This document shows positions 1 to 64,000 of a stretch of 64,000 nt of DNA, piece after piece. The notes below the pieces were generated by a model. That model made no database searches. It saw only the letters and a program-made list of their open reading frames with translations, and was not told where the DNA came from. The translations under genes were made by a program, and so were the position numbers. The stretch covers positions 7,407-71,406 of the forward strand of contig DATISY010000090.1 of the NCBI GenBank assembly GCA_035468285.1, given 5' to 3'. Each line of letters opens with the position of its first letter. Positions within the stretch are counted from its first letter, which is position 1. The stretch is from Acidimicrobiia bacterium (lineage in GTDB: Bacteria > Actinomycetota > Acidimicrobiia > IMCC26256 > PALSA-555).

Positions 1-152
1 GGACTGGTTACGAAGTCCCGCCCGGCGCGGCCCGCGCCGTGGCCCGCGGCGAAGAACGCGTCGAGCGCGACGCGCTGGAACTCGGCGAAGGGAATCGGCC
101 CGCCGCGGCGGATCCGGTCCCGCAGCGTGGGGGCGGCCGCGCCGGCCAGCAC
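1..152 (-). CDS. MidA/NDUFAF7-like SAM-dependent methyltransferase, N-terminal fragment (continues past window start)
   Basis: Own translation from GTG at 152-150, 40 nt after the nuoN stop: VLAGAAAPTLRDRIRRGGPIPFAEFQRVALDAFFAAGHGAGRAGRDFVTS. GPIxFAEF ... G.DFxTS matches the N-terminal pattern I recall for the DUF185/Methyltransf_28 family. Only about 50 codons are visible. It is absent from the ORF track because it is open at the window edge. Confidence 0.4.
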   Translation of the reverse strand, partial: MLAGAAAPTLRDRIRRGGPIPFAEFQRVALDAFFAAGHGAGRAGRDFVTS

Positions 153-192
153 GGCCGCGGCTACCAGCCGGGCGCGGAGATCCCGGTGCGGC

Positions 193-1656
193 TCATCCGC
201 GCTGGAACGCGAGCTCCCCGAGGCGGGCGAAGAACTGCGGGTAGACGCCGATGACGAGCACCACAGCGGCCATGAGGGCCAGCGCGCCGCCGAGCGCGAC
301 GGGCAGCCGGGACGGTGTCGCGACGGCCTCCGATGCCGCGGCGGGCTGGTCGAACCAGAAGCGGCGCGCCACGCCGGCGTAGTAGAAGAACGCGATGACC
401 GAGTTGACCGCCGCGATGACACCGAGGACCACGGCGGCGGTCGTGTTGGCGTCGAACACTGCACGGAACATGACGAACTTCGCGAACCACCCGGCCAGCG
501 GAGGGACTCCGGCGAGGGAGAAGAGGAAGAGCGTGAACAGGACCGCGATCGCGGGGCTGGTGCGACCGAGCCCGGCGTAGTCGGCGATCGCCGCGGAGCG
601 GGTCCGGCGGGCGACGGCGATGACCGCGGCGAAGGCGCCGAGGTTCATGGCCCCGTAGATGAGGATGTAGATGACGACGGCTTGCCACGCCGAGTTGCCG
701 TGCACGTCGCCGGCGACGGCGAGGGGCACGAGGATGAAGCCGCCTTGCGCCACGGACGAGTAGGCCAGCATCCGCACGATGTTGGTCTGGCGCAGGGCAG
801 CGAGATTGCCGAGCGTCATGGACGCCGCGGCGAGCACCCACAGCACGGGCTGCCACGAGTCACCGGAGGCGAAGAACCCGAACCGGATGATCGTGAGGAG
901 GGCGACGAACCCGCCCGCCTTGGAGGCCACGGACAGGAACGCGGTGACCGGTGTCGGGGCGCCCTCGTAGGTGTCCGGGGCCCAGAAGTGGAAGGGGACC
1001 GCGCTGACTTTGAAGGCGAACCCGACGAGGGTGAGGAACACCGCGACGGCGAACAGGGCCGGGGTGGACCCGGCGGCGTACTTGTTGATGTCGACCAGGA
1101 CGGTGGAGTTCGCGAGGCCGAAGACGATCGACATGCCGTAGAGCATCACCGCGGAGGAGAGCGCCCCGATCAGGAAGTACTTGAGACCCGCCTCGTTGGA
1201 GCGGGTGTCGTGCTTGCGCCACGCGGCGAGGACGAAGGTGGGGATGGTGATCGTCTCGAGCGCGACGAAGATCGATACGAGGTCCCGGGCCGACGCCATG
1301 GCGACCATGCCGAGGAGAGACGTCAGCAGGAGCACGTAGTACTCGCCCTGGTAGTAGTCGCCCTCCCCGATGTAGTCGACGGACACGAGCAGGCTGACGT
1401 AGCCGGCGACGAGGAAGAAGCCGGTGAGGACCAACGAATACGGGTCAACGACGAAGGCCCCACCGAACAGTGACCGGCTGGTCCCGTCGACCGCGAGCGT
1501 CAGGACCGGGATGAGGGAGCCGAGGACCCCGAACCCGGCGATCTGGGCGGGGAGCCGCCGGTCCTCGGTGAAGAGATCCACGATCAGCACGATGATGATC
1601 GTCGCGGTGAGGACGATCTCCGGCGCGAGCGCGTGGAAGTCGACGTGGGGATTCAC
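193..1656 (-). CDS. nuoN: NADH-quinone oxidoreductase subunit N (11-subunit operon)
   Basis: 487 aa polytopic protein with an antiporter-like motif HFWAPDTYEGAPTPVTAF. Last gene of a contiguous nuo string. Confidence 0.9.
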   Translation of the reverse strand: MNPHVDFHALAPEIVLTATIIIVLIVDLFTEDRRLPAQIAGFGVLGSLIPVLTLAVDGTSRSLFGGAFVVDPYSLVLTGFFLVAGYVSLLVSVDYIGEGDYYQGEYYVLLLTSLLGMVAMASARDLVSIFVALETITIPTFVLAAWRKHDTRSNEAGLKYFLIGALSSAVMLYGMSIVFGLANSTVLVDINKYAAGSTPALFAVAVFLTLVGFAFKVSAVPFHFWAPDTYEGAPTPVTAFLSVASKAGGFVALLTIIRFGFFASGDSWQPVLWVLAAASMTLGNLAALRQTNIVRMLAYSSVAQGGFILVPLAVAGDVHGNSAWQAVVIYILIYGAMNLGAFAAVIAVARRTRSAAIADYAGLGRTSPAIAVLFTLFLFSLAGVPPLAGWFAKFVMFRAVFDANTTAAVVLGVIAAVNSVIAFFYYAGVARRFWFDQPAAASEAVATPSRLPVALGGALALMAAVVLVIGVYPQFFARLGELAFQRG

Positions 1657-1659
1657 TCG

Positions 1660-3204
1660 TCAGCCTCCGAAGACCTTCGCCACGTTGCTCACCGCGGGGT
1701 TGCTGACGTGGAAGATGAGATCCGGGTAGATGCCGAGGGCGGTGATGAGCAGCAGCAGTGGCGTCCACGCGATCCACTCCGGGAGGTGGACGTCGTGGAT
1801 GTGGGCGTGCTCGAACTCGGGCTTGACGGTCCCGAACGCGACGCGTTGGAACATCCAGAGGAGGTAGCCCGCGGCGAGGACGGTGCCGATGGCGGCGATG
1901 ACCATGAACACGCGGAAGGTCAACAGGGGGTCGCCGTTGGCGAGACCTTGGGTCAGCTTGGCCGGGTTGTAGGCGGAGAGGATCGCCGGGAATTCGCCCC
2001 AGAATCCGGCCAGGCCGGGCAGCCCGAGCGAGGCCATGACGCAGAAGCCGAAGATCCAGCCGAGCTTGGGCGCCTGGGTGAGCAGGCCGCCGAGCCGGCT
2101 CATCTCGCGGGTTCCGTAGCGTTCCTGGACCGATCCGGCGACGAAGAACAGCATGCCGGTGATGAGGCCGTGAGCGACCATCCCGAAGATGGCGGCGTTG
2201 AGCCCGAAGCTGGTGAGCGTCGCGATGCCGAGCATGACGAAGCCCATGTGCGAGACCGACGAGAACGCGATGAGGCGCTTCATGTCCCGTTGTGCCAGGC
2301 AGCACAAGGCCCCGTAGATGATGCCGATCACGGCGAGGAGCCCGATCCAGGGCGCCCACGTCCGCGCGGCGCCGGGGAGGATCGGGAGTGCGATGCGGAT
2401 GAACCCGTACGTGCCGAGCTTCAGGAGGATGGCGGCGAGGAGCACCGAGCCGACGGTGGGGGCCTCGGTATGCGCGTCGGGGAGCCAGGTGTGGAACGGG
2501 AACATGGGCACCTTGATGGCGAACCCGAGGAAGAGCCCGACGAACACGAGGACTTGGGTGCCGTGGGCGATCCCTGCCCCGCCGATCCGCGAGAGCGTCA
2601 CCATGTCGAAGGTCTGGGGCTTCGACAAGAAGAAGATCGCCAAGAAGCTCACCAGCATGAGCGCCGAGCCGAACAGCGTGAACAGGAAGAACTTGATGGC
2701 GGCGTATTGGCGGTTCGGTCCGCCCCACACCCCGATCATGAAGAACATCGGGAGCAGGACGAGCTCGAAGAAGACGAAGAACAAGATGAGGTCCTGCGCC
2801 ACGAACGTGCCGTTCATCCCGATCTCGAGGAGCAGGATGAGCGCAAGGAAGCCCTTGGGGTTGTGCGGCTCCGGGAAGTGATCCCACGAGTAGACGATGC
2901 ACAGGACCACCATCAGCATCGAGAGGATGAGCAGCGGCAGCGCGATTCCGTCGAGCCCCATGTGGTACCGGGACTTGATCAGCGGGATCCACGACTTGTT
3001 GACGCCGAACTGCAGCTTCCCGCCGTGTCCGTAGTCGAAGTCGGCGAGGATCCCGATCCCGACCGCCGCAGTGACCAGCGACGCCACGAGGGCTGTGGTC
3101 TTGATCGCCTGCTCGTGCACGCGGGGGATGAAGACCACCACCGCCAGCCCGACCAGCGGGATGAACACCGCCAGGGTCAACGCCCAGTCATCGAACCAGT
3201 GCAT
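1660..3204 (-). CDS. nuoM: NADH-quinone oxidoreductase subunit M (11-subunit operon)
   Basis: 514 aa with HTWLPDAHTEAPT motif. 3 nt gap to nuoN. Confidence 0.9.
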   Translation of the reverse strand: MHWFDDWALTLAVFIPLVGLAVVVFIPRVHEQAIKTTALVASLVTAAVGIGILADFDYGHGGKLQFGVNKSWIPLIKSRYHMGLDGIALPLLILSMLMVVLCIVYSWDHFPEPHNPKGFLALILLLEIGMNGTFVAQDLILFFVFFELVLLPMFFMIGVWGGPNRQYAAIKFFLFTLFGSALMLVSFLAIFFLSKPQTFDMVTLSRIGGAGIAHGTQVLVFVGLFLGFAIKVPMFPFHTWLPDAHTEAPTVGSVLLAAILLKLGTYGFIRIALPILPGAARTWAPWIGLLAVIGIIYGALCCLAQRDMKRLIAFSSVSHMGFVMLGIATLTSFGLNAAIFGMVAHGLITGMLFFVAGSVQERYGTREMSRLGGLLTQAPKLGWIFGFCVMASLGLPGLAGFWGEFPAILSAYNPAKLTQGLANGDPLLTFRVFMVIAAIGTVLAAGYLLWMFQRVAFGTVKPEFEHAHIHDVHLPEWIAWTPLLLLITALGIYPDLIFHVSNPAVSNVAKVFGG

Positions 3205-3223
3205 GGCTTTTCGATACCTCGCT

Positions 3224-5284
3224 TCAGAGGACGTTCGTCAGGAATACGGCGAGGCTCAGTACCGCCACGCCGAGGAAGAGCAGGAGCGCGTACCGCTGCA
3301 CACGTCCGGACTGGATGCGGCGGATCTCGCCGCCCGCCGCGTTGGTCTCGTACGCCAGCCCGTTGACGCTGCCGTCGACGATGCGCTGGTCGACGAGCTC
3401 GTAGGTGTAGCGGGCTGCGACGTTCGCACCCCGCCCCAGACCGTTGACGACACCGTCGATGACGTGTTGGTTGACCCAGTACGAGGCCCGGGCGACCGGC
3501 CCGGTGATCCCGCCGATGATGACGTCCTCGTACAAGTGGTCCAGGTAGTACTTGTTGACGAGGAACGTGTACCCGGCCCGCGCGAAGGCGTTGCGCTTTG
3601 TCAGGTCCTTGAACGCCCGCTGCTCCTCGTTCTGGAACCAGTAGTACGCGGCGATCCCGATCGCGACGATGGCGATGGCCACCGAGATCACCGCCTTCGG
3701 GTAGTCGAACGCGGCGTGGCTCAGCGTCGGGAACGCGGTCTGGGGGTCGACCCATTCCTTGAACTTCTCGATCCCGAGCGGAGCCGCGTTGATGAACCCG
3801 GCAGCGACCGAGAGGCCGGCGAGGACCAGCAGCGGGACGGTGATCAGGCGCTCCGATTCGTGAGGGTGCTCGTGACCGCGGTACTCGCCGAGGAACGTGA
3901 GGTACACAGCACGGGTCATGTAGGCCGCGGTGAGGAAGGCACCGATGAGCCCGACGACGAGGAACGCGTCGAAGCCGTTCGAACCTGCGTTGACGAGGAT
4001 CTCGTCCTTGGACCAGAACCCGGCGAGCGGGAAGATGCCCGCCAGCGCCGCGGAGCCGATGACGAAGGTCCAGAAGGTGGTGGGCATGCGCTTGCGCAGG
4101 CCGCCCATCTCCCGCATGTCGAAGGTGTGTCCAGCGCCGTGGCTGACGGAGCCGGCCCCGAGGAACAGCAGCGCCTTGAAGAAGGCGTGGGTGAAGAGAT
4201 GGAACACCGCCGCGGTCCAGGCCCCGACGCCGAGACCCATGACCATGTACCCGAGCTGGCTGATCGTCGAGTAGGCCAGCACCTTCTTGATGTCGGTCTG
4301 GACGAAGGCGAGGACCGCGCCGATCACGATCGTGACGCCACCGATCAGCGCCATGAAGTTGACGCCGCCGTGCCCGATCGAGAACCCATTGAAGAACACG
4401 GGGTAGACGCGGGCGCCGAGGAACACGCCGGCGACGACCATCGTGGCCGCGTGGATGAGCGCGGACACCGGTGTCGGGCCAGCCATGGCATCGGGCAGCC
4501 CGGTGTGAAGCGGGAACTGGCCGCTTTTTCCCATGATCCCGATCATCAGGCAGATGGCCGCGGCGAGCAGGAGGTCGTGGTGGGCGTGGGCGCCGCTGGC
4601 GTAGAGGTTGGTGGCGCCGATCCCGAACGACCCGACGGTGAAGAACAAGATGATGACGCCGATCATCAGGCCGATGTCACCGGTGCGGGTCGTGAGGAAC
4701 GCCTTGATCGCGGCGCGGCTGTTGGCCGGTTCCTCCCACCAGTGGCCGATCAGCATGAACGAGCAGAGCCCGACCAGCTCCCAGCCCACGAGGAGCTGCA
4801 GCAGGTTCTCCGCGACCACGAGTGTGAGCATCGATGCCGTGAACAGGGACAGCGCAGCGAAGTACCAGGTGAAGCGGCGGTCGCCTCGCATGTAGGCGGT
4901 GGAGTAGATGTGCACCAGCAGTGAGATGAGCGTGACGACGACGAGCATCATCACGGTCAGGCCGTCGACGTAGGTCCCGACCCCGAACTTCGCAGATCCG
5001 TTCTGCCACCAGGTCACCGACTCCGTGACGGGCCGCACCACCTGGTGCGCGCCGCTCGAGGTGGCGAGACCTTTCGTGAACGCCGCGAGGCCCTGGCTGG
5101 TGCCCGTCGCATCGTCGACCCGTTGGATCCACTGGACGGCCGCGACGCAGGAGGCGATGAACGAGGCGCCGACAGCGGCGACGCCGATCACCGCGCCCTT
5201 CTACGGGGAGCGCTTCCCGAAGAAGATGATCGCGAGGAACGAGACCGCGGGCAGCGATGGGATGAGCCAGGCGTTTTGCAGCAT
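3224..5284 (-). CDS. nuoL: NADH-quinone oxidoreductase subunit L, interrupted by an in-frame TAG at 5201-5203 (split gene or pseudogene)
   Basis: The track ORF 3224..5191 (655 aa) has LLVGWELVGLCSF and a long C-terminal amphipathic arm. Own translation upstream in the same frame gives ATG(5284) MLQNAWLIPSLPAVSFLAIIFFGKRSP-TAG-KGA-GTG(5191)IGVAAVG. That is the canonical NuoL first TM helix, starting 7 nt after the nuoK stop. Confidence 0.85.
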
Positions 5285-5290
5285 GGTTCG

Positions 5291-5590
5291 TCAGCCCTTT
5301 AGCTGGTCGACTTCGTCGAGGTTCGGGCTGCGCAGGTTGCGGTAGATGAGCAGCACGATGGCCAGGCCGACGCCGACCTCCGCGGCGGCGATGGTGATCA
5401 CGAACAGGGCGAACACTTGACCGCTGATGTTCCTGGTGAACGCCGAGAACGCGATGAGGTTGATGCTGACCGCGTTGAGCATCAGCTCGACGCTCATGAG
5501 CACCAGGACACCGTTGCGGCGCGCCAGTACGCCGTAGATCCCGGTGCAGAACAGGAAGGCGCTGAGGATCAGGAACTCGTTGAGTTGCAC
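5291..5590 (-). CDS. nuoK: NADH-quinone oxidoreductase subunit K
   Basis: 99 aa, 3 [13 protein letters not shown] motif. Confidence 0.9.
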
Positions 5591-5591
5591 C

Positions 5592-6098
5592 TCAGTCCTT
5601 TCGGGCCAGAACGACGGCGCCGACGAGCGCGGCGAGGAGCAGCATGGAGACGATCTCGAAGGGAACCACGAAGACCCGGAAGATGTCCTGGCCGATCGTG
5701 CTGGTGCGACCGAGGGACACGAGCGCGTGGCTGAAGTGGATCTTCTTCCCGCCGAAGGCGTCGACGAACAGCGCGATGAGTACCCCGAGGACGAAGAGGG
5801 CGGCGACGAGCGCGCCCAACCGCTGGTCGTTGTCGAGGGATGTCCCTTCGCCTCGCATCGGCGCGCGGGTGAGCATCACCCCGAACAGGAAGAGGATCAC
5901 GACCGCGCCGATGTAGATCAGGACCTGCACCCAGGCCACGAACTCTGCCGCGAGGAGGATGTACTGGGCTGCGGCACCGGCGAGGACGACGACGAGGAAC
6001 AGGGCGGCATGGACGACGTTGCGGGACCGGACCACGCCGATGGCGGCCACGGCCATCGCGACGGCGAGGAACCAGAAGGCGACCTGCTGCTCCCACAT
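5592..6098 (-). CDS. nuoJ: NADH-quinone oxidoreductase subunit J
   Basis: 168 aa membrane protein with N-terminal [11 protein letters not shown]-type motif. Position between nuoI and nuoK. Confidence 0.85.
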
Positions 6099-6102
6099 GG
6101 CG

Positions 6103-6600
6103 TTACTTCTTGCCTTTCGACTCGGCGCCGACCTCGAGGGGCTCCGCCTCGGGGACGGTCTCCATCCACTCGCCGAGCTTGACCTTGTCGTGCAGCAGGT
6201 TCGAGATCTGGAACTCCGAGTACTCGTACTCCGGGCTCCAGAACAGCGCGTCGAAGGGGCAGACCTCGACGCAGATCCCGCAGTACATGCACAACGCGTA
6301 GTCGATGTCGAAGCGGTCGAGCACGCTCACCGAGCGGGGGCGGCCACCTTCGCGGCGCGGGGGTCGCTGCTCCTTGTGCCCTTCGATGTAGATGCACCAG
6401 TCGGGGCACTGGCGGGCGCAGAGCATGCAGACGGTGCAGTTCTCTTCTTTGAGGGCGATGACCCCTCGGGCCCGGGGGGTGGGGGCTTCTCTCTCGTGGG
6501 GGTACTGCACCGTGACGGCGGGGCGCAGCATGGTCTTGAGCGTCACTCCGAGCCCGCCGATGAGGCCGGGCATCTTCGGCCGAGAGGGCTTCGCGGGCAT
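6103..6600 (-). CDS. nuoI: NADH-quinone oxidoreductase subunit I (2x[4Fe-4S])
   Basis: [12 protein letters not shown] and [12 protein letters not shown] motifs. Start placed at the ATG (6600) that overlaps the nuoH stop (TGATG) rather than the longer track ORF. Confidence 0.9.
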
Positions 6601-7640
6601 CAGAGCGCCACCTTGAAGACGCCGGTGAGGAGGACGTTGGCGAGACCGAGGGGAATGAGGAACTTCCACGCCAACGCCTGCAGCTGATCTTCGCGCAGGC
6701 GTGGGTACGTGAACCGCACCCAGAACATGAGGAAGGCGACGAACATCAGCTTCGCGAAGAGCACGAAGGGCCCGAGGATGTTGGCGAGGTCGCCGTGCAG
6801 GCCGGGGATGGCCCAGCCCCCGAGGAACAGGGTGGCGGCGATCGCCGCGAACGCGAAGGCGGTGCCGAACTCACCGATGAAGAAGAACAGGAACCGGAAT
6901 CCCGTGTACTCGACCATGTAGCCCGAGACGAGCTCGCTCTCGGCGACGGGCATGTCGAAGGGCGTCTGGGTGAGCTCGGCCTGGGAGGCGACGAGGAACA
7001 GCGCGAACCCGATGAACTGGGTGAGGATGAACGGCTCGCCGATGCCGTTCCAGCCGAAGATCGAGCCGTGCTGCTGGTTGAGGACGATCCCCTGGAGGCT
7101 CATGGTGCCGGCTTGGATCACGACGCCGACGACCGCGAGCAGCAGCGGGAGCTCGTAGGCGATGAGCTGGGCGGCGGCTCGGAGAGCGCCGAGCAGCGCG
7201 AACTTGTTCGCGCTCGCCCATCCGGCCATGAGCACGCCGATCACGGAGAGGCTCGACACCGCGAGCGCGTAGAAGACGCCGACGTCGAGGTTCTTGACGA
7301 CGAGGTCGGGTCCCATCGGGATCACGAGGAACACGAGGAACGTGGACATGACGACGACCGCGGGAGCGGCCGCGAACACCCGCCGGTCGGATTCGGCGGG
7401 CATGATGTCCTCCTTCTGGAGGAACTTCAGGCCGTCGCCGACCAGCTGGTACCAGCCGTGGAAGCCGCCGGGGTCCATGGGGCCGAGCCGGCTCTGCATG
7501 TGGCTCATCATCTTCAGCAGGAACACGTATCCGAGGATGATCGCGCCCAGCGGGATGATCATGAGGATGACGATGGTCTTGATCGCGAGCGTCGTGCCCC
7601 AGCCGAGGTTCAGGGCGAGCGTAGGGATGGCCGCCATCAC
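6600..7640 (-). CDS. nuoH: NADH-quinone oxidoreductase subunit H
   Basis: 346 aa with MQSRLGP and [15 protein letters not shown] motifs. ATGA overlap with the nuoD stop. Confidence 0.9.
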
Positions 7641-8821
7641 CGGTCGATGTCACCCAGGATGAAGTAGAGGGACGCCAGGATCGTGATCACGTCGGGCACG
7701 TAGACGCCCCGCAGCAGCCACGGGACGATGGACACGTTGCTGAACGACGCGGAGCGGATCTTGACCCGGAACGGCCCGGTCGCGCCCTTCGAGATGAGGT
7801 AGTAGCCCATCTGTCCGAGGGGGTTCTCAGTCTCGACCCAGATCTCGCCCTCGGGCACCTTGATGATGCGTGGGACCTTCGCCATGACGGGGCCGCTGGG
7901 GATGGCGTCGAGGCACTGCAGGACCATCCGGGCCGCCTCGCGCGTCTCTTGGAGGCGGACCCAGTAGCGCGAGTAGGAGTCACCGTCGGGGTGGGTCCAG
8001 ACCCGGAAGTCGAGGTCGGGGTAGACGAGGTACGGGGGGCCGTCGCGGCGCAGGTCCCAGTCGACGCCCGAGGCGCGGAGGTTGGAGCCCGAGACGCCGT
8101 ACGAGGCGCCGACGTGGTCGGGGATGATTCCGATGCCCCGGGTTCGGGCTTCGAAGATCTCGTTGCCGAGGACGAGGTCCTCGAAGTCGTCACACGCGTC
8201 GAACACGACTTTCATCGTCGAGCGGCATTCGGCGATCCATCCCCAGGGGAGGTCGTCCTTGATGCCGCCGATCCGGTTGAAGTTGGGGTGGAAGCGTCCC
8301 CCGGTGGCGGCCTCGATGAGGTTCAGGACGTACTCGCGGTCCCGGAACCCGTAGAACGCGGGGGTGAGCGCGCCGACCTGCAGGCCCATTTCGCCGAGGA
8401 ACAGCAGGAAGGTCGCGATGCGTGACAGCTCGGTGAGGATGGTCCGGATGTACTTGGCGCGCGGTGGGGCTTCGATGCTCATGAGCCGTTCCGCGGCGTC
8501 CATGAACGGGACCTCGTTGGCGAAGCTGGAGAGCCAGTCGATGCGGTTGACGAGCGTGGTGATCTGCGGATACGTGCGGAACTCGGTGAGCTTCTCGTAT
8601 CCCCGGTGCATGTACCCGATGACCGGATCGGCGGTCACCACGCGCTCACCGTCGAGGCGCACCACGATGCGGAGTGTCCCGTGCGTCGCCGGGTGCTGGG
8701 GGCCGAGGTTGAGGATCATGTCGCCGGTGTCGAGCTCGACCGCCACTTGCGCGTCGGCGAGGTGACGCAACGCCGACCGGTCGACGGCGTAGCCGTCGGC
8801 AGGGGGAAGGGTGGTGCTCAC
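7637..8821 (-). CDS. nuoD: NADH-quinone oxidoreductase subunit D
   Basis: NLGPQHPATHGTLR motif and C-terminal ILGDIDR. Start set at GTG 8821, which overlaps the nuoC stop (GTGA). The Arg-rich N-terminal 85 aa of the track ORF is rejected. Confidence 0.9.
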   Translation of the reverse strand: MSTTLPPADGYAVDRSALRHLADAQVAVELDTGDMILNLGPQHPATHGTLRIVVRLDGERVVTADPVIGYMHRGYEKLTEFRTYPQITTLVNRIDWLSSFANEVPFMDAAERLMSIEAPPRAKYIRTILTELSRIATFLLFLGEMGLQVGALTPAFYGFRDREYVLNLIEAATGGRFHPNFNRIGGIKDDLPWGWIAECRSTMKVVFDACDDFEDLVLGNEIFEARTRGIGIIPDHVGASYGVSGSNLRASGVDWDLRRDGPPYLVYPDLDFRVWTHPDGDSYSRYWVRLQETREAARMVLQCLDAIPSGPVMAKVPRIIKVPEGEIWVETENPLGQMGYYLISKGATGPFRVKIRSASFSNVSIVPWLLRGVYVPDVITILASLYFILGDIDR

Positions 8822-9525
8822 GAGGGGGTCTCGTCGCCGCCGGGCACCGCGGCGGGCTCCGGGGTGTCCTCGTCCGGCATGGCCTCGACGTCGACCAGGC
8901 CAGGCCAGGGCTTCACGACGCGCGCGAGGAGCGGAAAGTCCTTGCGGAGCGGGTGGCCTTCGAACTCGTTCGGCAGGTACAGGTGCCGGAGGCCCGGGTG
9001 ACCGTCGAACACGATCCCGAACATCTCCCAGCACTCCCGTTCGTGCCAGTCGGCACCCGGGTAGATGTCGACCCACGACGGCACGCTGGGTGATTCGTCG
9101 GCGACGTCGGCTTTGAGGGTCAGCCCGTGGTGGCCGCTGGTCGACTGCACGTGCGCGAAGACCTGGAACCGTCCCGCGGATCCGGCCGCACCGTAGGTCG
9201 TCTCGGTGGGTTGGACGGGCGAGGAGGTGTCGCCGCTCGCTTCGTCACCTTCGCGGGGGGCGGGTTGCCAGTCGATGCCGGAGATGAAGCACAGGTAGTC
9301 GCACTCGAGCTCGTTCTGGGCGACCTCGGCGGCTCGCCGCCATGCTCCGGACGCGACCCGGATGATGAGGTCGTCGTAGGCCACCGCGCTGTCGAGGAGG
9401 TCGGCGCCCAGCGCGGCGCGGAGCCGCTCGAGGATCCAGTCGTGCTTCGGGTTCGACGCGGGTTCGGCGGCGTCGTCCGGCGGGTCGGTGATGGGCTCGT
9501 CAGCCAACGACGATCGGCTCCCCAC
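8818..9525 (-). CDS. nuoC: NADH-quinone oxidoreductase subunit C
   Basis: [21 protein letters not shown] and PLRKDFP motifs. 235 aa with acidic N- and C-terminal extensions. Confidence 0.85.
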
Positions 9526-10015
9526 GCCAGCGCTTCTGCAGCTCGTCGTTGCCGAGGCCCTCGTGTTGGATTCGTTCTTGGAGCAGGACGATTCCCTGCA
9601 GGAGTGCCTCGGGCCGGGGGGGACATCCGGGCACGTAGACGTCGACGGGGATGACCTGGTCGACGCCTTTGGTCACGGAGTAGGAGTCCCAGTACGGGCC
9701 GCCGCAGTTCGCACACGACCCCATCGAGATCACGTACTTGGGGTCCGGCATCTGCTCGTAGAGGCGCTTGATGGACGGGGCCATCTTGTCGGTGACGGTC
9801 CCGGAGATGACGACGAGGTCGGCTTGGCGAGGGCTCGCCGGGAACGGGATGACGCCGAGGCGCATCATGTCGTAGCGGGGACTGGCCAGCGCGGCGCCCA
9901 TCTCGATGGCGCAGCACGCGAGGCCCCACTGGAACATCCAGAGCGAGTACTTGCGGCTGTAGTTGAGCAGCCAGGTGAGTGGTTTCGGCAGTCGACCCTG
10001 TTCGACTAGGCCCAC
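9500..10015 (-). CDS. nuoB: NADH-quinone oxidoreductase subunit B
   Basis: [19 protein letters not shown] and VPGCPPRPE (cluster N2 cysteines). Start at GTG 10015. The 499-aa track ORF is an upstream artefact. Confidence 0.9.
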
Positions 10016-10368
10016 CGCAGCACTCCTTTTCGCCAGGCGTAGACGAGGCCGAGGGTGAGCACCACGAGGAAGACGCTCATCTCGACGAGGCCGAACACGT
10101 CGAGGGTCTTGAGGTTGACGGCCCACGGGAAGATGAAGACCGCCTCGACGTCGAATATGACGAAGAGGAGCGCATAGATGTAATAGCGGACGTTCGACTG
10201 GCCCCAGCCCCCGACGGGGTCCGAGCCGGACTCGTAGCTGATGTACTTGTCTTCTTGCGGCCGGTTCGGGCGCAGGAGACGGCCGGCGCCGAGCATCGCG
10301 CCGAACATGAGCGCGGCGGCCCCGATCAGGACGGCGACGGACAGGTACTGCCGGTAGAACTCGGTCAC
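10006..10368 (-). CDS. nuoA: NADH-quinone oxidoreductase subunit A
   Basis: 120 aa from GTG 10368, with YESGSDP and [14 protein letters not shown] motifs. Confidence 0.85.
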
Positions 10369-10405
10369 TGCGAGCCGGCCCTCTCGATCCCCCGGGGATG
10401 CACCG

Positions 10406-10420
10406 GGCGCGCAGGCTATC
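10406..10420 (-). promoter_or_regulatory. Conserved 15-mer GATAGCCTGCGCGCC (minus-strand reading) upstream of nuoA of operon 1; candidate -10 (TAGCCT) plus discriminator
   Basis: An identical 15-mer occurs upstream of the second nuoA (29022-29036) at a similar distance (44 vs 48 nt) from the GTG start. TAGCCT fits the actinobacterial TANNNT -10 pattern. Confidence 0.35.
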
Positions 10421-10462
10421 AGTGAGGGTCCGCCGGGCCTGAACCGCCGGGAGCCTGAACCG

Positions 10463-10488
10463 TGGTCGCGCAGGTCCCTGCGCGACCA
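10463..10488. repeat. Perfect inverted repeat TGGTCGCGCAGG-tc-CCTGCGCGACCA ending at the A of the patatin ORF start codon
   Basis: Read directly from the sequence: 12-nt arms with a 2-nt spacer. Confidence 0.6.
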
Positions 10489-11432
10489 TGACCGAGACGA
10501 GGAGGAGGGGTCGCATGCCAGGATCGCCGCGGCGCGCTGGCGGGGCACGGCCGCCTGGCACAGCGTTCGTGCTCTCGGGTGGCGGCAACCAGGGTGTGGC
10601 GCAGGTCGGGATGCTCCGCGCGCTGCTCGAACATGGGATCGTGCCCGACGTGGTGGTGGGCACCTCGGCGGGTGCGCTGAACGGCTGCTCGATCGCCACG
10701 TCACCGACCCTGGAGCGGGTCGATGAACTGGAGCGGGTGTGGCTGGGGTTACGAGGTGAGCAGGTCTTCCCGGGCGGGGTCCTGAAGCGGGCGTGGAATG
10801 TGTTGCGCCGCGACGACCACCTCTCCCCGAGCGAGGGTCTGCTCGGGGTGGTGGAGTCCGCGGGATCGGCGGCGGACTTCGCCAGCCTGGAGGTCCCGTT
10901 GCGGGTGGTGACGACGGACCTGGACACCGGCGACGAGATTCTCATCGTGTCGGGTCCGACGGCCCCGGCGCTGTTGGCGAGCGCGGCGATCCCGGGCATC
11001 TTCCCGCCCGTGGAGTTGAACGGGCATCGGCTGGTCGACGGGGCGGTCGTGAACCTGGTGCCGATCTCGCATGCGCTCGCCGGTCCGACCGGTCGGATCT
11101 TCGTGCTCGACGTCTCGGACCCGCTGGGTGACCGCCCGATCCGCTCCCCGTTGGATGTGGCGATCCGGGCGTTCGCGATCTCGCGTGATCAGCGCTTCGA
11201 GCTCGAGCTGCAGTGGGTCCCACCCGACGTCGAAGTGGTCGTGTTGCCGGCGCCCCGGGATGACCGCGAGTTCTTCGACTTTTCGGGTGGCGGTGCGATC
11301 GTCAACGAGGCGTACAAGCTGGCGTCGGACGCGCTCGACGAGTACGAGGGCCGATCGCAGCCTCGGTCGAGACGGTTCTGGGCCTGGGGCGGCAGAGGAC
11401 GGACGCTCAGGCGTTCCAGCGTCGGAGCGTGA
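10488..11432 (+). CDS. Patatin-like phospholipase
   Basis: [10 protein letters not shown] (oxyanion GGGxxG) and GTSAGA (GxSxG) motifs. An alternative start at M10 (10515) is possible. Confidence 0.8.
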
Positions 11433-11976
11433 CGTCCTCGTGCTCGTGGCCGAGGACGTTGAGCGTCGCGGTCTCGAGGGCGAACTGGGCGCCGTTCCGG
11501 ACGTTGAAGCCGAGGTACACCGCGGTGAGGGCCCTCAGGATGTGCCCGTGCGCGAAGAGCAACGTGTCCCCGGGCGCGGCTTCGCACCGGGCGATCACTG
11601 CCTGGACCCGGGTCTGCACCTGCGGGGCGGTCTCCCCGCCCGGTGGGTCCCCGTTCCAGATGGTCCAGCCGGGCCGGTCGACGCGGATCTCGTCGCTCGT
11701 GACGCCTTCGTAGTCGCCGTAGTCCCATTCGAGGAGGTCCTCGTCGACGACCGCGTCGGGATAGCCGGCGAGCCGTGCGGTGTCGCGGGCCCGTCGCAAC
11801 GGGCTCGTCAGCACGAGCGCGAACGTCTGGTCGCGCAGACGGGGCGCGAGCCCGAGCGCCTCGTCCTCACCGGTTGGCAGGAGCGGGAGGTCGGTGCGGC
11901 CGGTGTGGCGGCCTTCTTGGCTCCACTCGGTGTCGCCGTGACGGACGAGCCAGATCCCGGGCGCGGTCGCGGTCAC
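11407..11976 (-). CDS. Histidine phosphatase family protein (phosphoglycerate-mutase-like)
   Basis: LVRHGDTEW ... [12 protein letters not shown] motif (RHG catalytic His). 189 aa. Confidence 0.8.
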
Positions 11977-13595
11977 GTCCGGAGACGTCGGTACCGGCGG
12001 ATGAGCGCGTTCGTCGACGTGTCGTGGGCGAGCTCGGGTTCCTGGGCGGCGTCGAGCTCGGGGATGATGTCAGACGCGAGCTTCTTGCCGAGCTCCACGC
12101 CCCACTGGTCGAACGAGTTGATGTCCCAGACGGTGCCTTGGGTGAAGACCTTGTGCTCGTAGAGCGCGATGAGCTGACCGAGGGTGTGGGGGGTGAGCTC
12201 GGGGATCAGCATGGTGTTCGTCGGGTGGTTGCCGGCGAAGGTGCGGTGCGGGACCTGGAACTCGGGGACGCCTTCGGCTCTGACCTCCGCTGCGGTCTTC
12301 CCGAACGCGAGTGCTTGGGGCTGGGCGAAGAGGTTCGCCATCAACAGGTTGTGGTGGTCACCGAGCGGGTGGCGGGGACGACAGAACCCGATGAAGTCGC
12401 ATGGGATCAGCTTCGTCCCTTGGTGGATGAGCTGGTAGTAGGCGTGCTGACCGTTCGTTCCCGGTTGGCCCCACACGATCGGTCCGGTCTGCCAGCCGAC
12501 GGGTTCGCCTTCGAGGGTGACGGACTTGCCGTTGCTCTCCATGTCGAGTTGCTGGAGGTAGTCGGTGAGGCGGGCCAGGTACTGGTCGTACGGGAGGATC
12601 GCGACGGTCTCGGCCCCGAAGAAGTTGTCGTACCAGATGCCGATGAGCCCGAGGATCATCGGCAGGTTCTGTTCGATCGGCGCGGTGCGGAAGTGCTCGT
12701 CGATGACATGGAATCCCGCGAGCATGCTCCCGAAGGCGTCGGGGCCGATGGCGACCATGAGGGAGAGCCCGATCGCAGAGTCGTAGGAGTAGCGCCCGCC
12801 GACCCAGTCCCAGAATTCGAACATGTTGGCGGGGTCGATGCCGAACTTCTCGACTTCGGCCTGGTTGGTCGAAACGGCGACGAAGTGCTTGGCGATCGCG
12901 GCGTCGGTGTGGAGCGCGGCGAGGGCCCATTCGCGGGCGGTGCGGGCGTTGGTCATGGTCTCGAGCGTGGTGAAGGTCTTGGACGCGACGATGAACAGGG
13001 TCTCTTCCTGGTCGAGGTCGCGGGTGGACTCCCAGAAGTCGGTGGCGTCGACGTTGGAGACAAACCGGACGGTCAGGGAGCGGTCGCTGAAGTCCTTGAG
13101 CGCCTCGTACGCCATGCGCGGGCCGAGGTCGCTGCCGCCGATGCCGATGTTGATGATGTTGCGGATCCGTCGGCCGGTGTGGCCGGTCCACGCCCCGGAT
13201 CGGACCCGATCGGCGAAGTCGGTCATGCGGTCGAGGACCCGGTGGACCTGCGGTACGACGTCGACGCCGTCGACGACGATGCGGGCGTCGCGGGGGGCGC
13301 GGAGCGCGACGTGGAGCACGGCGCGTCGCTCGGTGACGTTGATCTTCTCGCCGGCGAACATGGCGTCGCGCCGCTGCTCGACGTCGGCCCGGCGGGCGAG
13401 GGCGGCAAGGAGCCGAATCGTCTCGCCGGTGAGTCGGTTCTTGGAGTAGTCGAGGTACAGGTCACCGGCTTCGAGGTGCATGGTGTCGCCGCGGCCGGGG
13501 TCCTCGGCGAAGAGCTGGCGGAGATGCACCGAGCGCAGCTGGTCGTAGTGGTCCGCGAGTGACGCCCATTCCGGCGTGTCCACGATGCGGGTCAT
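11973..13595 (-). CDS. pgi: Glucose-6-phosphate isomerase
   Basis: 540 aa with [20 protein letters not shown] and [13 protein letters not shown] motifs. Confidence 0.9.
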
Positions 13596-13662
13596 CGCCG
13601 CCCTCCTCTCGTCGGGGGGAGCCTACGGGGCCTTCGGTCTGCCCCGGTCGACGAGTCGGTTC

Positions 13663-15153
13663 CTACAGCAGGAACGTCGCGTCGCGTGCCCAGTGGACGA
13701 ACGTCCCGGGGACGACACCGACGACGACGACCAGCGCGACGCAGGCGACGAGCACGATCCCGGACCACGGGTCGACCCGGCGCAGCAGCCCGCCCGGTTC
13801 GGGTGCATCGTCGGGTCGTGCGCTGAGCATGGTGAGCGCGATGCGCAGGTAGTAGAAGGCGCCGACGACGCTCGCGAGCACCCCGATGATGAGGAGGGCG
13901 TACTCGTGCGCCTGGGCCGCGGCGCTGAAGACCTCGAGCTTGGCGACGAAGCCGCCGGTGAACGGGACGCCGGCCTGCGCGAGGACGAAGAAGATGAGGA
14001 GGCCACCGACCACGGGCCGTTCGAGGGCGAGCCCGCGGTAGTCGTCGAGGGAGTGGTGGTCGTCGCCGCGGCGGGCGGCGATGGTGATGACCGCGAACGC
14101 CCCGATGGTCATGAACGCGTAGACGAACAGGTAGAGGAGGGCCGCTTCCCGGCCGCGTGACGTGTTGGCCTGGAACCCGATGAGGATGAACCCGGCATGG
14201 CCGATGGACGAGTACGCGAGGATCCGCTTCACGTCGGTCTGGATGACAGCCGCGACGTTCCCGACGACGAGCGAGAGCACGGCGAGCGCCCAGACCGCGG
14301 GCCGCCAGTCGCTGCGGTAGAGCGGGAAAGCGACCCCAAAGATCCGGATCAGTGCGGCGAAGCCGGCGGCTTTGGTCGCCGCCGACATGAAGGACGTCAC
14401 CGGTGTCGGAGATCCTTGGTAGACGTCGGGGGTCCACATGTGGAACGGGACGGCGGCGACCTTGAACCCGAGGCCGACGAGGAGCAGCGCGATCCCGCCG
14501 AGCAGGGTGCCCTGGTCGAGCAGCGTGGTGTTGGCGAGGAACCGCGCGATCCCGGTGAGGGAGGTGGTGCCGGTGGCCCCATAGGTGAGCGCGACGCCGT
14601 AGAGGAACACCGCGGACGAGAACGCGCCGAGCACGAAGTACTTCATCCCGGCTTCTTGGGAGCTGAGCCGTCGCCGGTCGAACGCCGCGAGCACGTACAG
14701 CGGGATGGACAGCACCTCGAGGGCGAGGAACACGACGATCAGGTCGTTCGCGGTGGTCATGACGAGCATCCCGGCGGCGGACAACAAGATGAGCGCGAAG
14801 TACTCGGGTGCCTCGAGACCCTCCCGGCGCAGGTAGGCGACGGAGAGGAGGAGGGCCATGACCGTGGCGATGAGGACGACGACGCCGAGGAACACGCCGA
14901 ACGGGTCGACGCGGACCATGCCGGCGATGGTGGTCATCGCCCGGTGCCCACGCAGGAGGTGCCACAGCCGGTACTGGACCGCGCCGGCCGCGACGACGCC
15001 AGAGATCGCGACGACCGTGCAGAGCGGCACGACGATCGGCCGGCGGCGCAGCACCGACCGCAGCATGACGATGAACACCCCGGCGGCGGCGAGGGCGATC
15101 TCGGGCGAGATGGCCAGCCAGTTGACGGTGGGGTGCACGATCGGCGGGGTCAC
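13663..15153 (-). CDS. nuoN: NADH-quinone oxidoreductase subunit N (14-subunit operon)
   Basis: 496 aa with HMWTPDVYQGSPTPVTSF motif. Overlaps the nuoM stop. Confidence 0.9.
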   Translation of the reverse strand: MTPPIVHPTVNWLAISPEIALAAAGVFIVMLRSVLRRRPIVVPLCTVVAISGVVAAGAVQYRLWHLLRGHRAMTTIAGMVRVDPFGVFLGVVVLIATVMALLLSVAYLRREGLEAPEYFALILLSAAGMLVMTTANDLIVVFLALEVLSIPLYVLAAFDRRRLSSQEAGMKYFVLGAFSSAVFLYGVALTYGATGTTSLTGIARFLANTTLLDQGTLLGGIALLLVGLGFKVAAVPFHMWTPDVYQGSPTPVTSFMSAATKAAGFAALIRIFGVAFPLYRSDWRPAVWALAVLSLVVGNVAAVIQTDVKRILAYSSIGHAGFILIGFQANTSRGREAALLYLFVYAFMTIGAFAVITIAARRGDDHHSLDDYRGLALERPVVGGLLIFFVLAQAGVPFTGGFVAKLEVFSAAAQAHEYALLIIGVLASVVGAFYYLRIALTMLSARPDDAPEPGGLLRRVDPWSGIVLVACVALVVVVGVVPGTFVHWARDATFLL

Positions 15154-16742
15154 GGCGCGCCCCGTCCGAGCTGGATCGACTGGGAGGCGGTGACCCCATC
15201 GGGGAGCTTCGTGGGTGCGTAGCCCTTGGGCCGCTTCTCACGGAAGTGGGTCTTGAGCTCGAGGTTGACGATGGTGCGCTTCAACGAGGGCTCGACGCGC
15301 TCGATCGCGAGCTTGGGGTACAGGCCGAGGAAGAGGCTGAGGGCGAGAAGCGGCGCGACGACCATCACCTCGCGGAGGTTGACGTCGGGCAGTTTCAGGT
15401 TGATACCGGTGGGCTTGCCCATGAACGTCCGCTGGAAGGCCCACAGCATGTACACCGCGGCGAAGATGACCCCGACCACGCCCGCGACAGCCCAGGGTCG
15501 TCGGGACACGAACGTGCCCGCGAGTGACAGGAACTCCCCGATGAAACCCGAGAAGCCGGGAAGGCCGATGCCGGCGAACATCGCGCCGAGGAACAACGCG
15601 GTGAGGAGGGGCGCGGACCGCCAGATGCCGCCGTACTCGGCGATCTCGTAGGTGTGGCGACGCTCGTAGAGCATGCCGACGAGCAGGAACAGCGCGCCGG
15701 TGGTGAGCGGATGGCTGAGCATCGTGAACACCGCGCCGTCGAGACCGATGACGGTGAGCGAGAAGACGCCCACGATCACGAACCCCATGTGTGCGACCGA
15801 CGAGTAGGCGATGATCCGTTTCAGGTTCTTCTGCATCGCGGCGACGATCGCCCCGTAGAGGATGCCGATGACCCCGAGGGTGAGGAGCAGCGGCGCGAGG
15901 TCGACGGAGGCGTGAGGGAACAGCTCGAGCGAGAAGCGCAGCAGCCCGTACGCGCCCATCTTGAGGATGACGCCCGCCAGCACCACCGAGCCCGCGGTCG
16001 GCGCCTCGGTGTGCACGTCGGGCAGCCAGGTGTGGAGCGGGACCAGGGGGACCTTGATCGCGAACGCGGCGAGGAACCCGAAGAACAGCAAGACCTCGGT
16101 GGTGCTGGACAGGCCGTGCCAGCTCCACGCGGCCAGGACGCGGTAGTCGAAGGAGAGGACGCCGGTCTGGGACTGGTGGATGAATCCGAGGATCAGGGTG
16201 CTCGCCAGCATCAACGATGATCCAGCAGCCGTATAGATGAAGAACTTCGTGGCCGCGTACTGGCGCCGTCCGTGACCCCAGCCCTGGATCAGGAAGTACA
16301 TGGGGACCAGGAGGATCTCCCAGAACAAGAAGAAGACGATGAGGTCCAGGGAGAGGAAGATCCCCATGAGCGAGAACTCGAGCAGCAGGAACCACGCGGT
16401 GAACGCCTTCGGTCGCTGCGTCGGGTACCGCTGGGAGGCGAGGAGCCCGATCGGGATGAGCAACGCGGTGGCGAGGATCATGAAGAGGCTGATCCCGTCG
16501 ACACCGACGATGTAGCGCGACCCGATCGAAGGGAGCCACGGCCGGTTCTCGACGAACTGGAAGAACACCTTCTTGGTCGAAAAGTCGGCCAGCAGCCAGC
16601 AGGCCAGGCCGAGCGTGGCGACGCTGAACGCGTACCCGACCGCCCTGACGAGCTCGGGGCGCCGGCCTGGGAGGAGCGCGACGACGACCGCCCCGATGAG
16701 CGGCGTCGCGATGATGGCGGTGAGGATCGGGAAGTCGGTCAC
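15150..16742 (-). CDS. nuoM: NADH-quinone oxidoreductase subunit M
   Basis: 530 aa with HTWLPDVHTEAPT motif. Confidence 0.9.
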   Translation of the reverse strand: MTDFPILTAIIATPLIGAVVVALLPGRRPELVRAVGYAFSVATLGLACWLLADFSTKKVFFQFVENRPWLPSIGSRYIVGVDGISLFMILATALLIPIGLLASQRYPTQRPKAFTAWFLLLEFSLMGIFLSLDLIVFFLFWEILLVPMYFLIQGWGHGRRQYAATKFFIYTAAGSSLMLASTLILGFIHQSQTGVLSFDYRVLAAWSWHGLSSTTEVLLFFGFLAAFAIKVPLVPLHTWLPDVHTEAPTAGSVVLAGVILKMGAYGLLRFSLELFPHASVDLAPLLLTLGVIGILYGAIVAAMQKNLKRIIAYSSVAHMGFVIVGVFSLTVIGLDGAVFTMLSHPLTTGALFLLVGMLYERRHTYEIAEYGGIWRSAPLLTALFLGAMFAGIGLPGFSGFIGEFLSLAGTFVSRRPWAVAGVVGVIFAAVYMLWAFQRTFMGKPTGINLKLPDVNLREVMVVAPLLALSLFLGLYPKLAIERVEPSLKRTIVNLELKTHFREKRPKGYAPTKLPDGVTASQSIQLGRGAP

Positions 16743-16743
16743 A

Positions 16744-18804
16744 TCACCGTCCCGCGTACGCGAGGAAGAAGAGGAGCAGCGCGGCCGCGCCGAGCGCGAT
16801 TCCGATCGCGTACCGGCGGACGAGGCCGTCTTGGGCGTGGCGCAGCCCTTCGGCGGCCCGGCGGACGAGATGCCCGGTGCCGTTCACCGCGCCGTCGATC
16901 ACCCGCTGGTCGACGTCCCGGTCGAGGAACGTGGCAAACCCCCGGACCGGCCCGTCAACGGCCTTCGAGATCGCCTCGTCGTAGTAGTACCCGTGGCCGA
17001 TGACGTCGCCGACGACGCCGAGCCGTTCCTGGAGGGGATCGTCGGCCGGGGACGGCAGGCCGCGCCGATAGAAGAGGAAGGCCACCAAGATCCCGACGGC
17101 GCCGAAGGCGAGCGCGGTGGCGCTGAGCGCCGCGGCGCCCGCGAAGCTCTCGGTGATCGGTGCGCCTCGGAACACCGGCTCGAGCCACGCGTCGAGGTGC
17201 GTCCCGCCCCGCAGCGGGATGTCGATGATCCCGCCGACGATGGAGAGCACCGCCAGCGTCACGATCGGGAGCACCATGAGCATCGGGCTCTCGTGCGGTT
17301 CGTGACCATGGAGGCGGGGGGTTCGGGGCGGTTCCCCGTACACCACGGTCGGGAGGTAGTCGGGCTCGTACCCCAGCTCGGCTTCGACGTCCTCGCTCGC
17401 GACGACGTCATCATCGTCGGACCCTCCGCTGACCGCGGCCACGGCTGGGGCATCCGACGTGCCCCACCGGGCGTTGCCAAAGAAGGTCAGCAGGATGAGC
17501 CGCGTCATGTAGAGGGCGGTCATGACGGCGGCGACGATCCCGACGGCCCAGATGCCGAAGTCGTGGCGCACGTACGCCGCTTCGAGGACGCCATCCTTCG
17601 CCCAGAACCCGTCGAAGGGTGGCGCCCCGGCGATGGCGAGCCAGGCCACGACCATCGCACCGGCGGTGTACGGCATGAACCGGCGGAGGGCGCCCATGAC
17701 GCGCATGTCCTGGTTCTCGCCGTTGCCGTGGATCACGGATCCGGCGCCGAGGAACAGGCAGGCCTTGTAGAAGGCGTGCATCAGCACGAAGAACACCGCG
17801 GCGGCGTACGCCCCGGTGCCGAGGGCGAGGAACATGTAGCCGAGCTGGCTGATCGTCGAGTACGCCAGCACACGTTTGATGTCGGGTTGGAGGACCGCCA
17901 TGGTGCCGGCGACGAGCGCGGTGATCGCGCCGATCCATGCGACGACCGTCATCGCGGAGTGGCTGGCGTCGAAGAAGGGGTGCGCCCGACAGATCAGGAA
18001 CACCCCCGCGGTGACCATCGTCGCCGCGTGGATGAGCGCGGAGACCGGGGTGGGGCCCTCCATCGCGTCGGGGAGCCACGGGAACAGCGGGATTTGAGCG
18101 CTCTTCCCGGTGCACCCCAGGAAGAGGAGGAGCGCGATCGCGGTGGTGATGCCACCCGAGGCGTGCAGCGCGGCGTGGCCGGTGGCGCCGTAGTCCAGGG
18201 TGCCGAACTGCGCGATCAGCAGGAACATGGCGATGAGGAACCCGATGTCGCCGACGCGGTTGTAGATGAACGCCTTCTTGCCCCCGAGGGCGGCGGTGCT
18301 GCGCTCGTACCAGAAGGCGATGAGGAGATAGGAGCAGAGGCCGACGCCTTCCCACCCGAGGAAGGTGAGGAGGTAGCTGCTGGCGAGCACGAGGATCAGC
18401 ATCGATGCCGCGAACAGGTTGAAGTACGCGAAGAACCGCCCAGTGTTCGGGTCGTCGCGCATGTAGCCGATGGCATAGAGGTGGATGAGCGTCCCGACGC
18501 CGGTGACGAGCAGGCACCAGGTGATGGACAGGGGATCGGCGAGGAACCCGATGTTCACGTGGAGCTGGTCGGCGGGCAGCCAGGTGAAGATGATGCTGAC
18601 GTGGCTGCGGGCGTCGGGAGGGAGGCTCAGCAGCGCGGCGAGCTGCACGACAGACCAGGCGAACGCGAGGGCCATGAGGCCGGTGGCGACCCAGCCGGCG
18701 CGCGGGGAACCGAGCCGACGGCCGAAGGCCATCAGGAATGCCGCACCGATAAGGGGCAACAGCGCGACGATGCCGACGAGGCCGAGGACGTCGCGCGCGT
18801 TCAC
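16744..18804 (-). CDS. nuoL: NADH-quinone oxidoreductase subunit L
   Basis: 686 aa with FLGWEGVGLCSYLLI. Intact N-terminus MNARDVLGLVGIVALLPLIGAAFLMAFGRR. Confidence 0.9.
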   Translation of the reverse strand: MNARDVLGLVGIVALLPLIGAAFLMAFGRRLGSPRAGWVATGLMALAFAWSVVQLAALLSLPPDARSHVSIIFTWLPADQLHVNIGFLADPLSITWCLLVTGVGTLIHLYAIGYMRDDPNTGRFFAYFNLFAASMLILVLASSYLLTFLGWEGVGLCSYLLIAFWYERSTAALGGKKAFIYNRVGDIGFLIAMFLLIAQFGTLDYGATGHAALHASGGITTAIALLLFLGCTGKSAQIPLFPWLPDAMEGPTPVSALIHAATMVTAGVFLICRAHPFFDASHSAMTVVAWIGAITALVAGTMAVLQPDIKRVLAYSTISQLGYMFLALGTGAYAAAVFFVLMHAFYKACLFLGAGSVIHGNGENQDMRVMGALRRFMPYTAGAMVVAWLAIAGAPPFDGFWAKDGVLEAAYVRHDFGIWAVGIVAAVMTALYMTRLILLTFFGNARWGTSDAPAVAAVSGGSDDDDVVASEDVEAELGYEPDYLPTVVYGEPPRTPRLHGHEPHESPMLMVLPIVTLAVLSIVGGIIDIPLRGGTHLDAWLEPVFRGAPITESFAGAAALSATALAFGAVGILVAFLFYRRGLPSPADDPLQERLGVVGDVIGHGYYYDEAISKAVDGPVRGFATFLDRDVDQRVIDGAVNGTGHLVRRAAEGLRHAQDGLVRRYAIGIALGAAALLLFFLAYAGR

Positions 18805-18828
18805 CGGGTCACCGTGCCGTCCATGCGG

Positions 18829-19146
18829 TCAGCCCTCCAGGCTCCGGAGATCGTCGGCGGTCGCGGCGCGCCGACGACGGAAGATGGCCACGATGATGGC
18901 CAGGCCGACCGCAACCTCAGCGGCCGCGACCACCAGGGTGAAGAACACGAGGACCTGCCCGGCAGCGTCGTTGAGGGCCTTGGCGAACGCCACAAATGTG
19001 AGGTTGACCGCGTTGAGCATGAGCTCGACGCACATGAACATGACGAGCACGTTGCGGCGCACGAGCAGGCCCACCGCGCCGATCCCGAACAGCGCCGCGG
19101 CGAGCACGAGGTAGTAGCTGGACGTGATCGTGAACGCGCCGATCAC
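18829..19146 (-). CDS. nuoK: NADH-quinone oxidoreductase subunit K
   Basis: 105 aa from GTG 19146 (GTGA overlap with the nuoJ stop). [11 protein letters not shown] motif. Confidence 0.85.
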
Positions 19147-19697
19147 GGGATGCCCCCGTCTTGGGGGACCGGGTCGGGTCGTTCGCCGCTCCGGCGGGCG
19201 AGCACGACACTCCCGACGACGGCGATGACGAGCAGCACCGCGGTGATCTGGAACGGCCACAGGAAGTCGGTGAACAGGACCCGGGCGACCCGTTCGATGT
19301 TGCTGCCGAAGTGGCCGCCGGTGAGCCCGACGCCGTGAACCGTCTTCGCGCCGGTCGCCCACCGGTGACCGGCGAGGAAGAGGATCTCGGCGAGCACGAT
19401 CGCGCCCAGGCCGAGCGCGATCGGCCGCTGGAACCGGAGCGGCTCGGTGCGCTGCTCGGGCCGGTCGACGCCAAGCAACATGATCACGAACAGGAACAGC
19501 ACGACGATCGCGCCCGCATAGACGATGATCTGGACCGCGGCGACGAGCTGGGCGTCCTGGAGCAGGAAGAGCACGGCCACGCTGACCAGGGTGAGGACGA
19601 GAAACAGCGCCGAGTGGACAGGGTTGCGAGCGAGGACGACCCCGAGCGCGGCGCCGAGCGTGAGCGCCCCAAAGATGAAGAAGAGCGCGACGGTCAT
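19143..19697 (-). CDS. nuoJ: NADH-quinone oxidoreductase subunit J
   Basis: 184 aa membrane protein with [11 protein letters not shown] motif. Confidence 0.85.
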
Positions 19698-20323
19698 GGG
19701 TGGCTGCTCGGGTCAGGAGGGGTCACGGCAGACGCGTCGGACGCCTGGCCGTGCTCCGGCTCGCGGACGCCGAAGCCGAGCTCGGCAGACCAGGCCACCC
19801 GGTCCTCGTACTCGGCGTTGCCCGAGGGGGAGGTGGCGCGCATCCAGGCGCTGGTCTCGTCGTCCTCGCCGCCGAGCCACAGCTCCCAGGGTTGACGGCG
19901 GGCGCGCCCGTCGTCGTCGACGAGCAGCTCGGCTTTGGTGTAGATGGCTTCGTCACGGTGCGCGAACGAGAACTCGAAGAGCTTGGTCTCGGTGATGGCC
20001 TCGGTCGGGCACGCCTCGACGCAGAGGTCGCAGTGGATGCACCGCAGGTAGTTGATCTCGTACACGAAGCCGTACCGTTCACCCGGTGACACGGGGTCAT
20101 CGGGCAGGTTGTCGGCGCCGCGCACATAGATGCAGTGGGCCGGGCACACGCCGGCGCAGAGTTCGCAGCCGATGCACTTCTCCATGCCGTCCTCGTACCG
20201 GTTGAGGACGTGCCGACCATGGAACCGGCTCGGCTTCGGCCGCTTTTCCTGCGGGTACTTCTCGGTGACACGCGGCCGGAAGACTTGTTGGATGGTGACC
20301 CGGAATCCCGAGAGGCGACCCAT
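19694..20323 (-). CDS. nuoI: NADH-quinone oxidoreductase subunit I
   Basis: [12 protein letters not shown] and [12 protein letters not shown] motifs. Confidence 0.9.
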
Positions 20324-21525
20324 CAGCGGATCTCCTCGAGCTCACCATGCTTGGGGACGCAGGCCATGAGGAACGCGAACACCAGGATTCCGCCCGCGGC
20401 CGCAGCCGGCGTGGTGATCCAGAGGTTCCATCCCTGGTCGCGGGCCACGACGATGACGCCGGTGACCATGGCCCAGAGGAACGCCGCTTCGATGAGGAAC
20501 TTCCAGCTGAGCTCCATGAGCCGGTCGAAGCGGAGCCGGGGCAGCGAAGCGCGGACCCAGACCGTGGCGTAGAGCACGATCCAGAGCTTCAGCAGGAACC
20601 AGAACACGGGGATGATCCAGACGTTGACCCATCCGCCCCGGTCGAGGAACCCGAGCCGGGGACCGGACGGACCGCCGAGGAACAACGTCACCGCGATCGC
20701 CGACATGGTGATCACGTTCATGAACTCGGCGAGGTAGAAGATCGCGAAGCGGATGCCGGTGTACTCGGCGTGGTAGCCGCCGGCGAGCTCCTCTTCGGCC
20801 TCCGAGAAGTCGAACGGCGGATGGTTGGTCTCAGCGATGGCGGAGATCAAGAAGATGATGAACGCCCCGATGGCCGGCAGCCACAGCCACTGGCTCACGA
20901 ACGAGTCCCAGCCCATCCAGGACTGATGGATGACGATGCCGCGCAGCGAGAGGGTCCCGGTGTGGACGAGGACACCGACGATCGACAGGCCCATGGCGGC
21001 CTCGTAGCTCAGGACCTGCGCCGAGGCGCGCACCGACCCGAGCAACGGGTACTTCGACCCCGACGACCAACCGGCGAGCATGACCCCGTACACGCCGAGG
21101 CCGGACATGGCGAGGAGCCAGAGGATCCCGATGGGCGGGTCGGCGAGCTGCAGGAAGGTGGTGTGGCCGGCGATGCGGGCGATACCGCCGAACGGGACGA
21201 TCGCGAAGGCGAGGAACGCGGCGAGCGCGGAGACGAATGGGGCGATGAGGTACACCGGCTTGTCGGCCGTGATCGGCATCGACTGCTCCTTGAAGAACAG
21301 CTTGATGCCGTCGGCGAGGGTCTGCAGGATCCCGAACGGGCCCGCCTGGTCGGGGCCGATCCGGTTCTGCATATCGGCGATGACCTTGCGCATGAACCAG
21401 ATGTAGAGGAGCACCGAGACGAGCAGGAGCGCGAAGACGATGAACGTCTTCGCGATCACGATGACCACGACCGTGAAGTCGATTCCGTGCTGGAAGAGCG
21501 GGTCGCCCCCCGCGAACGGCGTCAC
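20323..21525 (-). CDS. nuoH: NADH-quinone oxidoreductase subunit H
   Basis: MQNRIGP and SEAEEELAGGYHAEYTG motifs. Start at GTG 21525, overlapping the nuoG stop. Confidence 0.9.
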   Translation of the reverse strand: MTPFAGGDPLFQHGIDFTVVVIVIAKTFIVFALLLVSVLLYIWFMRKVIADMQNRIGPDQAGPFGILQTLADGIKLFFKEQSMPITADKPVYLIAPFVSALAAFLAFAIVPFGGIARIAGHTTFLQLADPPIGILWLLAMSGLGVYGVMLAGWSSGSKYPLLGSVRASAQVLSYEAAMGLSIVGVLVHTGTLSLRGIVIHQSWMGWDSFVSQWLWLPAIGAFIIFLISAIAETNHPPFDFSEAEEELAGGYHAEYTGIRFAIFYLAEFMNVITMSAIAVTLFLGGPSGPRLGFLDRGGWVNVWIIPVFWFLLKLWIVLYATVWVRASLPRLRFDRLMELSWKFLIEAAFLWAMVTGVIVVARDQGWNLWITTPAAAAGGILVFAFLMACVPKHGELEEIR

Positions 21526-24245
21526 GAGATCGTCTCCACACGCAGCTCGGTGACGGGCGACGTGACGTCGATCAGGTCGGGCGCGCCGGGCCCGGTCCGG
21601 TTCACCGCGATGAACGCCGAGCCGGGCTCGGTGTGTGGGTCGTCGCGGACGGGCAGGTCGATGGACCCGCCGAGTGACGTGACCCGGACGATGTCGCCCT
21701 CCTGGACCCCGAGGCGGTCCCGGTCCCTGACGTTCAGCCCGAGGGCGGTCCCCTCGACGAGCGCCGCGAGGGCCGGCGTGGCCGCGGTGACGTCCTCCGA
21801 GCCGTAGAGGGTCCGCCCGGCGACGAGGCGCAGCGCGTACGCGTCGACCGGCACCGTCGCGGGCGGCTCGGGCGTCCCGACCCACTGGTGCAGCGCGACC
21901 GGCGTCGGCGAGGGCGGCGGGGGCGCCTCCCCGGCCGGGGTCTCCTCGCCGGCGCCGTCGGTGGCTTCGGTATCGGCTTCGGTTCCCGGTGGCGCTGCGG
22001 GTGGCTCGAGCGCTTCGGGTGTCGGCGGGATCGGCTCCCAGGACGGACCGCGAAGCCCGCGGTCGGCGCCGAAGACGAGCTCGTCGCGGTGGTGCTCGAG
22101 GGGGAGCACGACACCGTCCCGGGCGCGGCGCAGGAGCGAGGCGTCGACCCCGACGAAGGCGGGTGCGACCCGGGCGATCTCGTCGAGGACCTCGTCGGGG
22201 TGCTCAAGGTCGACGTCGACGCCGAAGCGGGCAGCGAGCTCGGCGGCGACGCGCCACGGGTCGAGGGTGCTGCCCTCGGGGGTGACGCGGGGGCGCAGGC
22301 GCAGGACGCGTCCTTCGAGGTTCGTGGTGCTGCCGCGCTGCTCCCCCCAGACGGTGGTGGGCAGCACGACGGTGGCGGCTTCGACGCCGGCGTCGGGGAA
22401 CGCGCCGACGGCGATGATCGTCGCGACGCGGCTGAGCGCGGTGCGGGCCAGGTCGCGGTCGGGGAACTCGGCGAGGGGGTCGCAGCCGACGAGGACGAGG
22501 GCCTCGATGCGGCCGTCGGCCGCGCCGCGCAGGATTCCGGCGGCGTCGAGCCCGACCGCGTCGGGGACGCCACCCCACGCCTCGGGGAAATGGTCCCGGG
22601 CGGCGTCGAGGGTGACGCGGCCGGGGAGGAACCCGGGGGCGAGCCCGAGGTCGAGGGCACCGTGGACGTTGGGGCGAGGAAGGGCCGACAGGAACCGGAC
22701 GTCGTCGCCGGCGGCGAGCAGCGACGCCGCCTGCACGACCGCGTCGGGCTGGTCGGCGACGGAGGGGCGGCCGAGGACGACGACGACGGGCCCGTCCCGG
22801 TCGGCGATGGCCGACACGAACGGTGCCAGCGCCTTCCCGCGGGGGGCGCGCCCGGCGAGCATGTTGGCGACGGTGCGGGCGGCCTCGCCGGGCTGGCCCG
22901 GCGGATGCCGCAGGACGCTGGTCGCGTCCCTGGTCAGGCCATGGTCCCGGGCGCTGATGTCGACGAGCGGGACGCCGCCCTCGACGACGGCGCTCCGGAT
23001 CCGGAGGGCCAGGACGGGTACCTCTTCTTTGAGGTCACCGGCGAGAAGGACGATGGCTTTCGCCCGGTCGAGATCGGGGATCGTGGCTCGGGGGAGGCCG
23101 AGGACCATGTCGGCAGGGAGCCCGTCGCCGAGCTGCGCGTCGACGTGGTCGGTTCGCAGCACCCCCTTGGCGAACCGGGACCACAGGTAGGCGTCTTCGT
23201 TCGTGCCGCGGGAGCCGCCGAGGACCGCGATCGTCCCCGGACCGTGGTGGTCGACGACGGCGCGGAGCTCCGCGGCGGCAGCGTCGAGCGCCGCGGGCCA
23301 TGACGATTCGATGAGCTCGCCGGCCTTGCGGACCATCGGGACCGTGAGACGGCTTTCGCTGTGCACCCACTCCAGGCCGTAGCGCCCCTTGTCGCAGAGC
23401 CAGCCCTGGTTCACCGGCTCGGCGTCGACGCCGAGCAGTCGCACCAGCCGGTTCGAGCTCGATTCGAGGGAGCCGCGACAGCTGACGGAGCACGCGCCGC
23501 ACGACGTCTCGGTCGCTTCGAGGTCCCAGGGCCGGGCCCGGAACCGGTAGTGGCTCGAGGTGAGCGCGCCGACAGGGCAGATCTGCACCGTGTTGCCCGA
23601 GAAGTACGAGTGGAAGGGCTCGTCGAGGTAGGTGATGACCTCGGTGGTGTCGCCGCGGCCGCCGAAGTCGATGAGGGGGTCGCCGGCGATCTCGGCCGCG
23701 AAGCGGGTGCAGCGGCCGCACTGGATGCAGCGTTCCCGGTCGAGGAGCACCAGGTCGCTGATCGGGATCGGCTTGGGGAAGTGACGCTTCTCCTCGACGA
23801 AGCGCGACTCGCCGGGACCGAACGCCAGCGTCTGGTCCTGGAGCGGGCACTCGCCACCGCGGTCGCACACCGGGCAGTCGAGCGGATGGTTGACGAGGAG
23901 GAACTCGAGCACACCGTCCTGGACGGTCTTGACCGTGTCGGACACCGTCCGCACGACCATGCCGTCGGCGACGGGGGTGGCGCACGAGATCTGCAGGCCG
24001 CGCAGCCCCTCGACCTCGACGAGGCACATGCGGCACATCCCGACGGGCTTGAGCCGCTCGTGCCAGCAGAACCGGGGGATGTAGGTGCCGTGGCGCTGCG
24101 CGGCCTTGATGAGGAGCTCGCCGCGTGGCGCGTGGATCTCCTGACCGTCGATCGTGAGCGTGACGACGTCGGGCCCGGGCGCGACGGGGATCGTGTATCG
24201 GTGCTGGGAGGGCCACTGCGACATCGGCACCGCGTTGATGGTCAT
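21522..24245 (-). CDS. nuoG: NADH-quinone oxidoreductase subunit G
   Basis: CWHERLKPVGMCRMCLVEV, HPLDCPVCDRGGEC and CIQCGRCTRF motifs. 907 aa from ATG 24245 (ATGA overlap with nuoF). Pro/Glu/Thr-rich linker near the C-terminus. Confidence 0.9.
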   Translation of the reverse strand: MTINAVPMSQWPSQHRYTIPVAPGPDVVTLTIDGQEIHAPRGELLIKAAQRHGTYIPRFCWHERLKPVGMCRMCLVEVEGLRGLQISCATPVADGMVVRTVSDTVKTVQDGVLEFLLVNHPLDCPVCDRGGECPLQDQTLAFGPGESRFVEEKRHFPKPIPISDLVLLDRERCIQCGRCTRFAAEIAGDPLIDFGGRGDTTEVITYLDEPFHSYFSGNTVQICPVGALTSSHYRFRARPWDLEATETSCGACSVSCRGSLESSSNRLVRLLGVDAEPVNQGWLCDKGRYGLEWVHSESRLTVPMVRKAGELIESSWPAALDAAAAELRAVVDHHGPGTIAVLGGSRGTNEDAYLWSRFAKGVLRTDHVDAQLGDGLPADMVLGLPRATIPDLDRAKAIVLLAGDLKEEVPVLALRIRSAVVEGGVPLVDISARDHGLTRDATSVLRHPPGQPGEAARTVANMLAGRAPRGKALAPFVSAIADRDGPVVVVLGRPSVADQPDAVVQAASLLAAGDDVRFLSALPRPNVHGALDLGLAPGFLPGRVTLDAARDHFPEAWGGVPDAVGLDAAGILRGAADGRIEALVLVGCDPLAEFPDRDLARTALSRVATIIAVGAFPDAGVEAATVVLPTTVWGEQRGSTTNLEGRVLRLRPRVTPEGSTLDPWRVAAELAARFGVDVDLEHPDEVLDEIARVAPAFVGVDASLLRRARDGVVLPLEHHRDELVFGADRGLRGPSWEPIPPTPEALEPPAAPPGTEADTEATDGAGEETPAGEAPPPPSPTPVALHQWVGTPEPPATVPVDAYALRLVAGRTLYGSEDVTAATPALAALVEGTALGLNVRDRDRLGVQEGDIVRVTSLGGSIDLPVRDDPHTEPGSAFIAVNRTGPGAPDLIDVTSPVTELRVETIS

Positions 24246-25588
24246 ACGGACGCCACCTCGAGGGTGTGGCGCCGTTGCGTGTCGGCGCGCATGCGATCGG
24301 TGATCTCGTCGCGGAACCAACGGTCGAGGCTGACGACGGGGCTCATGGTGCTGGGTCCGAGGGCACAGATGGTGGTCTGGGCGAACGGGGCGTTGAGGCC
24401 GGGGACGATGTTGTTGCCGAACGAGAGCAGCAGGTCGAGGTCCTCGGGGCGTCCCTGGCCGTGCGCCATGCGGTACAGGACTTTGGCGATCCAGCCCGAC
24501 CCTTCGCGGCACGGCGTGCACTTCCCGCACGATTCGTGGGCGAAGAACTTCGCGAGGCGCCACGCGACGAGCAGCGGGTCAGTTGTCTCGTCGAAGACCA
24601 TGATCGCTCCGGAGCCGAGCATCGACTTGAGCTCCCCGGTGACGAAGTCCATGTCGAGCGGCGAGTCGAGGTGCTGGGGCAGCAGCCACGGGGACGACGC
24701 CCCGCCGGGGACGAAGAACTTCATAGCGCGCCCGCCGCGCACCCCGCCGGCGAGGCCCTCGATCAGCTCGCGGAACGTCATGCCGAGCTCGACCTCGTAG
24801 TTGCCGGGCCGCTCGACCTGGCCGGAGACCGAGAAGATGCGAGTCCCGGTCGAGCGGTTGACGCCCATCGCGTTGTACCAGGCCGCGCCGTTTCGCACGA
24901 TGTGCGGGACGGTGGAGATCGTCTCGACGTTGTTCACGATCGTCGGCGCGGCGTAGACGCCTTGCGCCGCGGGGAAGGGCGGCTTGATGCGCGGCATGGC
25001 GCGCTCACCCTCGAGGCTGGAGAGCAGCCCTGTCTCGTCGCCCGCGATGTAGGACCCCGCGCCGCGGTGCAGGACGAGCTCGAGGTTGAAGCCCGAGCCG
25101 AGGATGTTCTCGCCCAGGAACCCGGCGGTGTAGGCGTCGCGGATCGCCTGGCGGAGACGTTCCGCGCCGAGCGCGAACTCGCCGCGCACGTACACGAAGG
25201 CCAGGTTCGTTTGGATGGCGTACGCGGCGATGATGATGCCTTCGATGAGCTGGTGCGGGTCCCGCTCGATGAGCATGTGGTCCTTGAACGTGCACGGCTC
25301 CCCTTCGTCCGCGTTGATGCAGAGGTAGCGGGGGAACACGTCTTTGGGGAGGAACGACCACTTCTGCCCTGTGCCGAAGCCGGCGCCGCCCTTCCCGCGC
25401 AGGACCGAGTCGGTGACCGCTTGGGTGATGGCGTCGCGGTCCATGCCGAAGGCTTGCTTGACGGTCTCGTAGGCGTGGTTGTGGGCCCGGGCGGCGTCGA
25501 TCGTCCACGAATCGTCGGGCCGCTCGCGGAGGAACTTCGTGACGACCGGCGTCTCGCGCGGTCCGTCCTCGCGGGTGGCGGCCATCAC
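24242..25588 (-). CDS. nuoF: NADH-quinone oxidoreductase subunit F
   Basis: GKGGAGFGTGQKW (FMN/NADH site) and ESCGKCTPCREG (N3 cluster). Confidence 0.9.
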   Translation of the reverse strand: MMAATREDGPRETPVVTKFLRERPDDSWTIDAARAHNHAYETVKQAFGMDRDAITQAVTDSVLRGKGGAGFGTGQKWSFLPKDVFPRYLCINADEGEPCTFKDHMLIERDPHQLIEGIIIAAYAIQTNLAFVYVRGEFALGAERLRQAIRDAYTAGFLGENILGSGFNLELVLHRGAGSYIAGDETGLLSSLEGERAMPRIKPPFPAAQGVYAAPTIVNNVETISTVPHIVRNGAAWYNAMGVNRSTGTRIFSVSGQVERPGNYEVELGMTFRELIEGLAGGVRGGRAMKFFVPGGASSPWLLPQHLDSPLDMDFVTGELKSMLGSGAIMVFDETTDPLLVAWRLAKFFAHESCGKCTPCREGSGWIAKVLYRMAHGQGRPEDLDLLLSFGNNIVPGLNAPFAQTTICALGPSTMSPVVSLDRWFRDEITDRMRADTQRRHTLEVASV

Positions 25589-26085
25589 CGGACCTCGCCG
25601 GCAGATGTTCCCGAGATGGTGCGCAACGCGAGCTGCCCGTCCTTGTACCGCTCGATGAGGTCCGCGGCACCGTCGAGGTCACCGGGACCGTGGAAGTCGT
25701 AGTTCACCTGGAACGCTGGCGCACGATCGCAGTGGGCGATGCACTCGACTTCTTCGACCGAGACGTCGGGGTCGCCGGCGTACTTGGCCCGGAGCTGGGC
25801 GTGGAGGTCCATCCCGCCGTTGACCATGCACGACAGGTTCGTGCACACCGACACGACGAGGCGTCCGACCGGCTCGCGTTTGAGCATCGAATAGAACGAG
25901 CAGACGCCGAGCACGAGCGCGGGGGTGAGGTCGAGGATCTCGGCGATCTCCTCCATGGCCTCGGGGGTCACCCATCCGTCGCGGTCCTGGGCGAGATGCA
26001 GGAGTGGCAGCATCGCCGATTTGGCGTACGGGTAGCGGCCGATGATCTCGCGGGCGGCGCGACGGTCCTTGTCGGTGAAGCCCAT
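25585..26085 (-). CDS. nuoE: NADH-quinone oxidoreductase subunit E
   Basis: 166 aa with [2Fe-2S] cysteines in VCTNLSC ... CIAHCDRAP. Confidence 0.85.
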   Translation of the reverse strand: MGFTDKDRRAAREIIGRYPYAKSAMLPLLHLAQDRDGWVTPEAMEEIAEILDLTPALVLGVCSFYSMLKREPVGRLVVSVCTNLSCMVNGGMDLHAQLRAKYAGDPDVSVEEVECIAHCDRAPAFQVNYDFHGPGDLDGAADLIERYKDGQLALRTISGTSAGEVR

Positions 26086-27371
26086 CAGCGGTCGGTCTCG
26101 CCCATGATCGGATCCAAGCTGGAGATGATGGCGACCGCGTCGGAGACCATCCCTCCGACGGCGATCGTCCCGAGTGACTGCAGGTTGTACAGGGACGGGC
26201 CTCGGATGTGCAGCCGAACTGGCTTGCTAGTGCCGTCCGACACGAGGTAGCAGCCGATCTCGCCGCGGGGAGATTCGACGCTGACGTAGGTCTCCCCTGG
26301 CGGGACGCGGAACCCCTCGGTGAACAGCTTGAAGTGGTGGATGAGCGCTTCCATCGATTCGTCGATCCGGGCGCGGGGTGGCGGAGTCACCTTGCGGTCC
26401 TGGACCCGGAAGTCGCCGAGCGGCATGGCGTCGATGCACTGGCGGACGATCTTGATCGACTCGAGGATCTCGTCGAGGCGGATCCGGAACCGGTCGTAGC
26501 AGTCACCGTTGTGGCCGTACACGACGTCGAAGTCGACCTGGTCGTAGGCCAGGTACGGCTGGGCCTTGCGCAGGTCCCAGGGGAAGCCCGTGGCGCGCAG
26601 GATCGGTCCGGTGACACCGAGCGCGATCGCGTCCTCGGTGGAGATGGATCCGACGCCCATCAGGCGTTCGAGGAAGATGGGGTTCTCGCTCAGCAGGTCG
26701 GAGTACTCGCGGACCCCACGCTCGACGGTCTGGCAGAGTTCCTCGGCGTCGTGCTGCCATCCCTCGGGGAGGTCAGCGGCGACGCCGCCGGGCCGGATGA
26801 AGTTGTGGTTCATGCGCAGCCCGGTGATCTTCTCGAGGAAGCGCAGGGTCACTTCCCGTTCGCGCCATCCGTAGACCATCATCGACACCGCGCCGACGTC
26901 CATCCCGTTCGTCGCCTGGAAGAGGAGGTGGGACGACATCCGGTTGAGCTCGACGAGGAGCATGCGGATCCATGTCGCGCGCGGCGGGATGTCGAGGTCG
27001 AGGAGCCGCTCGACCGCGAGCGAGAAGACGAGCTCGTTCGCGAGCGGGGACAGGTAGTCCATGCGGGTCACGTTCGTCGGGCCCTGGACGTAAGTGAGCT
27101 CCTCGCCGGTCTTCTCCATACCGGTGTGCAGGTACCCGATGACCGGCTTGGCCTGGAGGACGGTTTCGCCGTCGAGCTCGAGCATGACCCGCAGCACCCC
27201 ATGCGTGGAGGGGTGCTGGGGGCCCATGTTGATGACCATCGTCTCGTCGTCCTCGGGCCAGAGACCGGTGACGACTTCGTGGTGGGCCCGGCGGAGCTGT
27301 TGGGAGCCTTCGTCGGTCTGGGCCTCGAGGCGCGCTTCCTCCGCTGGGGTCACGTCGATGGGCTCACTCAT
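26085..27371 (-). CDS. nuoD: NADH-quinone oxidoreductase subunit D
   Basis: NMGPQHPSTHGVLR and C-terminal IMGETDR. Start at ATG 27371, overlapping the nuoC stop. Confidence 0.9.
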   Translation of the reverse strand: MSEPIDVTPAEEARLEAQTDEGSQQLRRAHHEVVTGLWPEDDETMVINMGPQHPSTHGVLRVMLELDGETVLQAKPVIGYLHTGMEKTGEELTYVQGPTNVTRMDYLSPLANELVFSLAVERLLDLDIPPRATWIRMLLVELNRMSSHLLFQATNGMDVGAVSMMVYGWREREVTLRFLEKITGLRMNHNFIRPGGVAADLPEGWQHDAEELCQTVERGVREYSDLLSENPIFLERLMGVGSISTEDAIALGVTGPILRATGFPWDLRKAQPYLAYDQVDFDVVYGHNGDCYDRFRIRLDEILESIKIVRQCIDAMPLGDFRVQDRKVTPPPRARIDESMEALIHHFKLFTEGFRVPPGETYVSVESPRGEIGCYLVSDGTSKPVRLHIRGPSLYNLQSLGTIAVGGMVSDAVAIISSLDPIMGETDR

Positions 27372-27925
27372 CGGGGGGCCGGGTCTTCCTTGAACTCGAC
27401 GGGGATCCTCCCCGGGGCGTCGTCCTTGCGGAGCGGGTGCCCGACCCAGTCGTCGGGCATGAGCAGTCGGGTGAGCTCGGGGTGGCCTTCGAAGACGACG
27501 CCGAACATGTCGAACGCCTCGCGCTCCGGGAAGTTCATCGCGGTGTAGACGTCGACGATGCTGGCCAGGGTGGGGTCGTCGCCGGGGAGCTCGCAGATGA
27601 CGCGGATCCGACGGTTGCGGGGGTGGGAGAGGAAGTTCGCGACGACCTCGAAGCGCTGCGGGTCGACGCCGGGTATCACGGCCCGTTCCGCGTCGATGAG
27701 GTGGTCGACGACGGTGAGGTCGAGACACTGCGTGAAGCGCTGCTCGTCGCGCAGGAAGGCGGCGACGTCGTGCCACGCCGAACGGTCGACGTACACGACG
27801 GGTTGACGGTGCGACTCGTGGATGACGCTGCCCGGGAACCGTTCGAGGATGGCCGCGGCGACCTCGTCGGCGGGCGGCGCCGCGGGAGGCTCGCCCGCGG
27901 CGGCTTCGTCGGTATCCGTGGCCAT
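27368..27925 (-). CDS. nuoC: NADH-quinone oxidoreductase subunit C
   Basis: EREAFDMFGVVFEGHP and HPLRKDD motifs. Confidence 0.85.
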   Translation of the reverse strand: MATDTDEAAAGEPPAAPPADEVAAAILERFPGSVIHESHRQPVVYVDRSAWHDVAAFLRDEQRFTQCLDLTVVDHLIDAERAVIPGVDPQRFEVVANFLSHPRNRRIRVICELPGDDPTLASIVDVYTAMNFPEREAFDMFGVVFEGHPELTRLLMPDDWVGHPLRKDDAPGRIPVEFKEDPAPR

Positions 27926-27945
27926 CTCGGTCCTCGGGGCTGGGC

Positions 27946-28512
27946 TCAGGCCGATTTCCGGCGGATCGGGATGGGCTGCACGTGCGACGGCGTGCCGTCG
28001 CGCTGCTCGACGTGGACGCCAGCGCCGGTGCCGCTGACGCGCCGGCGCAGGAGGTCACCGGTGCGGATCTGGTGGTGGAGCGTCAAGATCCCGTGGAAGA
28101 GGGTCTCCGGTCCCGGCGGGCACCCGGGGACGTACACGTCGACGGGGACGATCTGGTCGACGCCTTGGACGAGCGCGTAGTTGTTGAACATCCCGCCGGT
28201 GCTGGCGCACACTCCCATCGAGATGACCCATTTGGGGTCGACCATCTGGTCGTAGACCTGGCGGAGCACCGGGGCCATCTTCTGGCTGACGCGACCGGCG
28301 ACGATCATGAGGTCGGCTTGGCGGGGACTGGCGCGCCACACCTCCATCCCGTAACGGGCGAGGTCGTAGTGCGCGGCGCCGGTCGCCATCATCTCCATGG
28401 CGCAGCACGCGAGACCGAACGTCGCGGGGAACACGGACCGTTGCCGGGCCCATTGCACGAGATCCTCGAGGCGGGCGGTCAAGAAGTTGTGCGGCATCTG
28501 CTCGAGGCCCAT
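27946..28512 (-). CDS. nuoB: NADH-quinone oxidoreductase subunit B
   Basis: [19 protein letters not shown] and VPGCPPGPE motifs. Confidence 0.9.
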
Positions 28513-28515
28513 GCG

Positions 28516-28980
28516 CTACGCCGCTTCCTCACTGGGTTCGGCCTGCGGGTCGAGGCCGTCCCGTCCGGGGGTGCCGGTGGCGCGCAGCATGCGGTGTGCG
28601 ACCCGGTCGCTGACCTGTCGCACGGGGCCCCAGTCGACCGCGCCGGTCGAGAGGAGGTACCCGAACGGGACGAGCAGTGCGAGCAGGAACACACCCATCG
28701 TGACGAGACCGTAGGTGCCGAGGCCCTTGAGGACGGTCGTGAAGGGGTAGATGAAGATGATCTCGACGTCGAGGACGATGAATGCCATCGCGACGAGGTA
28801 GAAGCGCACCGGGAACCGTTCGGATGGCTCGTTCTCGGGAACGATGCCGCACTCGTAGGGGGCTTCCTTCGCCGAGGTCGGTCGCTTGCGGGATCCGAGC
28901 AGCGCCGAAGCGAGGAACGACACCGCGACGAACAGCAAGACGAGCACGACCATCGCGAGGATCGGCAGGTACTGCTCCAC
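28516..28980 (-). CDS. nuoA: NADH-quinone oxidoreductase subunit A (with a roughly 40-aa C-terminal extension)
   Basis: YECGIVP and FIVLDVEIIFIYPF motifs. GGGGAGGGGA Shine-Dalgarno-like run upstream of the GTG. Confidence 0.85.
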   Translation of the reverse strand: MEQYLPILAMVVLVLLFVAVSFLASALLGSRKRPTSAKEAPYECGIVPENEPSERFPVRFYLVAMAFIVLDVEIIFIYPFTTVLKGLGTYGLVTMGVFLLALLVPFGYLLSTGAVDWGPVRQVSDRVAHRMLRATGTPGRDGLDPQAEPSEEAA

Positions 28981-29021
28981 CCTGGTCCCCTCCCCGGGAT
29001 CGGTCCGGCGCCACAGGCGTT

Positions 29022-29036
29022 GGCGCGCAGGCTATC
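29022..29036 (-). promoter_or_regulatory. Second copy of the 15-mer GATAGCCTGCGCGCC, upstream of nuoA of operon 2
   Basis: Identical to 10406-10420. Contains a TANNNT-type hexamer, TAGCCT. Confidence 0.35.
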
Positions 29037-29100
29037 CGACCCCTCTTGAGGGATGGGAAGAGTCCGGGGGGTGATGGGCGCCGCCGGGTGCGGTCGCGGG

Positions 29101-30363
29101 CTAGGGCTCGGGGGCGATCGCGACGAGCCGCTCGACGAGGCGGTACGCGACCTCGGCGGGCCCGAGCTCGTCGGGTCGGAGCAGGTTGGCCATGATCCGC
29201 AGCACCCACTCCATGAGGGATCGCGACATGAACCCGACTCGGGTGAGCTCCCGCATGACCGCGGGGTTGCCGATCGCCCGCACGAACGCCCGCGCCACCT
29301 TGAAGTAGAGCCCATAGGTCGCTTCGAGCTGTTCGGGGTAGCGCTGCAGGGCAAGCCCGTCGCCGGTGCGGAGCGCGACGTCGATCGCGGCGGCAGCCAT
29401 CCGGCCGGTCTCGTAGGCGACCGAGATGCCTTCACCGTTGAAGGGGTTCACGGACCCGCCAGCGTCGCCGACCGTGCACCAGGTCGGGCCGACCCGGGGG
29501 AACACGGACAGTCCGGTGGGGAGCTTCCCGCCGGTGGGTGCGCCGCAGGCCGTGTCGGGGGAGATGCCCCAGCGGGCGGGGGCGGTCTCGCAGAACGCCT
29601 CCATCAGCTGGCTGGTGTTGACGTCCTTCCACCCCGAGAAGGTGGAGAGGAGCCCGACGCCGACGTTGATGGTCCCGTCCCCGACGGGGAAGATCCAGCC
29701 GTAGCCGGGGAGGTGCTGGCCGTGCTTGTCGCGCAGGTCGAGGTGGCTCTCGATCCACGGCTCGTCGTGGAAGGGGCTCTGGAAGTAGCCGCGCACGGCC
29801 ATCCCGAGTGGGTACGTCCGGTCCCGGCTGGTGCCGAGGGCCCGCCCGAACCGGGAGTTCGCGCCGTCGGCGACGATGACGTACCGGGCGTGGACGGGCT
29901 CGGGGGTGCCGCTGCCACCGCGCCGGAGGATCGCGCCCGTGACGAGGCCCCCGTCGGCGATGGGCTCGACGGCCTCGGTGCCGGTCCAGAGGGTGGCGCC
30001 GGCCTTGACGGCCCGGTTGGCGACCATGGCGTCGAGGTCCCGGCGGCGCACGACGTAGCCGTACGGCGGGAAGTCCGGATGGTCGGGCCAGGCCAGCTCG
30101 AGGGTGATGCCGTGGGCGATCGAGCGGAGCCCTTCGAACCGGAGGTGGGGTTCGAGCTCCTCGGCGAGGCCGAGGTCCTCGAGCTGGCGGACCGCCCGGG
30201 GGGTCAGGCCGTCACCGCAGGTCTTGTCGCGGGGGAACTGCTTGCGCTCGACGACGAGGACGCGGTGCCCGGCCTCCGCGAGCCAGCACGCCGCGGCGGC
30301 TCCGGATGGGCCACCGCCGACGATCAGCACGTCGAATCGGTCGCGAACGCCCATGTCGACCAT
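29101..30363 (-). CDS. Geranylgeranyl reductase family FAD-dependent oxidoreductase (possible menaquinone/prenyl side-chain reductase)
   Basis: DVLIVGGGPSGAAAACWLAEAG (FAD Rossmann fold), KTCGDGLTPRA and GDAGGSVNPFNGEGI motifs. Start at ATG 30363. The upstream 260 aa of the track ORF is rejected. Confidence 0.75.
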   Translation of the reverse strand: MVDMGVRDRFDVLIVGGGPSGAAAACWLAEAGHRVLVVERKQFPRDKTCGDGLTPRAVRQLEDLGLAEELEPHLRFEGLRSIAHGITLELAWPDHPDFPPYGYVVRRRDLDAMVANRAVKAGATLWTGTEAVEPIADGGLVTGAILRRGGSGTPEPVHARYVIVADGANSRFGRALGTSRDRTYPLGMAVRGYFQSPFHDEPWIESHLDLRDKHGQHLPGYGWIFPVGDGTINVGVGLLSTFSGWKDVNTSQLMEAFCETAPARWGISPDTACGAPTGGKLPTGLSVFPRVGPTWCTVGDAGGSVNPFNGEGISVAYETGRMAAAAIDVALRTGDGLALQRYPEQLEATYGLYFKVARAFVRAIGNPAVMRELTRVGFMSRSLMEWVLRIMANLLRPDELGPAEVAYRLVERLVAIAPEP

Positions 30364-30558
30364 CGTGCCATCGGGGGCCGCGGGGTGCCTCAACGAGCCA
30401 GCCGGAACGGTGCCCGGACGGGTCGCGTCCCCGCGGCGGCACGGCCGCCGATATGCCGTTTCCACAGTTAGCGTGGTAGGAAAACGCCTACGGGGCAAGG
30501 GTCCTGAGCGAGCCTCGGCTCTTCGAGACATCAGCTCCGGAGGGAGGACACCGGCGGC

Positions 30559-31233
30559 ATGCCCAACCTGATGCCCGACTGGCTGCCGTGGATTCGTCCT
30601 GCCGGTCGGCTCCTCTGGGGGATCTTCGCTCTCGGGGTCGGCATGAGCTTCTTCTTGGTCCTCTTGCGCCGACCGTTGCTGAAGCGGCCGTTCCCGAACC
30701 GCCTGGGCTACCTCGCGTTCCCGGTCATCTTGGGAGCCGGGATCATCGGCGCGAAGGTGTTCACCGGCGCGCAGACCGTCATCGTGTGGGCCACCGCGCT
30801 GGCCCTGATCGGGCACGGCCTGCTGATGGTGGCGAGCAGGAAGGGCAGCGACCCGGAGGAGCCCGCCACCTGGGCTGAGTGCTTCGCCGGCGCGGTCGGG
30901 ACCTTCGCCCTGTTCGTGGTCGGCTACGCGATCGTCCCCAGCGAGTGGCTCAACTACGCCAACTCGTACATCCAGTGGGGAGACAACACCAAGTTCGTCT
31001 GGCGCAGCAGTCAGAACATGCTGTTCTTTCCGTGGCACTGGCCGTTCAACCTGGACTACCCCGCGTTGCGCGACATCGTGGTGGCGTTGATCTACGTTGC
31101 CTTCCTCGGTCTCAACCTGAAACTGTGGGTCATGTGGCAGCGGCGCCATGAAGTCCGCGAGCGCGCCGAGACCGCCGGTGAGGCCCCCGCCCGCCGGTCC
31201 CGGTTCGGGCGGCCCCTGCGAGCGAAGGCGTAG
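30559..31233 (+). CDS. Polytopic membrane protein of unknown function, first gene of the b6-type complex operon
   Basis: 224 aa with about 5 hydrophobic helices. 5 nt gap to the ferredoxin gene. GGAGGGAGGA Shine-Dalgarno-like run upstream. No family recognised. Confidence 0.6.
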   Translation: MPNLMPDWLPWIRPAGRLLWGIFALGVGMSFFLVLLRRPLLKRPFPNRLGYLAFPVILGAGIIGAKVFTGAQTVIVWATALALIGHGLLMVASRKGSDPEEPATWAECFAGAVGTFALFVVGYAIVPSEWLNYANSYIQWGDNTKFVWRSSQNMLFFPWHWPFNLDYPALRDIVVALIYVAFLGLNLKLWVMWQRRHEVRERAETAGEAPARRSRFGRPLRAKA

Positions 31234-31238
31234 CGGTC

Positions 31239-31652
31239 ATGGCCCGAACCGACGCGAACCCGCCGATGCCCGACTTCGTCACCGACTACCAGCTCCAAGA
31301 GGTCGATCCCGCGTACCTGACCCAGTCGGTGAAGCCGAAGCAGTTCCTCCACATCGACCAGGAGGAGTGCATCCTCTGCGAGGGGTGCGTCGACATCTGC
31401 CCGTGGAAGTGCATCCACATGGTCTCGGTCGGGGCGATCGCCGAGGCGGTCGGCACGGAGCAGCCCGGCGAGGACCCCAAGGACCACGTGGCGTTCATCG
31501 TGGATGAGGACATCTGCACCCGCTGCGCCCTCTGCGTGGACCGCTGCCCGACGGGCGTGATCATCCTCGGCAAGCTCGGCACCCTCCCCCCCGACGGTGA
31601 CCGGCACACACGCACGGCTCGATACGGCTACGCGTACGGAGTGCGCTTCTAG
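31239..31652 (+). CDS. 2x[4Fe-4S] ferredoxin-type protein
   Basis: CILCEGCVDICP and CTRCALCVDRCP motifs. 137 aa. Confidence 0.85.
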   Translation: MARTDANPPMPDFVTDYQLQEVDPAYLTQSVKPKQFLHIDQEECILCEGCVDICPWKCIHMVSVGAIAEAVGTEQPGEDPKDHVAFIVDEDICTRCALCVDRCPTGVIILGKLGTLPPDGDRHTRTARYGYAYGVRF

Positions 31653-31701
31653 ACGTCCTTCCGCGCTGACGGGGACGAAGAGACACCAAGGAGACAGGTT
31701 C

Positions 31702-32499
31702 GTGGCCAACGGGAACGGGACCAACGGAAACGGGCACGGCCGTCAGCGGGTCGCGGCCGCGGTCGACAAGGTCGACGAGCGGATGCGGGGCTCCCAGGCC
31801 TGGAACTCCATCTTCCGGCCCGGGTCCGTGTACCGGCGGGGCTACACCGACAGCCCCCGCAACCGGTCCTACGTGATCATGAACAACGTCCTGTACCACC
31901 TTCACCCGGTGAAGGTGAAGCGGCACGCGGTGAAGGTGTCATACACGCTGTGCCTCGGGGGCCTGTCCTTCTTCTTGTTCATCCTGCTGACCGTGACCGG
32001 GATCTTCTTGATGTTCTTCTACCGGCCGACGACGGCGTCGGCGTGGAACGACATCAAGACGCTCGAGACCGCGGTCACGTTCGGTTCGCTCGTCCGCAAC
32101 ATGCACCGGTGGGCGGCGCACCTCATGGTGCTGTCCGTCTTCCTCCACATGTGCCGGGTCTTCTACCACGGGGCCTACAAGGCGCCCCGCGAGTTCAACT
32201 GGGTCATCGGCGTGATCCTGCTCACGCTCACCCTGCTGCTGTCCTTCACCGGCTACCTGCTCCCGTGGGACCAGCTGGCGCTCTGGGCGGTGACCGTCGG
32301 GACGAACATGATGGGCTACACGCCCGTGTTCGGCAGCAGCGTGAAATACGTGCTGCTCGGGTCGAAGGAAATTTCGGGCAGCACCCTGCTTCGATGGTAC
32401 GTACTGCATGTCTTGCTGTTGCCGTTCGTCATCGTCATCTTCATGGCCGTGCACTTCTGGCGGGTCCGTAAAGACGGCGGAGTCTCGGGTCCCCTGTAG
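31702..32499 (+). CDS. Cytochrome b6-type cytochrome b (N-terminal four-helix half)
   Basis: Close resemblance to plastid/cyanobacterial b6: YTLCLGG (cf. FYCLGG), FYRPT, HRWAAHLMVLSVFLH (H-x13-H), LHVLLLPFVIVIFMAVH (H-x14-H), PWDQ, and C-terminal RKDGGVSGPL (cf. RKQGISGPL). GTG 31702 is preceded by AAGGAG. Confidence 0.9.
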   Translation: MANGNGTNGNGHGRQRVAAAVDKVDERMRGSQAWNSIFRPGSVYRRGYTDSPRNRSYVIMNNVLYHLHPVKVKRHAVKVSYTLCLGGLSFFLFILLTVTGIFLMFFYRPTTASAWNDIKTLETAVTFGSLVRNMHRWAAHLMVLSVFLHMCRVFYHGAYKAPREFNWVIGVILLTLTLLLSFTGYLLPWDQLALWAVTVGTNMMGYTPVFGSSVKYVLLGSKEISGSTLLRWYVLHVLLLPFVIVIFMAVHFWRVRKDGGVSGPL

Positions 32500-32521
32500 G
32501 TCGAGGGAGTAGGAGCGCGAA

Positions 32522-33364
32522 GTGGCTGACGTCCCCGAACATCTCCTACGCCGCTCCTTGGAGCGCCGGAAGGCCTTGGGTCTGCCCGTCCCCGGTGAGG
32601 AAGGCGGCGAGGCCGCCCCCGAGGCCCCGGCGGAGGCGAGCGCCGCGCCGCCCGAGGCCGCTCCGCCCGACGCGGGGGGCGGCGCCGCGGGTGGCGGCGG
32701 CGAAGACGTCGAGACCGCGGGGGGCGCCAAGAACCCCGCGAACCTGTTGGAGCGCTCGAAGGCCCGTCGGGCCGCCGCGGGCGGGGGTGCGGCCGCCGGC
32801 GCGGCAGCCGGCGCTGGAACCGCGACGGCGGTCGCCGCGCCGCCGGCGCCGACCGCCACGGGCCCGGGGGGTCACACCCAGCGGCTCCTGACGGTCGTGA
32901 AGTCCGGGTCGATCCAACAGACCAAGGCCGAGGCGCAGGACAAGGTGCACACCTGGCCGCACCTGCTGGTCATCGAGTTCGCGGCGATCCTCATCGTGCT
33001 GGCCGCGCTCACCATCTTCTCGGCGTTGGTGAAGGCTCCCCTACTCGGGCTCTCCGATGTCAACAAGACCCCGAACCCGTCGAAGGCACCGTGGTACTTC
33101 CTGGGCCTCCAGGAGCTGCTGACGATGTTCCACCCGATGGTCGCGGGGGTAACGATCCCCGGGATCGGTCTCGGGCTGCTCGCGGTGGCGCCGTTCGTCG
33201 ACAAGAACCCGTCGCACTTCCCGAAGGACCGCAAGTTCGCGATCGCGATCTTCACCATGTTCATCATGCTGTGGGCGGTGCTCGTCATCATCGGATCGTT
33301 CTTCCGGGGAGAGGGCTTCAACTTCGTGTTCCCGTGGAACAACGGGATCTTCTTCGAGCTGTAG
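32522..33364 (+). CDS. Cytochrome b C-terminal half (subunit IV-like) with a roughly 130-aa low-complexity N-terminal extension
   Basis: KAPWYFLGLQELL (a PEWY-box variant, APWY) followed by 2 TM helices. The N-terminal Ala/Gly/Pro-rich region carries two copies of an LL-x-RS-x-x-RR-x-A-x-G motif. Confidence 0.85.
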   Translation: MADVPEHLLRRSLERRKALGLPVPGEEGGEAAPEAPAEASAAPPEAAPPDAGGGAAGGGGEDVETAGGAKNPANLLERSKARRAAAGGGAAAGAAAGAGTATAVAAPPAPTATGPGGHTQRLLTVVKSGSIQQTKAEAQDKVHTWPHLLVIEFAAILIVLAALTIFSALVKAPLLGLSDVNKTPNPSKAPWYFLGLQELLTMFHPMVAGVTIPGIGLGLLAVAPFVDKNPSHFPKDRKFAIAIFTMFIMLWAVLVIIGSFFRGEGFNFVFPWNNGIFFEL

Positions 33365-33377
33365 GTAGGAGCGGAAC

Positions 33378-34229
33378 GTGGCAGTCATCATCGTCGGCGT
33401 GCTCGTCCTGATCGCCTTGGCTGGACTCGTGGTGCTCGGCACCGCGCGGGCCCGGGCGACCACGGGAAGGCTCAGCCGCGAGACGCGCCACCGCGACGCG
33501 TCACCGCCTCCCCCCGACGTCCGACCCGAGCCGGCCGAGGGCGACGAGGTCGATGAGGAGGCCCGGGGCCGGGCCGACGACTCACGCCGCGCGATCGAGA
33601 GCGGCGGGGCGGTACCCGTCCCGGCCGGTGGCCGAGGCGTCGCCCGCTACGAGCCCGTCGACGAGGACGAGCTCGGCGTCACCCGCCGCCAGTTCTTCAA
33701 CCGAGGCATCCTCACCGGGCTGCTCCTCGGCGTGAGCGGATTCGGCGCCGCGTCGTTGGCGTTCCTGTGGCCCGCGGCGGGCGGCGGGTTCGGTGGGAAG
33801 ATCAACATCGGCTCGAAGGCCGATGTCGACGCGGCGATCGCCAAGAAGACGCCGTTCTACAACGCGACCGCGAAGGTGTACATCAACCCGTACCCGAAGG
33901 CCGCGCTCCCGGCGGCCAAGAAGGTGTACTCGCCGCTCGTCCTTCCGGGTTTGCAGCTCGGCTACGTGGCGCTCTACCAACGGTGCGTGCATCTGGGCTG
34001 CCGGGTGCCGTGGTGCCAGTCGTCGCAGTGGTTCGAGTGCCCGTGCCACGGGTCGAAGTACAACCGCGTCGGAGAGAAGAAGGGTGGTCCGGCCCCGCGA
34101 GGCCTGGATCGCTTCCCGTTCGAGATCTCCGGTGGATCGTTCGTGGTCGACACGGGCACCATCGTGCAAGGACCCCCGATCGGTACTAACACCACGGGCC
34201 AGGGCCAGGAAGGGGCATTGTGCGTCTGA
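33378..34229 (+). CDS. Rieske [2Fe-2S] subunit
   Basis: CVHLGC and CPCHGS boxes. Internal Tat-like TRRQFFNRG precedes a TM helix, and there is an extra N-terminal TM helix. Confidence 0.9.
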   Translation: MAVIIVGVLVLIALAGLVVLGTARARATTGRLSRETRHRDASPPPPDVRPEPAEGDEVDEEARGRADDSRRAIESGGAVPVPAGGRGVARYEPVDEDELGVTRRQFFNRGILTGLLLGVSGFGAASLAFLWPAAGGGFGGKINIGSKADVDAAIAKKTPFYNATAKVYINPYPKAALPAAKKVYSPLVLPGLQLGYVALYQRCVHLGCRVPWCQSSQWFECPCHGSKYNRVGEKKGGPAPRGLDRFPFEISGGSFVVDTGTIVQGPPIGTNTTGQGQEGALCV

Positions 34230-34275
34230 GTCCCGCCCCGGCCGCGGTGTTCACATCCGGAGGAACGACCAACTC

Positions 34276-35505
34276 GTGAGCTTCGAGACCGCCATCGTCT
34301 TGCTCAACGTCGTCGTCGTCGTGGCGATCGGCGTATTCGTCGTGTTCCGCGTCGTCAGCTTGCGCCGCAACCCCGAGCCGCGCCCGCCGCTGAACCTGGC
34401 CCCGGGTCTGGCCGACGACGTCCTCGAGGGCCGCAAGCTCGAGCGGGTCCTGGGCTGGGCCCTGCTGTTCACGTTGGTCCTCGCGGTGTCGGTCCCCGTG
34501 TACTTCTTGGTCGAGCCCACCCGCGAGGCGGATGCCAACGCGCAGTTCCTGCGGGAGTCGGTCGCTCGGGGTGCCCGCCTCTTCGCGAACCAGCAGAGCA
34601 AGGCATACGACGCGACGTTCTCGCTGCTGTGCGCCAACTGCCACGGCGTCGACGCCGGCGGCGGGCAGGCCCCGTTCGTCCTCCAGCCCGAGGCGGACAT
34701 CTGCCAGGCGAAGGAGAACCAGAACAACCCCGCGGTGCCCCAGTGCCTCTCCCAGCAGGTGTCGTGGCAGGCGCCGCCACTCAACACGGTGCTGCTGCGC
34801 TTCGACCCGGACCAGGTGGCGCAGGTCATCACGTATGGGAGACCGGGGACACCTATGCCCCCGTGGGGGGTCGCGAGCGGGAAAGGGGTCCTCGGACCGC
34901 AGGGGATCGACGACCTCGTGAACTACCTGCAGAGCATCCAGCTCTCCCAGAAGAAGGCGCAACAGCAGGCGACCGCCGCGGTCGGCCAGTACAAGACGGA
35001 CGCGACGACGTTGGTCACGAACACCCAGAACAGCCTGACGTCGGCGCAGAGCGACCTCGCGGCGGCGCAGGCGCGGGGCGCGGCGGCCACCACGATCGCC
35101 GGGATGCAGGCCAACGTCGCCCAGCTGCAGGCCGAGCTCGCCTCGGCCAAGGCCAACAACGCTGACGTGCAGGGCCTCAGCGAAGGGGCGGTCCTGTTCC
35201 GGCTGAACTGCGCCCGGTGCCACACCAAGAACTGGTCGTTCGCCGACCCGACGAAGCTGAACCAGCCGCCCCCGGCCCGTCAGGGCAGCGGCGCGTTCGG
35301 TCCGGCGCTCACCGACGGGACCACCCTGTTGCAGTTCCCCGGCAGCGCAGGCCGGGACCAGCAGCTGGCGTGGGTCGCCGCCGGGGTGCCCGCCAACCAG
35401 CAGTTCGGCGTGCGGGGCATCTCGTCGGGACGGATGCCGCACTTCGGCCGCATCCTCACCGCGAACCAGATCTCCGAGATCGTGGACTACGAGCGAAACC
35501 TGTAG
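34276..35505 (+). CDS. Membrane-anchored diheme cytochrome c
   Basis: Two CxxCH motifs (CANCH, CARCH) with candidate Met ligands (TPMPPWG, GRMPHFG). Two N-terminal TM helices. An Ala/Gln-rich linker separates the heme domains. GTG 34276 is preceded by GGAGGA. Confidence 0.85.
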   Translation: MSFETAIVLLNVVVVVAIGVFVVFRVVSLRRNPEPRPPLNLAPGLADDVLEGRKLERVLGWALLFTLVLAVSVPVYFLVEPTREADANAQFLRESVARGARLFANQQSKAYDATFSLLCANCHGVDAGGGQAPFVLQPEADICQAKENQNNPAVPQCLSQQVSWQAPPLNTVLLRFDPDQVAQVITYGRPGTPMPPWGVASGKGVLGPQGIDDLVNYLQSIQLSQKKAQQQATAAVGQYKTDATTLVTNTQNSLTSAQSDLAAAQARGAAATTIAGMQANVAQLQAELASAKANNADVQGLSEGAVLFRLNCARCHTKNWSFADPTKLNQPPPARQGSGAFGPALTDGTTLLQFPGSAGRDQQLAWVAAGVPANQQFGVRGISSGRMPHFGRILTANQISEIVDYERNL

Positions 35506-35518
35506 ACGGAGCGATTCA

Positions 35519-36349
35519 GTGCCATCCTTCCTCGCCCAAGTCGCCCCGCCACCCCCGAGCGGGATCTGGTACCCGACGATCCTCGGCATCCTGGTCGTCG
35601 CCGTCGCGATCATGTTGTTCTGCGGGTCGATCTACGTGCTGCTCGCCACCAACCTCGGTGCCCGGCTCGGTTTCCTCTGTGCGTTCACCGCGCTGACGGG
35701 CTTCATGGTCCTCCTGACGACGCTGTGGATGTTCACCGCGTCACCGTTGAACACGCTCAAGGGCACCCCGCCCGTGTGGAAGCTCGTGACGGTCACCAAG
35801 AAGCTCGATCAGTCGTCGATCCCGCCGGCGGTCCGCTCCGCGCCGGTGAAGGGCCGGAAGGTGCCGACCGCCAGCCAGTCGGATCTCAAGGCGGTCGTCG
35901 ACGCCGCGCTCGTGACCAAGCAGCCGATCGCCAACATCCCGTCGCCGGCGAACGCGAACCAGTACGCCAAGTTCCAGGCCGTCACGGACTACACGACCAC
36001 GAACTACTACGAGGTCGGGGGTAGCAACCCGCACCTCCTGGACTGGCAGATCAGCCATCAGCCGCTCTACGCGGTGGTGCAATTCTGTGCCGTACCGCCG
36101 AACACGCTGCCGTTCGGGGTGCCGCCCCCGCCCCCGACGTGTGACAAGACCTCACCCGCGAACGGATTCGCGATCCTCAAGCGGGACTTCGGTTCGTTGC
36201 GGATCCCACCGTTCGTGACGTTCGTGATCTCGGTGATCCTGTTCGGGCTCGGTCTGCTGTCGCTGCACTGGCGGGAGAAGGACGAGCGGGCCCTGGCGGC
36301 CGCCGAGGCCGAGGCCACCAAGCTCGTCCCGACGCCGGCGTCGACCTGA
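35519..36349 (+). CDS. Membrane protein of unknown function (2 N-terminal TM, extracytoplasmic domain, C-terminal TM)
   Basis: 276 aa. 13 nt after the cytochrome c stop. No family recognised. Confidence 0.55.
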   Translation: MPSFLAQVAPPPPSGIWYPTILGILVVAVAIMLFCGSIYVLLATNLGARLGFLCAFTALTGFMVLLTTLWMFTASPLNTLKGTPPVWKLVTVTKKLDQSSIPPAVRSAPVKGRKVPTASQSDLKAVVDAALVTKQPIANIPSPANANQYAKFQAVTDYTTTNYYEVGGSNPHLLDWQISHQPLYAVVQFCAVPPNTLPFGVPPPPPTCDKTSPANGFAILKRDFGSLRIPPFVTFVISVILFGLGLLSLHWREKDERALAAAEAEATKLVPTPAST

Positions 36350-36354
36350 CAAGG

Positions 36355-36594
36355 ATGGTGACGATGCGTTCCATTCGATCGTTCGTCTCGGCGGCGCTCG
36401 TCGTCGCGGCAGTGGTCGTGGGCGCGGCGGTCCCCGCGGGCGCCCAGCAGCTCGTCGACGCCGGTGGTGACAACGGGCAGGGCGGCCTGGCGTTCGTGCT
36501 CATGGCCGTCATGGTGTTCCTGATCGGCTTCTCGTTGTTCTTCATGGACCGGGTCCGGCGACGGCGGGCCGCCGAGCAGGACGAGCGCCGCTAA
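36355..36594 (+). CDS. Small exported/membrane-anchored protein
   Basis: 79 aa with signal-like N-terminus (AAVPAGAQQ), a C-terminal TM helix and a basic tail. 5 nt after the previous gene. Confidence 0.45.
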   Translation: MVTMRSIRSFVSAALVVAAVVVGAAVPAGAQQLVDAGGDNGQGGLAFVLMAVMVFLIGFSLFFMDRVRRRRAAEQDERR

Positions 36595-37871
36595 CCCGAT
36601 CCGGTGATCTCCGCAGCGGCGACCGCGGCGGCATCGACGGTCCGGGCGATCACCGCGTCGTCGTGGGCGGCGCTCGGGAAGAGCGCCTCGAACGGGCTCG
36701 GCGCGAGGAACACTCCCTGGGCGAGCATGGCCTGGAAGAACTGGGCGTAGCGCTTCCCGTCCGCGGCGCGGGCTGTCTCGTAGTCGGTGACCGGCACGTC
36801 GGAGAAGAACAGGCCGGCCAGCGTCCAGGCTCGCGGTGCCTGCACCGCGAGCCCGGCGGCGCCGATCGCGGCGGTGAGGCCTTCCTGGAGGCGCTGCGCC
36901 CGGCGTTCGAGCTCGTCGTAGAGCCCCGCGTCGAGGCGGGCCAGGACCGCGAGCCCCGCCGCGGTGGCGAGCGGGTTCCCTGAGAGGGTGCCGGCCTGGT
37001 AGACGGGCCCGGCGGGGGCGAGCTCGTCGAGGAGGGGGCCGGGTCCGCCGAGGGCGGCGAGCGGCAGGCCGCCTCCGAGGACCTTCCCGAAGATGGTCAG
37101 GTCGGGGGTGATCCCGGTGCGGCCCTGCGCGCCGGCGGGCCCGACGCGAAAACCCGTGATCACCTCGTCGAACACCAGCAGCGCGCCGCTCGTGTCGCAT
37201 CGGCGGCGGAGCCCGGCGAGGAACCCCGGCGCGGGGGACACGAGCCCCATGTTGGCGGCGACGGGCTCGACGAGGAGCGCGGCGATGTCGTCCCCGTGGG
37301 CGGCGAACAGCGCGTCGAGCGCGTCGTCGTCGTTGTAGGGGGCGACGAGCGTGTCGGCGACGGTCCCGTCGGTGACCCCGGCCGAGCCGGGGATTCCGAG
37401 GGTGGCGACACCACTGCCGGCGGCGACGAGCAGCGCGTCGACATGGCCGTGGTAGCCGCCGGCGAACTTGACGATCTTGGCCCGGCCGGTCGCGCCCCGG
37501 GCCAGGCGCACCGCGGTCATGGCGGCCTCGGTGCCGGAGGAGACGAGCCGGAGCTTCTCGACCGACGGGACGCGGGCGGCGACGGCTTCGGCGAGCTCGA
37601 CCTCGGCGGCGGTGGGAGCACCGAAGGACGTCCCGTCCGCCGCGGCGCGCTGCACCGCTTCGACGACGGCGGGGTGCGCGTGGCCGAGGATCGACGCGCC
37701 CCACGACTGGACGTAGTCGATGTAACGGGTGCCGTCGGTCGCGATCAGGTAGGCGCCATCACCTCGGGCGACGAAGAACGGGTCGTGTCCGACACTGGCG
37801 AACGACCGGACCGGGGAGTTGACGCCACCGGGGATGCGGGCGAGTGCCCGCGCCCAGAGGTCGTCGCTCAT
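36591..37871 (-). CDS. hemL: Glutamate-1-semialdehyde 2,1-aminomutase
   Basis: 426 aa with IPGGVNSPVRSF N-terminus and FDEVITGFR motif. Confidence 0.9.
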   Translation of the reverse strand: MSDDLWARALARIPGGVNSPVRSFASVGHDPFFVARGDGAYLIATDGTRYIDYVQSWGASILGHAHPAVVEAVQRAAADGTSFGAPTAAEVELAEAVAARVPSVEKLRLVSSGTEAAMTAVRLARGATGRAKIVKFAGGYHGHVDALLVAAGSGVATLGIPGSAGVTDGTVADTLVAPYNDDDALDALFAAHGDDIAALLVEPVAANMGLVSPAPGFLAGLRRRCDTSGALLVFDEVITGFRVGPAGAQGRTGITPDLTIFGKVLGGGLPLAALGGPGPLLDELAPAGPVYQAGTLSGNPLATAAGLAVLARLDAGLYDELERRAQRLQEGLTAAIGAAGLAVQAPRAWTLAGLFFSDVPVTDYETARAADGKRYAQFFQAMLAQGVFLAPSPFEALFPSAAHDDAVIARTVDAAAVAAAEITGSG

Positions 37872-38845
37872 TGGAGCCGTTCAGCGACTCGGCGGGCAGC
37901 GTACGTGAGGATGAAGTCCGCGCCGGCTCGTTTGATCGCGGTGAGATGCTCGAGCATGACCGCGTCGCCGTCGAGCCAGCCGTTCGCGGCCGCGGCTTCG
38001 ACCATGGCGTACTCCCCGCTGACGTGGTACGCCCCGAGGGGCACCGGTGCGGCGGCGCGCACCTGGCCGACGACGTCGAGGTAGGCGAGGGCGGGCTTCA
38101 CCATGACGAGATCGGCGCCTTCCGCGAGGTCGAGCGCAACCTCGGTGACAGCTTCGCGGGCGTTGGCGGGGTCCATCTGGTAGCCGCGGCGGTCCCCGAA
38201 GCTGGGGGCGCACTCGGCGGCGTCCCGGAAGGGGCCGTAGAGCGCGGACGCGTACTTGACGGCGTAGGCGAGGATCGCGGTGTCGGCGTGTCCCGCCGTG
38301 TCGAGCGCGCCGCGGATGGCCGCGACCTGACCGTCCATCATCCCGGAGGGCGCCACGACGTCCGCTCCCGCCGCGGCCTGGGCCACTGCGATCGACCCGT
38401 AGCGGTCCAGGGTGGCATCGTTGTCGACCGTCCCGTCGGGCCGGACGATCCCGCAGTGCCCGTGGTCGGTGTACTCGTCGAGGCAGGTGTCGGCGATGAG
38501 GACGAGGCCGTCGCCGACCTCGTCGCGCAGCGCTCGGAGCGCCCCCGCGACGACGCCGTCGGGGTCGTCGGCCGCCGAGCCCTGGGCGTCTTTCGTGGCG
38601 GGGACCCCGAAGAGCACGACGGCGGGGATGCCGAGCTCGGCGAGGGCCCGGACCTCCTTGCGGAGGCTCTCCACGGTGTGCTGGACGACACCGGGCATGG
38701 ACGGGACGGGCTCGGGATCGGTGAGCCCCTCCTTCACGAAGAGGGGCGCGATCAGGTCGTCGATCCCGACCCGGGTCTCGGCGACGAGGCGCCGCCAGGC
38801 GTCGGTGCGGCGCAACCGTCGGGGCCGCTGTTCCGGGAAAGGCAC
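37868..38845 (-). CDS. hemB: Porphobilinogen synthase
   Basis: RPRRLRR N-terminal motif, PLFV and VKPALAYLD motifs. Start at GTG 38845. The upstream 200 aa of the track ORF is rejected. Confidence 0.9.
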   Translation of the reverse strand: MPFPEQRPRRLRRTDAWRRLVAETRVGIDDLIAPLFVKEGLTDPEPVPSMPGVVQHTVESLRKEVRALAELGIPAVVLFGVPATKDAQGSAADDPDGVVAGALRALRDEVGDGLVLIADTCLDEYTDHGHCGIVRPDGTVDNDATLDRYGSIAVAQAAAGADVVAPSGMMDGQVAAIRGALDTAGHADTAILAYAVKYASALYGPFRDAAECAPSFGDRRGYQMDPANAREAVTEVALDLAEGADLVMVKPALAYLDVVGQVRAAAPVPLGAYHVSGEYAMVEAAAANGWLDGDAVMLEHLTAIKRAGADFILTYAARRVAERLQ

Positions 38846-38897
38846 CCCGCGATGGTACGGCGACGGCGAGCCCGGCTCTCTGGTCGCGTACCGGGCG

Positions 38898-40355
38898 TCA
38901 GGGCAGCGTCTCGAGGAGGGTGGCGACGACGCCGTCGATGGTGTGGGTGGCGGCCTCGGCGTCGACGCGCAGGCCGAGCTCACGGGCGGTGGCGGAGGTG
39001 ACGGGGCCGATGGACACGACGTGGGGTTGGGGGTCGAGCGGCCCGACGAGCTCGACGAAGTTCCGGACGGTGGACGACGACGTGAACGTGATCGCGTCGA
39101 CGGTCCCGCGGCGGACCTCGTCGAGGGCCGCGGGGTCGGGCTCGGCAGCCCGGGTCCGGTACAGGGGGAGGACGTCGACGTGGTAGCCGAGCCGGCGTAG
39201 CCCGTCGGGTAGGACATCGCGGGCCTGCTCGGCGCGGGCGAGCAGGACCCGCCCGCCGGTGCCATCGGGGGGCGGGAACGCGTCGAGGAGCGCCTCGGCG
39301 ACGAACCGGTCGGGGATGAGGTCGGCGCGCACGCCGTACTCGGCGAGGGCAGCGGCGGTGCCGGGCCCGATGGCCGCGACCCGGACCGCGGCGAGCACGC
39401 GGGCGTCCCCACCCTGGGGGGTGATACCGCGGTCGAAGAGGGCACGGACCCCGTTCGCGGAGGTGAGCACGAGCCAGGCGACGTCGTCGAGCGGCGGGAG
39501 CGCGACCGGGAGCGGATCGACGCGGATGGCGGGCAGCTCGACGACCCGGGCGCCGAGCTCGCCGAGCCGGCCGCGCAGCTCGCTCGCCTGCTCCCGGGCT
39601 CGGGTCACGACGACGGTGCGCCCGAAGAGCGGCCGCTGCTCGAACCAGCCGAGGTCGAGGGCGGCGACGGCACCGATCACGACCGCGGCGGGCGCCGCGA
39701 CCGCGAGGTCGGTCACCGTCGCGAGGGTCGCCCGCGTGGTCCGCTGGTCGGGACGGGTCCCGGCGTGGACCGCGGCGACGGGCGTGTCCGCGGGAAGGCC
39801 TGCGGCGAGGAGCTGCGCCGCGATGCTGGGAAGCGTCGCCGCGGCCATGAGGATCACAAGCGTCCCTCCGGCCCCCGCGAGGCGGCCCCAGTCGACGTCG
39901 GTGTGGCCCTTCGTCGGGTCTTCGTGGCCGGTGACGATCGTGACGTGCGTGGACAGGCCGCGGTGGGTGACGGGGATGCCCGCGTACGCGGGCGCAGCGA
40001 TGGCGCTCGTCACACCGGGGACGATCTCGAAGGGGATCCCGGCGGCGGCGAGCGCCTCGGCTTCTTCCCCACCGCGGCCGAACACGAACGGGTCGCCCCC
40101 TTTGAGGCGGACCACCGCGTCGCCGGCCCGCCCGTACTGGACGAGGAGGGCGTTGATCTGGTCCTGGGTGGCGTCGACCGACCCAGGGGCCTTCCCGACC
40201 GAGATGCGACGCGCCGTGGCGGGGGCAAGGTCGAGGAGCGCGTCGGTGCCGAGCCGGTCGTAGATGACGACCTCGGCGGCGGCGAGGAGCTCCGCGCCGC
40301 GTCGGGTGAGCAGCCCGGGGTCGCCGGGGCCGGCGCCGACCAACGCGACGCTCAC
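38898..40355 (-). CDS. Bifunctional uroporphyrinogen-III C-methyltransferase / uroporphyrinogen-III synthase
   Basis: N-terminal LVGAGPGDPGLLT and VVRLKGGDPFVFGRGGEE (SUMT). The C-terminal half is HemD-like. This fusion is known in actinobacteria. Confidence 0.85.
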   Translation of the reverse strand: MSVALVGAGPGDPGLLTRRGAELLAAAEVVIYDRLGTDALLDLAPATARRISVGKAPGSVDATQDQINALLVQYGRAGDAVVRLKGGDPFVFGRGGEEAEALAAAGIPFEIVPGVTSAIAAPAYAGIPVTHRGLSTHVTIVTGHEDPTKGHTDVDWGRLAGAGGTLVILMAAATLPSIAAQLLAAGLPADTPVAAVHAGTRPDQRTTRATLATVTDLAVAAPAAVVIGAVAALDLGWFEQRPLFGRTVVVTRAREQASELRGRLGELGARVVELPAIRVDPLPVALPPLDDVAWLVLTSANGVRALFDRGITPQGGDARVLAAVRVAAIGPGTAAALAEYGVRADLIPDRFVAEALLDAFPPPDGTGGRVLLARAEQARDVLPDGLRRLGYHVDVLPLYRTRAAEPDPAALDEVRRGTVDAITFTSSSTVRNFVELVGPLDPQPHVVSIGPVTSATARELGLRVDAEAATHTIDGVVATLLETLP

Positions 40356-41239
40356 GCGAGGTCCTCGAGCACCAGGCGGCCGCCGTGCTGGCCGATGAGG
40401 TCACGGGCCGCGACGCGTCCGGTGGCGTCGGGGTCGTCGCCGCGGGTCGTGGCGCGCAGCACGATACGGCCGTCGAGCGACGCGACGAGCGCGTCGATGG
40501 TCACACCGGACCCCTCGACCGCGGCGAGGGCACCGACCGGGACGTCACAGCCGCCGCCGAGCTCGTCGAGGAACGCCCGCTCCGCGTCGACGGCGCGACG
40601 GACCTCCGGGTCGTCGATGGCCCGGACCGATTCGAGGTGGGCGTCGTCGTCGGCTCGACACTCGACCGCGAGTGCCCCCTGCGCGACTTGGGGCAGAAGG
40701 GTCGACGGGTCGACGCGGTGCACCCGGTCGTCGACGAGGTCGAGCCGGTCCAACGCGGCCGCGGCGATGACGACCGCGTCGAAGCGGTCGAGGCGCCCGA
40801 GACGGGTCGGGACGTTGCCCCGCAGCTCCCCGAACGTGAGGTCGGGGCGGTGGTGGGCGAGCTGGGCCCGGCGGCGCACCGACCCGGTGCCGACGCGCCC
40901 GCCGGTCGGGAGCGACTCGAGGGTGGCGCCCACGAGCGCGTCGCGGGGGTCGGCCCGTTCCGGGACGGCGGCGAGGACGAGACCGGGCGGGGTGCGGGGC
41001 GGCAGGTCCTTGGCCGAGTGGACCGCGAGGTCGGCTCGGCCGTCGCGCACGGCGTCTTGCACTTCCGTGACGAACACGCCCTGTCCTCCGATGTGGTGGA
41101 TGGGGCTGTCGCGGTCTCGGTCCCCGGCGGTGGTGATGACGACGAGCTCGGCGTCGACGCTGAGCAGGGCGATGACTCGCTCGGCTTGCCACCGGGCGAG
41201 CGCGCTGCCGCGCGTCGCGACGCGCAGCGGGGGTGTCAC
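40352..41239 (-). CDS. hemC: Hydroxymethylbilane synthase
   Basis: LRVATRGSALARWQAE N-terminus, RGNVPTRL motif. Confidence 0.9.
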   Translation of the reverse strand: MTPPLRVATRGSALARWQAERVIALLSVDAELVVITTAGDRDRDSPIHHIGGQGVFVTEVQDAVRDGRADLAVHSAKDLPPRTPPGLVLAAVPERADPRDALVGATLESLPTGGRVGTGSVRRRAQLAHHRPDLTFGELRGNVPTRLGRLDRFDAVVIAAAALDRLDLVDDRVHRVDPSTLLPQVAQGALAVECRADDDAHLESVRAIDDPEVRRAVDAERAFLDELGGGCDVPVGALAAVEGSGVTIDALVASLDGRIVLRATTRGDDPDATGRVAARDLIGQHGGRLVLEDLA

Positions 41240-42498
41240 TCGGGTTCGTCGAGCGCGAACAGGTCGGCGAGGGCATCGGTGAGCAGCTCGCCTTGGGCGG
41301 TGCCGGCCGCGTCTTTGACCCGGATGGTCGGCTCGTGGAGCAGCTTGTTGATGACCCCGCGCGTCACCTGCTCGACGATCTCGCGCGAGGCGGCGTCGAG
41401 GCGTCCGGCGCGCCGGTCGATCTCGCTGGTGCGCAGCTCCTCCACCCGGGCTCGAAGGGCGGCGATGATCGGCGCGACCTGGCGCGCCGAGCGGTCGAGA
41501 CGGAACCGGTCGAGCTCCTCGGTGATGATCTCCCGGACGGTGCCGACCTCGGCCCGGCGCTGCTGGAGCGACTGCTCCCCGAGGGCCCGGAGGGCTTCGA
41601 TATCGAGGAGGGTGATCCCGAACACCTGGCCGACACCGGGGTCGACGTCGCGGGGGACCGCGACGTCCACGACGAGCAGCGCCCGCCCGTCACGGCGTTC
41701 CATCACGGTCTCCATGTCGCCTCGCTCGATCAGGACGCCGGGGGCGCCGGTCGAGGAGAGGAGCACGTCAGCGGTGACCAGCGCGTCGGGGATCTCGTCG
41801 AGGGAGATGGCATAGCCGTCGACGCGACGGGCCAGCTCGCGGGCCCGGGTGCGGCTGCGGTTGGCGACGACAATCTCGCCGACGCCGGCACCGGCGAGCG
41901 CCACGGCCATGCCCTCGCCGACGTCACCGGCGCCGAGGACCAGGACCCGCCGGCCGGCGAGAGACCCGAGCCGCTCGCCCGCGAGGGCCACCGCGGCCGA
42001 GGAGACCGACACCGCGTGGCGGGCGATGCCGGTCTCGTGGCGGGCGCGTTTCCCGACGTGGACGGCGTGACGGAAGGCACGGGACAGCAGCTGACCGGCG
42101 GTTCCCTCGCGCTCGGCGGTCTGCCAGGCCTCGCGTACCTGGCCGAGGATCTCGCCTTCGCCGATGATCATCGAGTCGAGCCCGGCGGCCACGCCGAACA
42201 GGTGCGCGACCGCGGCGTCGTCGTGGTACGTGTAGAGGCTCTCGGCGAGGACGTCAGGATCGACCCCGGCGAGCTCGGCGAGGTGGTGGCGGACGTCGTC
42301 GACACCGGGGTGGAACCGGGTGGAGCGGGTGTACACCTCGGTGCGGTTGCAGGTGGACAGCAAGATGACCTCGGCGAGGTGTTCCCGGCCGACCAGCGCG
42401 TGCAGCGCCTTCGGGAGGGAGCCCGGCTGGACCGTCATCCGCTCGAGGAGATCGACGGCCGCGGTGCGGTGGTTCAGTCCAACGACGACGAGAGACAC
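41236..42498 (-). CDS. hemA: Glutamyl-tRNA reductase
   Basis: VVGLNHRTA, STCNRTEVY and LGAGDVGE motifs. Start at GTG 42498. Confidence 0.9.
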   Translation of the reverse strand: MSLVVVGLNHRTAAVDLLERMTVQPGSLPKALHALVGREHLAEVILLSTCNRTEVYTRSTRFHPGVDDVRHHLAELAGVDPDVLAESLYTYHDDAAVAHLFGVAAGLDSMIIGEGEILGQVREAWQTAEREGTAGQLLSRAFRHAVHVGKRARHETGIARHAVSVSSAAVALAGERLGSLAGRRVLVLGAGDVGEGMAVALAGAGVGEIVVANRSRTRARELARRVDGYAISLDEIPDALVTADVLLSSTGAPGVLIERGDMETVMERRDGRALLVVDVAVPRDVDPGVGQVFGITLLDIEALRALGEQSLQQRRAEVGTVREIITEELDRFRLDRSARQVAPIIAALRARVEELRTSEIDRRAGRLDAASREIVEQVTRGVINKLLHEPTIRVKDAAGTAQGELLTDALADLFALDEPE

Positions 42499-43136
42499 GC
42501 CCGGAGGAGCTCCTTCGCTTGGGCCACGCGCCCGGTGCGGATCAGGTCGAGCATGCCGGAATCGAGCGCTCCCCGCCAATCTAGGGTCTCGCTCGACGTT
42601 CCGGCCGACCGGATCCGTTCGCGCTCGTCGGAGAGCAGGTCGAGGAGCACGCCCCACTCGGGGCCCATCTCGGTGGCCACGTGGTCTTTGAGGTAGGTGG
42701 CCAGCGCGGGGCTGCGGCCGCCGGTCCCGATCGTCACGACGAGGTCGCCCTGGCGGACGACTGACATGAGGGTGAAGGAGCACCGGTCGGGGTCGTCGGC
42801 GCTGTTGACGAAGATCCGACGTGCTTGCCCCGCGTCGTAGACGGCTTGGTTCACCGCCGGGTCGGGGGTGGCGGTGGTGGCGAGCCAGGCGCCGTCGAGG
42901 TCCTCGGCGACGAAGGGTCGCCGGTCCACGGTGACGGACCCGGCGGCGTGCCAGGCCTGCACCTCGGGACTGACGTCGGGGGCGACGACGTGCACCGCGG
43001 CGCCGGCCTCGAGGAGCGCGCCGATCTTGCGGGTCGCGACGCGGCCCGCGCCGACGACGACGCAGCGCCGGTCGGCGACGAGGAGGTTCACGGGGTAACC
43101 GAGGAGGCCGGGCCGTCCCATCGGTCCCATGGTCAC
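42474..43136 (-). CDS. Precorrin-2 dehydrogenase / sirohydrochlorin ferrochelatase-like (CysG N-terminal type)
   Basis: YPVNLLVADRRCVVVGAGRVATRK Rossmann motif. 220 aa. Confidence 0.75.
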   Translation of the reverse strand: MTMGPMGRPGLLGYPVNLLVADRRCVVVGAGRVATRKIGALLEAGAAVHVVAPDVSPEVQAWHAAGSVTVDRRPFVAEDLDGAWLATTATPDPAVNQAVYDAGQARRIFVNSADDPDRCSFTLMSVVRQGDLVVTIGTGGRSPALATYLKDHVATEMGPEWGVLLDLLSDERERIRSAGTSSETLDWRGALDSGMLDLIRTGRVAQAKELLRACLSSSLD

Positions 43137-43789
43137 ACGTGGGCCCGGTCGAGGGCCCGTCGCCGGTGCTGTTGGTAGAAGGAGAGGATCTGCAGCTCGA
43201 TGGCGAGGTCGACCTTGCGGAGCGACACCTCGTCGGGCACGACGACGACGGTCGGGGCGAAGTTGAGGATGGAGCCGACACCGGCGGCGACGAGCCGGTC
43301 GGCGACGTCTTGGGCGGCGGCGGCGGGGGTGGCGATCACCCCGATCGCGACCCGCCGGTCGCCCACGATCTGGTCGAGGTCCTCGACGGGTTCGATGGTC
43401 AGGTCCCCGATGCGCTCCCCCACCTTCGCCGGGTCGGCGTCGACGAGGGCCACGATCTGGAACCCTCGCTCGCCGAAGCCCCGGTAGTCGGCCAGGGCGT
43501 GGCCGAGGTTGCCGAGCCCGACGATCGCGACCGGCCAGTCGCGGGTGAGGCCCAGCTCGCGGGAGACCTCGCGGACCAGGTGATCGACGTCGTAGCCGAC
43601 CCCCCGCGTGCCGTAGGAGCCGAGGTACGACAGGTCCTTGCGGACCTTCGCCGCGTTGACGCCGGCCAGCTCGGCGAGCTGCTCGGACGAGACGGTCCCG
43701 ACGGTGCGGTCCGCCATCTCGATCAGGGCCCGGTAATAGAGAGGAAGCCGGACCACGGTCGCCTCGGGGATCGGGCGAGCCTGCGTGAT
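43133..43789 (-). CDS. rex: Redox-sensing transcriptional repressor Rex (start uncertain: ATC 43789 or GTG 43756)
   Basis: RLPLYYRAL, SSEQLAELAGVNAAKVRKDLSYLGSYGTRGVGYDV and IVGLGNLG motifs. The conserved RPIPEATV lies upstream of the first canonical start. Confidence 0.9.
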   Translation of the reverse strand: MTQARPIPEATVVRLPLYYRALIEMADRTVGTVSSEQLAELAGVNAAKVRKDLSYLGSYGTRGVGYDVDHLVREVSRELGLTRDWPVAIVGLGNLGHALADYRGFGERGFQIVALVDADPAKVGERIGDLTIEPVEDLDQIVGDRRVAIGVIATPAAAAQDVADRLVAAGVGSILNFAPTVVVVPDEVSLRKVDLAIELQILSFYQQHRRRALDRAHV

Positions 43790-43840
43790 GTCGGGCTCCT
43801 CTCCCCTCGCCGCGTGGCCTCCCGTAACCCTATCCCGGCC

Positions 43841-43858
43841 TTGTGCACGCGGTCACAA
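43841..43858. promoter_or_regulatory. Rex operator (ROP)-like palindrome TTGTGCACGCGGTCACAA
   Basis: The core TGTGCACGCGGTCACA matches the published Streptomyces ROP TGTGAACGCGTTCACA at 14 of 16 positions. It lies in the divergent rex / membrane-protein intergenic region. Confidence 0.65.
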
Positions 43859-43908
43859 GCGACCGGCGACCGGGGAGTCGGGGGCCGACACCGTTACGCT
43901 CCGCCCCG

Positions 43909-44601
43909 ATGGTCCCGGGCCTTGCCTTCCTGGCTACGGCGGTGGCCATCCTGTTCGCCGAAGCGACCCTGGTGCGGGCGACCCAGACCCACCGGCGGGA
44001 ACTCTGGGACTGGACCGTCGCGCTGGCCATGTTCGCGGTCGCGGGGGCGGCGCTCGCGCTGGGGAGCTCGAACGGATGGGACCGCGGCACCTACCGGGTG
44101 TTCTTCTTGCTGGGGGCGGTCCTCGACGTCCCCTGGCTGGCGCTGGGCACCATCGACTTGCTCTTGGGTCCGGCGGTGGGCCGGCGGGTCCAGTGGTTCG
44201 TGGTCTTCTTCTCCGGGCTCGCCGCCGGGGTCGTGCTGAGCGCCCCGATGGGGGCGGTGCAGGGCACGACCATCCCGGTCGCCAGCCATGTCTTCGGGAC
44301 GTTCCCGCGGGCGCTCGCCGGGATCGGCAGCGGGATCGGCGCGACGGTGATCTTCGTGGGGGCGGTGGTGTCCGCCGTCCGGTACGCGAGGAACCGTGCG
44401 GCCCCGGGGTCGGCGCGTCGTGCGGCGGCGAACGCCCTGATCGCGGTCGGGACGATCGTGCTGTCCAGCGGCGGGCTGCTGCAGGGCTTCGTCGGGCATG
44501 ACGAGGCGTTCGCGGTGACGCTCGCCGTCGGGATCAGCGTCGTCTTCGCCGGCTTCCGGGTGGCGAGCGGCTCGGCGCCGCGCCCGGCGCCGATCGGCTG
44601 A
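43909..44601 (+). CDS. Polytopic membrane protein of unknown function
   Basis: About 231 aa from ATG 43909 (MVPGLAFLATAVAILF) with multiple TM helices. The track start at 43843 lies inside the Rex operator and is rejected. Confidence 0.55.
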   Translation: MVPGLAFLATAVAILFAEATLVRATQTHRRELWDWTVALAMFAVAGAALALGSSNGWDRGTYRVFFLLGAVLDVPWLALGTIDLLLGPAVGRRVQWFVVFFSGLAAGVVLSAPMGAVQGTTIPVASHVFGTFPRALAGIGSGIGATVIFVGAVVSAVRYARNRAAPGSARRAAANALIAVGTIVLSSGGLLQGFVGHDEAFAVTLAVGISVVFAGFRVASGSAPRPAPIG

Positions 44602-44605
44602 GACC

Positions 44606-46090
44606 TCAGGGGGGACGCTGGTCCAGCAGGGCGCGGCGCAGCAGCTTGCCCGCGGGGTTCCGGGGCAGCTCGGGCACCGATTCGTACCGGGTGGGGCACT
44701 TGTATCGGGGCAGCGAGCGGGCGCAGTGCGCTGCGAGGTCGGTCGGGTCGGGGGGCGGGGCGCCCGGCGTGGGGACGACGAACGCGACGACCGCTTCGCC
44801 GGTGCGGGGACTGGGGGCACCGACGACCCCGACCTCGTGGACACCGGGGTGGGTTCGCAGGACGTCTTCGACCTCGACGGGGTACACGTTGAAGCCGGAC
44901 ACGATGATGAGGTCCTTGAGTCGGTCGACCAGCCGCAGGTCGCCGTCGTCCTCGACGACGGCGACGTCTCCGGTGCGGAGCCAGCCGTCCGGGGTGAGGG
45001 CCTGGGCCGTCGCCCGGTCGTCGTGCCAGTAGCCGGGGAAGACGTTCGGGCCCTGGACCCAGAGCTCGCCGGGATCGCCGGCGAGGACGTCGGCCCCGGC
45101 CGTGTCGACGAGGCGCACGGCCACGCCCGGCACCGGCGGCCCGATCGACCCGGGGCGGGGCGGGTGGTCGCAGAGCGCCGTGCTCGTGACGATCGGGGAC
45201 GCCTCGGTGAGCCCGTATCCCTGGTGGAGCACGAGGCCGAACCGGTCCTGGAACGCCGCGGCGACGGTGCCGGGGAGCGGCGCGGCGCCCGAGACGGCGA
45301 GTCGCACGGACGCGAACGCGTCGAGGGGGACCTCGTCGGGTGCGAGCTCGGCCCAGTCGTGGAACATCGCCGGGACCCCGGCGAGGATGGTGACACCGCG
45401 GTCGTGCGCGACGCGGGCGGTGGCCGCGGCGTCGAAGCGCTCGACGAGGACGGTGGCCGCGCCCGCCGCGAGGCCGACGCCGAGGATGACGTTGAGCCCG
45501 AAGATGTGGAAGCACGGCAGCAGGGCCATGCCGACGTCGTGGGGCTCGAGGCGCAGACCAGGGTGGTCTTGGACCTGGGCGACATTCGCGGCGAGGTTGG
45601 CGTGGGTGAGGCGCGCCGCGCGGGGCGAACCGACGGTGCCCGACGTGAAGAGCAAGACCGCGAGATCGTCCGGATCGCGCTCGACGCGGGCAGCGGGCGC
45701 AGCGGGAAGGGTGGTGAGATCGATCGGCGAGACGGGGTGGCCGGCCGCTTCGACGAGGGAGACTGCCGACCCGGCCGCGAGCGCGAGCACCGGGTCGATG
45801 GCGTTCAGCTCCCGGTCGAGCCCGGCGGGAGGCGCGGCCGGGTTGAGCGGGACGCACACCGCGCCCACCTGGAGCGCCGCGAGGTACGCGGCGACGAACG
45901 CCGTGGTGTTGAGGCTCACGACCGCGACCCGGTCGCCGGGGCTCACGCCCGCTTCGACGAGGAGCGTGCCGAGCCGGGCCGCCTGGTCGGCGAGATCGCC
46001 GTACGTCGTCGGGGTGCCGTCCGGGAGGAGCAGCGCGGTCGCGTCGGGGGTGGTCGCGGCGCTGGCCAGGAGGACGTCGGCCAGGTTCAT
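44606..46090 (-). CDS. AMP-dependent synthetase/ligase (acyl-CoA synthetase family)
   Basis: LLFTSGTVGSPRAA (AMP-binding P-loop), GYGLTE, and TGDVAVVEDDG ... RLKD motifs. Start at ATG 46090. Confidence 0.85.
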   Translation of the reverse strand: MNLADVLLASAATTPDATALLLPDGTPTTYGDLADQAARLGTLLVEAGVSPGDRVAVVSLNTTAFVAAYLAALQVGAVCVPLNPAAPPAGLDRELNAIDPVLALAAGSAVSLVEAAGHPVSPIDLTTLPAAPAARVERDPDDLAVLLFTSGTVGSPRAARLTHANLAANVAQVQDHPGLRLEPHDVGMALLPCFHIFGLNVILGVGLAAGAATVLVERFDAAATARVAHDRGVTILAGVPAMFHDWAELAPDEVPLDAFASVRLAVSGAAPLPGTVAAAFQDRFGLVLHQGYGLTEASPIVTSTALCDHPPRPGSIGPPVPGVAVRLVDTAGADVLAGDPGELWVQGPNVFPGYWHDDRATAQALTPDGWLRTGDVAVVEDDGDLRLVDRLKDLIIVSGFNVYPVEVEDVLRTHPGVHEVGVVGAPSPRTGEAVVAFVVPTPGAPPPDPTDLAAHCARSLPRYKCPTRYESVPELPRNPAGKLLRRALLDQRPP

Positions 46091-46366
46091 GGGCCGGATC
46101 GTACGTGCGGCCCCGGGACGGACCCGGGGAGCCCGGGCCTCGGTGTGGGGGTCGGCCGGCTCGACGGGCGGTCGTCGCTCGCGGGGCGGGTCAAGCGGGG
46201 AGTGGTTCCGGCAGCGGGCGTGGGTCTTGGGGCGGGCTGGGAGGCCAGTGAACGCCACTTTGTCGTGGCGTCACGCTACCCACGCCCGCATACCGGGAAC
46301 CGATCCCTGCATCGTCTCGCTGCGTGGTCCCCTTGAGCGGGATTCCCACGGACCGTGATATTTCGG

Positions 46367-46459
46367 TCAGGGGCTGAGCCGGAGGACGAACTGGGCCACC
46401 GCGGCGGCGAAGATCATGATGAGGAGCGCAGCGATGGCGATGGTGGTGCCAGGCCTCAC
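46367..46459 (-). CDS. Candidate 30-aa single-TM peptide translationally coupled to the DUF62 gene
   Basis: GTG 46459 overlaps the DUF62 TGA (GTGA). Own translation: MRPGTTIAIAALLIMIFAAAVAQFVLRLSP. Confidence 0.3.
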   Translation of the reverse strand: MRPGTTIAIAALLIMIFAAAVAQFVLRLSP

Positions 46460-47280
46460 GGTTCGACCGTAGCGCCGGGGGGTGCGAGAACGACCACCGT
46501 GCCCGGCTGGAGCCCGTACTCGGCCGCGGCGGACCGCCGGTCGAGCGCGAGCGACACCAGGCCGTACGAATCGATCAGGAGGACCAGCTCGGAGGGGCGG
46601 GCATCGGCGTAGGTGTCGACCCAGCGGGCCGCTTTGGCCCACTCGCCGCTGGAGACCTCGATGGTGGCGCCGGGCTCCGCGCCGGCGGCGCGCAGCTCGT
46701 CGGGTCCGACGTTGAGCTGGACGTTGCCGAAGTGGTCGACCCACCAGACGTGGGCCTCGAGGGCCCCCCCGTCGAGGGGGGTGGGGAGGGGCACGAGCCC
46801 GGGCACGAGGCTGGCCGGATCGACCGGCGCGCCGAGGTCATCGATCGGGTTGCCGAGGGCGAGGTGCGCCGCGGCGGGGGCGAGGACGTCACGACCGGCG
46901 AACGTCGGGCCCGGCGCGGGGAGCTGACGGTCAGCGTTGGTGAGCGAGACGACGTGTCGCGCGCCGCCGAGGAGCGCGACGGCCGGCGCGAGGAGACCGT
47001 TGTCGGGTCCGAGGAACGTGGCGTGGTCGCAGTCCACGGCGAGGAGCCGGCGGTCGGTGCCGACGCCGGGATCGACGACGGCGAGGACCACGCATCCGTC
47101 GGGGAGGTACTGGGCGGCGCGGACCAGGGTCAGCCCGCCGGAGCGGACGTCGTGGGCCGGGACGTCGTGGGTGATGTCGATGATGGCGACACCGGGCGCG
47201 AGGCCGTGCAGCACGCCTTTGCAGACGCCGACGAACTCGTCGACGAGCCCGTAGTCGGAGAGGAACGCGACCGGTTTGAT
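46456..47280 (-). CDS. SAM hydroxide adenosyltransferase family protein (DUF62; chlorinase/fluorinase-like fold)
   Basis: KPVAFLSDYGLVDEFVGVCKGVLHGLAPGVAIIDITHDVPAHDVRSG resembles the family N-terminus (cf. SalL IAFLSDVG ... CKGV ... IVDITHDV). The conserved N-terminus precedes the first canonical start (GTG 47214), so the start is placed at ATC 47280. Confidence 0.8.
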   Translation of the reverse strand: MKPVAFLSDYGLVDEFVGVCKGVLHGLAPGVAIIDITHDVPAHDVRSGGLTLVRAAQYLPDGCVVLAVVDPGVGTDRRLLAVDCDHATFLGPDNGLLAPAVALLGGARHVVSLTNADRQLPAPGPTFAGRDVLAPAAAHLALGNPIDDLGAPVDPASLVPGLVPLPTPLDGGALEAHVWWVDHFGNVQLNVGPDELRAAGAEPGATIEVSSGEWAKAARWVDTYADARPSELVLLIDSYGLVSLALDRRSAAAEYGLQPGTVVVLAPPGATVEP

Positions 47281-47298
47281 CAGCGCGGCAGGGTGTCG

Positions 47299-47502
47299 TT
47301 ACCCGGCTTGGGTGTATCGGGACGAGAGGTAGGTGTTCACGTCGACGTCTCGCACCCGAAAGGACCGGCCGACACGCACGGCCGGGAGGTCCCCCCCCTT
47401 GATCAGTCGATACACCGTCATCGACGAGACACGCATCAGGTCGGCCACCTCTTGGACCGTCAAGAAGCGCGCCTCCGCAAAGGACTGCGCCACGTCGCTC
47501 AC
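47299..47502 (-). CDS. BldC-like / excisionase-family MerR-type small DNA-binding protein
   Basis: 67 aa from GTG 47502: FLTVQEVADLMRVSSMTVYRLIKGGDLPAVRVGRSFRV. GGAGAGGGG Shine-Dalgarno-like run upstream. Confidence 0.8.
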   Translation of the reverse strand: MSDVAQSFAEARFLTVQEVADLMRVSSMTVYRLIKGGDLPAVRVGRSFRVRDVDVNTYLSSRYTQAG

Positions 47503-47591
47503 CCCTCTCCCCCGCTCTGAGGTGGCAGCGTAGGGCCCCGGGGTCTCTGTTGCCAAGTGTGGCCGCTGGCCCCTGACGTCACCGGCGGGGC

Positions 47592-48413
47592 TCATTGGGT
47601 GGGACGAGGCCCGGTGACACCGGCAAGGATCAGGTCCCGGACCGGGTGATACGCGGCGGGTGGCCGGTGGCCACTGACCGTCACGACCTCGACGGGGAGG
47701 CCCCGGTGCGCGGCGAGGGCAGGGGCGGGGGCGTCGAGGTCGGCGAACGCGACGGTCTCGACGCCGGCGCCGATCGCGGCGACCGCGAAGACCCCGTCGG
47801 CGACGACGAGGTCGGGGCGTCCCACGGCGAAGAGCCATTCGTCGCCGGCGGCAAGATGGGTCTCGGCCCAGAGCTGGCCGTCACCGACCGCGACGGCGAC
47901 GTCGTCGTGCCACCACAGCGACCGGCCGGACGTATACGGGCCGCTGTGGTCGAGCTCGAGGACCGTCGCGCCCGCGGCGCGACTCGCCCGGGCGAGCGCG
48001 CCGTACAGGGGAAGCAGCGAGGCGGGCTGCGCGGTGGCGAACGCGATGCGGCGGCCCGTGTCGGCGACCGCGCCGAGCCGGGTGCCGGCACGGGTCGCGG
48101 CGGCGAGCACCCGGTCCGGGTCGATCGCGGCGCGCGACCCGTTGAAGGGGCCGGCGGCGGCGGCGATCGCGTCGCGGACCTCTTCGGCGGTGACGGCGTC
48201 GCCCGCGAGATGGAGGGCCGACGCGTCGCCGGCCAGGCGGCGGGCCGCGGCGAACACCTCGCCACGTCCGAGCCGGGGATGGGGCCCGCAGACGCCCGCG
48301 TCGCGGAGCCGGCGAGCGGCGCTGAGCGCACGAACTCGGCGCACCGGGCGCCGGGCGGTCGGGACCGGGTCCGGCAGGTGGCGGGGCAGCCCGCTCCGAG
48401 GTCGGCGGGTCAT
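47592..48413 (-). CDS. Conserved hypothetical protein (co-transcribed with proC)
   Basis: 273 aa. ATGA overlap with the proC stop. Coding-like composition. No family recognised. Confidence 0.5.
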   Translation of the reverse strand: MTRRPRSGLPRHLPDPVPTARRPVRRVRALSAARRLRDAGVCGPHPRLGRGEVFAAARRLAGDASALHLAGDAVTAEEVRDAIAAAAGPFNGSRAAIDPDRVLAAATRAGTRLGAVADTGRRIAFATAQPASLLPLYGALARASRAAGATVLELDHSGPYTSGRSLWWHDDVAVAVGDGQLWAETHLAAGDEWLFAVGRPDLVVADGVFAVAAIGAGVETVAFADLDAPAPALAAHRGLPVEVVTVSGHRPPAAYHPVRDLILAGVTGPRPTQ

Positions 48414-49222
48414 GGGGTCTGGCTGGCTTCGCCGAGCTCTCGGGACCGGGCCGCGGCGGCCGCGACCGCGTCGAGGAACGCGGCTCGCACCCCGCGGGCC
48501 TCGAGGACCCGCAGGGCCGCAGCGGTCGTCCCGCCCGGCGACGTGACGGCCTCGCGGAGCGCCGCGGGCGAGTCGGGGCCGGCCAGGAGGTGCGCGGCGC
48601 CGAGGAACGTCTGGCGGACGAGGTCGTCGGCGACGTCGCGGGTCAGACCGGCGAGCACGCCGGCCTCGACGAGTGCCTCGGCGACGAGGAAGAGGTACGC
48701 CGGCCCGGAACCGGAGAGGGCGGTCACCGCGTCGAGGTGCTCCTCGGGCAAGCGGACGACGGTCCCGACCGCGCCGAGGATCCCCTCGGCGGTCTCGAGG
48801 TGACCGGGGGTGGCGTGTCGGCCGGGTGCGATCGCGGCCGCGCCGTGCCCGACGAGCGCCGGGGTGTTGGGCATGGCTCGCACGACGGGCCGGTCAGGGG
48901 CGTGCCGTTCGAGGACAGCCAGGGGGATCCCGGCGGCGAGGGACACGACGAGTGCCTCCGCGTTGAGCACGTCCGCGCTGGCGGTCAGCGCCGCGGGCAC
49001 GTCGGCCGGTTTCACCGCGACGACGACCACGTCTGCGTCGGCGACGGCCCATGCCGGGGTGGGGACGACCCGGGCCCCGGGGAACCGTTCCTCGAGGTAG
49101 CGGCGCCGTTCCGGGTCGACCTCGGCGATCGCGACGGATCCGAGGTCCCAGCCGGCGTCACGCAGGCCGCTGACGAGCGCTTCGCCCATCCGGCCACCCC
49201 CGAGGACAGCCAGTTGCACCAT
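48410..49222 (-). CDS. proC: Pyrroline-5-carboxylate reductase
   Basis: LAVLGGGRMGEAL Rossmann fold, MPNTPALVG, and TSPGGTTAAAL motifs. Confidence 0.9.
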   Translation of the reverse strand: MVQLAVLGGGRMGEALVSGLRDAGWDLGSVAIAEVDPERRRYLEERFPGARVVPTPAWAVADADVVVVAVKPADVPAALTASADVLNAEALVVSLAAGIPLAVLERHAPDRPVVRAMPNTPALVGHGAAAIAPGRHATPGHLETAEGILGAVGTVVRLPEEHLDAVTALSGSGPAYLFLVAEALVEAGVLAGLTRDVADDLVRQTFLGAAHLLAGPDSPAALREAVTSPGGTTAAALRVLEARGVRAAFLDAVAAAAARSRELGEASQTP

Positions 49223-49228
49223 GCCTGC

Positions 49229-49234
49229 AAGTTA
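49229..49234 (-). promoter_or_regulatory. Candidate -10 hexamer TAACTT, 6 nt upstream of the proC ATG (possible leaderless transcript)
   Basis: Minus strand reads TCTAACTTGCAGGCATG. The hexamer fits the TANNNT pattern and there is no Shine-Dalgarno sequence. Confidence 0.25.
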
Positions 49235-49427
49235 GAAGATCGGCCGCGGATTCGGTGTCAACGAAGACCGGATTGGGGGTTGTGCCCGCGGCGTGCGGGC
49301 GCGACAGTCACCCCGGACCTGGCACCGCCGGTGCCGGGACGGCGGGCCCGAGGTGCAGAAGGCGGCCCCCGCTCGGGGAAGTGCGGGGATTGACCGGACC
49401 GTTCCTCGGGCTCGTCCGCGCCCGGGC

Positions 49428-49877
49428 TCAGCGCCTGAACGCGAGGCGCACCGCGGGTTGGAACCAGGCCTCGACGATCTCGTACAGGACGCCGATGATG
49501 CGGTCGAGCTCGACGGTGTCGAGGTGCTCGAGCGCGACGCGGCCGGTGAGGTACAGGTCGCCGTCGGGCCCGATCGAGAACCCGACCCCGTACAGGCCGT
49601 GGTTGCGCTGGAGCAGGAACCGGTACAGGTCGAGCTGGTTCCGCGGCGGGTCGGGGAGGAAGTACACCTCGTAGCGCAGGGTGCGTTGGTGCAGGTCGAA
49701 GTAGATGGTGGTCGCGTCGCGGCCGTCGCAGCCGAAGCGGACATACCAGCGGGGGATCTCCGGGTCGTACTCGACGGTCTGGATGTACGGCTGCGCCGCG
49801 ACCTCGACCTCGAGGTGGTGAGCGATGAGGTCGTGCGCGGCCCGCTCCCGGGCTTCGAGCTCGGCGACCTCGGTCAC
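49428..49877 (-). CDS. YbjN domain-containing protein
   Basis: 149 aa from GTG 49877 (GTGA overlap with the mshA stop). I recall mshA followed by a YbjN-like gene as conserved synteny in mycobacteria (Rv0486-Rv0487). Confidence 0.65.
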   Translation of the reverse strand: MTEVAELEARERAAHDLIAHHLEVEVAAQPYIQTVEYDPEIPRWYVRFGCDGRDATTIYFDLHQRTLRYEVYFLPDPPRNQLDLYRFLLQRNHGLYGVGFSIGPDGDLYLTGRVALEHLDTVELDRIIGVLYEIVEAWFQPAVRLAFRR

Positions 49878-51103
49878 GTGCACTGCACGAGGGCGCGCGC
49901 GGCCAGGTCTGAGTAGAGGCGGCGCAGCCGCGCCGCGGCGATGCTCCACGTGTACCGGCCGGCGCGTACCGCGGCCTCCGCGCCCATGGTGGCCGCATCG
50001 TCGGGACGGGCCAGGAGCCGTTCGACCGGTGCGGCGTAGTCGCACGGGGCGCGGCCGTCGATGAGGAAGCCGGTGCGGGCCTGGTCGACGAGGGTGGTGA
50101 GCCCACCGACGTTCGCGGCGACGACCGGGGTACCGCACGCCGCCGCTTCGAGGGCGACGAGGCCGAACGACTCGCTGCGCGAGGGAACGAGGCAGACGTC
50201 GGCGGCGCGGTACCAGTCGGCGAGGGCGGCGTGGGGGACGGGGGGGACCCACCGGACGCGTCCGTCGATCCCGAGGTCCCGGGCGCGGTCGTGGAGTCGA
50301 GCGACTTCGCTGGGCCCGTCGTCGCCGCTCGGGCCCCCGACCACGACGAGCTCGGCGCGGGAGTCGGTGAGCTCGGCGAGGCACCCGAGCGCGACGTCGA
50401 CGCCTTTGAGGGCCTGGATCCGACCGACGTAGAGGAGCACGGGCCGGTCGGTCGGGAGGTGCAGCCGGCGTCGGGCGGCGCTGCGGTCACCGGGTGAGAA
50501 CAGGGCGTGGTCGACTCCGGGGGCGATGACTTCGATGCGGTCCGGATCGGCGTCATGCGTCGCGCAGAGCTGCGCCTGCTCGTCGGTCGTGGAGACGACG
50601 ACCAGATCGGCGCAGCGCACGATCTCGGCCTCGACCCGGCCGCGGGGCTCGGGATCGTCGACGACGCCCGCTTCGGCCTTGACGTGGGCCAGCGTGTGGA
50701 ACGTCGCGACCATGGGGACGTCGAGGTCATGCTTGAGTCGGTGCGCGACGGCGCCCGAGACCCAGTAGTTGGCGTGGAGTGCGTCGTAGCACCCTCGGCC
50801 GCACCCGAGGTGTGCCCGGGCCGCGTCGACCAGCTCGTCGAAGAGCCCGGGGAGAGCCCGCTTCGGGACCGGGGCGCGCGGCCCTGCGTCGAGGTGCACC
50901 ACCCGCAGTCCCGGCTCGAGCTCGACGATGGGCGGCTGGTCGGGGTGCTCGGCGCGGGTCAGCACGTCGCAGGCGACCCCTGCCCGGGCCAGAGCCTCCC
51001 CGACCGAGCGGACGTAGACGTTCATCCCGCCACCGTCCCCCGACCCGGGTTGAGCCAGGGGCGACGTGTGGAGGCTCAGCATCGCGACCCGAGAGGTACT
51101 CAT
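49874..51103 (-). CDS. mshA: D-inositol-3-phosphate glycosyltransferase (mycothiol biosynthesis)
   Basis: VAMLSLHTSPLAQPGSGDGGGMNVYV N-terminus is typical of MshA. GT4 E-x7-E region: SESFGLVALEAAACGTPVV. Confidence 0.85.
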   Translation of the reverse strand: MSTSRVAMLSLHTSPLAQPGSGDGGGMNVYVRSVGEALARAGVACDVLTRAEHPDQPPIVELEPGLRVVHLDAGPRAPVPKRALPGLFDELVDAARAHLGCGRGCYDALHANYWVSGAVAHRLKHDLDVPMVATFHTLAHVKAEAGVVDDPEPRGRVEAEIVRCADLVVVSTTDEQAQLCATHDADPDRIEVIAPGVDHALFSPGDRSAARRRLHLPTDRPVLLYVGRIQALKGVDVALGCLAELTDSRAELVVVGGPSGDDGPSEVARLHDRARDLGIDGRVRWVPPVPHAALADWYRAADVCLVPSRSESFGLVALEAAACGTPVVAANVGGLTTLVDQARTGFLIDGRAPCDYAAPVERLLARPDDAATMGAEAAVRAGRYTWSIAAARLRRLYSDLAARALVQCT

Positions 51104-51142
51104 CCGGGGGTTGATCCTACCGACGGGGGTCCGCGGGCCCGA

Positions 51143-51520
51143 TCACGCCGTGTCCGACGCAGGCCGGTCGCGTCCCTCACGTTGGAAGGACCGGTAGACC
51201 TCGATCATGGCCTGCTTCTGCGAGTCGGTGAGCGACGAGTCACGCAGGATCTCGTCCTCGAGACGCGGCTCGGAGCCATCGCGCGGATCGAGGATGCCGG
51301 CCTGGACGTAGAGGGTCTCGGCCGAGACGTGCAATGCCCGGGCGAGCTGCTGGAGGATGTCGGCGCTGGGTTTCCGCAGACCCCGCTCGATCTGGCTCAG
51401 GTACGGGTTCGAGACCCCCGCGAGCTCGCTCAGCCGCCGCAGCGAAAGCCGCGCGTCACGGCGCCGGTCGCGGATGTAGGCGCCGAGGTCATGGAGCCGC
51501 TGCTCGATGGCGTCGGCCAC
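51143..51520 (-). CDS. XRE-family helix-turn-helix transcriptional regulator
   Basis: LSLRRLSELAGVSNPYLSQIERGLRKPS motif. Confidence 0.8.
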   Translation of the reverse strand: MADAIEQRLHDLGAYIRDRRRDARLSLRRLSELAGVSNPYLSQIERGLRKPSADILQQLARALHVSAETLYVQAGILDPRDGSEPRLEDEILRDSSLTDSQKQAMIEVYRSFQREGRDRPASDTA

Positions 51521-51523
51521 GGG

Positions 51524-52042
51524 TCAGGCGTGTTCGACTTTGTGGCGTGCCGCGAGATCCGCTTCGATGCCGTCGATGACCCGGTGCAACGCCCGGCGCC
51601 GCTCGGACATCTCGCCTTCGAGGGTCCGGAGCTGCTGGAGGGTGTCGCTCAGCTCGTGCTCGCTGAGCGTGGGCAGGTTGACGAGGGTGGCGTCGGTGAT
51701 GAGCCGTTCGAGGCCACGCTGCCAGGTGATGTCCGGCGATGGCGCGAGGTGACGCGGGAGACGGCTGTGGGCAGGGTCGGCGCGGGGGCTGTCGTCGGAG
51801 AGGATCTTCGGGAGCATCGCCACCAGGTCCTGGACCGAGCCTCCGGCGGCCCGCCGATCGAGCTCGGCGAGGACGATGTCGATGCGGGCCTGGGCGAGGC
51901 GTCGCACATACGACACCTCGGTCTCAACCTCGAGGCTTTCCTCGTGCATCGCCCGAACGGCGTCGAGGGGTTTGGCATCGAGCCCGTCGAGGTAACCCTC
52001 TTCGAGCATGACGTCGAGACGGCGCCGATGCTGCTGACTCAC
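51524..52042 (-). CDS. RsiG-like anti-sigma factor (candidate c-di-GMP binding)
   Basis: E40-x3-S44-x2-R47-x3-Q51-x3-D55 ([14 protein letters not shown]) and a second copy with Q replaced by H (E142 ... D157). Predicted helical protein. Confidence 0.6.
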
Positions 52043-52134
52043 CGCGGCGAGGGTACCGCCTCCGGTGCCAGCGGCGATGCGGCCCCGGTGTCCGGCGCCG
52101 ATACCGTCCGTTCAGCGCTCCGAGAGGAAACCCG

Positions 52135-52755
52135 ATGGCCTTCTACTCCCTCCCCGACCTCCCCTACGACTACGGGGCTCTCGAGCCGCACTTGTCGGCT
52201 CGCATCTTGGAGCTCCACCACGACAAACACCACAAGGCCTATGTCGACGGTGCCAACAAGGTCCTTGAACGCCTCGCGGAGGCCCGCGCCAGCGGCGACT
52301 TCGGATCCATCAACCAGCTCGAGAAGAACCTGGCGTTCCATCTCTCGGGTCACATCCTCCATTCGCTCTTCTGGAAGAATCTGAGCCCCAACGGTGGCGA
52401 GAAGCCCAGCGGCGACCTGGCCGCGGCCATCGACGAGTACCTCGGCTCCTTCGACGGGTTCCGGTCCCAGATGACCGAAGCCGCGAACAACGTCCAGGGG
52501 TCGGGCTGGGCCGCGCTGTCCTGGGAGCCGGTCGGGCATCGGCTCATCGTCGAGCAGGTCTACGACCACCAAGGCAACGTCGGGCAGGGCGGGCCACCCC
52601 TGCTGGTCCTCGACATGTGGGAGCACGCCTACTACCTGCAGTACGAGAACCGGAAGACCGAGTGGGTCGACGCGTACTGGAACCTCGTGAACTGGCCGGA
52701 CGTCGAGCAACGCTTCGAGAGCGCCCGGCGTATCAATCTCGAGCTTGGAACCTGA
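52135..52755 (+). CDS. sodA: Fe/Mn superoxide dismutase
   Basis: [20 protein letters not shown], and [11 protein letters not shown] motifs. Confidence 0.95.
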
Positions 52756-53617
52756 CACCCCCGAGGTGAGCGGCCCGAACGCCGCCCAAGCCGAGCGCTG
52801 GGGCGGACCGGCCGGCCACCACTGGGTCGAGCACGAAGCTGCGTACGACCGCCAACTCGAGGGGTACGGCGCCGCGCTCCTCAACACGGCGGCGCTGCAG
52901 GGCAGCGACGAGGTCCTCGACGTGGGTTGCGGCACGGGGACCACGTCGCTCGTCGCGGCCCGCCAGGCGCAGCACGTGCTCGGGCTCGATCTCTCCCCGG
53001 TCTTGATCGACCGGGCACGGGCCCGCGCCGCGGCGTACCCCAACCTGGACTTCCGCGTCGACGACGCGCAGACGGCGAGGTTGGCGGTCCCGGTCGACGT
53101 GGTCATCAGCCGCTTCGGCCTGATGGTCTTCGACGATCCGCCCGCCGCGTTCTCGAACCTGCGGCGGGCCGCCGTGCCGGGCGGCCGGCTGGTCACCATC
53201 AGCTGGCAGGGACTCGAACGCAACGACTGGATGCGCGTCCTGGGCGAGGCCCTCGCCCGCGTCGTCCCCGTGGGCGACCTCGCCGAGCCGGGCCTGCCCG
53301 GCCCGTTCTCGCTCGCGTCCCGCGAGGACCTCACCGCGCTCCTCGAGACCGCGGGGTGGAGCGACGTCACCGTCGACGAGGTGGCGTTGCCGGTCCCCGT
53401 CGGTGGCGCTCGCACCCTCGACGACGCCGTCGAGTTCGTGCGCGGCGGCTCGCTGGGTCGCTCCGTGCTCGCCGGCGTCTCCCCCGCGGTGGAGGCGCGC
53501 GCGATGGGTCAGGTCCGCGACGCGCTCGCGCCGCACGTCGGCCCCGACGGTGTCGTGCTGCCCGGCGCGGCGTGGGTTGTGCAGGCGACGAACGTCAGGG
53601 ATACGCCCCGCCGCTGA
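52745..53617 (+). CDS. Class I SAM-dependent methyltransferase
   Basis: [12 protein letters not shown] motif I. Start uncertain (TTG 52745 or a downstream GTG). Confidence 0.75.
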
Positions 53618-53849
53618 CGGGGGGGAGGACCGCGACCTCGTCCCCCGCGGCCAGGAGCGTGGCGTCACCGTCGGCGGGATCCTCACCGTTCACCCAGACC
53701 CGCGCGGTGCCCAGCACCGCCCCGAACTCGGGGCCGTACCGAGCCCGCAGGTCGTCCAGCAGCTTGCCCAACGACGGGGCGTCCAGCGTCGCCTCGCGGG
53801 TCCCGGCGGCGTCGCGCGCCGCGGCGAAGAAGCGGACGCGGACGCTCAG
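53595..53849 (-). CDS. MoaD/ThiS-family ubiquitin-like beta-grasp protein, GG followed by a 3-residue tail (start at CTG)
   Basis: Own translation: (CTG)[83 protein letters not shown]. It is not in the ORF track because the first canonical start (TTG) leaves only 58 codons. A GGAG lies 7 nt upstream of the CTG. Confidence 0.65.
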   Translation of the reverse strand: MSVRVRFFAAARDAAGTREATLDAPSLGKLLDDLRARYGPEFGAVLGTARVWVNGEDPADGDATLLAAGDEVAVLPPVSGGAYP

Positions 53850-53871
53850 GCCGACGCTCCGCGGGGGCGGC

Positions 53872-54033
53872 TCATCCCGCAGGGGGGTCCTCGGCGCCCT
53901 CGAGGCGGTCCAGCTCCCGCTCGAGGTCGGCCAGCTCCCGTTCGGCTGCCTCGAGGGCAGCCAGGTCGCGGTCGAGGCCCTCGTCGCGCGTCGAGACGTG
54001 CTCCTCGGGCGGGTCGTCGTCGGGGCCGGCCAC
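53872..54033 (-). CDS. Candidate 53-aa acidic coiled-coil protein
   Basis: Own translation from GTG 54033: MAGPDDDPPEEHVSTRDEGLDRDLAALEAAERELADLERELDRLEGAEDPPAG. It sits between the Lon-N and MoaD-like genes. Confidence 0.3.
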   Translation of the reverse strand: MAGPDDDPPEEHVSTRDEGLDRDLAALEAAERELADLERELDRLEGAEDPPAG

Positions 54034-54057
54034 GCCGCCAGCGTACGCGGCCGGTCC

Positions 54058-54684
54058 TCACCCGCCGGCCAGGCGCAGCTCCAGCACCGCGGTCTCCTCC
54101 TCGACGAGCGTCGCGAGGCGCGTCAAGCGTGCCGGGGTGTCATCCAGCTCGAGGAGCTGCTGCGCGTCGAGGGGATTGAGCGACGCGAGCGCGCACGCCT
54201 CGAACGACGCGCGCACCGGGTCGTCGGCCAGGGTGACGTCGACACCGGGGCTGGGGTCGCCGAGCTCGGTGCGCAACGCCAACATGCGCTGCAACGCCCG
54301 GCCGAGGTCGGGGAGGAGCGCGCCCGCGCCCGGGCCGCCCTGCTCGTCGAGGACCTCGACGATGGCCTGCGGGTAGGGGTCCTCGGTGAGCCACTCCGAG
54401 ATCCGCACCCGGTGCTCGCCGACCGTCATGAGCACCCAGCGGCCGTCGTCGAGACGTCCCGCTTGCACGATCCGCGCCGCGGTGCCGATGCCGAAGCGGC
54501 GGTCCCCTCCCCCGACCTCGCTGCCCCGCTCGATGAGCACCACCCCGAACCGGGCGTCGTTGGCCAGGCAGTGCTCGGTCATCGCCCGGTACCGCGGCTC
54601 GAAGACATGCAGCGGGAGCACCGCGTGGGGAAACAGGACCGTACCCAGCGGGAACATCGGCAACCGATCGGACCGCATGGCCAT
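54058..54684 (-). CDS. LON peptidase N-terminal (substrate-binding) domain protein
   Basis: LPMFPLGTVLFPHAVLPLHVFEPRYR motif. 208 aa from ATG 54684. Confidence 0.8.
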   Translation of the reverse strand: MAMRSDRLPMFPLGTVLFPHAVLPLHVFEPRYRAMTEHCLANDARFGVVLIERGSEVGGGDRRFGIGTAARIVQAGRLDDGRWVLMTVGEHRVRISEWLTEDPYPQAIVEVLDEQGGPGAGALLPDLGRALQRMLALRTELGDPSPGVDVTLADDPVRASFEACALASLNPLDAQQLLELDDTPARLTRLATLVEEETAVLELRLAGG

Positions 54685-54703
54685 CCCGGTCGACCGGATC
54701 CGC

Positions 54704-55471
54704 TCAGTTCGCCCGGGCGCGCAGCCGGGCGGCGTCTTGGCGCAGCCGCGCCGCGCCGGGCTCATCCGACTCGGCGGCGAGATCGTCGAGGACCGTGGCC
54801 GCCTCCTCGAAGCGCCCGAGGGTTCCGAGCAGCGCCGCCGCGTCGCGCCGCTCACCGGCCGCGACGCCCGGAACCGCAAGCCGGAGCCGCAGCGCCCATA
54901 CCGCGTCGGCCGGGGACCGTTCGACAAGGGTGTGCACCAGGTTGGCGAGCATGCGCACGAGAATGGCCCGGGGGCCGACCGGCGCGAGGTACGCGTCGGC
55001 CCACGGGGACCCAACCCGGAGGCGTTCGAAGAGATCCTGGCACCCGCGGCGATCGAGCCGGACGCCGCCCCTGAAGGGATCGATGAACTCGTCAGGTCCG
55101 ACGCCGACCAGGAAGTGGCCGGGCATGCCGATCCCCGCCAGGTTCCGCCCGCGCCGGCGGCTCACCTCCAGCATCAGCACGCTCAGCGTGATCGGGATCC
55201 CCAGGCGCCGGCGGATGACCTCGTCGAGGAACGAGTTGCGCGGGTCGGCGTAGTCGACCTCGTTGCCGGCGAACCGCCCGTCCGCGAAGAGGAACGCGGC
55301 CAGCGCCTCCGGTTCGTCGGGCGACGCATCGGCCAGCTCGTCGAGCGAGACCAGCGTCGCGCGCAGGTCGACGTCGTGGTCGTGCGCCGCGATCAAGAGC
55401 GCCGCTTCGTCGAGCGGGATCTCGGCGTCAGGGCGGCGGACGAGACGCGTGAACTCTTCGGTGGGACGCAT
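54704..55471 (-). CDS. SirB1-like protein (transglutaminase-like fold plus TPR-like C-terminus)
   Basis: RRRLGIPITLSVLMLEVSRRRG ... GMPGHFLV ... IDPF motif. 255 aa from ATG 55471. Confidence 0.65.
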   Translation of the reverse strand: MRPTEEFTRLVRRPDAEIPLDEAALLIAAHDHDVDLRATLVSLDELADASPDEPEALAAFLFADGRFAGNEVDYADPRNSFLDEVIRRRLGIPITLSVLMLEVSRRRGRNLAGIGMPGHFLVGVGPDEFIDPFRGGVRLDRRGCQDLFERLRVGSPWADAYLAPVGPRAILVRMLANLVHTLVERSPADAVWALRLRLAVPGVAAGERRDAAALLGTLGRFEEAATVLDDLAAESDEPGAARLRQDAARLRARAN

Positions 55472-55496
55472 CAAACCCGACGGTACACTCGCCGTC

Positions 55497-55931
55497 GTGA
55501 CGGACGACCTGCGCGACATCGTCGCGTCACGGTTGCGAGGCATCCGACAACGACTGACACCGAACCGGGAAGCGATCGTCGACGTCCTCGCCGCGTCATC
55601 TCGGCCGCTGACCATTCCCGAGGTGCTCAAGACCCGATCCGGCCTGGCGCAGAGCAGCGTGTACCGCAACCTGGTCGTCCTCGTCGACGCCGGAGTGGTC
55701 CACCGGATCGTCACCAACGACGAGTTCGCCCGCTTCGAGCTCGCCGAGGACCTCCTCGGCCATCACCATCACTTGATCTGCTCCGAGTGCGGGCGGGTCG
55801 AGGACGTCCCGCCCAATGCCCGCCTCGAGCAATCGCTGCGACACGCGGCGGACCAGATCGCGTCCGCGACCGGGTTCCACACCCACACCCACCGGATCGA
55901 CCTGGTGGGCTTGTGCCGCCGCTGCGCCTGA
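55497..55931 (+). CDS. Fur-family metalloregulator
   Basis: RLTPNREAIVDVL winged helix, HHHHLICSECGRV and C-terminal GLCRRC (CxxC ... CxxC structural site). GTG 55497. Confidence 0.85.
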   Translation: MTDDLRDIVASRLRGIRQRLTPNREAIVDVLAASSRPLTIPEVLKTRSGLAQSSVYRNLVVLVDAGVVHRIVTNDEFARFELAEDLLGHHHHLICSECGRVEDVPPNARLEQSLRHAADQIASATGFHTHTHRIDLVGLCRRCA

Positions 55932-56010
55932 GGCGCGCCGGGCACCGACAAGCCAACCGCCCAGGCGGTGATGCCCGGCACGGCGGGGTCCCTCGATAGG
56001 GTCGCCGACG

Positions 56011-56535
56011 GTGGACGAGCTCACGCGACTCCTGCTCGCGGCCCGCGACGGCGACCGCGCCGCGCTCGGCAGCTTCGTCCGCCACAGCCAGGGCGACGTG
56101 TGGCGGTTCGTGGCGCACCGTGTCGGGCCCGACGACGCCGACGACGTGACCCAGGACGCATACGTCCGAGCGTGGCGAGCGACGCCTGCGTTCCGGAACG
56201 AGGCGACGGCGCGGACGTGGCTCCTCGCCATCGCCCGCCGCGCGTGCGTCGACGCGTTGCGTCACCGGGGCCGCCGAACCCGTCTCACCAGCCGCCTCAC
56301 GTCGCGAACCACCGCGGGTCAACAGCCAGACCCGGCGGCGGCCAACGCCCTCGAGGACCTGGTCGGCGGGCTCAACCCCGATCGGCGAGACGCGTTCGTG
56401 CTCACGCAGCTCCTCGGCTGCTCCTACGAGGAAGCCGCGACGATCTGCGGCGTCCCGGTCGGCACGGTCCGGTCGCGGGTCGCACGGGCCCGCGCCAGCC
56501 TGGTCGAGCAGCTCCGCGACGTCGCCGCGAGCTGA
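56011..56535 (+). CDS. ECF-type RNA polymerase sigma factor
   Basis: DAYVRAW (region 2) and SYEEAATICGVPVGTVRSRVARAR (region 4.2 HTH). Confidence 0.85.
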   Translation: MDELTRLLLAARDGDRAALGSFVRHSQGDVWRFVAHRVGPDDADDVTQDAYVRAWRATPAFRNEATARTWLLAIARRACVDALRHRGRRTRLTSRLTSRTTAGQQPDPAAANALEDLVGGLNPDRRDAFVLTQLLGCSYEEAATICGVPVGTVRSRVARARASLVEQLRDVAAS

Positions 56536-57608
56536 TGCGACCGGGGCGCGCCATCCTGGCGGTTCTGCTCGCGGTCGGCACAGTCGTCGTGGCCGCCGAG
56601 CCGGCCGACGCGCACGGCGTCGCGGGGATCCAGCCGAGCAACTTCTCGACCCGTGTCCTGGCGATCGTCCCTGCGACGCGCGGCGTCGAGGTCCACGCCG
56701 TGGATCTCGGCAACAAGCTGGAGCTCAACAACCACACCGGACGTGACATCGTCGTGCTCGGCTACGACGGTGAGCCGTACCTGCGCGTCGGGCCGCGCGG
56801 CGTGTTCCAGAACGGTCGCTCTCCCGCCGTGTACCTGAACCGCACCCGCACCGGGAACGTGCCGGTTCCGGCGTCAGCCAACCCGCACGCGCCGCCCCAG
56901 TGGGAGCGGCTCGGCGGCGGCTCCCAGGTTCGGTGGCACGACCATCGGGCCCACTGGCTACCCACGGCGAACCCACCCGAGGTCCAGCGCGACCCCGGGT
57001 CCCGTCACCTGGTCCAACATTGGGCCGTCACCCTGGTCAGCGACCGGGGCCGCATCGTGGTGCGTGGCGACGTCGTGTGGGTGCCGGGCCCATCGCCGTG
57101 GATCTGGCTCGGCGTCGCCCTCGGCTTCGCCCTCGCGGTGATCGCCCTCGCCGCGACCCGAGCCGGGCGGCCGGCGGTCGCGGCGAGCCTCGCGGCCCTG
57201 ATCGTGGGCGAGACCGCCCACGTGTTCGGATCCTGGGCGGCCACCACGGTCGCCGGGCCCACCAAGCTGGCCGCGAGCGCCTACGCGTTGGGTGGCATCG
57301 CGGTCGCCGCCCTGGCCTTCGTGTGGGTGGTCCGACGCGGGGTCCACCCGGCCGCGCCGCTGCTCCTCCTCGCAGGCCTCTTCTTGGCGTTGGCCGGCGG
57401 ACTCGCCGACGTCTCGGCGCTGTACCGCTCACAGCTCCCCACGACCCTGCCCGTCACGCTGGCCCGACTGGAGATCGCGGCCACGATCGGTCTCGGTGCG
57501 GGGATCGCGGTCGTCGGCGGCTGGCAGCTGCGCGCCACGGCTCCTCGAACCCGTCGCGTGGCCCCGGCCCGTCCGCACCCCCCGACGGTGAGCAGCTCGC
57601 CGGCCTAG
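56535..57608 (+). CDS. Secreted-domain / polytopic membrane protein with a predicted mature N-terminal His and a WHDHRAHW motif (candidate metal-binding)
   Basis: The ATG overlaps the sigma-factor stop (TGATG). Signal peptide ...AAEPADA|HGVAG. About 170-aa extracytoplasmic domain followed by about 4 TM helices. No family name recognised. Confidence 0.55.
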   Translation: MRPGRAILAVLLAVGTVVVAAEPADAHGVAGIQPSNFSTRVLAIVPATRGVEVHAVDLGNKLELNNHTGRDIVVLGYDGEPYLRVGPRGVFQNGRSPAVYLNRTRTGNVPVPASANPHAPPQWERLGGGSQVRWHDHRAHWLPTANPPEVQRDPGSRHLVQHWAVTLVSDRGRIVVRGDVVWVPGPSPWIWLGVALGFALAVIALAATRAGRPAVAASLAALIVGETAHVFGSWAATTVAGPTKLAASAYALGGIAVAALAFVWVVRRGVHPAAPLLLLAGLFLALAGGLADVSALYRSQLPTTLPVTLARLEIAATIGLGAGIAVVGGWQLRATAPRTRRVAPARPHPPTVSSSPA

Positions 57609-58483
57609 TGGGTCGGGTCGTCACAAACGTGACACTCGAGCTCGAGTGTCGTGTGCGTGATCCCGAACCGGTCCGCCAGCATCGTCTTGAGCGCATCACC
57701 GCGCACCTGCGCGTCGTGCAGGGATGGCACATCACCGAACACGACATGCGCCGACAACGCCGGGAGATCCGACGCGACCTCCCAGACGTGGAGATGGTGC
57801 ACGGCCTCGACGCCCTCTTCGTGGAACAGGGCCTGCTCGACCTGGGCGACGTCGACGCCGCGCGGTGCCGCTTCCAGGAACACATTCGTGGTGTCGCGCA
57901 GCACACCCCATGCGGACCAGGCGACGAGCACCGCGATCGCCAGCGACGCGGCCGGGTCGAGCCAGGTCGCCCCGAACGCCAGGATCCCGATACCGGCCAC
58001 CATCGCGCCCGCCGAGCTGCCCACGTCCGAGAGCATGTGCACCATCGCCGCCCGCAGGTTCAGGTTCGCGCCGGCGACCCGAGCGAGCACGAGAGTGACC
58101 GCCGCGTTCACGACGAGACCGACGGTCGCCACGCCCAGCAGACCGGCCCCGTCGACGGCGTCGCCGTGACCGAGCCGCCCGATGGCCTCGACGACGATCC
58201 AGATCGTGACGGCGAGCACGAGGAGGGCGTTGGCCTGCGCGCCGAGCGCCTCGGCCCGACGCAGCCCGAAGGTGCGCCGGCTCGACGCCGGGCGGGTCAT
58301 GAGCGCCTCCGCCACGAGTGCGACACCGAGCCCGACGACGTCGGTCGCGAGATGGGTCGCGTCGGCGAGCAACGCCAGCGACGAGAACACGAAACCGCCG
58401 ACGACCTCGACGGCGAGCAGCGACACGTTGGCCCCGAGGGCGATCCATAGCGCCCGGCGCGCCAGGTGATCCGGGGTGGTCAT
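57605..58483 (-). CDS. Cation diffusion facilitator family metal exporter (CzcD/ZitB-like)
   Basis: SLALLADATHLATDV and HMLSDVGSS (TM2/TM5 HD-HD site), with a C-terminal His/Cys-rich tail. Start at ATG 58483. Confidence 0.85.
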   Translation of the reverse strand: MTTPDHLARRALWIALGANVSLLAVEVVGGFVFSSLALLADATHLATDVVGLGVALVAEALMTRPASSRRTFGLRRAEALGAQANALLVLAVTIWIVVEAIGRLGHGDAVDGAGLLGVATVGLVVNAAVTLVLARVAGANLNLRAAMVHMLSDVGSSAGAMVAGIGILAFGATWLDPAASLAIAVLVAWSAWGVLRDTTNVFLEAAPRGVDVAQVEQALFHEEGVEAVHHLHVWEVASDLPALSAHVVFGDVPSLHDAQVRGDALKTMLADRFGITHTTLELECHVCDDPTH

Positions 58484-58559
58484 TGCCTCTATCTTGGCCC
58501 GACGCACCGTCGTGGCGCGCGCTGTCGTCCCCGGTCCGTGCGGCGCGTCGACCGGTAGG

Positions 58560-59339
58560 GTGCGGCTCGTGCGCCTCGCCGGGGAGATCGCGCTCGTCAC
58601 CGGCTCGACCGCCGGGATCGGGAAGGCCATTGCGCTCGAGTTCGCCGCCGAGGGCGCCTCGGTCGTCGTCCACGGCCGCGACGGAGGACGAGGTGCCGCG
58701 GTCGTGGACCAGATCGTCGCGGCGGGCGGTGCCGCGCACTTCGTGGCCGCCGACCTGGCGACCGAGCAGGCTTGCACGGATGTGGTCGCGAGAGCGGCCG
58801 ACCACTTCGGCGGGTTGAGCATCGTGGTGAACAACGCCGTCGCGAGCCCCGACGGTCACGACTCCCGGGTCGGCGACATGGACACCACCTATTGGGAAGA
58901 TGCGCTACGGGTGAACCTCACCGCCCCGATGTGGCTGTGCCGCGCCGCGATCCCTCACCTGCTCGAGCACGGGCACGGGGCGATCCTCAACATCTCGTCA
59001 CGACAAGCTGAACGTCCCAGCGCGGGGCTCGCCGCGTACGCCGCCAGCAAGGGCGGCCTGAACGCGCTCACGCGCGCCATCGCCGTGGAGTACGCCGGGC
59101 AGGGCATCCGGTGCAACACCATCAGCCCCGGATACGTGATCAACGAGCGTCGCGACGCGGCCCTGGCACCGGATCGACGTGAACGTCTCGAGGCCATGCA
59201 CCTCACCCGCCTCGGCGAGGCCCGCGACGTCGCGTGGGCCGCGGTGTACCTCGCGAGCCGCGAATCGGAGTTCGTGACCGGCATCAACCTCGAGCTCGAC
59301 GGTGGGAGCGGTCACGCCCGCGCCGCGGCGCTGGGATGA
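58560..59339 (+). CDS. SDR-family oxidoreductase
   Basis: VTGSTAGIGKAIA (TGxxxGIG), NNAV, and YAASKGG (YxxxK). Start approximate. Confidence 0.85.
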   Translation: MRLVRLAGEIALVTGSTAGIGKAIALEFAAEGASVVVHGRDGGRGAAVVDQIVAAGGAAHFVAADLATEQACTDVVARAADHFGGLSIVVNNAVASPDGHDSRVGDMDTTYWEDALRVNLTAPMWLCRAAIPHLLEHGHGAILNISSRQAERPSAGLAAYAASKGGLNALTRAIAVEYAGQGIRCNTISPGYVINERRDAALAPDRRERLEAMHLTRLGEARDVAWAAVYLASRESEFVTGINLELDGGSGHARAAALG

Positions 59340-60184
59340 CCTCCGACGTCGAGCCCGACGAGCGCGCCGTCGGTCGGATGCACCCGCGGGTGTCACTGAG
59401 TGCGATCTCGACGTTCTCGTGGGACCTCGACCAGGATCTGGCGTTCTACGACGCCGCGGGCATCACGGCCATCGGCGCGTCGCTCGCCAAGCTCGAAGCG
59501 GCCGGCCTCGACGAGGGGGCCCGACGGCTGCGCGAGGCCGGCCTCCGGGTCACCAACCTGATCGGGATCGGCCCGTTCGTGCTGGCCGACCCGACACAGT
59601 GGGACCGGCAGCGGGACCGGGTGCGGCACGCCCTCGACGCCGCCGAGACGGTCGGCGCGGAGTGCCTGATCTTCACCACGGGACCGGCCGGGTCGTTGTC
59701 GTGGGAGGACGCGGCCGACGCGCTCGCCACCGCAATCGGGCCCGTCCTCGACGACGCCCGAGCCCGCGGGATCCCGTTCGGGCTCGAGCACACCAACTCG
59801 CTGCGTGTCGACGTCGGGTTCGTGCACACCCTGCGCGATGTGGTCGACCTGGCCCGCCGCCTCGACATCGGCGTGTGCGTCGAGCTGAACGCCTGCTGGG
59901 CCGAGCGGGGGCTGGGCGAGACGATCCGGGACGGCATCGACCGGTTCCGGGTCGTCCAGGTGAGCGACTTCGCGGTCGGGACCCTGTCGACACCGAACCG
60001 GCTCGTGCCCGGCGACGGCGACATCCCGCTCGGACGGCTCGTGGGCCAGCTGCTCGACGCCGGGTATCGGGGCGTGTTCGACCTCGAGCTCATCGGCCCG
60101 CGCATCGACGAGGAGGGCTACGGCCCCGCGTGCACCCGGGCGGTCGAGCGGCTGGGTGCGCTCCTCGACGAGGCCGGCGCCTGA
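59336..60184 (+). CDS. Sugar phosphate isomerase/epimerase (xylose-isomerase-like TIM barrel)
   Basis: About 282 aa. ATGA overlap with the SDR stop. Pattern of GLEHTN ... VELNACW ... VQVSD ... GDGDIPL is typical of AP-endonuclease-2/TIM proteins. Confidence 0.65.
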   Translation: MTSDVEPDERAVGRMHPRVSLSAISTFSWDLDQDLAFYDAAGITAIGASLAKLEAAGLDEGARRLREAGLRVTNLIGIGPFVLADPTQWDRQRDRVRHALDAAETVGAECLIFTTGPAGSLSWEDAADALATAIGPVLDDARARGIPFGLEHTNSLRVDVGFVHTLRDVVDLARRLDIGVCVELNACWAERGLGETIRDGIDRFRVVQVSDFAVGTLSTPNRLVPGDGDIPLGRLVGQLLDAGYRGVFDLELIGPRIDEEGYGPACTRAVERLGALLDEAGA

Positions 60185-60191
60185 GGGCAGC

Positions 60192-61253
60192 TCACGCCCG
60201 CCACTCCACGGGCGTCCCGTGGAACCCGGCCAGAGCGAGGAGCCGGTCTTGCCCGTCGGGCCAGAGGGTGAGCCGCAGCTCGGCGCGCGTCACTTCGGTC
60301 GTCGAGGTCGGCTCGAGCCGCAGCCATGCGATCGGCGCGTCCAGGGTGGCCCGGGCGCCGGCGTCGGCGAGCAGCGCGACGAACTCGGTGACGTCGGCGG
60401 GCGAGAAGTACTGCATGACGATCGAATGGAACACGACCGTGGCCTCGCCGGGGTGTGGTTCGACGAGCTGCGCCGCGACCCAGTCCCGGGCATCGCCTTG
60501 CTCGACGGTGGCGGGCACCCGGGCCGCGACGTCGAGGGCGTTCCGCAGGATCGCGAGCCGGGCGTCTTGATCAGGCCATACGTAGCCGAGCAGCGCGAGC
60601 CTCCCCGTGTCGCTGGTGGGGTCGATCGGATCGTGGTCACAGCCGGCCCGGGACGAGACGCGCAACGGGGCGTCGAACGGGAGTGGCCGGCCCGCCCAGA
60701 CATCGACGAACCGCACCGGCGACGTGGGGTCACCGACGTGGGACGGGCCCGCCTGGTACGAGAAGTGGTCGAAGCGCAAGTTCAAGCCCGCGCTGGAACC
60801 GACCTCGAGGACGCGCAGCGGGTGCCCGGTCTCGGCCGCGACGGTCAGGAACCCGCCGATGAGCGCCGCGGATCGGCCGACCTCGTTGGTCTGGGGCGGC
60901 CGGTCGATCGCGCGGTCCAGCTCGTCGTGTCGGGCGGTGAGCACCGAGCGCACCAGCGGCCACGCCGCGTCGGGGTCGCCGTCGCCACCCACCGACGGGT
61001 AGTGGCGGGCAAGCTCGGGGACGTCGCCGGCGAGCACGAGGCGGTGCACCGCGCCGAGGAGCCGCAGCTGGGGGACCTGGAGCGCGGGGTCGTCGACGGT
61101 GCGGCCGAGGAGCTCCCAGGTCGGGCCGGCCGCCTCGGCGTCCACGGCGAGGTGCTCGAGGAGCCCGGCGTAGAAGGGCGAGTCGGCCGCGGCGCAGTAT
61201 CCGGCCTGGCCTCGAAGGCGGTTCGCGAGGATCGTGCGGGCGTCCGGGCTCAC
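60192..61253 (-). CDS. DUF2332-like protein
   Basis: 353 aa from GTG 61253, with SPFYAGLLEHLA and LEVGSSAGLNL motifs as I recall for DUF2332. Confidence 0.55.
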   Translation of the reverse strand: MSPDARTILANRLRGQAGYCAAADSPFYAGLLEHLAVDAEAAGPTWELLGRTVDDPALQVPQLRLLGAVHRLVLAGDVPELARHYPSVGGDGDPDAAWPLVRSVLTARHDELDRAIDRPPQTNEVGRSAALIGGFLTVAAETGHPLRVLEVGSSAGLNLRFDHFSYQAGPSHVGDPTSPVRFVDVWAGRPLPFDAPLRVSSRAGCDHDPIDPTSDTGRLALLGYVWPDQDARLAILRNALDVAARVPATVEQGDARDWVAAQLVEPHPGEATVVFHSIVMQYFSPADVTEFVALLADAGARATLDAPIAWLRLEPTSTTEVTRAELRLTLWPDGQDRLLALAGFHGTPVEWRA

Positions 61254-61257
61254 GGGC

Positions 61258-61719
61258 TCACGGCGGCGGGGGTCCCCACGGCGGGCGGCCGACGTCGTCG
61301 ACCCGGTCGACGGGGGCGCCTTGGACCTCGTGGAGCATCTCCCAGAACCAGGACGGCCAGGCGACGACACTGCCGTCGGCCCCGACGAGGAGCTGGATGA
61401 CCCAGGCCCGGGCGAGAGGCGCCCCCGTCGTGGCCTCGACGAGACGCTGCTCGACGACCGCGGCCTTCCCGCGGCGCTGCACGTACCGCGTCGCGCCGAC
61501 GTAGCGCTCGTGCATCCACCCTTCCCGTTCGTAGAGGACGTGGAGTTCGCGGACGACGACCGCGATGCCCTCGCGTCGCACGAACTTCGGCCAGCGCGGC
61601 GCGAGCCGTGACGCCACGTACGCGATCCGAAGCTCGTTGAACATGCGAGCCGCGGCGGTGTTGTTGAGGTGGTCCTGATACTCGTCACGATCGGCGTCGA
61701 TCGGGTCGACGTCGAACAC
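61258..61719 (-). CDS. Hotdog-fold acyl-CoA thioesterase-like protein
   Basis: DEYQDHLNNTAAARMFNELR is a 4HBT-type N-terminus. Start tentatively at GTG 61719. Confidence 0.55.
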   Translation of the reverse strand: MFDVDPIDADRDEYQDHLNNTAAARMFNELRIAYVASRLAPRWPKFVRREGIAVVVRELHVLYEREGWMHERYVGATRYVQRRGKAAVVEQRLVEATTGAPLARAWVIQLLVGADGSVVAWPSWFWEMLHEVQGAPVDRVDDVGRPPWGPPPP

Positions 61720-61846
61720 GACTGCGAACCCCTCGGCACCGAGCGCGGTGGCGCCCGCCGACGGCTCCGGGTTGCCGGGGCGGACACCGACGACGGGCCA
61801 CGGGTTCCGCCAGTCCGCGTCGCGTCCTCGCGCCTCGTTCAACGCG

Positions 61847-62632
61847 CTAGGACCACATGAAGGTGCCGCCGTCGACCATGAAGGTGTGACCGGTGACGAA
61901 GCGGCACGCATCCGAGCACAGGAAGTGGGCGACGGGGCCGACGTCGAGCTCGGGATCGCCGTTGCGGCCCATCGGGGAGTTCCGCATGAACTCCTCGTAG
62001 TGCTCTGACCCGACGGCGCGGGGCGGCGCCGCCGCGGGGGCGATGGCGTTGACCACGATCCCGTCCGGGGCCCACTCGCGCGCCGCGGTGCGGGTCAGGG
62101 CCCGGATGGCTTCCTTCGACGCGTTGTACGCCCCGAAGCCCTGACCACCGGTGCGGCCCATCGAGGACGCGAAGTTGACGATCCGACCCCACCCGGCGTC
62201 CCGCATGTGCGGATAGACCGCCTGCATGGCCCGCAGGGTCCCCAGGACCCCGGATCGGTAGAAGACGTCGACGTCGTCGGTGGTGACCTCGGCCATGGGG
62301 GCGTTCGCGCGGAACGTCTGCGCGTTGTTGATGATCCCGTCGACTCGCCCGAGCTCATCGACGACGCGCGCGACCATGGCGTCGATCGACTCCTCGTCCC
62401 GGATGTCGACCTCGACGCCGAGGTTCGGTGCGCCGAGGTCGGAGAGCTCCTCGCAGGTGCGGCGCAACTTCTCCGCCTGGTAGTCGGCGACGACGACGGT
62501 TGCGCCGGCCTTGGCCAGGTGATTCGCCATGCCCCGTCCGACCCCTTGACCGGACCCGGTGACGATGATCACCCGCTCATCGACGGTGTGCATGGCCCGG
62601 GAGGTGTCGGCGGTGACTTCGGGATGCAGCAC
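61847..62632 (-). CDS. SDR-family oxidoreductase
   Basis: VTGSGQGVGRGMA, NNAQ, and YNASKEA motifs. Confidence 0.85.
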   Translation of the reverse strand: MLHPEVTADTSRAMHTVDERVIIVTGSGQGVGRGMANHLAKAGATVVVADYQAEKLRRTCEELSDLGAPNLGVEVDIRDEESIDAMVARVVDELGRVDGIINNAQTFRANAPMAEVTTDDVDVFYRSGVLGTLRAMQAVYPHMRDAGWGRIVNFASSMGRTGGQGFGAYNASKEAIRALTRTAAREWAPDGIVVNAIAPAAAPPRAVGSEHYEEFMRNSPMGRNGDPELDVGPVAHFLCSDACRFVTGHTFMVDGGTFMWS

Positions 62633-62643
62633 GGTCGGGGAGG

Positions 62644-63099
62644 CTACGCGCCGGGTTCCGGCGTGTGGATCAGCTCGACGAGGACCCCGTCGGGGTCGTG
62701 GATGGTCGCCATGGCCACCGGACCCGCCGGGCCCGGCTGCTCGATGCGGTGCGGCTTCGCGGCGAAGCCCAACGTTCGTAACGACGCGAGGGTGACGTCG
62801 ACGTCGACGAAGAACGACAGCAGGAAGAAGCCCGGGCGCGGCGGTCCGACGTCGGGGAACACGCCGGACGGCGCGCCCTCACCGAAGGAGACGAGTTCCA
62901 CGATCCCCGAATCGGCGTGGGCGGGATCGCCGAGGAACACCGACCGGAGCTGACGGGAGGGGGCGTCGAACAGGGTCGGCCAATCTCCCTCGAAGGAGTG
63001 GTCCATGAGCACGTCCAAGCCGAGACCGTCGCGGTAGAAGCGGAGGCTGGCGTCGACGTCGCGCACGCACAGCGCGGCGTGATGCAGCGGGAGCGGCAC
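62644..63099 (-). CDS. VOC (glyoxalase/bleomycin-resistance/dioxygenase) family protein
   Basis: LHHAALCVRDVDASLRFYRDGLGL motif. Start uncertain (GTG 63099 or ATG 63159). Confidence 0.7.
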   Translation of the reverse strand: MPLPLHHAALCVRDVDASLRFYRDGLGLDVLMDHSFEGDWPTLFDAPSRQLRSVFLGDPAHADSGIVELVSFGEGAPSGVFPDVGPPRPGFFLLSFFVDVDVTLASLRTLGFAAKPHRIEQPGPAGPVAMATIHDPDGVLVELIHTPEPGA

Positions 63100-63124
63100 G
63101 CGGGCGACGCTACCCTCCTGCGCG

Positions 63125-64000
63125 ATGTGGTTCGGAGCGTTCTTGCCGCAGCTGCGCATGGGGTTCGACCGGATCCTCGAACGGGTCCTGGCCGCCGAGG
63201 CGGCGGGCTTCGATTCGGTCTGGCTCATGGATCACCTCGCGGCGCCCGCAGCAGTGGACCAGGACACGTTCGAAGGTTGGACCCTCGCCGCCGCGCTCGC
63301 GGCGCGGACCACGACGATCCGGGTCGGGCATCTCGTCACGTGCGACCCGTTCCGCCATCCCGCGCTGCTCGCGAAGATGGCCGCCACCGTGGACGTCATG
63401 AGCGGTGGTCGACTCGAGCTGGGGCTGGGATGGGGGTCTCTCGCCGAGGAGCTGCACCGGTTCGGGATCGGCGAGGGCTCCGCCAGCGAACGCTCCGCAC
63501 GGCTGCGGGAGTCGATCGAGATCGTGCGGATGATGTTCTCGGGCGAGTTCTTCGACTTCACGGGGGAGCACTTCCGGCTCGAGCAGGCGATCGGCCGTCC
63601 CCGCCCGGTCCAGGACCACGTCCCCATCCACCTCGGCGGCGCAGGCCCGACACTGACCATGCCGATGGTCCGCGACCACGCTGACTGGTGGAACTGCCCG
63701 TCCTATGCCGTGGACCGGCTCGCCGAGCTGCGGCCGCTGGCCGGTGCCGCCCGGGTGTCGGTCCAGCACCCGGTCGGATTGGTCACCGAGGCCTCCCCGC
63801 GTCAGCGGGTCGAGGAGCAGGCCCAGCGCCGCTTCGGCTCGTGGGGTGGCCTCGTCGTCGGGACGCCGTCGGAGCTCATCGACAGGTTGAGCGCCGACGT
63901 TGCCCTCGGCGTCGAAGGCTTCGTGCTCCAGTTCTCGGACTTCGCGACGCCCGACACGCTGCACCAGTTCATGCGTACCGTGGCCCCCGCCGTGCGAGCC
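63125..64000 (+). CDS. LLM-class (luciferase-like) flavin/F420-dependent oxidoreductase, 5' part (runs off window end)
   Basis: Own translation from ATG 63125: MWFGAFLPQLRMGFDRILERVLAAEAAGFDSVWLMDHL ... GRLELGLGWG ... It stays open to position 64000. It is not in the track because no stop lies in the window. Confidence 0.75.
   Translation, partial: MWFGAFLPQLRMGFDRILERVLAAEAAGFDSVWLMDHLAAPAAVDQDTFEGWTLAAALAARTTTIRVGHLVTCDPFRHPALLAKMAATVDVMSGGRLELGLGWGSLAEELHRFGIGEGSASERSARLRESIEIVRMMFSGEFFDFTGEHFRLEQAIGRPRPVQDHVPIHLGGAGPTLTMPMVRDHADWWNCPSYAVDRLAELRPLAGAARVSVQHPVGLVTEASPRQRVEEQAQRRFGSWGGLVVGTPSELIDRLSADVALGVEGFVLQFSDFATPDTLHQFMRTVAPAVRA

What the first reader, a model, noticed from the sequence alone, without database searches (positions are those of the whole stretch)
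30559..36594. Eight-gene operon for a cytochrome b6-type Rieske/cytochrome b complex with a built-in 2x[4Fe-4S] ferredoxin and three unknown membrane proteins, in an Actinomycetota-like genome
**Seen in the sequence**
- Eight same-strand genes are separated by only 5-49 nt.
- The order is: 5-TM unknown protein, dicluster ferredoxin (CILCEGCVDICP / CTRCALCVDRCP), cytochrome b6, subunit IV, Rieske protein (CVHLGC / CPCHGS), diheme cytochrome c, 3-TM unknown protein, and a 79-aa anchored protein.
- The b subunit is split and strikingly b6-like. It has YTLCLGG at the position of the FYCLGG cysteine that binds heme ci in b6f. It has H-x14-H spacing in helix D. Its C-terminus is RKDGGVSGPL.
- The Qo-site PEWY box reads APWY, so the usual Glu is missing.

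**Established knowledge**
- Characterised actinobacterial complex III is QcrCAB, with one long unsplit cytochrome b.
- Split b6/subunit IV with heme ci is known from cyanobacteria/plastids, Bacillota and Heliobacteria.

**Inference**
- This is a distinct quinol-oxidising module.
- The ferredoxin and extra membrane subunits could provide a low-potential or bifurcating branch, or a dedicated partner interface.
- It sits directly beside two complex I operons and the heme-biosynthesis/rex cluster.
Basis: partly seen in the sequence, partly recalled or inferred. Interest (0 to 1): 0.78.

Follow-up and report, generated by a model that had tools for sequence, protein, structure and literature searches.

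The report
Ferredoxin-bearing b6-type respiratory complex III operon
This is a real, tightly conserved operon for the quinol-oxidising "complex III" of Acidimicrobiia-type actinobacteria; its cytochrome b resembles the photosynthetic b6 type, and the operon always carries a small two-cluster ferredoxin and two unknown membrane proteins that nobody has yet described or tested.

Summary
Eight same-strand genes lie 5-49 nt apart: a 5-helix unknown protein, a 2x[4Fe-4S] ferredoxin, a cytochrome b6-like protein, subunit IV, a Rieske protein, a dihaem cytochrome c, a 3-TM unknown protein and a small anchored peptide.

All quoted motifs are present and invariant in relatives: CLGG at the haem-ci cysteine, the four His ligands, APWY and the Rieske boxes.

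The first seven genes form a fixed module:
- It is kept in about 70 Acidimicrobiia genomes.
- Metagenome loci found with a divergent ferredoxin query show cytochrome b6 right after the ferredoxin in 55 of 55 cases.
- It always sits beside respiratory and haem genes (nuo, hemL, cox, ccm/ccs).

The b6 features themselves are not new. Kao & Hunte (2014) defined this uncharacterised "APWY clade" and listed an Acidimicrobiia member.

I found no description of the obligatory ferredoxin or of the two fold-less membrane proteins. The nearest precedent is the Kuenenia Rieske/cytochrome b complexes, which carry FeS/FAD subunits on the cytoplasmic side.

Best reading: this is the lineage's housekeeping menaquinol:cytochrome c reductase, with the ferredoxin as a cytoplasmic-side subunit wired to haem ci. 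Subunit status and direction of electron flow are inferred, not shown. It is a new variant of a known kind and moderately to highly interesting.

The parts
30559..31233 (+). g1: 224-aa basic (pI 10.4) integral membrane protein of unknown family. It has 5 predicted helices, a conserved N-terminus MPNLLPDW, an aromatic-rich p-side loop (EWL.YAN.YL.WGD) and a basic cytoplasmic tail RRSRFGRPLR.
   Evidence: - ORF preceded by the ribosome-binding site GGAGG.
- No Pfam, NCBIfam or PDB sequence hit.
- AlphaFold2 model with mean pLDDT 81 and 5 helices; no Foldseek match in the PDB.
- 358 homologue clusters, all labelled hypothetical.
- Present in 69 of 72 genome loci.
- Shorter (129-152 aa) weak homologues occupy the same slot in distant lineages, often overlapping the ferredoxin start by 4 nt.
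31239..31652 (+). Ferredoxin: 137-aa acidic (pI 4.7) 2x[4Fe-4S] protein with no signal peptide or TM segment, so cytoplasmic. It has a conserved ~35-aa N-terminal extension and, within Acidimicrobiia, a conserved C-terminal tail (HGYGYGMRF).
   Evidence: - Fer4 family hits; the best NCBIfam similarity is NuoI-like but far below cut-off.
- All 8 cluster cysteines plus the CPWxC cysteine are invariant in 85 loci.
- Median identity is 70%, second only to b6 in the operon.
- Length is almost always 137-138 aa.
- b6 follows it in 55 of 55 informative metagenome loci.
31702..32499 (+). Cytochrome b6-like subunit: 265 aa, 4 TM helices, four His haem ligands and CLGG at the haem-ci cysteine. It also has a nearly invariant, basic extra N-terminal segment on the cytoplasmic (n) side (SQAWNSIFRPGSxFRKGYTDSPRNRSY).
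   Evidence: - Start at GTG 31702 with AAGGAG upstream; the same 265-aa protein is called in public data.
- PF00033 at 3.9e-47. NCBIfam ExtP model: 308 bits, above its 290 cut-off. b6 PRK03735 model: 212 bits, below its 325 cut-off. Actinobacterial QcrB model: 117 bits, below 500.
- The best solved relatives are plastid and cyanobacterial b6, with Cys35 and the ligands aligned.
- Motif invariance across loci.
32522..33364 (+). Subunit IV: 280 aa, 3 TM helices, Qo-site motif APWY. It has a long A/G/P-rich cytoplasmic N-terminal extension that begins with the conserved motif VPEHLLRRSxERR, repeated once internally.
   Evidence: - PF00032 at 2.9e-7; the ExtQ model scores 57 bits, below its 150 cut-off.
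- KAPWYF is invariant in 75 loci.
- PEHLL motif.
- No PDB sequence hit.
33378..34229 (+). Rieske [2Fe-2S] protein: 283 aa. It has an extra N-terminal TM helix, a charged cytoplasmic loop, a twin-arginine motif (RRQFF) before the second TM helix, and cluster boxes CVHLGC and CPCHGSKY.
   Evidence: - PF00355; the best NCBIfam and PDB relatives are b6f PetC and the two Kuenenia Rieske/cytochrome b Rieske proteins (9rk3, 9rk4).
- The cluster boxes, the Ser and Tyr after box II, and the RR motif are conserved in 74-76 loci.
34276..35505 (+). Dihaem class-I cytochrome c: 409 aa. It has two N-terminal TM helices, haem motifs CANCHG and CARCHT, and a Q/A-rich linker between the two haem domains.
   Evidence: - Start at GTG 34276 after GGAGG; the 409-aa protein is called in public data.
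- Cytochrome_CBB3 and Cytochrom_C hits; weak hit to the actinobacterial QcrC model (25 bits, below the 200 cut-off).
- Both CxxCH motifs are conserved.
- They are the only CxxCH motifs found in any frame of the window.
35519..36349 (+). g7: 276-aa membrane protein of unknown family. It has two N-terminal TM helices, a ~150-aa extracytoplasmic alpha/beta domain with two conserved cysteines, and a C-terminal TM helix ending in LHWRExDE.
   Evidence: - No Pfam, NCBIfam or PDB hit.
- AlphaFold2 model with pLDDT 73; no Foldseek match.
- 954 homologue clusters, all labelled hypothetical.
- Present in 64 of 70 genome loci.
- Detectable homologues sit at the same place in distant lineages (E 1e-8 to 1e-12), and in 16 of 17 metagenome loci.
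36355..36594 (+). g8: 79-aa small protein with a signal-like N-terminus and one TM helix followed by an RRRR stretch. It is lineage-specific. Its stop overlaps the convergent hemL stop by 4 nt.
   Evidence: - ORF.
- Conserved in only 11 of 66 loci, at 44-64% identity.
- An unrelated 34-aa TM peptide occupies the slot in L084.
29101..30363 (-). Context: divergent FAD-dependent, geranylgeranyl-reductase-like gene (MenJ-like; function inferred), followed by nuoA-N (13663-28980, minus strand).
   Evidence: - FAD_binding_3 and DAO hits.
- A homologue lies directly upstream in 44 related loci.
- nuo genes identified.
36591..37871 (-). Context: convergent hemL (glutamate-1-semialdehyde aminomutase), then hemB and a cobA/hemD fusion. 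The hemL adjacency is kept even in distant lineages.
   Evidence: - Aminotran_3, ALAD, and TP_methylase + HEM4 hits.
- hemL lies beside the module in L081, L084 and many other loci.

Best explanation
**Core identity**
- The operon encodes the respiratory menaquinol:cytochrome c oxidoreductase (complex III) of Acidimicrobiia and allied deep Actinomycetota.
- It is a b6c-type Rieske/cytochrome b complex of the uncharacterised 'APWY' clade.

**Core mechanism (shown by homology)**
- Menaquinol is oxidised at a Qo site formed by b6, subunit IV (APWY) and the Rieske protein.
- One electron goes through the Rieske cluster to a membrane-anchored dihaem cytochrome c and on to a terminal oxidase.
- The other crosses the membrane through haems bL and bH to a probably covalently bound haem ci at the Qi site.

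**Lineage-specific parts (inferred)**
- The 137-aa acidic 2x[4Fe-4S] ferredoxin is a stoichiometric peripheral subunit on the cytoplasmic (n) side.
- It is held by the basic, invariant N-terminal extension of b6 and/or the basic tail of the 5-helix protein g1.
- Its clusters lie within electron-transfer distance of haem ci/bH, giving the complex an n-side electron port to the cytoplasmic low-potential pool.
- The most likely direction is ferredoxin-type electrons entering the Qi site, either to prime the Q cycle or as ferredoxin:menaquinone reduction.
- g1 and g7 are supernumerary membrane subunits, and g8 is a variable small peptide.
For: **Core identity**
- Pfam and NCBIfam assignments.
- Residue-level alignment to solved b6, with Cys35, the 4 His ligands and the C-terminus conserved.
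- All catalytic motifs are invariant in relatives.
- The Rieske protein is closest to b6f PetC and to the Kuenenia Rieske/cytochrome b Rieske proteins.

**Operon and complex**
- Gaps are 5-49 nt, with no convincing internal terminators.
- The seven-gene order is kept in about 70 genomes, in three distant MAG loci whose ferredoxin is 35-41% identical, and in 55 of 55 (b6), 17 of 17 (Rieske, cytochrome c) and 16 of 17 (g7) metagenome loci.
- The g1-like gene overlaps the ferredoxin start by 4 nt in L081 and L083.

**Housekeeping respiratory role**
- The module always lies next to nuoA-N (co-oriented just downstream in 52 loci), a MenJ-like reductase and hemL.
- In distant lineages it lies next to COX1/COX2/CtaA/CtaB and Ccm or Ccs/ResB cytochrome c maturation genes.
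- MAG studies and IMG annotate it as complex III.

**Ferredoxin as a subunit**
- It is the second most conserved protein of the operon, at 70% median identity against 50% for the Rieske protein.
- Its length is fixed, and its own N-terminal extension is conserved across all lineages.
- It has no export signal.
- Charges are complementary: ferredoxin pI 4.7 against b6 pI 10.3 and g1 pI 10.4.
- The b6 n-side extension is nearly invariant and lies upstream of where the match to the Geobacter-type ExtP model begins.

**Precedent**
- Kuenenia Rieske/cytochrome b complexes carry n-side FeS/FAD subunits. These were modelled with a haem cN to [4Fe-4S] path (PMC12954380).
Against: - There is no experimental or structural evidence that the ferredoxin, g1 or g7 are in the complex. 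Multimer modelling was not available.
- High conservation also fits a soluble ferredoxin with many partners.
- The haem-ci cysteine motif is necessary but not sufficient. Kao & Hunte note that haem ci is unverified in the APWY clade.
- I could not check whether the same genomes also encode QcrCAB or an alternative complex III, so 'the' complex III is unproven.
- Two MAGs hold a lone b6 copy.
- The Geobacter ExtOPQ relatives have no ferredoxin, so the ferredoxin is not needed for the core chemistry.
- The direction of electron flow through the ferredoxin is a guess.
Confidence: 0.6

Rival explanations
1. The core is a normal complex III, but the ferredoxin (with g1) is a biogenesis factor and not a subunit. 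For example, it could supply reducing power on the cytoplasmic side for the thioether attachment of haem ci to the CLGG cysteine, a functional analogue of the plastid CCB system. On this reading g7 is an assembly chaperone on the outer side.
For: - Firmicutes and this clade have the haem-ci cysteine, yet g1, g7 and g8 hit no known family, CCB families included. Some unknown maturation machinery must therefore exist.
- Assembly factors are often encoded at the head of respiratory operons.
- The module sits beside cytochrome c maturation and haem synthesis genes.
Against: - Assembly factors are rarely the second most conserved protein of an operon.
- Nor are they usually translationally coupled in a fixed order in every lineage.
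- A 2x[4Fe-4S] protein has no precedent in haem ligation.
- The Geobacter ExtP clade has the same CxGG motif without this ferredoxin.
Confidence: 0.13
2. The ferredoxin is a soluble electron carrier that is only co-transcribed with complex III. It serves neighbouring enzymes instead. One candidate is the adjacent geranylgeranyl-reductase-like (MenJ-like) menaquinone saturase, as archaeal GGRs use a neighbouring ferredoxin. The other is the NuoEFG-less 11-subunit complex I encoded in the window.
For: - A GGR-like gene is divergent from the operon in the window and in 44 related loci.
- In L085 and L086 a core-only ferredoxin homologue sits next to GGR-nuoA with no b6 operon.
- The window has a nuoABCDHIJKLMN cluster lacking the NADH-binding module. 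That type uses ferredoxin in cyanobacteria (established knowledge).
Against: - The ferredoxin-b6 link is far more constant (55 of 55; 75 of 77) than the ferredoxin-GGR link. GGR is absent from L081, L083, L084, L062 and many others.
- The L085 protein lacks the family's N-terminal extension, matching only residues 36-113, so it is not an orthologue.
- The ferredoxin is always between g1 and b6, never next to GGR or nuo genes.
Confidence: 0.12
3. The complex is an electron-bifurcating or reverse-running machine. Oxidation of menaquinol by a high-potential Rieske/cytochrome c branch drives the second electron uphill through bL, bH and ci into the bound ferredoxin, making low-potential reductant. 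Alternatively, it runs backwards, as Kao & Hunte proposed for APWY complexes.
For: - APWY lacks the Qo-site carboxylate, and the clade was suggested to work in reverse.
- The Rieske box II is CPCHGS-x-Y in 74 of 75 loci. The Ser/Tyr pair is associated with high-potential Rieske proteins (established knowledge).
- Its sequence is as close to the > +300 mV Kuenenia Rieske proteins as to PetC.
- Exactly this scheme was argued for Kuenenia, with FeS clusters leading away from haem cN.
Against: - The hosts are mostly aerobic heterotrophs, and the operon sits with complex I and oxidase genes. That fits ordinary forward respiration.
- There is no flavin or NAD(P) module to take the electrons on.
- Redox potentials cannot be read from sequence.
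- Losing the Q-cycle electron would halve proton yield.
Confidence: 0.1

Closest known systems
'APWY clade' of Rieske/cytochrome b complexes (Kao & Hunte 2014, PMC4122944); probably within subfamily G of Dibrova et al. 2013/2017 (PMC5600118), an equivalence I infer and did not test
   Same: - Split cytochrome b (b6 + subunit IV).
- APWY Qo motif.
- CxGG haem-ci motif.
- Adjacent Rieske gene.
- The clade list already includes an Acidimicrobiia member (Ilumatobacter).
- b6 scores above the cut-off of the NCBIfam ExtP model built on this type.
   Different: - The cysteine motif is T-L-C-L-G-G, not the clade's usual WCMGG.
- The published descriptions I could read do not mention the ferredoxin, g1 or g7.
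- No member of the clade has been characterised biochemically.
Kuenenia stuttgartiensis Rieske/cytochrome b complexes Kuste4569-4574 and Kustd1480-1485 (PMC12954380; de Almeida 2016)
   Same: - Short b6-type cytochrome b, plus an Fe-S protein on the cytoplasmic side that is proposed to exchange electrons with haem bN/cN.
- The Rieske proteins are mutually similar (9rk3 and 9rk4 are hit at E 1e-12 to 1e-13).
   Different: - The Kuenenia partner is a large FAD/NAD(P) oxidoreductase with about four clusters. Here it is only a 15-kDa 2x[4Fe-4S] protein with no flavin or nucleotide domain.
- Kuenenia has multihaem/HAO-type p-side subunits. Here there is a dihaem class-I cytochrome c.
- There are no g1 or g7 equivalents that I know of.
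Cytochrome b6f (PetB/PetD/PetC/PetA) of cyanobacteria and plastids
   Same: - Best solved-structure relative of the b6 subunit (E about 3e-48).
- Cys35, the four His ligands, the H-x14-H spacing and the C-terminal RK.G.SGPL are conserved.
- Split subunit IV.
- Ferredoxin has long been proposed to feed haem cn in cyclic flow.
   Different: - APWY in place of PEWY.
- No cytochrome f.
- No PetG/L/M/N.
- Below the NCBIfam b6 cut-off (212 vs 325 bits).
- Menaquinone host (established knowledge for Actinomycetota).
- The ferredoxin is encoded in the operon, not a free stromal protein.
Bacillus QcrABC and heliobacterial PetCBDA b6c complexes
   Same: - Menaquinol-oxidising b6-type complexes of Gram-positive bacteria with haem ci.
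- Heliobacteria also use a dihaem cytochrome c.
- IMG labels the b6 here 'bacillus type'.
   Different: - Bacillus fuses subunit IV to cytochrome c. Here subunit IV has no cysteine at all.
- The Qo motif is PDWY/PEWY there.
- No ferredoxin, g1 or g7.
Actinobacterial QcrCAB (bcc) of the CIII2CIV2 supercomplex
   Same: - Same phylum and the same presumed role (menaquinol to aa3 oxidase).
- Membrane-anchored dihaem cytochrome c.
- Rieske protein with extra N-terminal TM helix or helices.
   Different: - QcrB is one long unsplit protein without the haem-ci cysteine.
- All three NCBIfam actinobacterial models are missed by wide margins.
- Different cytochrome b clade.
Geobacter ExtO/ExtP/ExtQ in the extHIJKLMNOPQS cluster (PMC5877670)
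   Same: b6 passes the ExtP 'equivalog' model (308 bits vs a 290 cut-off), and RefSeq names the Aquihabitans orthologue ExtP.
   Different: - No porin, rhodanese, selenoprotein or multihaem cytochromes here. The only CxxCH motifs in the window are the two in g6.
- The ExtQ model is below cut-off (57 vs 150 bits).
- The Ext cluster has no ferredoxin.
- The ExtP name is therefore over-specific for Acidimicrobiia.

Membership tests
Rieske/cytochrome b complex, APWY clade (probably within Dibrova subfamily G) | Cytochrome b split into a 4-helix b6-like protein and a 3-helix subunit IV, encoded side by side | tested here: met
   PF00033 on the 265-aa protein and PF00032 on the next gene; TM counts.
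Rieske/cytochrome b complex, APWY clade (probably within Dibrova subfamily G) | Qo motif APWY in subunit IV | tested here: met
   KAPWYF is present and invariant in 75 of 75 related loci.
Rieske/cytochrome b complex, APWY clade (probably within Dibrova subfamily G) | CxGG motif at the haem-ci position of b6 | tested here: met
   CLGG aligns to Cys35-x-G-G of spinach b6 and is invariant in 80 loci. Actual haem attachment cannot be tested here.
Rieske/cytochrome b complex, APWY clade (probably within Dibrova subfamily G) | Adjacent Rieske [2Fe-2S] protein with both cluster boxes | tested here: met
   PF00355; CVHLGC and CPCHGS are conserved.
Rieske/cytochrome b complex, APWY clade (probably within Dibrova subfamily G) | Phylogenetic placement of cytochrome b inside the clade | tested here: inconclusive
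   No tree was built. Indirect support: the ExtP-type model scores best and above its cut-off, and the literature places Ilumatobacter in the clade.
Cytochrome b6f | PetB-type b6 above the curated model cut-off | tested here: not met
   NF002990 scores 212 bits against a cut-off of 325, although the ligands and Cys35 align.
Cytochrome b6f | Cytochrome f, and PEWY in subunit IV | tested here: not met
   The c-type subunit is a dihaem class-I cytochrome. The motif is APWY.
Actinobacterial QcrCAB (bcc) | Long unsplit QcrB, QcrA and QcrC matching the actinobacterial models | tested here: not met
   NF050120 scores 117 vs 500 bits, NF050121 scores 22 vs 275, and NF050122 scores 25 vs 200.
Bacillus-type QcrABC | Subunit IV fused to a cytochrome c domain; PDWY motif | tested here: not met
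   Subunit IV has no cysteine and so no CxxCH. The motif is APWY.
Kuenenia-type Rieske/cytochrome b complex with an n-side NAD(P) oxidoreductase | FAD/NAD(P)-binding Fe-S subunit encoded in the operon | tested here: not met
   The only n-side candidate is a 137-aa Fer4 dicluster protein. No operon gene has a flavin or nucleotide domain.
Geobacter Ext (selenite/tellurite) cluster | ExtP-type cytochrome b | tested here: met
   NF040969 scores 308 bits against a cut-off of 290.
Geobacter Ext (selenite/tellurite) cluster | ExtQ above cut-off, plus porin ExtI, rhodanese ExtH and multihaem ExtKL/M/N/S nearby | tested here: not met
   ExtQ scores 57 bits against a cut-off of 150. There are no further CxxCH motifs in the 64-kb window. 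The neighbours are nuo, GGR and hem genes.
NuoI (complex I 2x[4Fe-4S] subunit) | Score above the TIGR01971 cut-off | tested here: not met
   It scores 41 bits against a cut-off of 113. Both nuo clusters have their own Fer4 gene.

The most novel reading that the evidence does not exclude
**Claim**
- The operon-encoded ferredoxin is a permanent cytoplasmic-side subunit whose clusters exchange electrons with haem ci.
- That would make this a natural b6-type complex with a hard-wired ferredoxin-to-quinone-site connection.

**Two possible directions**
- It runs as a ferredoxin:menaquinone reductase, the long-debated 'FQR' activity of b6f.
- Or it bifurcates menaquinol electrons between cytochrome c and ferredoxin, making low-potential reductant in aerobic bacteria.
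Probability: 0.25. Interest if true: 0.88.

Novelty: new variant of a known kind. Interest (0 to 1): 0.62.

Why it matters
**Ecological reach**
- Acidimicrobiia are abundant in oceans, lakes, soils and activated sludge (Microthrix).
- If this module is their complex III, a large part of environmental actinobacterial respiration runs through an enzyme type that has never been purified.

**Why the enzyme type is unusual**
- It combines a photosynthesis-like b6 core and a Qo site lacking the canonical carboxylate.
- It also has a probable haem ci and an obligatory [4Fe-4S] ferredoxin.

**An open question it could address**
- What haem ci is for, and whether ferredoxin can feed the quinone-reduction site of b6-type complexes, have been debated for the b6f complex for decades.
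- A complex that encodes its own ferredoxin next to b6 would make that question directly testable in a non-photosynthetic, cultivable host.
- It would also test the bifurcation idea raised for the anammox complexes.

**Practical annotation points**
- Two protein families with no fold or family assignment (g1, g7) can now be labelled as complex-III-associated.
- The RefSeq name 'ExtP, selenite/tellurite reduction' for the b6 subunit in this lineage looks misleading.

Tried and rejected
- **Remote homology for g1 and g7.** PDB sequence searches and AlphaFold2 models searched with Foldseek against the PDB found nothing. Pfam scans of 44 members each at E <= 1 gave only TM-driven noise. There were no hits to CCB haem-ci maturation families.
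- **Subunit IV and cytochrome c against PDB sequences.** No hits.
- **Gene fusions as evidence of physical association.** The long 'fusion' proteins in the 50%-identity library (P0380, P0396, P0416, P0424 and others) are frameshifted or read-through calls with out-of-frame R/S/T-rich stretches. L082 is an error-rich contig. Rejected as evidence.
- **Relatives outside Actinomycetota.** tblastn of b6 against plasmids returned two Bacillus-type QcrB and one Aureibacter cytochrome b, all below 60% identity. The weakest ferredoxin hits were uninformative: P0478 sits beside GGR-nuoA with no b6 operon, and P0492 and P0498 lie on contigs too short to show context. Whether non-actinobacterial APWY complexes carry a similar ferredoxin stays open.
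- **Promoter and terminator scan.** No sigma-70 consensus upstream, and only weak terminator-like hairpins inside coding sequence.
- **Literature.** Dibrova 2013 (PMC3839093) is not held, and the supplements of Kao & Hunte are not held. Searches for APWY, Acidimicrobiia, Rieske and ferredoxin found no paper describing this accessory set.
- **Is the ferredoxin a misplaced NuoI?** Rejected. It scores far below the cut-off, and both nuo clusters have their own.
- **Is the operon a Geobacter-type Ext system?** Rejected on context.

Full report
**1. What is there**

The region 30559-36594 holds eight + strand ORFs.

Two starts needed correcting. The b6 gene most likely begins at GTG 31702, which is 8 nt after AAGGAG. 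The cytochrome c gene begins at GTG 34276, after GGAGG. Proteins of exactly these lengths (265 and 409 aa) are already called in public assemblies.

A consensus scan found no sigma-70-like promoter and only weak hairpins inside coding sequence. The last gene overlaps the stop of the convergent hemL by 4 nt.

Domain assignments:

| Gene | Assignment |
|---|---|
| Gene 2 | Fer4 dicluster protein |
| Gene 3 | Cytochrome_B (3.9e-47) |
| Gene 4 | Cytochrom_B_C |
| Gene 5 | Rieske |
| Gene 6 | Class-I cytochrome c with two CxxCH |
| Genes 1, 7, 8 | No family hit |

**2. The b6 features are real and strongly constrained**

- phmmer against all PDB chains puts plastid and cyanobacterial b6 first (about 3e-48), well ahead of bc1 and actinobacterial QcrB.
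- In the printed alignment, the Cys of YTLCLGG falls on Cys35 of FYCLGG. The helix-B and helix-D His pairs align with 13- and 14-residue spacing. RKDGGVSGPL aligns to RKQ-GISGPL.
- Across 75-85 related loci the following are invariant or nearly so:
  - the CLGG cysteine;
  - APWY;
  - both Rieske boxes, including the Ser and Tyr after box II;
  - the twin-arginine motif of the Rieske protein;
  - both haem-c motifs;
  - all ferredoxin cysteines.
- NCBIfam places b6 above the cut-off of the ExtP model (308 vs 290 bits). It falls below the b6 model (212 vs 325) and far below actinobacterial QcrB (117 vs 500). The Rieske protein and the cytochrome c likewise miss the actinobacterial QcrA and QcrC models.

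**3. Whose it is, and how conserved**

The best 80 are nearly all labelled Acidimicrobiia or unclassified Actinomycetota, bar a few MAGs with evidently wrong labels (Bifidobacterium, Acidobacteria). They include Ilumatobacteraceae, Microthrixaceae, Iamia, Aquihabitans sp. G128 and Salinilacustrithrix flava.

Presence among loci that cover the expected position:

| Gene | Loci with the gene | Median identity |
|---|---|---|
| g1 | 69 of 72 | 31% |
| Ferredoxin | 75 of 77 | 70% |
| b6 | — | 82% |
| Subunit IV | 73 of 75 | 65% |
| Rieske | 71 of 73 | 50% |
| Cytochrome c | 69 of 71 | 32% |
| g7 | 64 of 70 | 32% |
| g8 | 11 of 66 | 53% |

The two loci without a ferredoxin (L023, L049) carry a lone b6 copy with no partners at all.

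An exhaustive search of a 50%-identity protein library with the ferredoxin gave only 39 clusters below 1e-30. The full-length distant ones (37-45% identity) are labelled Actinomycetota.

Their contigs (L081, L083, L084) show the same order: small TM protein, ferredoxin, b6, subunit IV, Rieske, cytochrome c, ~250-aa membrane protein.
- The small protein is a weak homologue of the C-terminal half of g1.
- The last protein is a clear homologue of g7.

A metagenome scan seeded with these divergent ferredoxins gave:
- b6 directly after the ferredoxin in 55 of 55 loci with enough sequence;
- a g1-like gene before it in 60 of 66;
- Rieske in 17 of 17, cytochrome c in 17 of 17 and g7 in 16 of 17.

The seven-gene module is therefore an old, fixed unit. 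g8 is a lineage-specific add-on.

**4. Neighbourhood**

In the window:
- Upstream and divergent lies a geranylgeranyl-reductase-like flavoprotein (29101-30363), then a 14-subunit nuoA-N cluster (13663-28980) that includes NuoF and NuoG.
- Further on is an 11-gene nuoABCDHIJKLMN cluster without nuoEFG (193 to about 10400).
- Downstream and convergent lie hemL, hemB and a cobA/hemD fusion; rex follows a little further on.

In relatives:
- In 52 related genomes nuoA-nuoB follow g7 on the same strand.
- The GGR-like gene is directly upstream in 44.
- hemL is nearby in 43.
- In the distant lineages the flanks hold COX1, a COX2-cytochrome c fusion, CtaA, CtaB, DsbD, and Ccm or ResB/CcsA cytochrome c maturation genes.

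This is the signature of a core aerobic respiratory enzyme. MAG papers and IMG already label the b6 subunit as complex III or 'bacillus-type' quinol:cytochrome c reductase.

**5. The accessory proteins**

*Ferredoxin*
- It is acidic (pI 4.7) and has no signal peptide, Tat motif or TM segment, so it stays in the cytoplasm.
- Besides the two CxxCxxCxxxCP motifs it has an invariant extra cysteine (CPWxC).
- It has a family-specific N-terminal extension (DY.L.EVD..WL...VKPK) kept in all lineages. Within Acidimicrobiia it also has a conserved C-terminal tail.
- Its nearest named relatives are NuoI and polyferredoxin domains, all far below cut-offs.

*b6, subunit IV and Rieske extensions*
- b6 carries a basic, almost invariant extra N-terminal segment on the same (n) side. 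It lies upstream of where the ExtP model starts to match.
- Subunit IV has a long A/G/P-rich cytoplasmic extension that begins with a conserved PEHLL-type motif.
- The Rieske protein has an extra N-terminal helix and a charged cytoplasmic loop.

*g1*
- It models confidently as five helices (pLDDT 81).
- By the positive-inside rule, its aromatic-rich loop faces out and its basic tail RRSRFGRPLR faces in.

*g7*
- It has two helices, a ~150-residue outer alpha/beta domain with two conserved cysteines, and a last helix.

Neither g1 nor g7 matches any solved fold or Pfam family.

**6. What is already known**

- Kao & Hunte (2014) defined an 'APWY clade' of split cytochromes b that carry the CxGG motif. 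They listed delta-proteobacteria, Chloroflexi, Nitrospirales, Planctomycetes, deep Firmicutes and Actinobacteria, naming Ilumatobacter coccineum of the Acidimicrobidae. They stressed that no member has been characterised and that haem ci is unverified there. They speculated that these complexes run in reverse.
- Dibrova et al. describe a taxonomically mixed, mostly short cytochrome b 'subfamily G'. They note that its short cytochromes b co-occur with cytoplasmic FeS/NAD(P) oxidoreductases, as in Kuenenia. I take the APWY clade to fall within this subfamily; that is my inference.
- For Kuenenia, a 2025 study measured Rieske potentials above +300 mV. It modelled an electron path from haem bN/cN through [4Fe-4S] clusters to FAD. 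The Rieske protein here is as similar to those two proteins as to PetC.
- The Geobacter ExtOPQ relatives have no ferredoxin.
- I found no paper that mentions the ferredoxin, g1 or g7 of this operon.

**7. Interpretation**

Shown:
- It is a real, co-oriented, tightly spaced and deeply conserved gene set.
- It encodes a Rieske/cytochrome b complex of the b6/APWY type with a dihaem cytochrome c.
- It sits in a respiratory gene neighbourhood.

Inferred with good support:
- It is the lineage's menaquinol:cytochrome c reductase.
- Its cytochrome c passes electrons to a terminal oxidase.

Inferred with moderate support:
- The ferredoxin, g1 and g7 are subunits.
- The arguments are the fixed position between g1 and b6, translational coupling, conservation higher than the Rieske protein, a cytoplasmic location that matches new conserved basic n-side segments of b6 and g1, and the Kuenenia precedent.

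Guess:
- The ferredoxin connects haem ci/bH with the low-potential cytoplasmic pool.
- I favour electron entry, either to prime the Q cycle (an idea discussed for haem cn) or as ferredoxin:menaquinone reduction.
- The reverse, bifurcating direction is the more exciting minority reading. The Ser/Tyr Rieske signature and the missing Qo carboxylate keep it alive.

Rivals:
- The ferredoxin and g1 could be haem-ci maturation factors.
- The ferredoxin could be a soluble carrier for the neighbouring GGR-like reductase or for the NuoEFG-less complex I.
- The second rival is weakened because the ferredoxin-b6 link is constant while the GGR link is not.

**8. Verdict**

- The b6/APWY/CxGG part is known from comparative genomics.
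- The obligatory ferredoxin plus two fold-less membrane proteins is, as far as I could find, undescribed. That makes this a new variant of a known kind.
- The main gaps are the lack of a multimer model, the lack of any biochemistry, and no check for a second complex III in the same genomes.

Noticed in passing
window 193-10400 (- strand): A second complex I-like cluster, nuoA-B-C-D-H-I-J-K-L-M-N, has no nuoE/F/G (NADH-binding module). It lies next to a full 14-subunit nuo operon (13663-28980). Such N-module-less enzymes use ferredoxin or another donor in other organisms. That is of interest given the ferredoxin in the neighbouring operon.
   Followed up: partly
window 32522-32580 and 32720-32790; also L017, L019, L024, L025, L027, L046, L047 upstream genes: Subunit IV starts with a conserved cytoplasmic motif, [IV]PEHL[LR][KR]R[SA]xExR, repeated once inside its A/G/P-rich extension (NPANLLERSKARR). 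The same motif heads a separate monohaem cytochrome c gene (~240-290 aa) upstream of the operon in many Acidimicrobiales. Its function is unknown.
   Followed up: partly
L023:10001-10804 and L049:10001-10873: Two Ilumatobacteraceae MAGs carry a lone b6 gene (73-79% identical) with no ferredoxin, subunit IV or Rieske gene nearby. In L023 it lies between a large membrane protein and an ECF sigma factor/ABC transporter. It could be a paralogue or an assembly artefact.
   Followed up: partly
L071:9986-10759 (Aquihabitans sp. G128, WP_216997113.1): RefSeq names the b6 orthologue 'selenite/tellurite reduction operon b-type cytochrome ExtP' because NF040969 scores just above its cut-off. No ext-type porin, rhodanese or multihaem genes are nearby. 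The 'equivalog' name appears over-specific for this lineage.
   Followed up: yes
L085:3278-3628 and L086:2165-2515: A 116-aa ferredoxin matches only the cluster core (no N-terminal extension). It sits divergent to a GGR-like gene and nuoA-B-C, the same position as the operon in the window. It is followed by an ECF sigma/anti-sigma pair, not by b6.
   Followed up: no
L016, L025, L037, L048, L062, L065, L067, L071, L075 and others (52 loci), about 14500-16000: In most Acidimicrobiales nuoA-nuoB... follow the g7 gene on the same strand within a few hundred bases, so complexes III and I may be co-transcribed. In the window's closest relatives the nuo operon is instead upstream and divergent.
   Followed up: partly
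window 36591-36594: The stop codons of the 79-aa gene (+) and of hemL (-) overlap by 4 nt, so the two are convergent with no intergenic space for a terminator.
   Followed up: no
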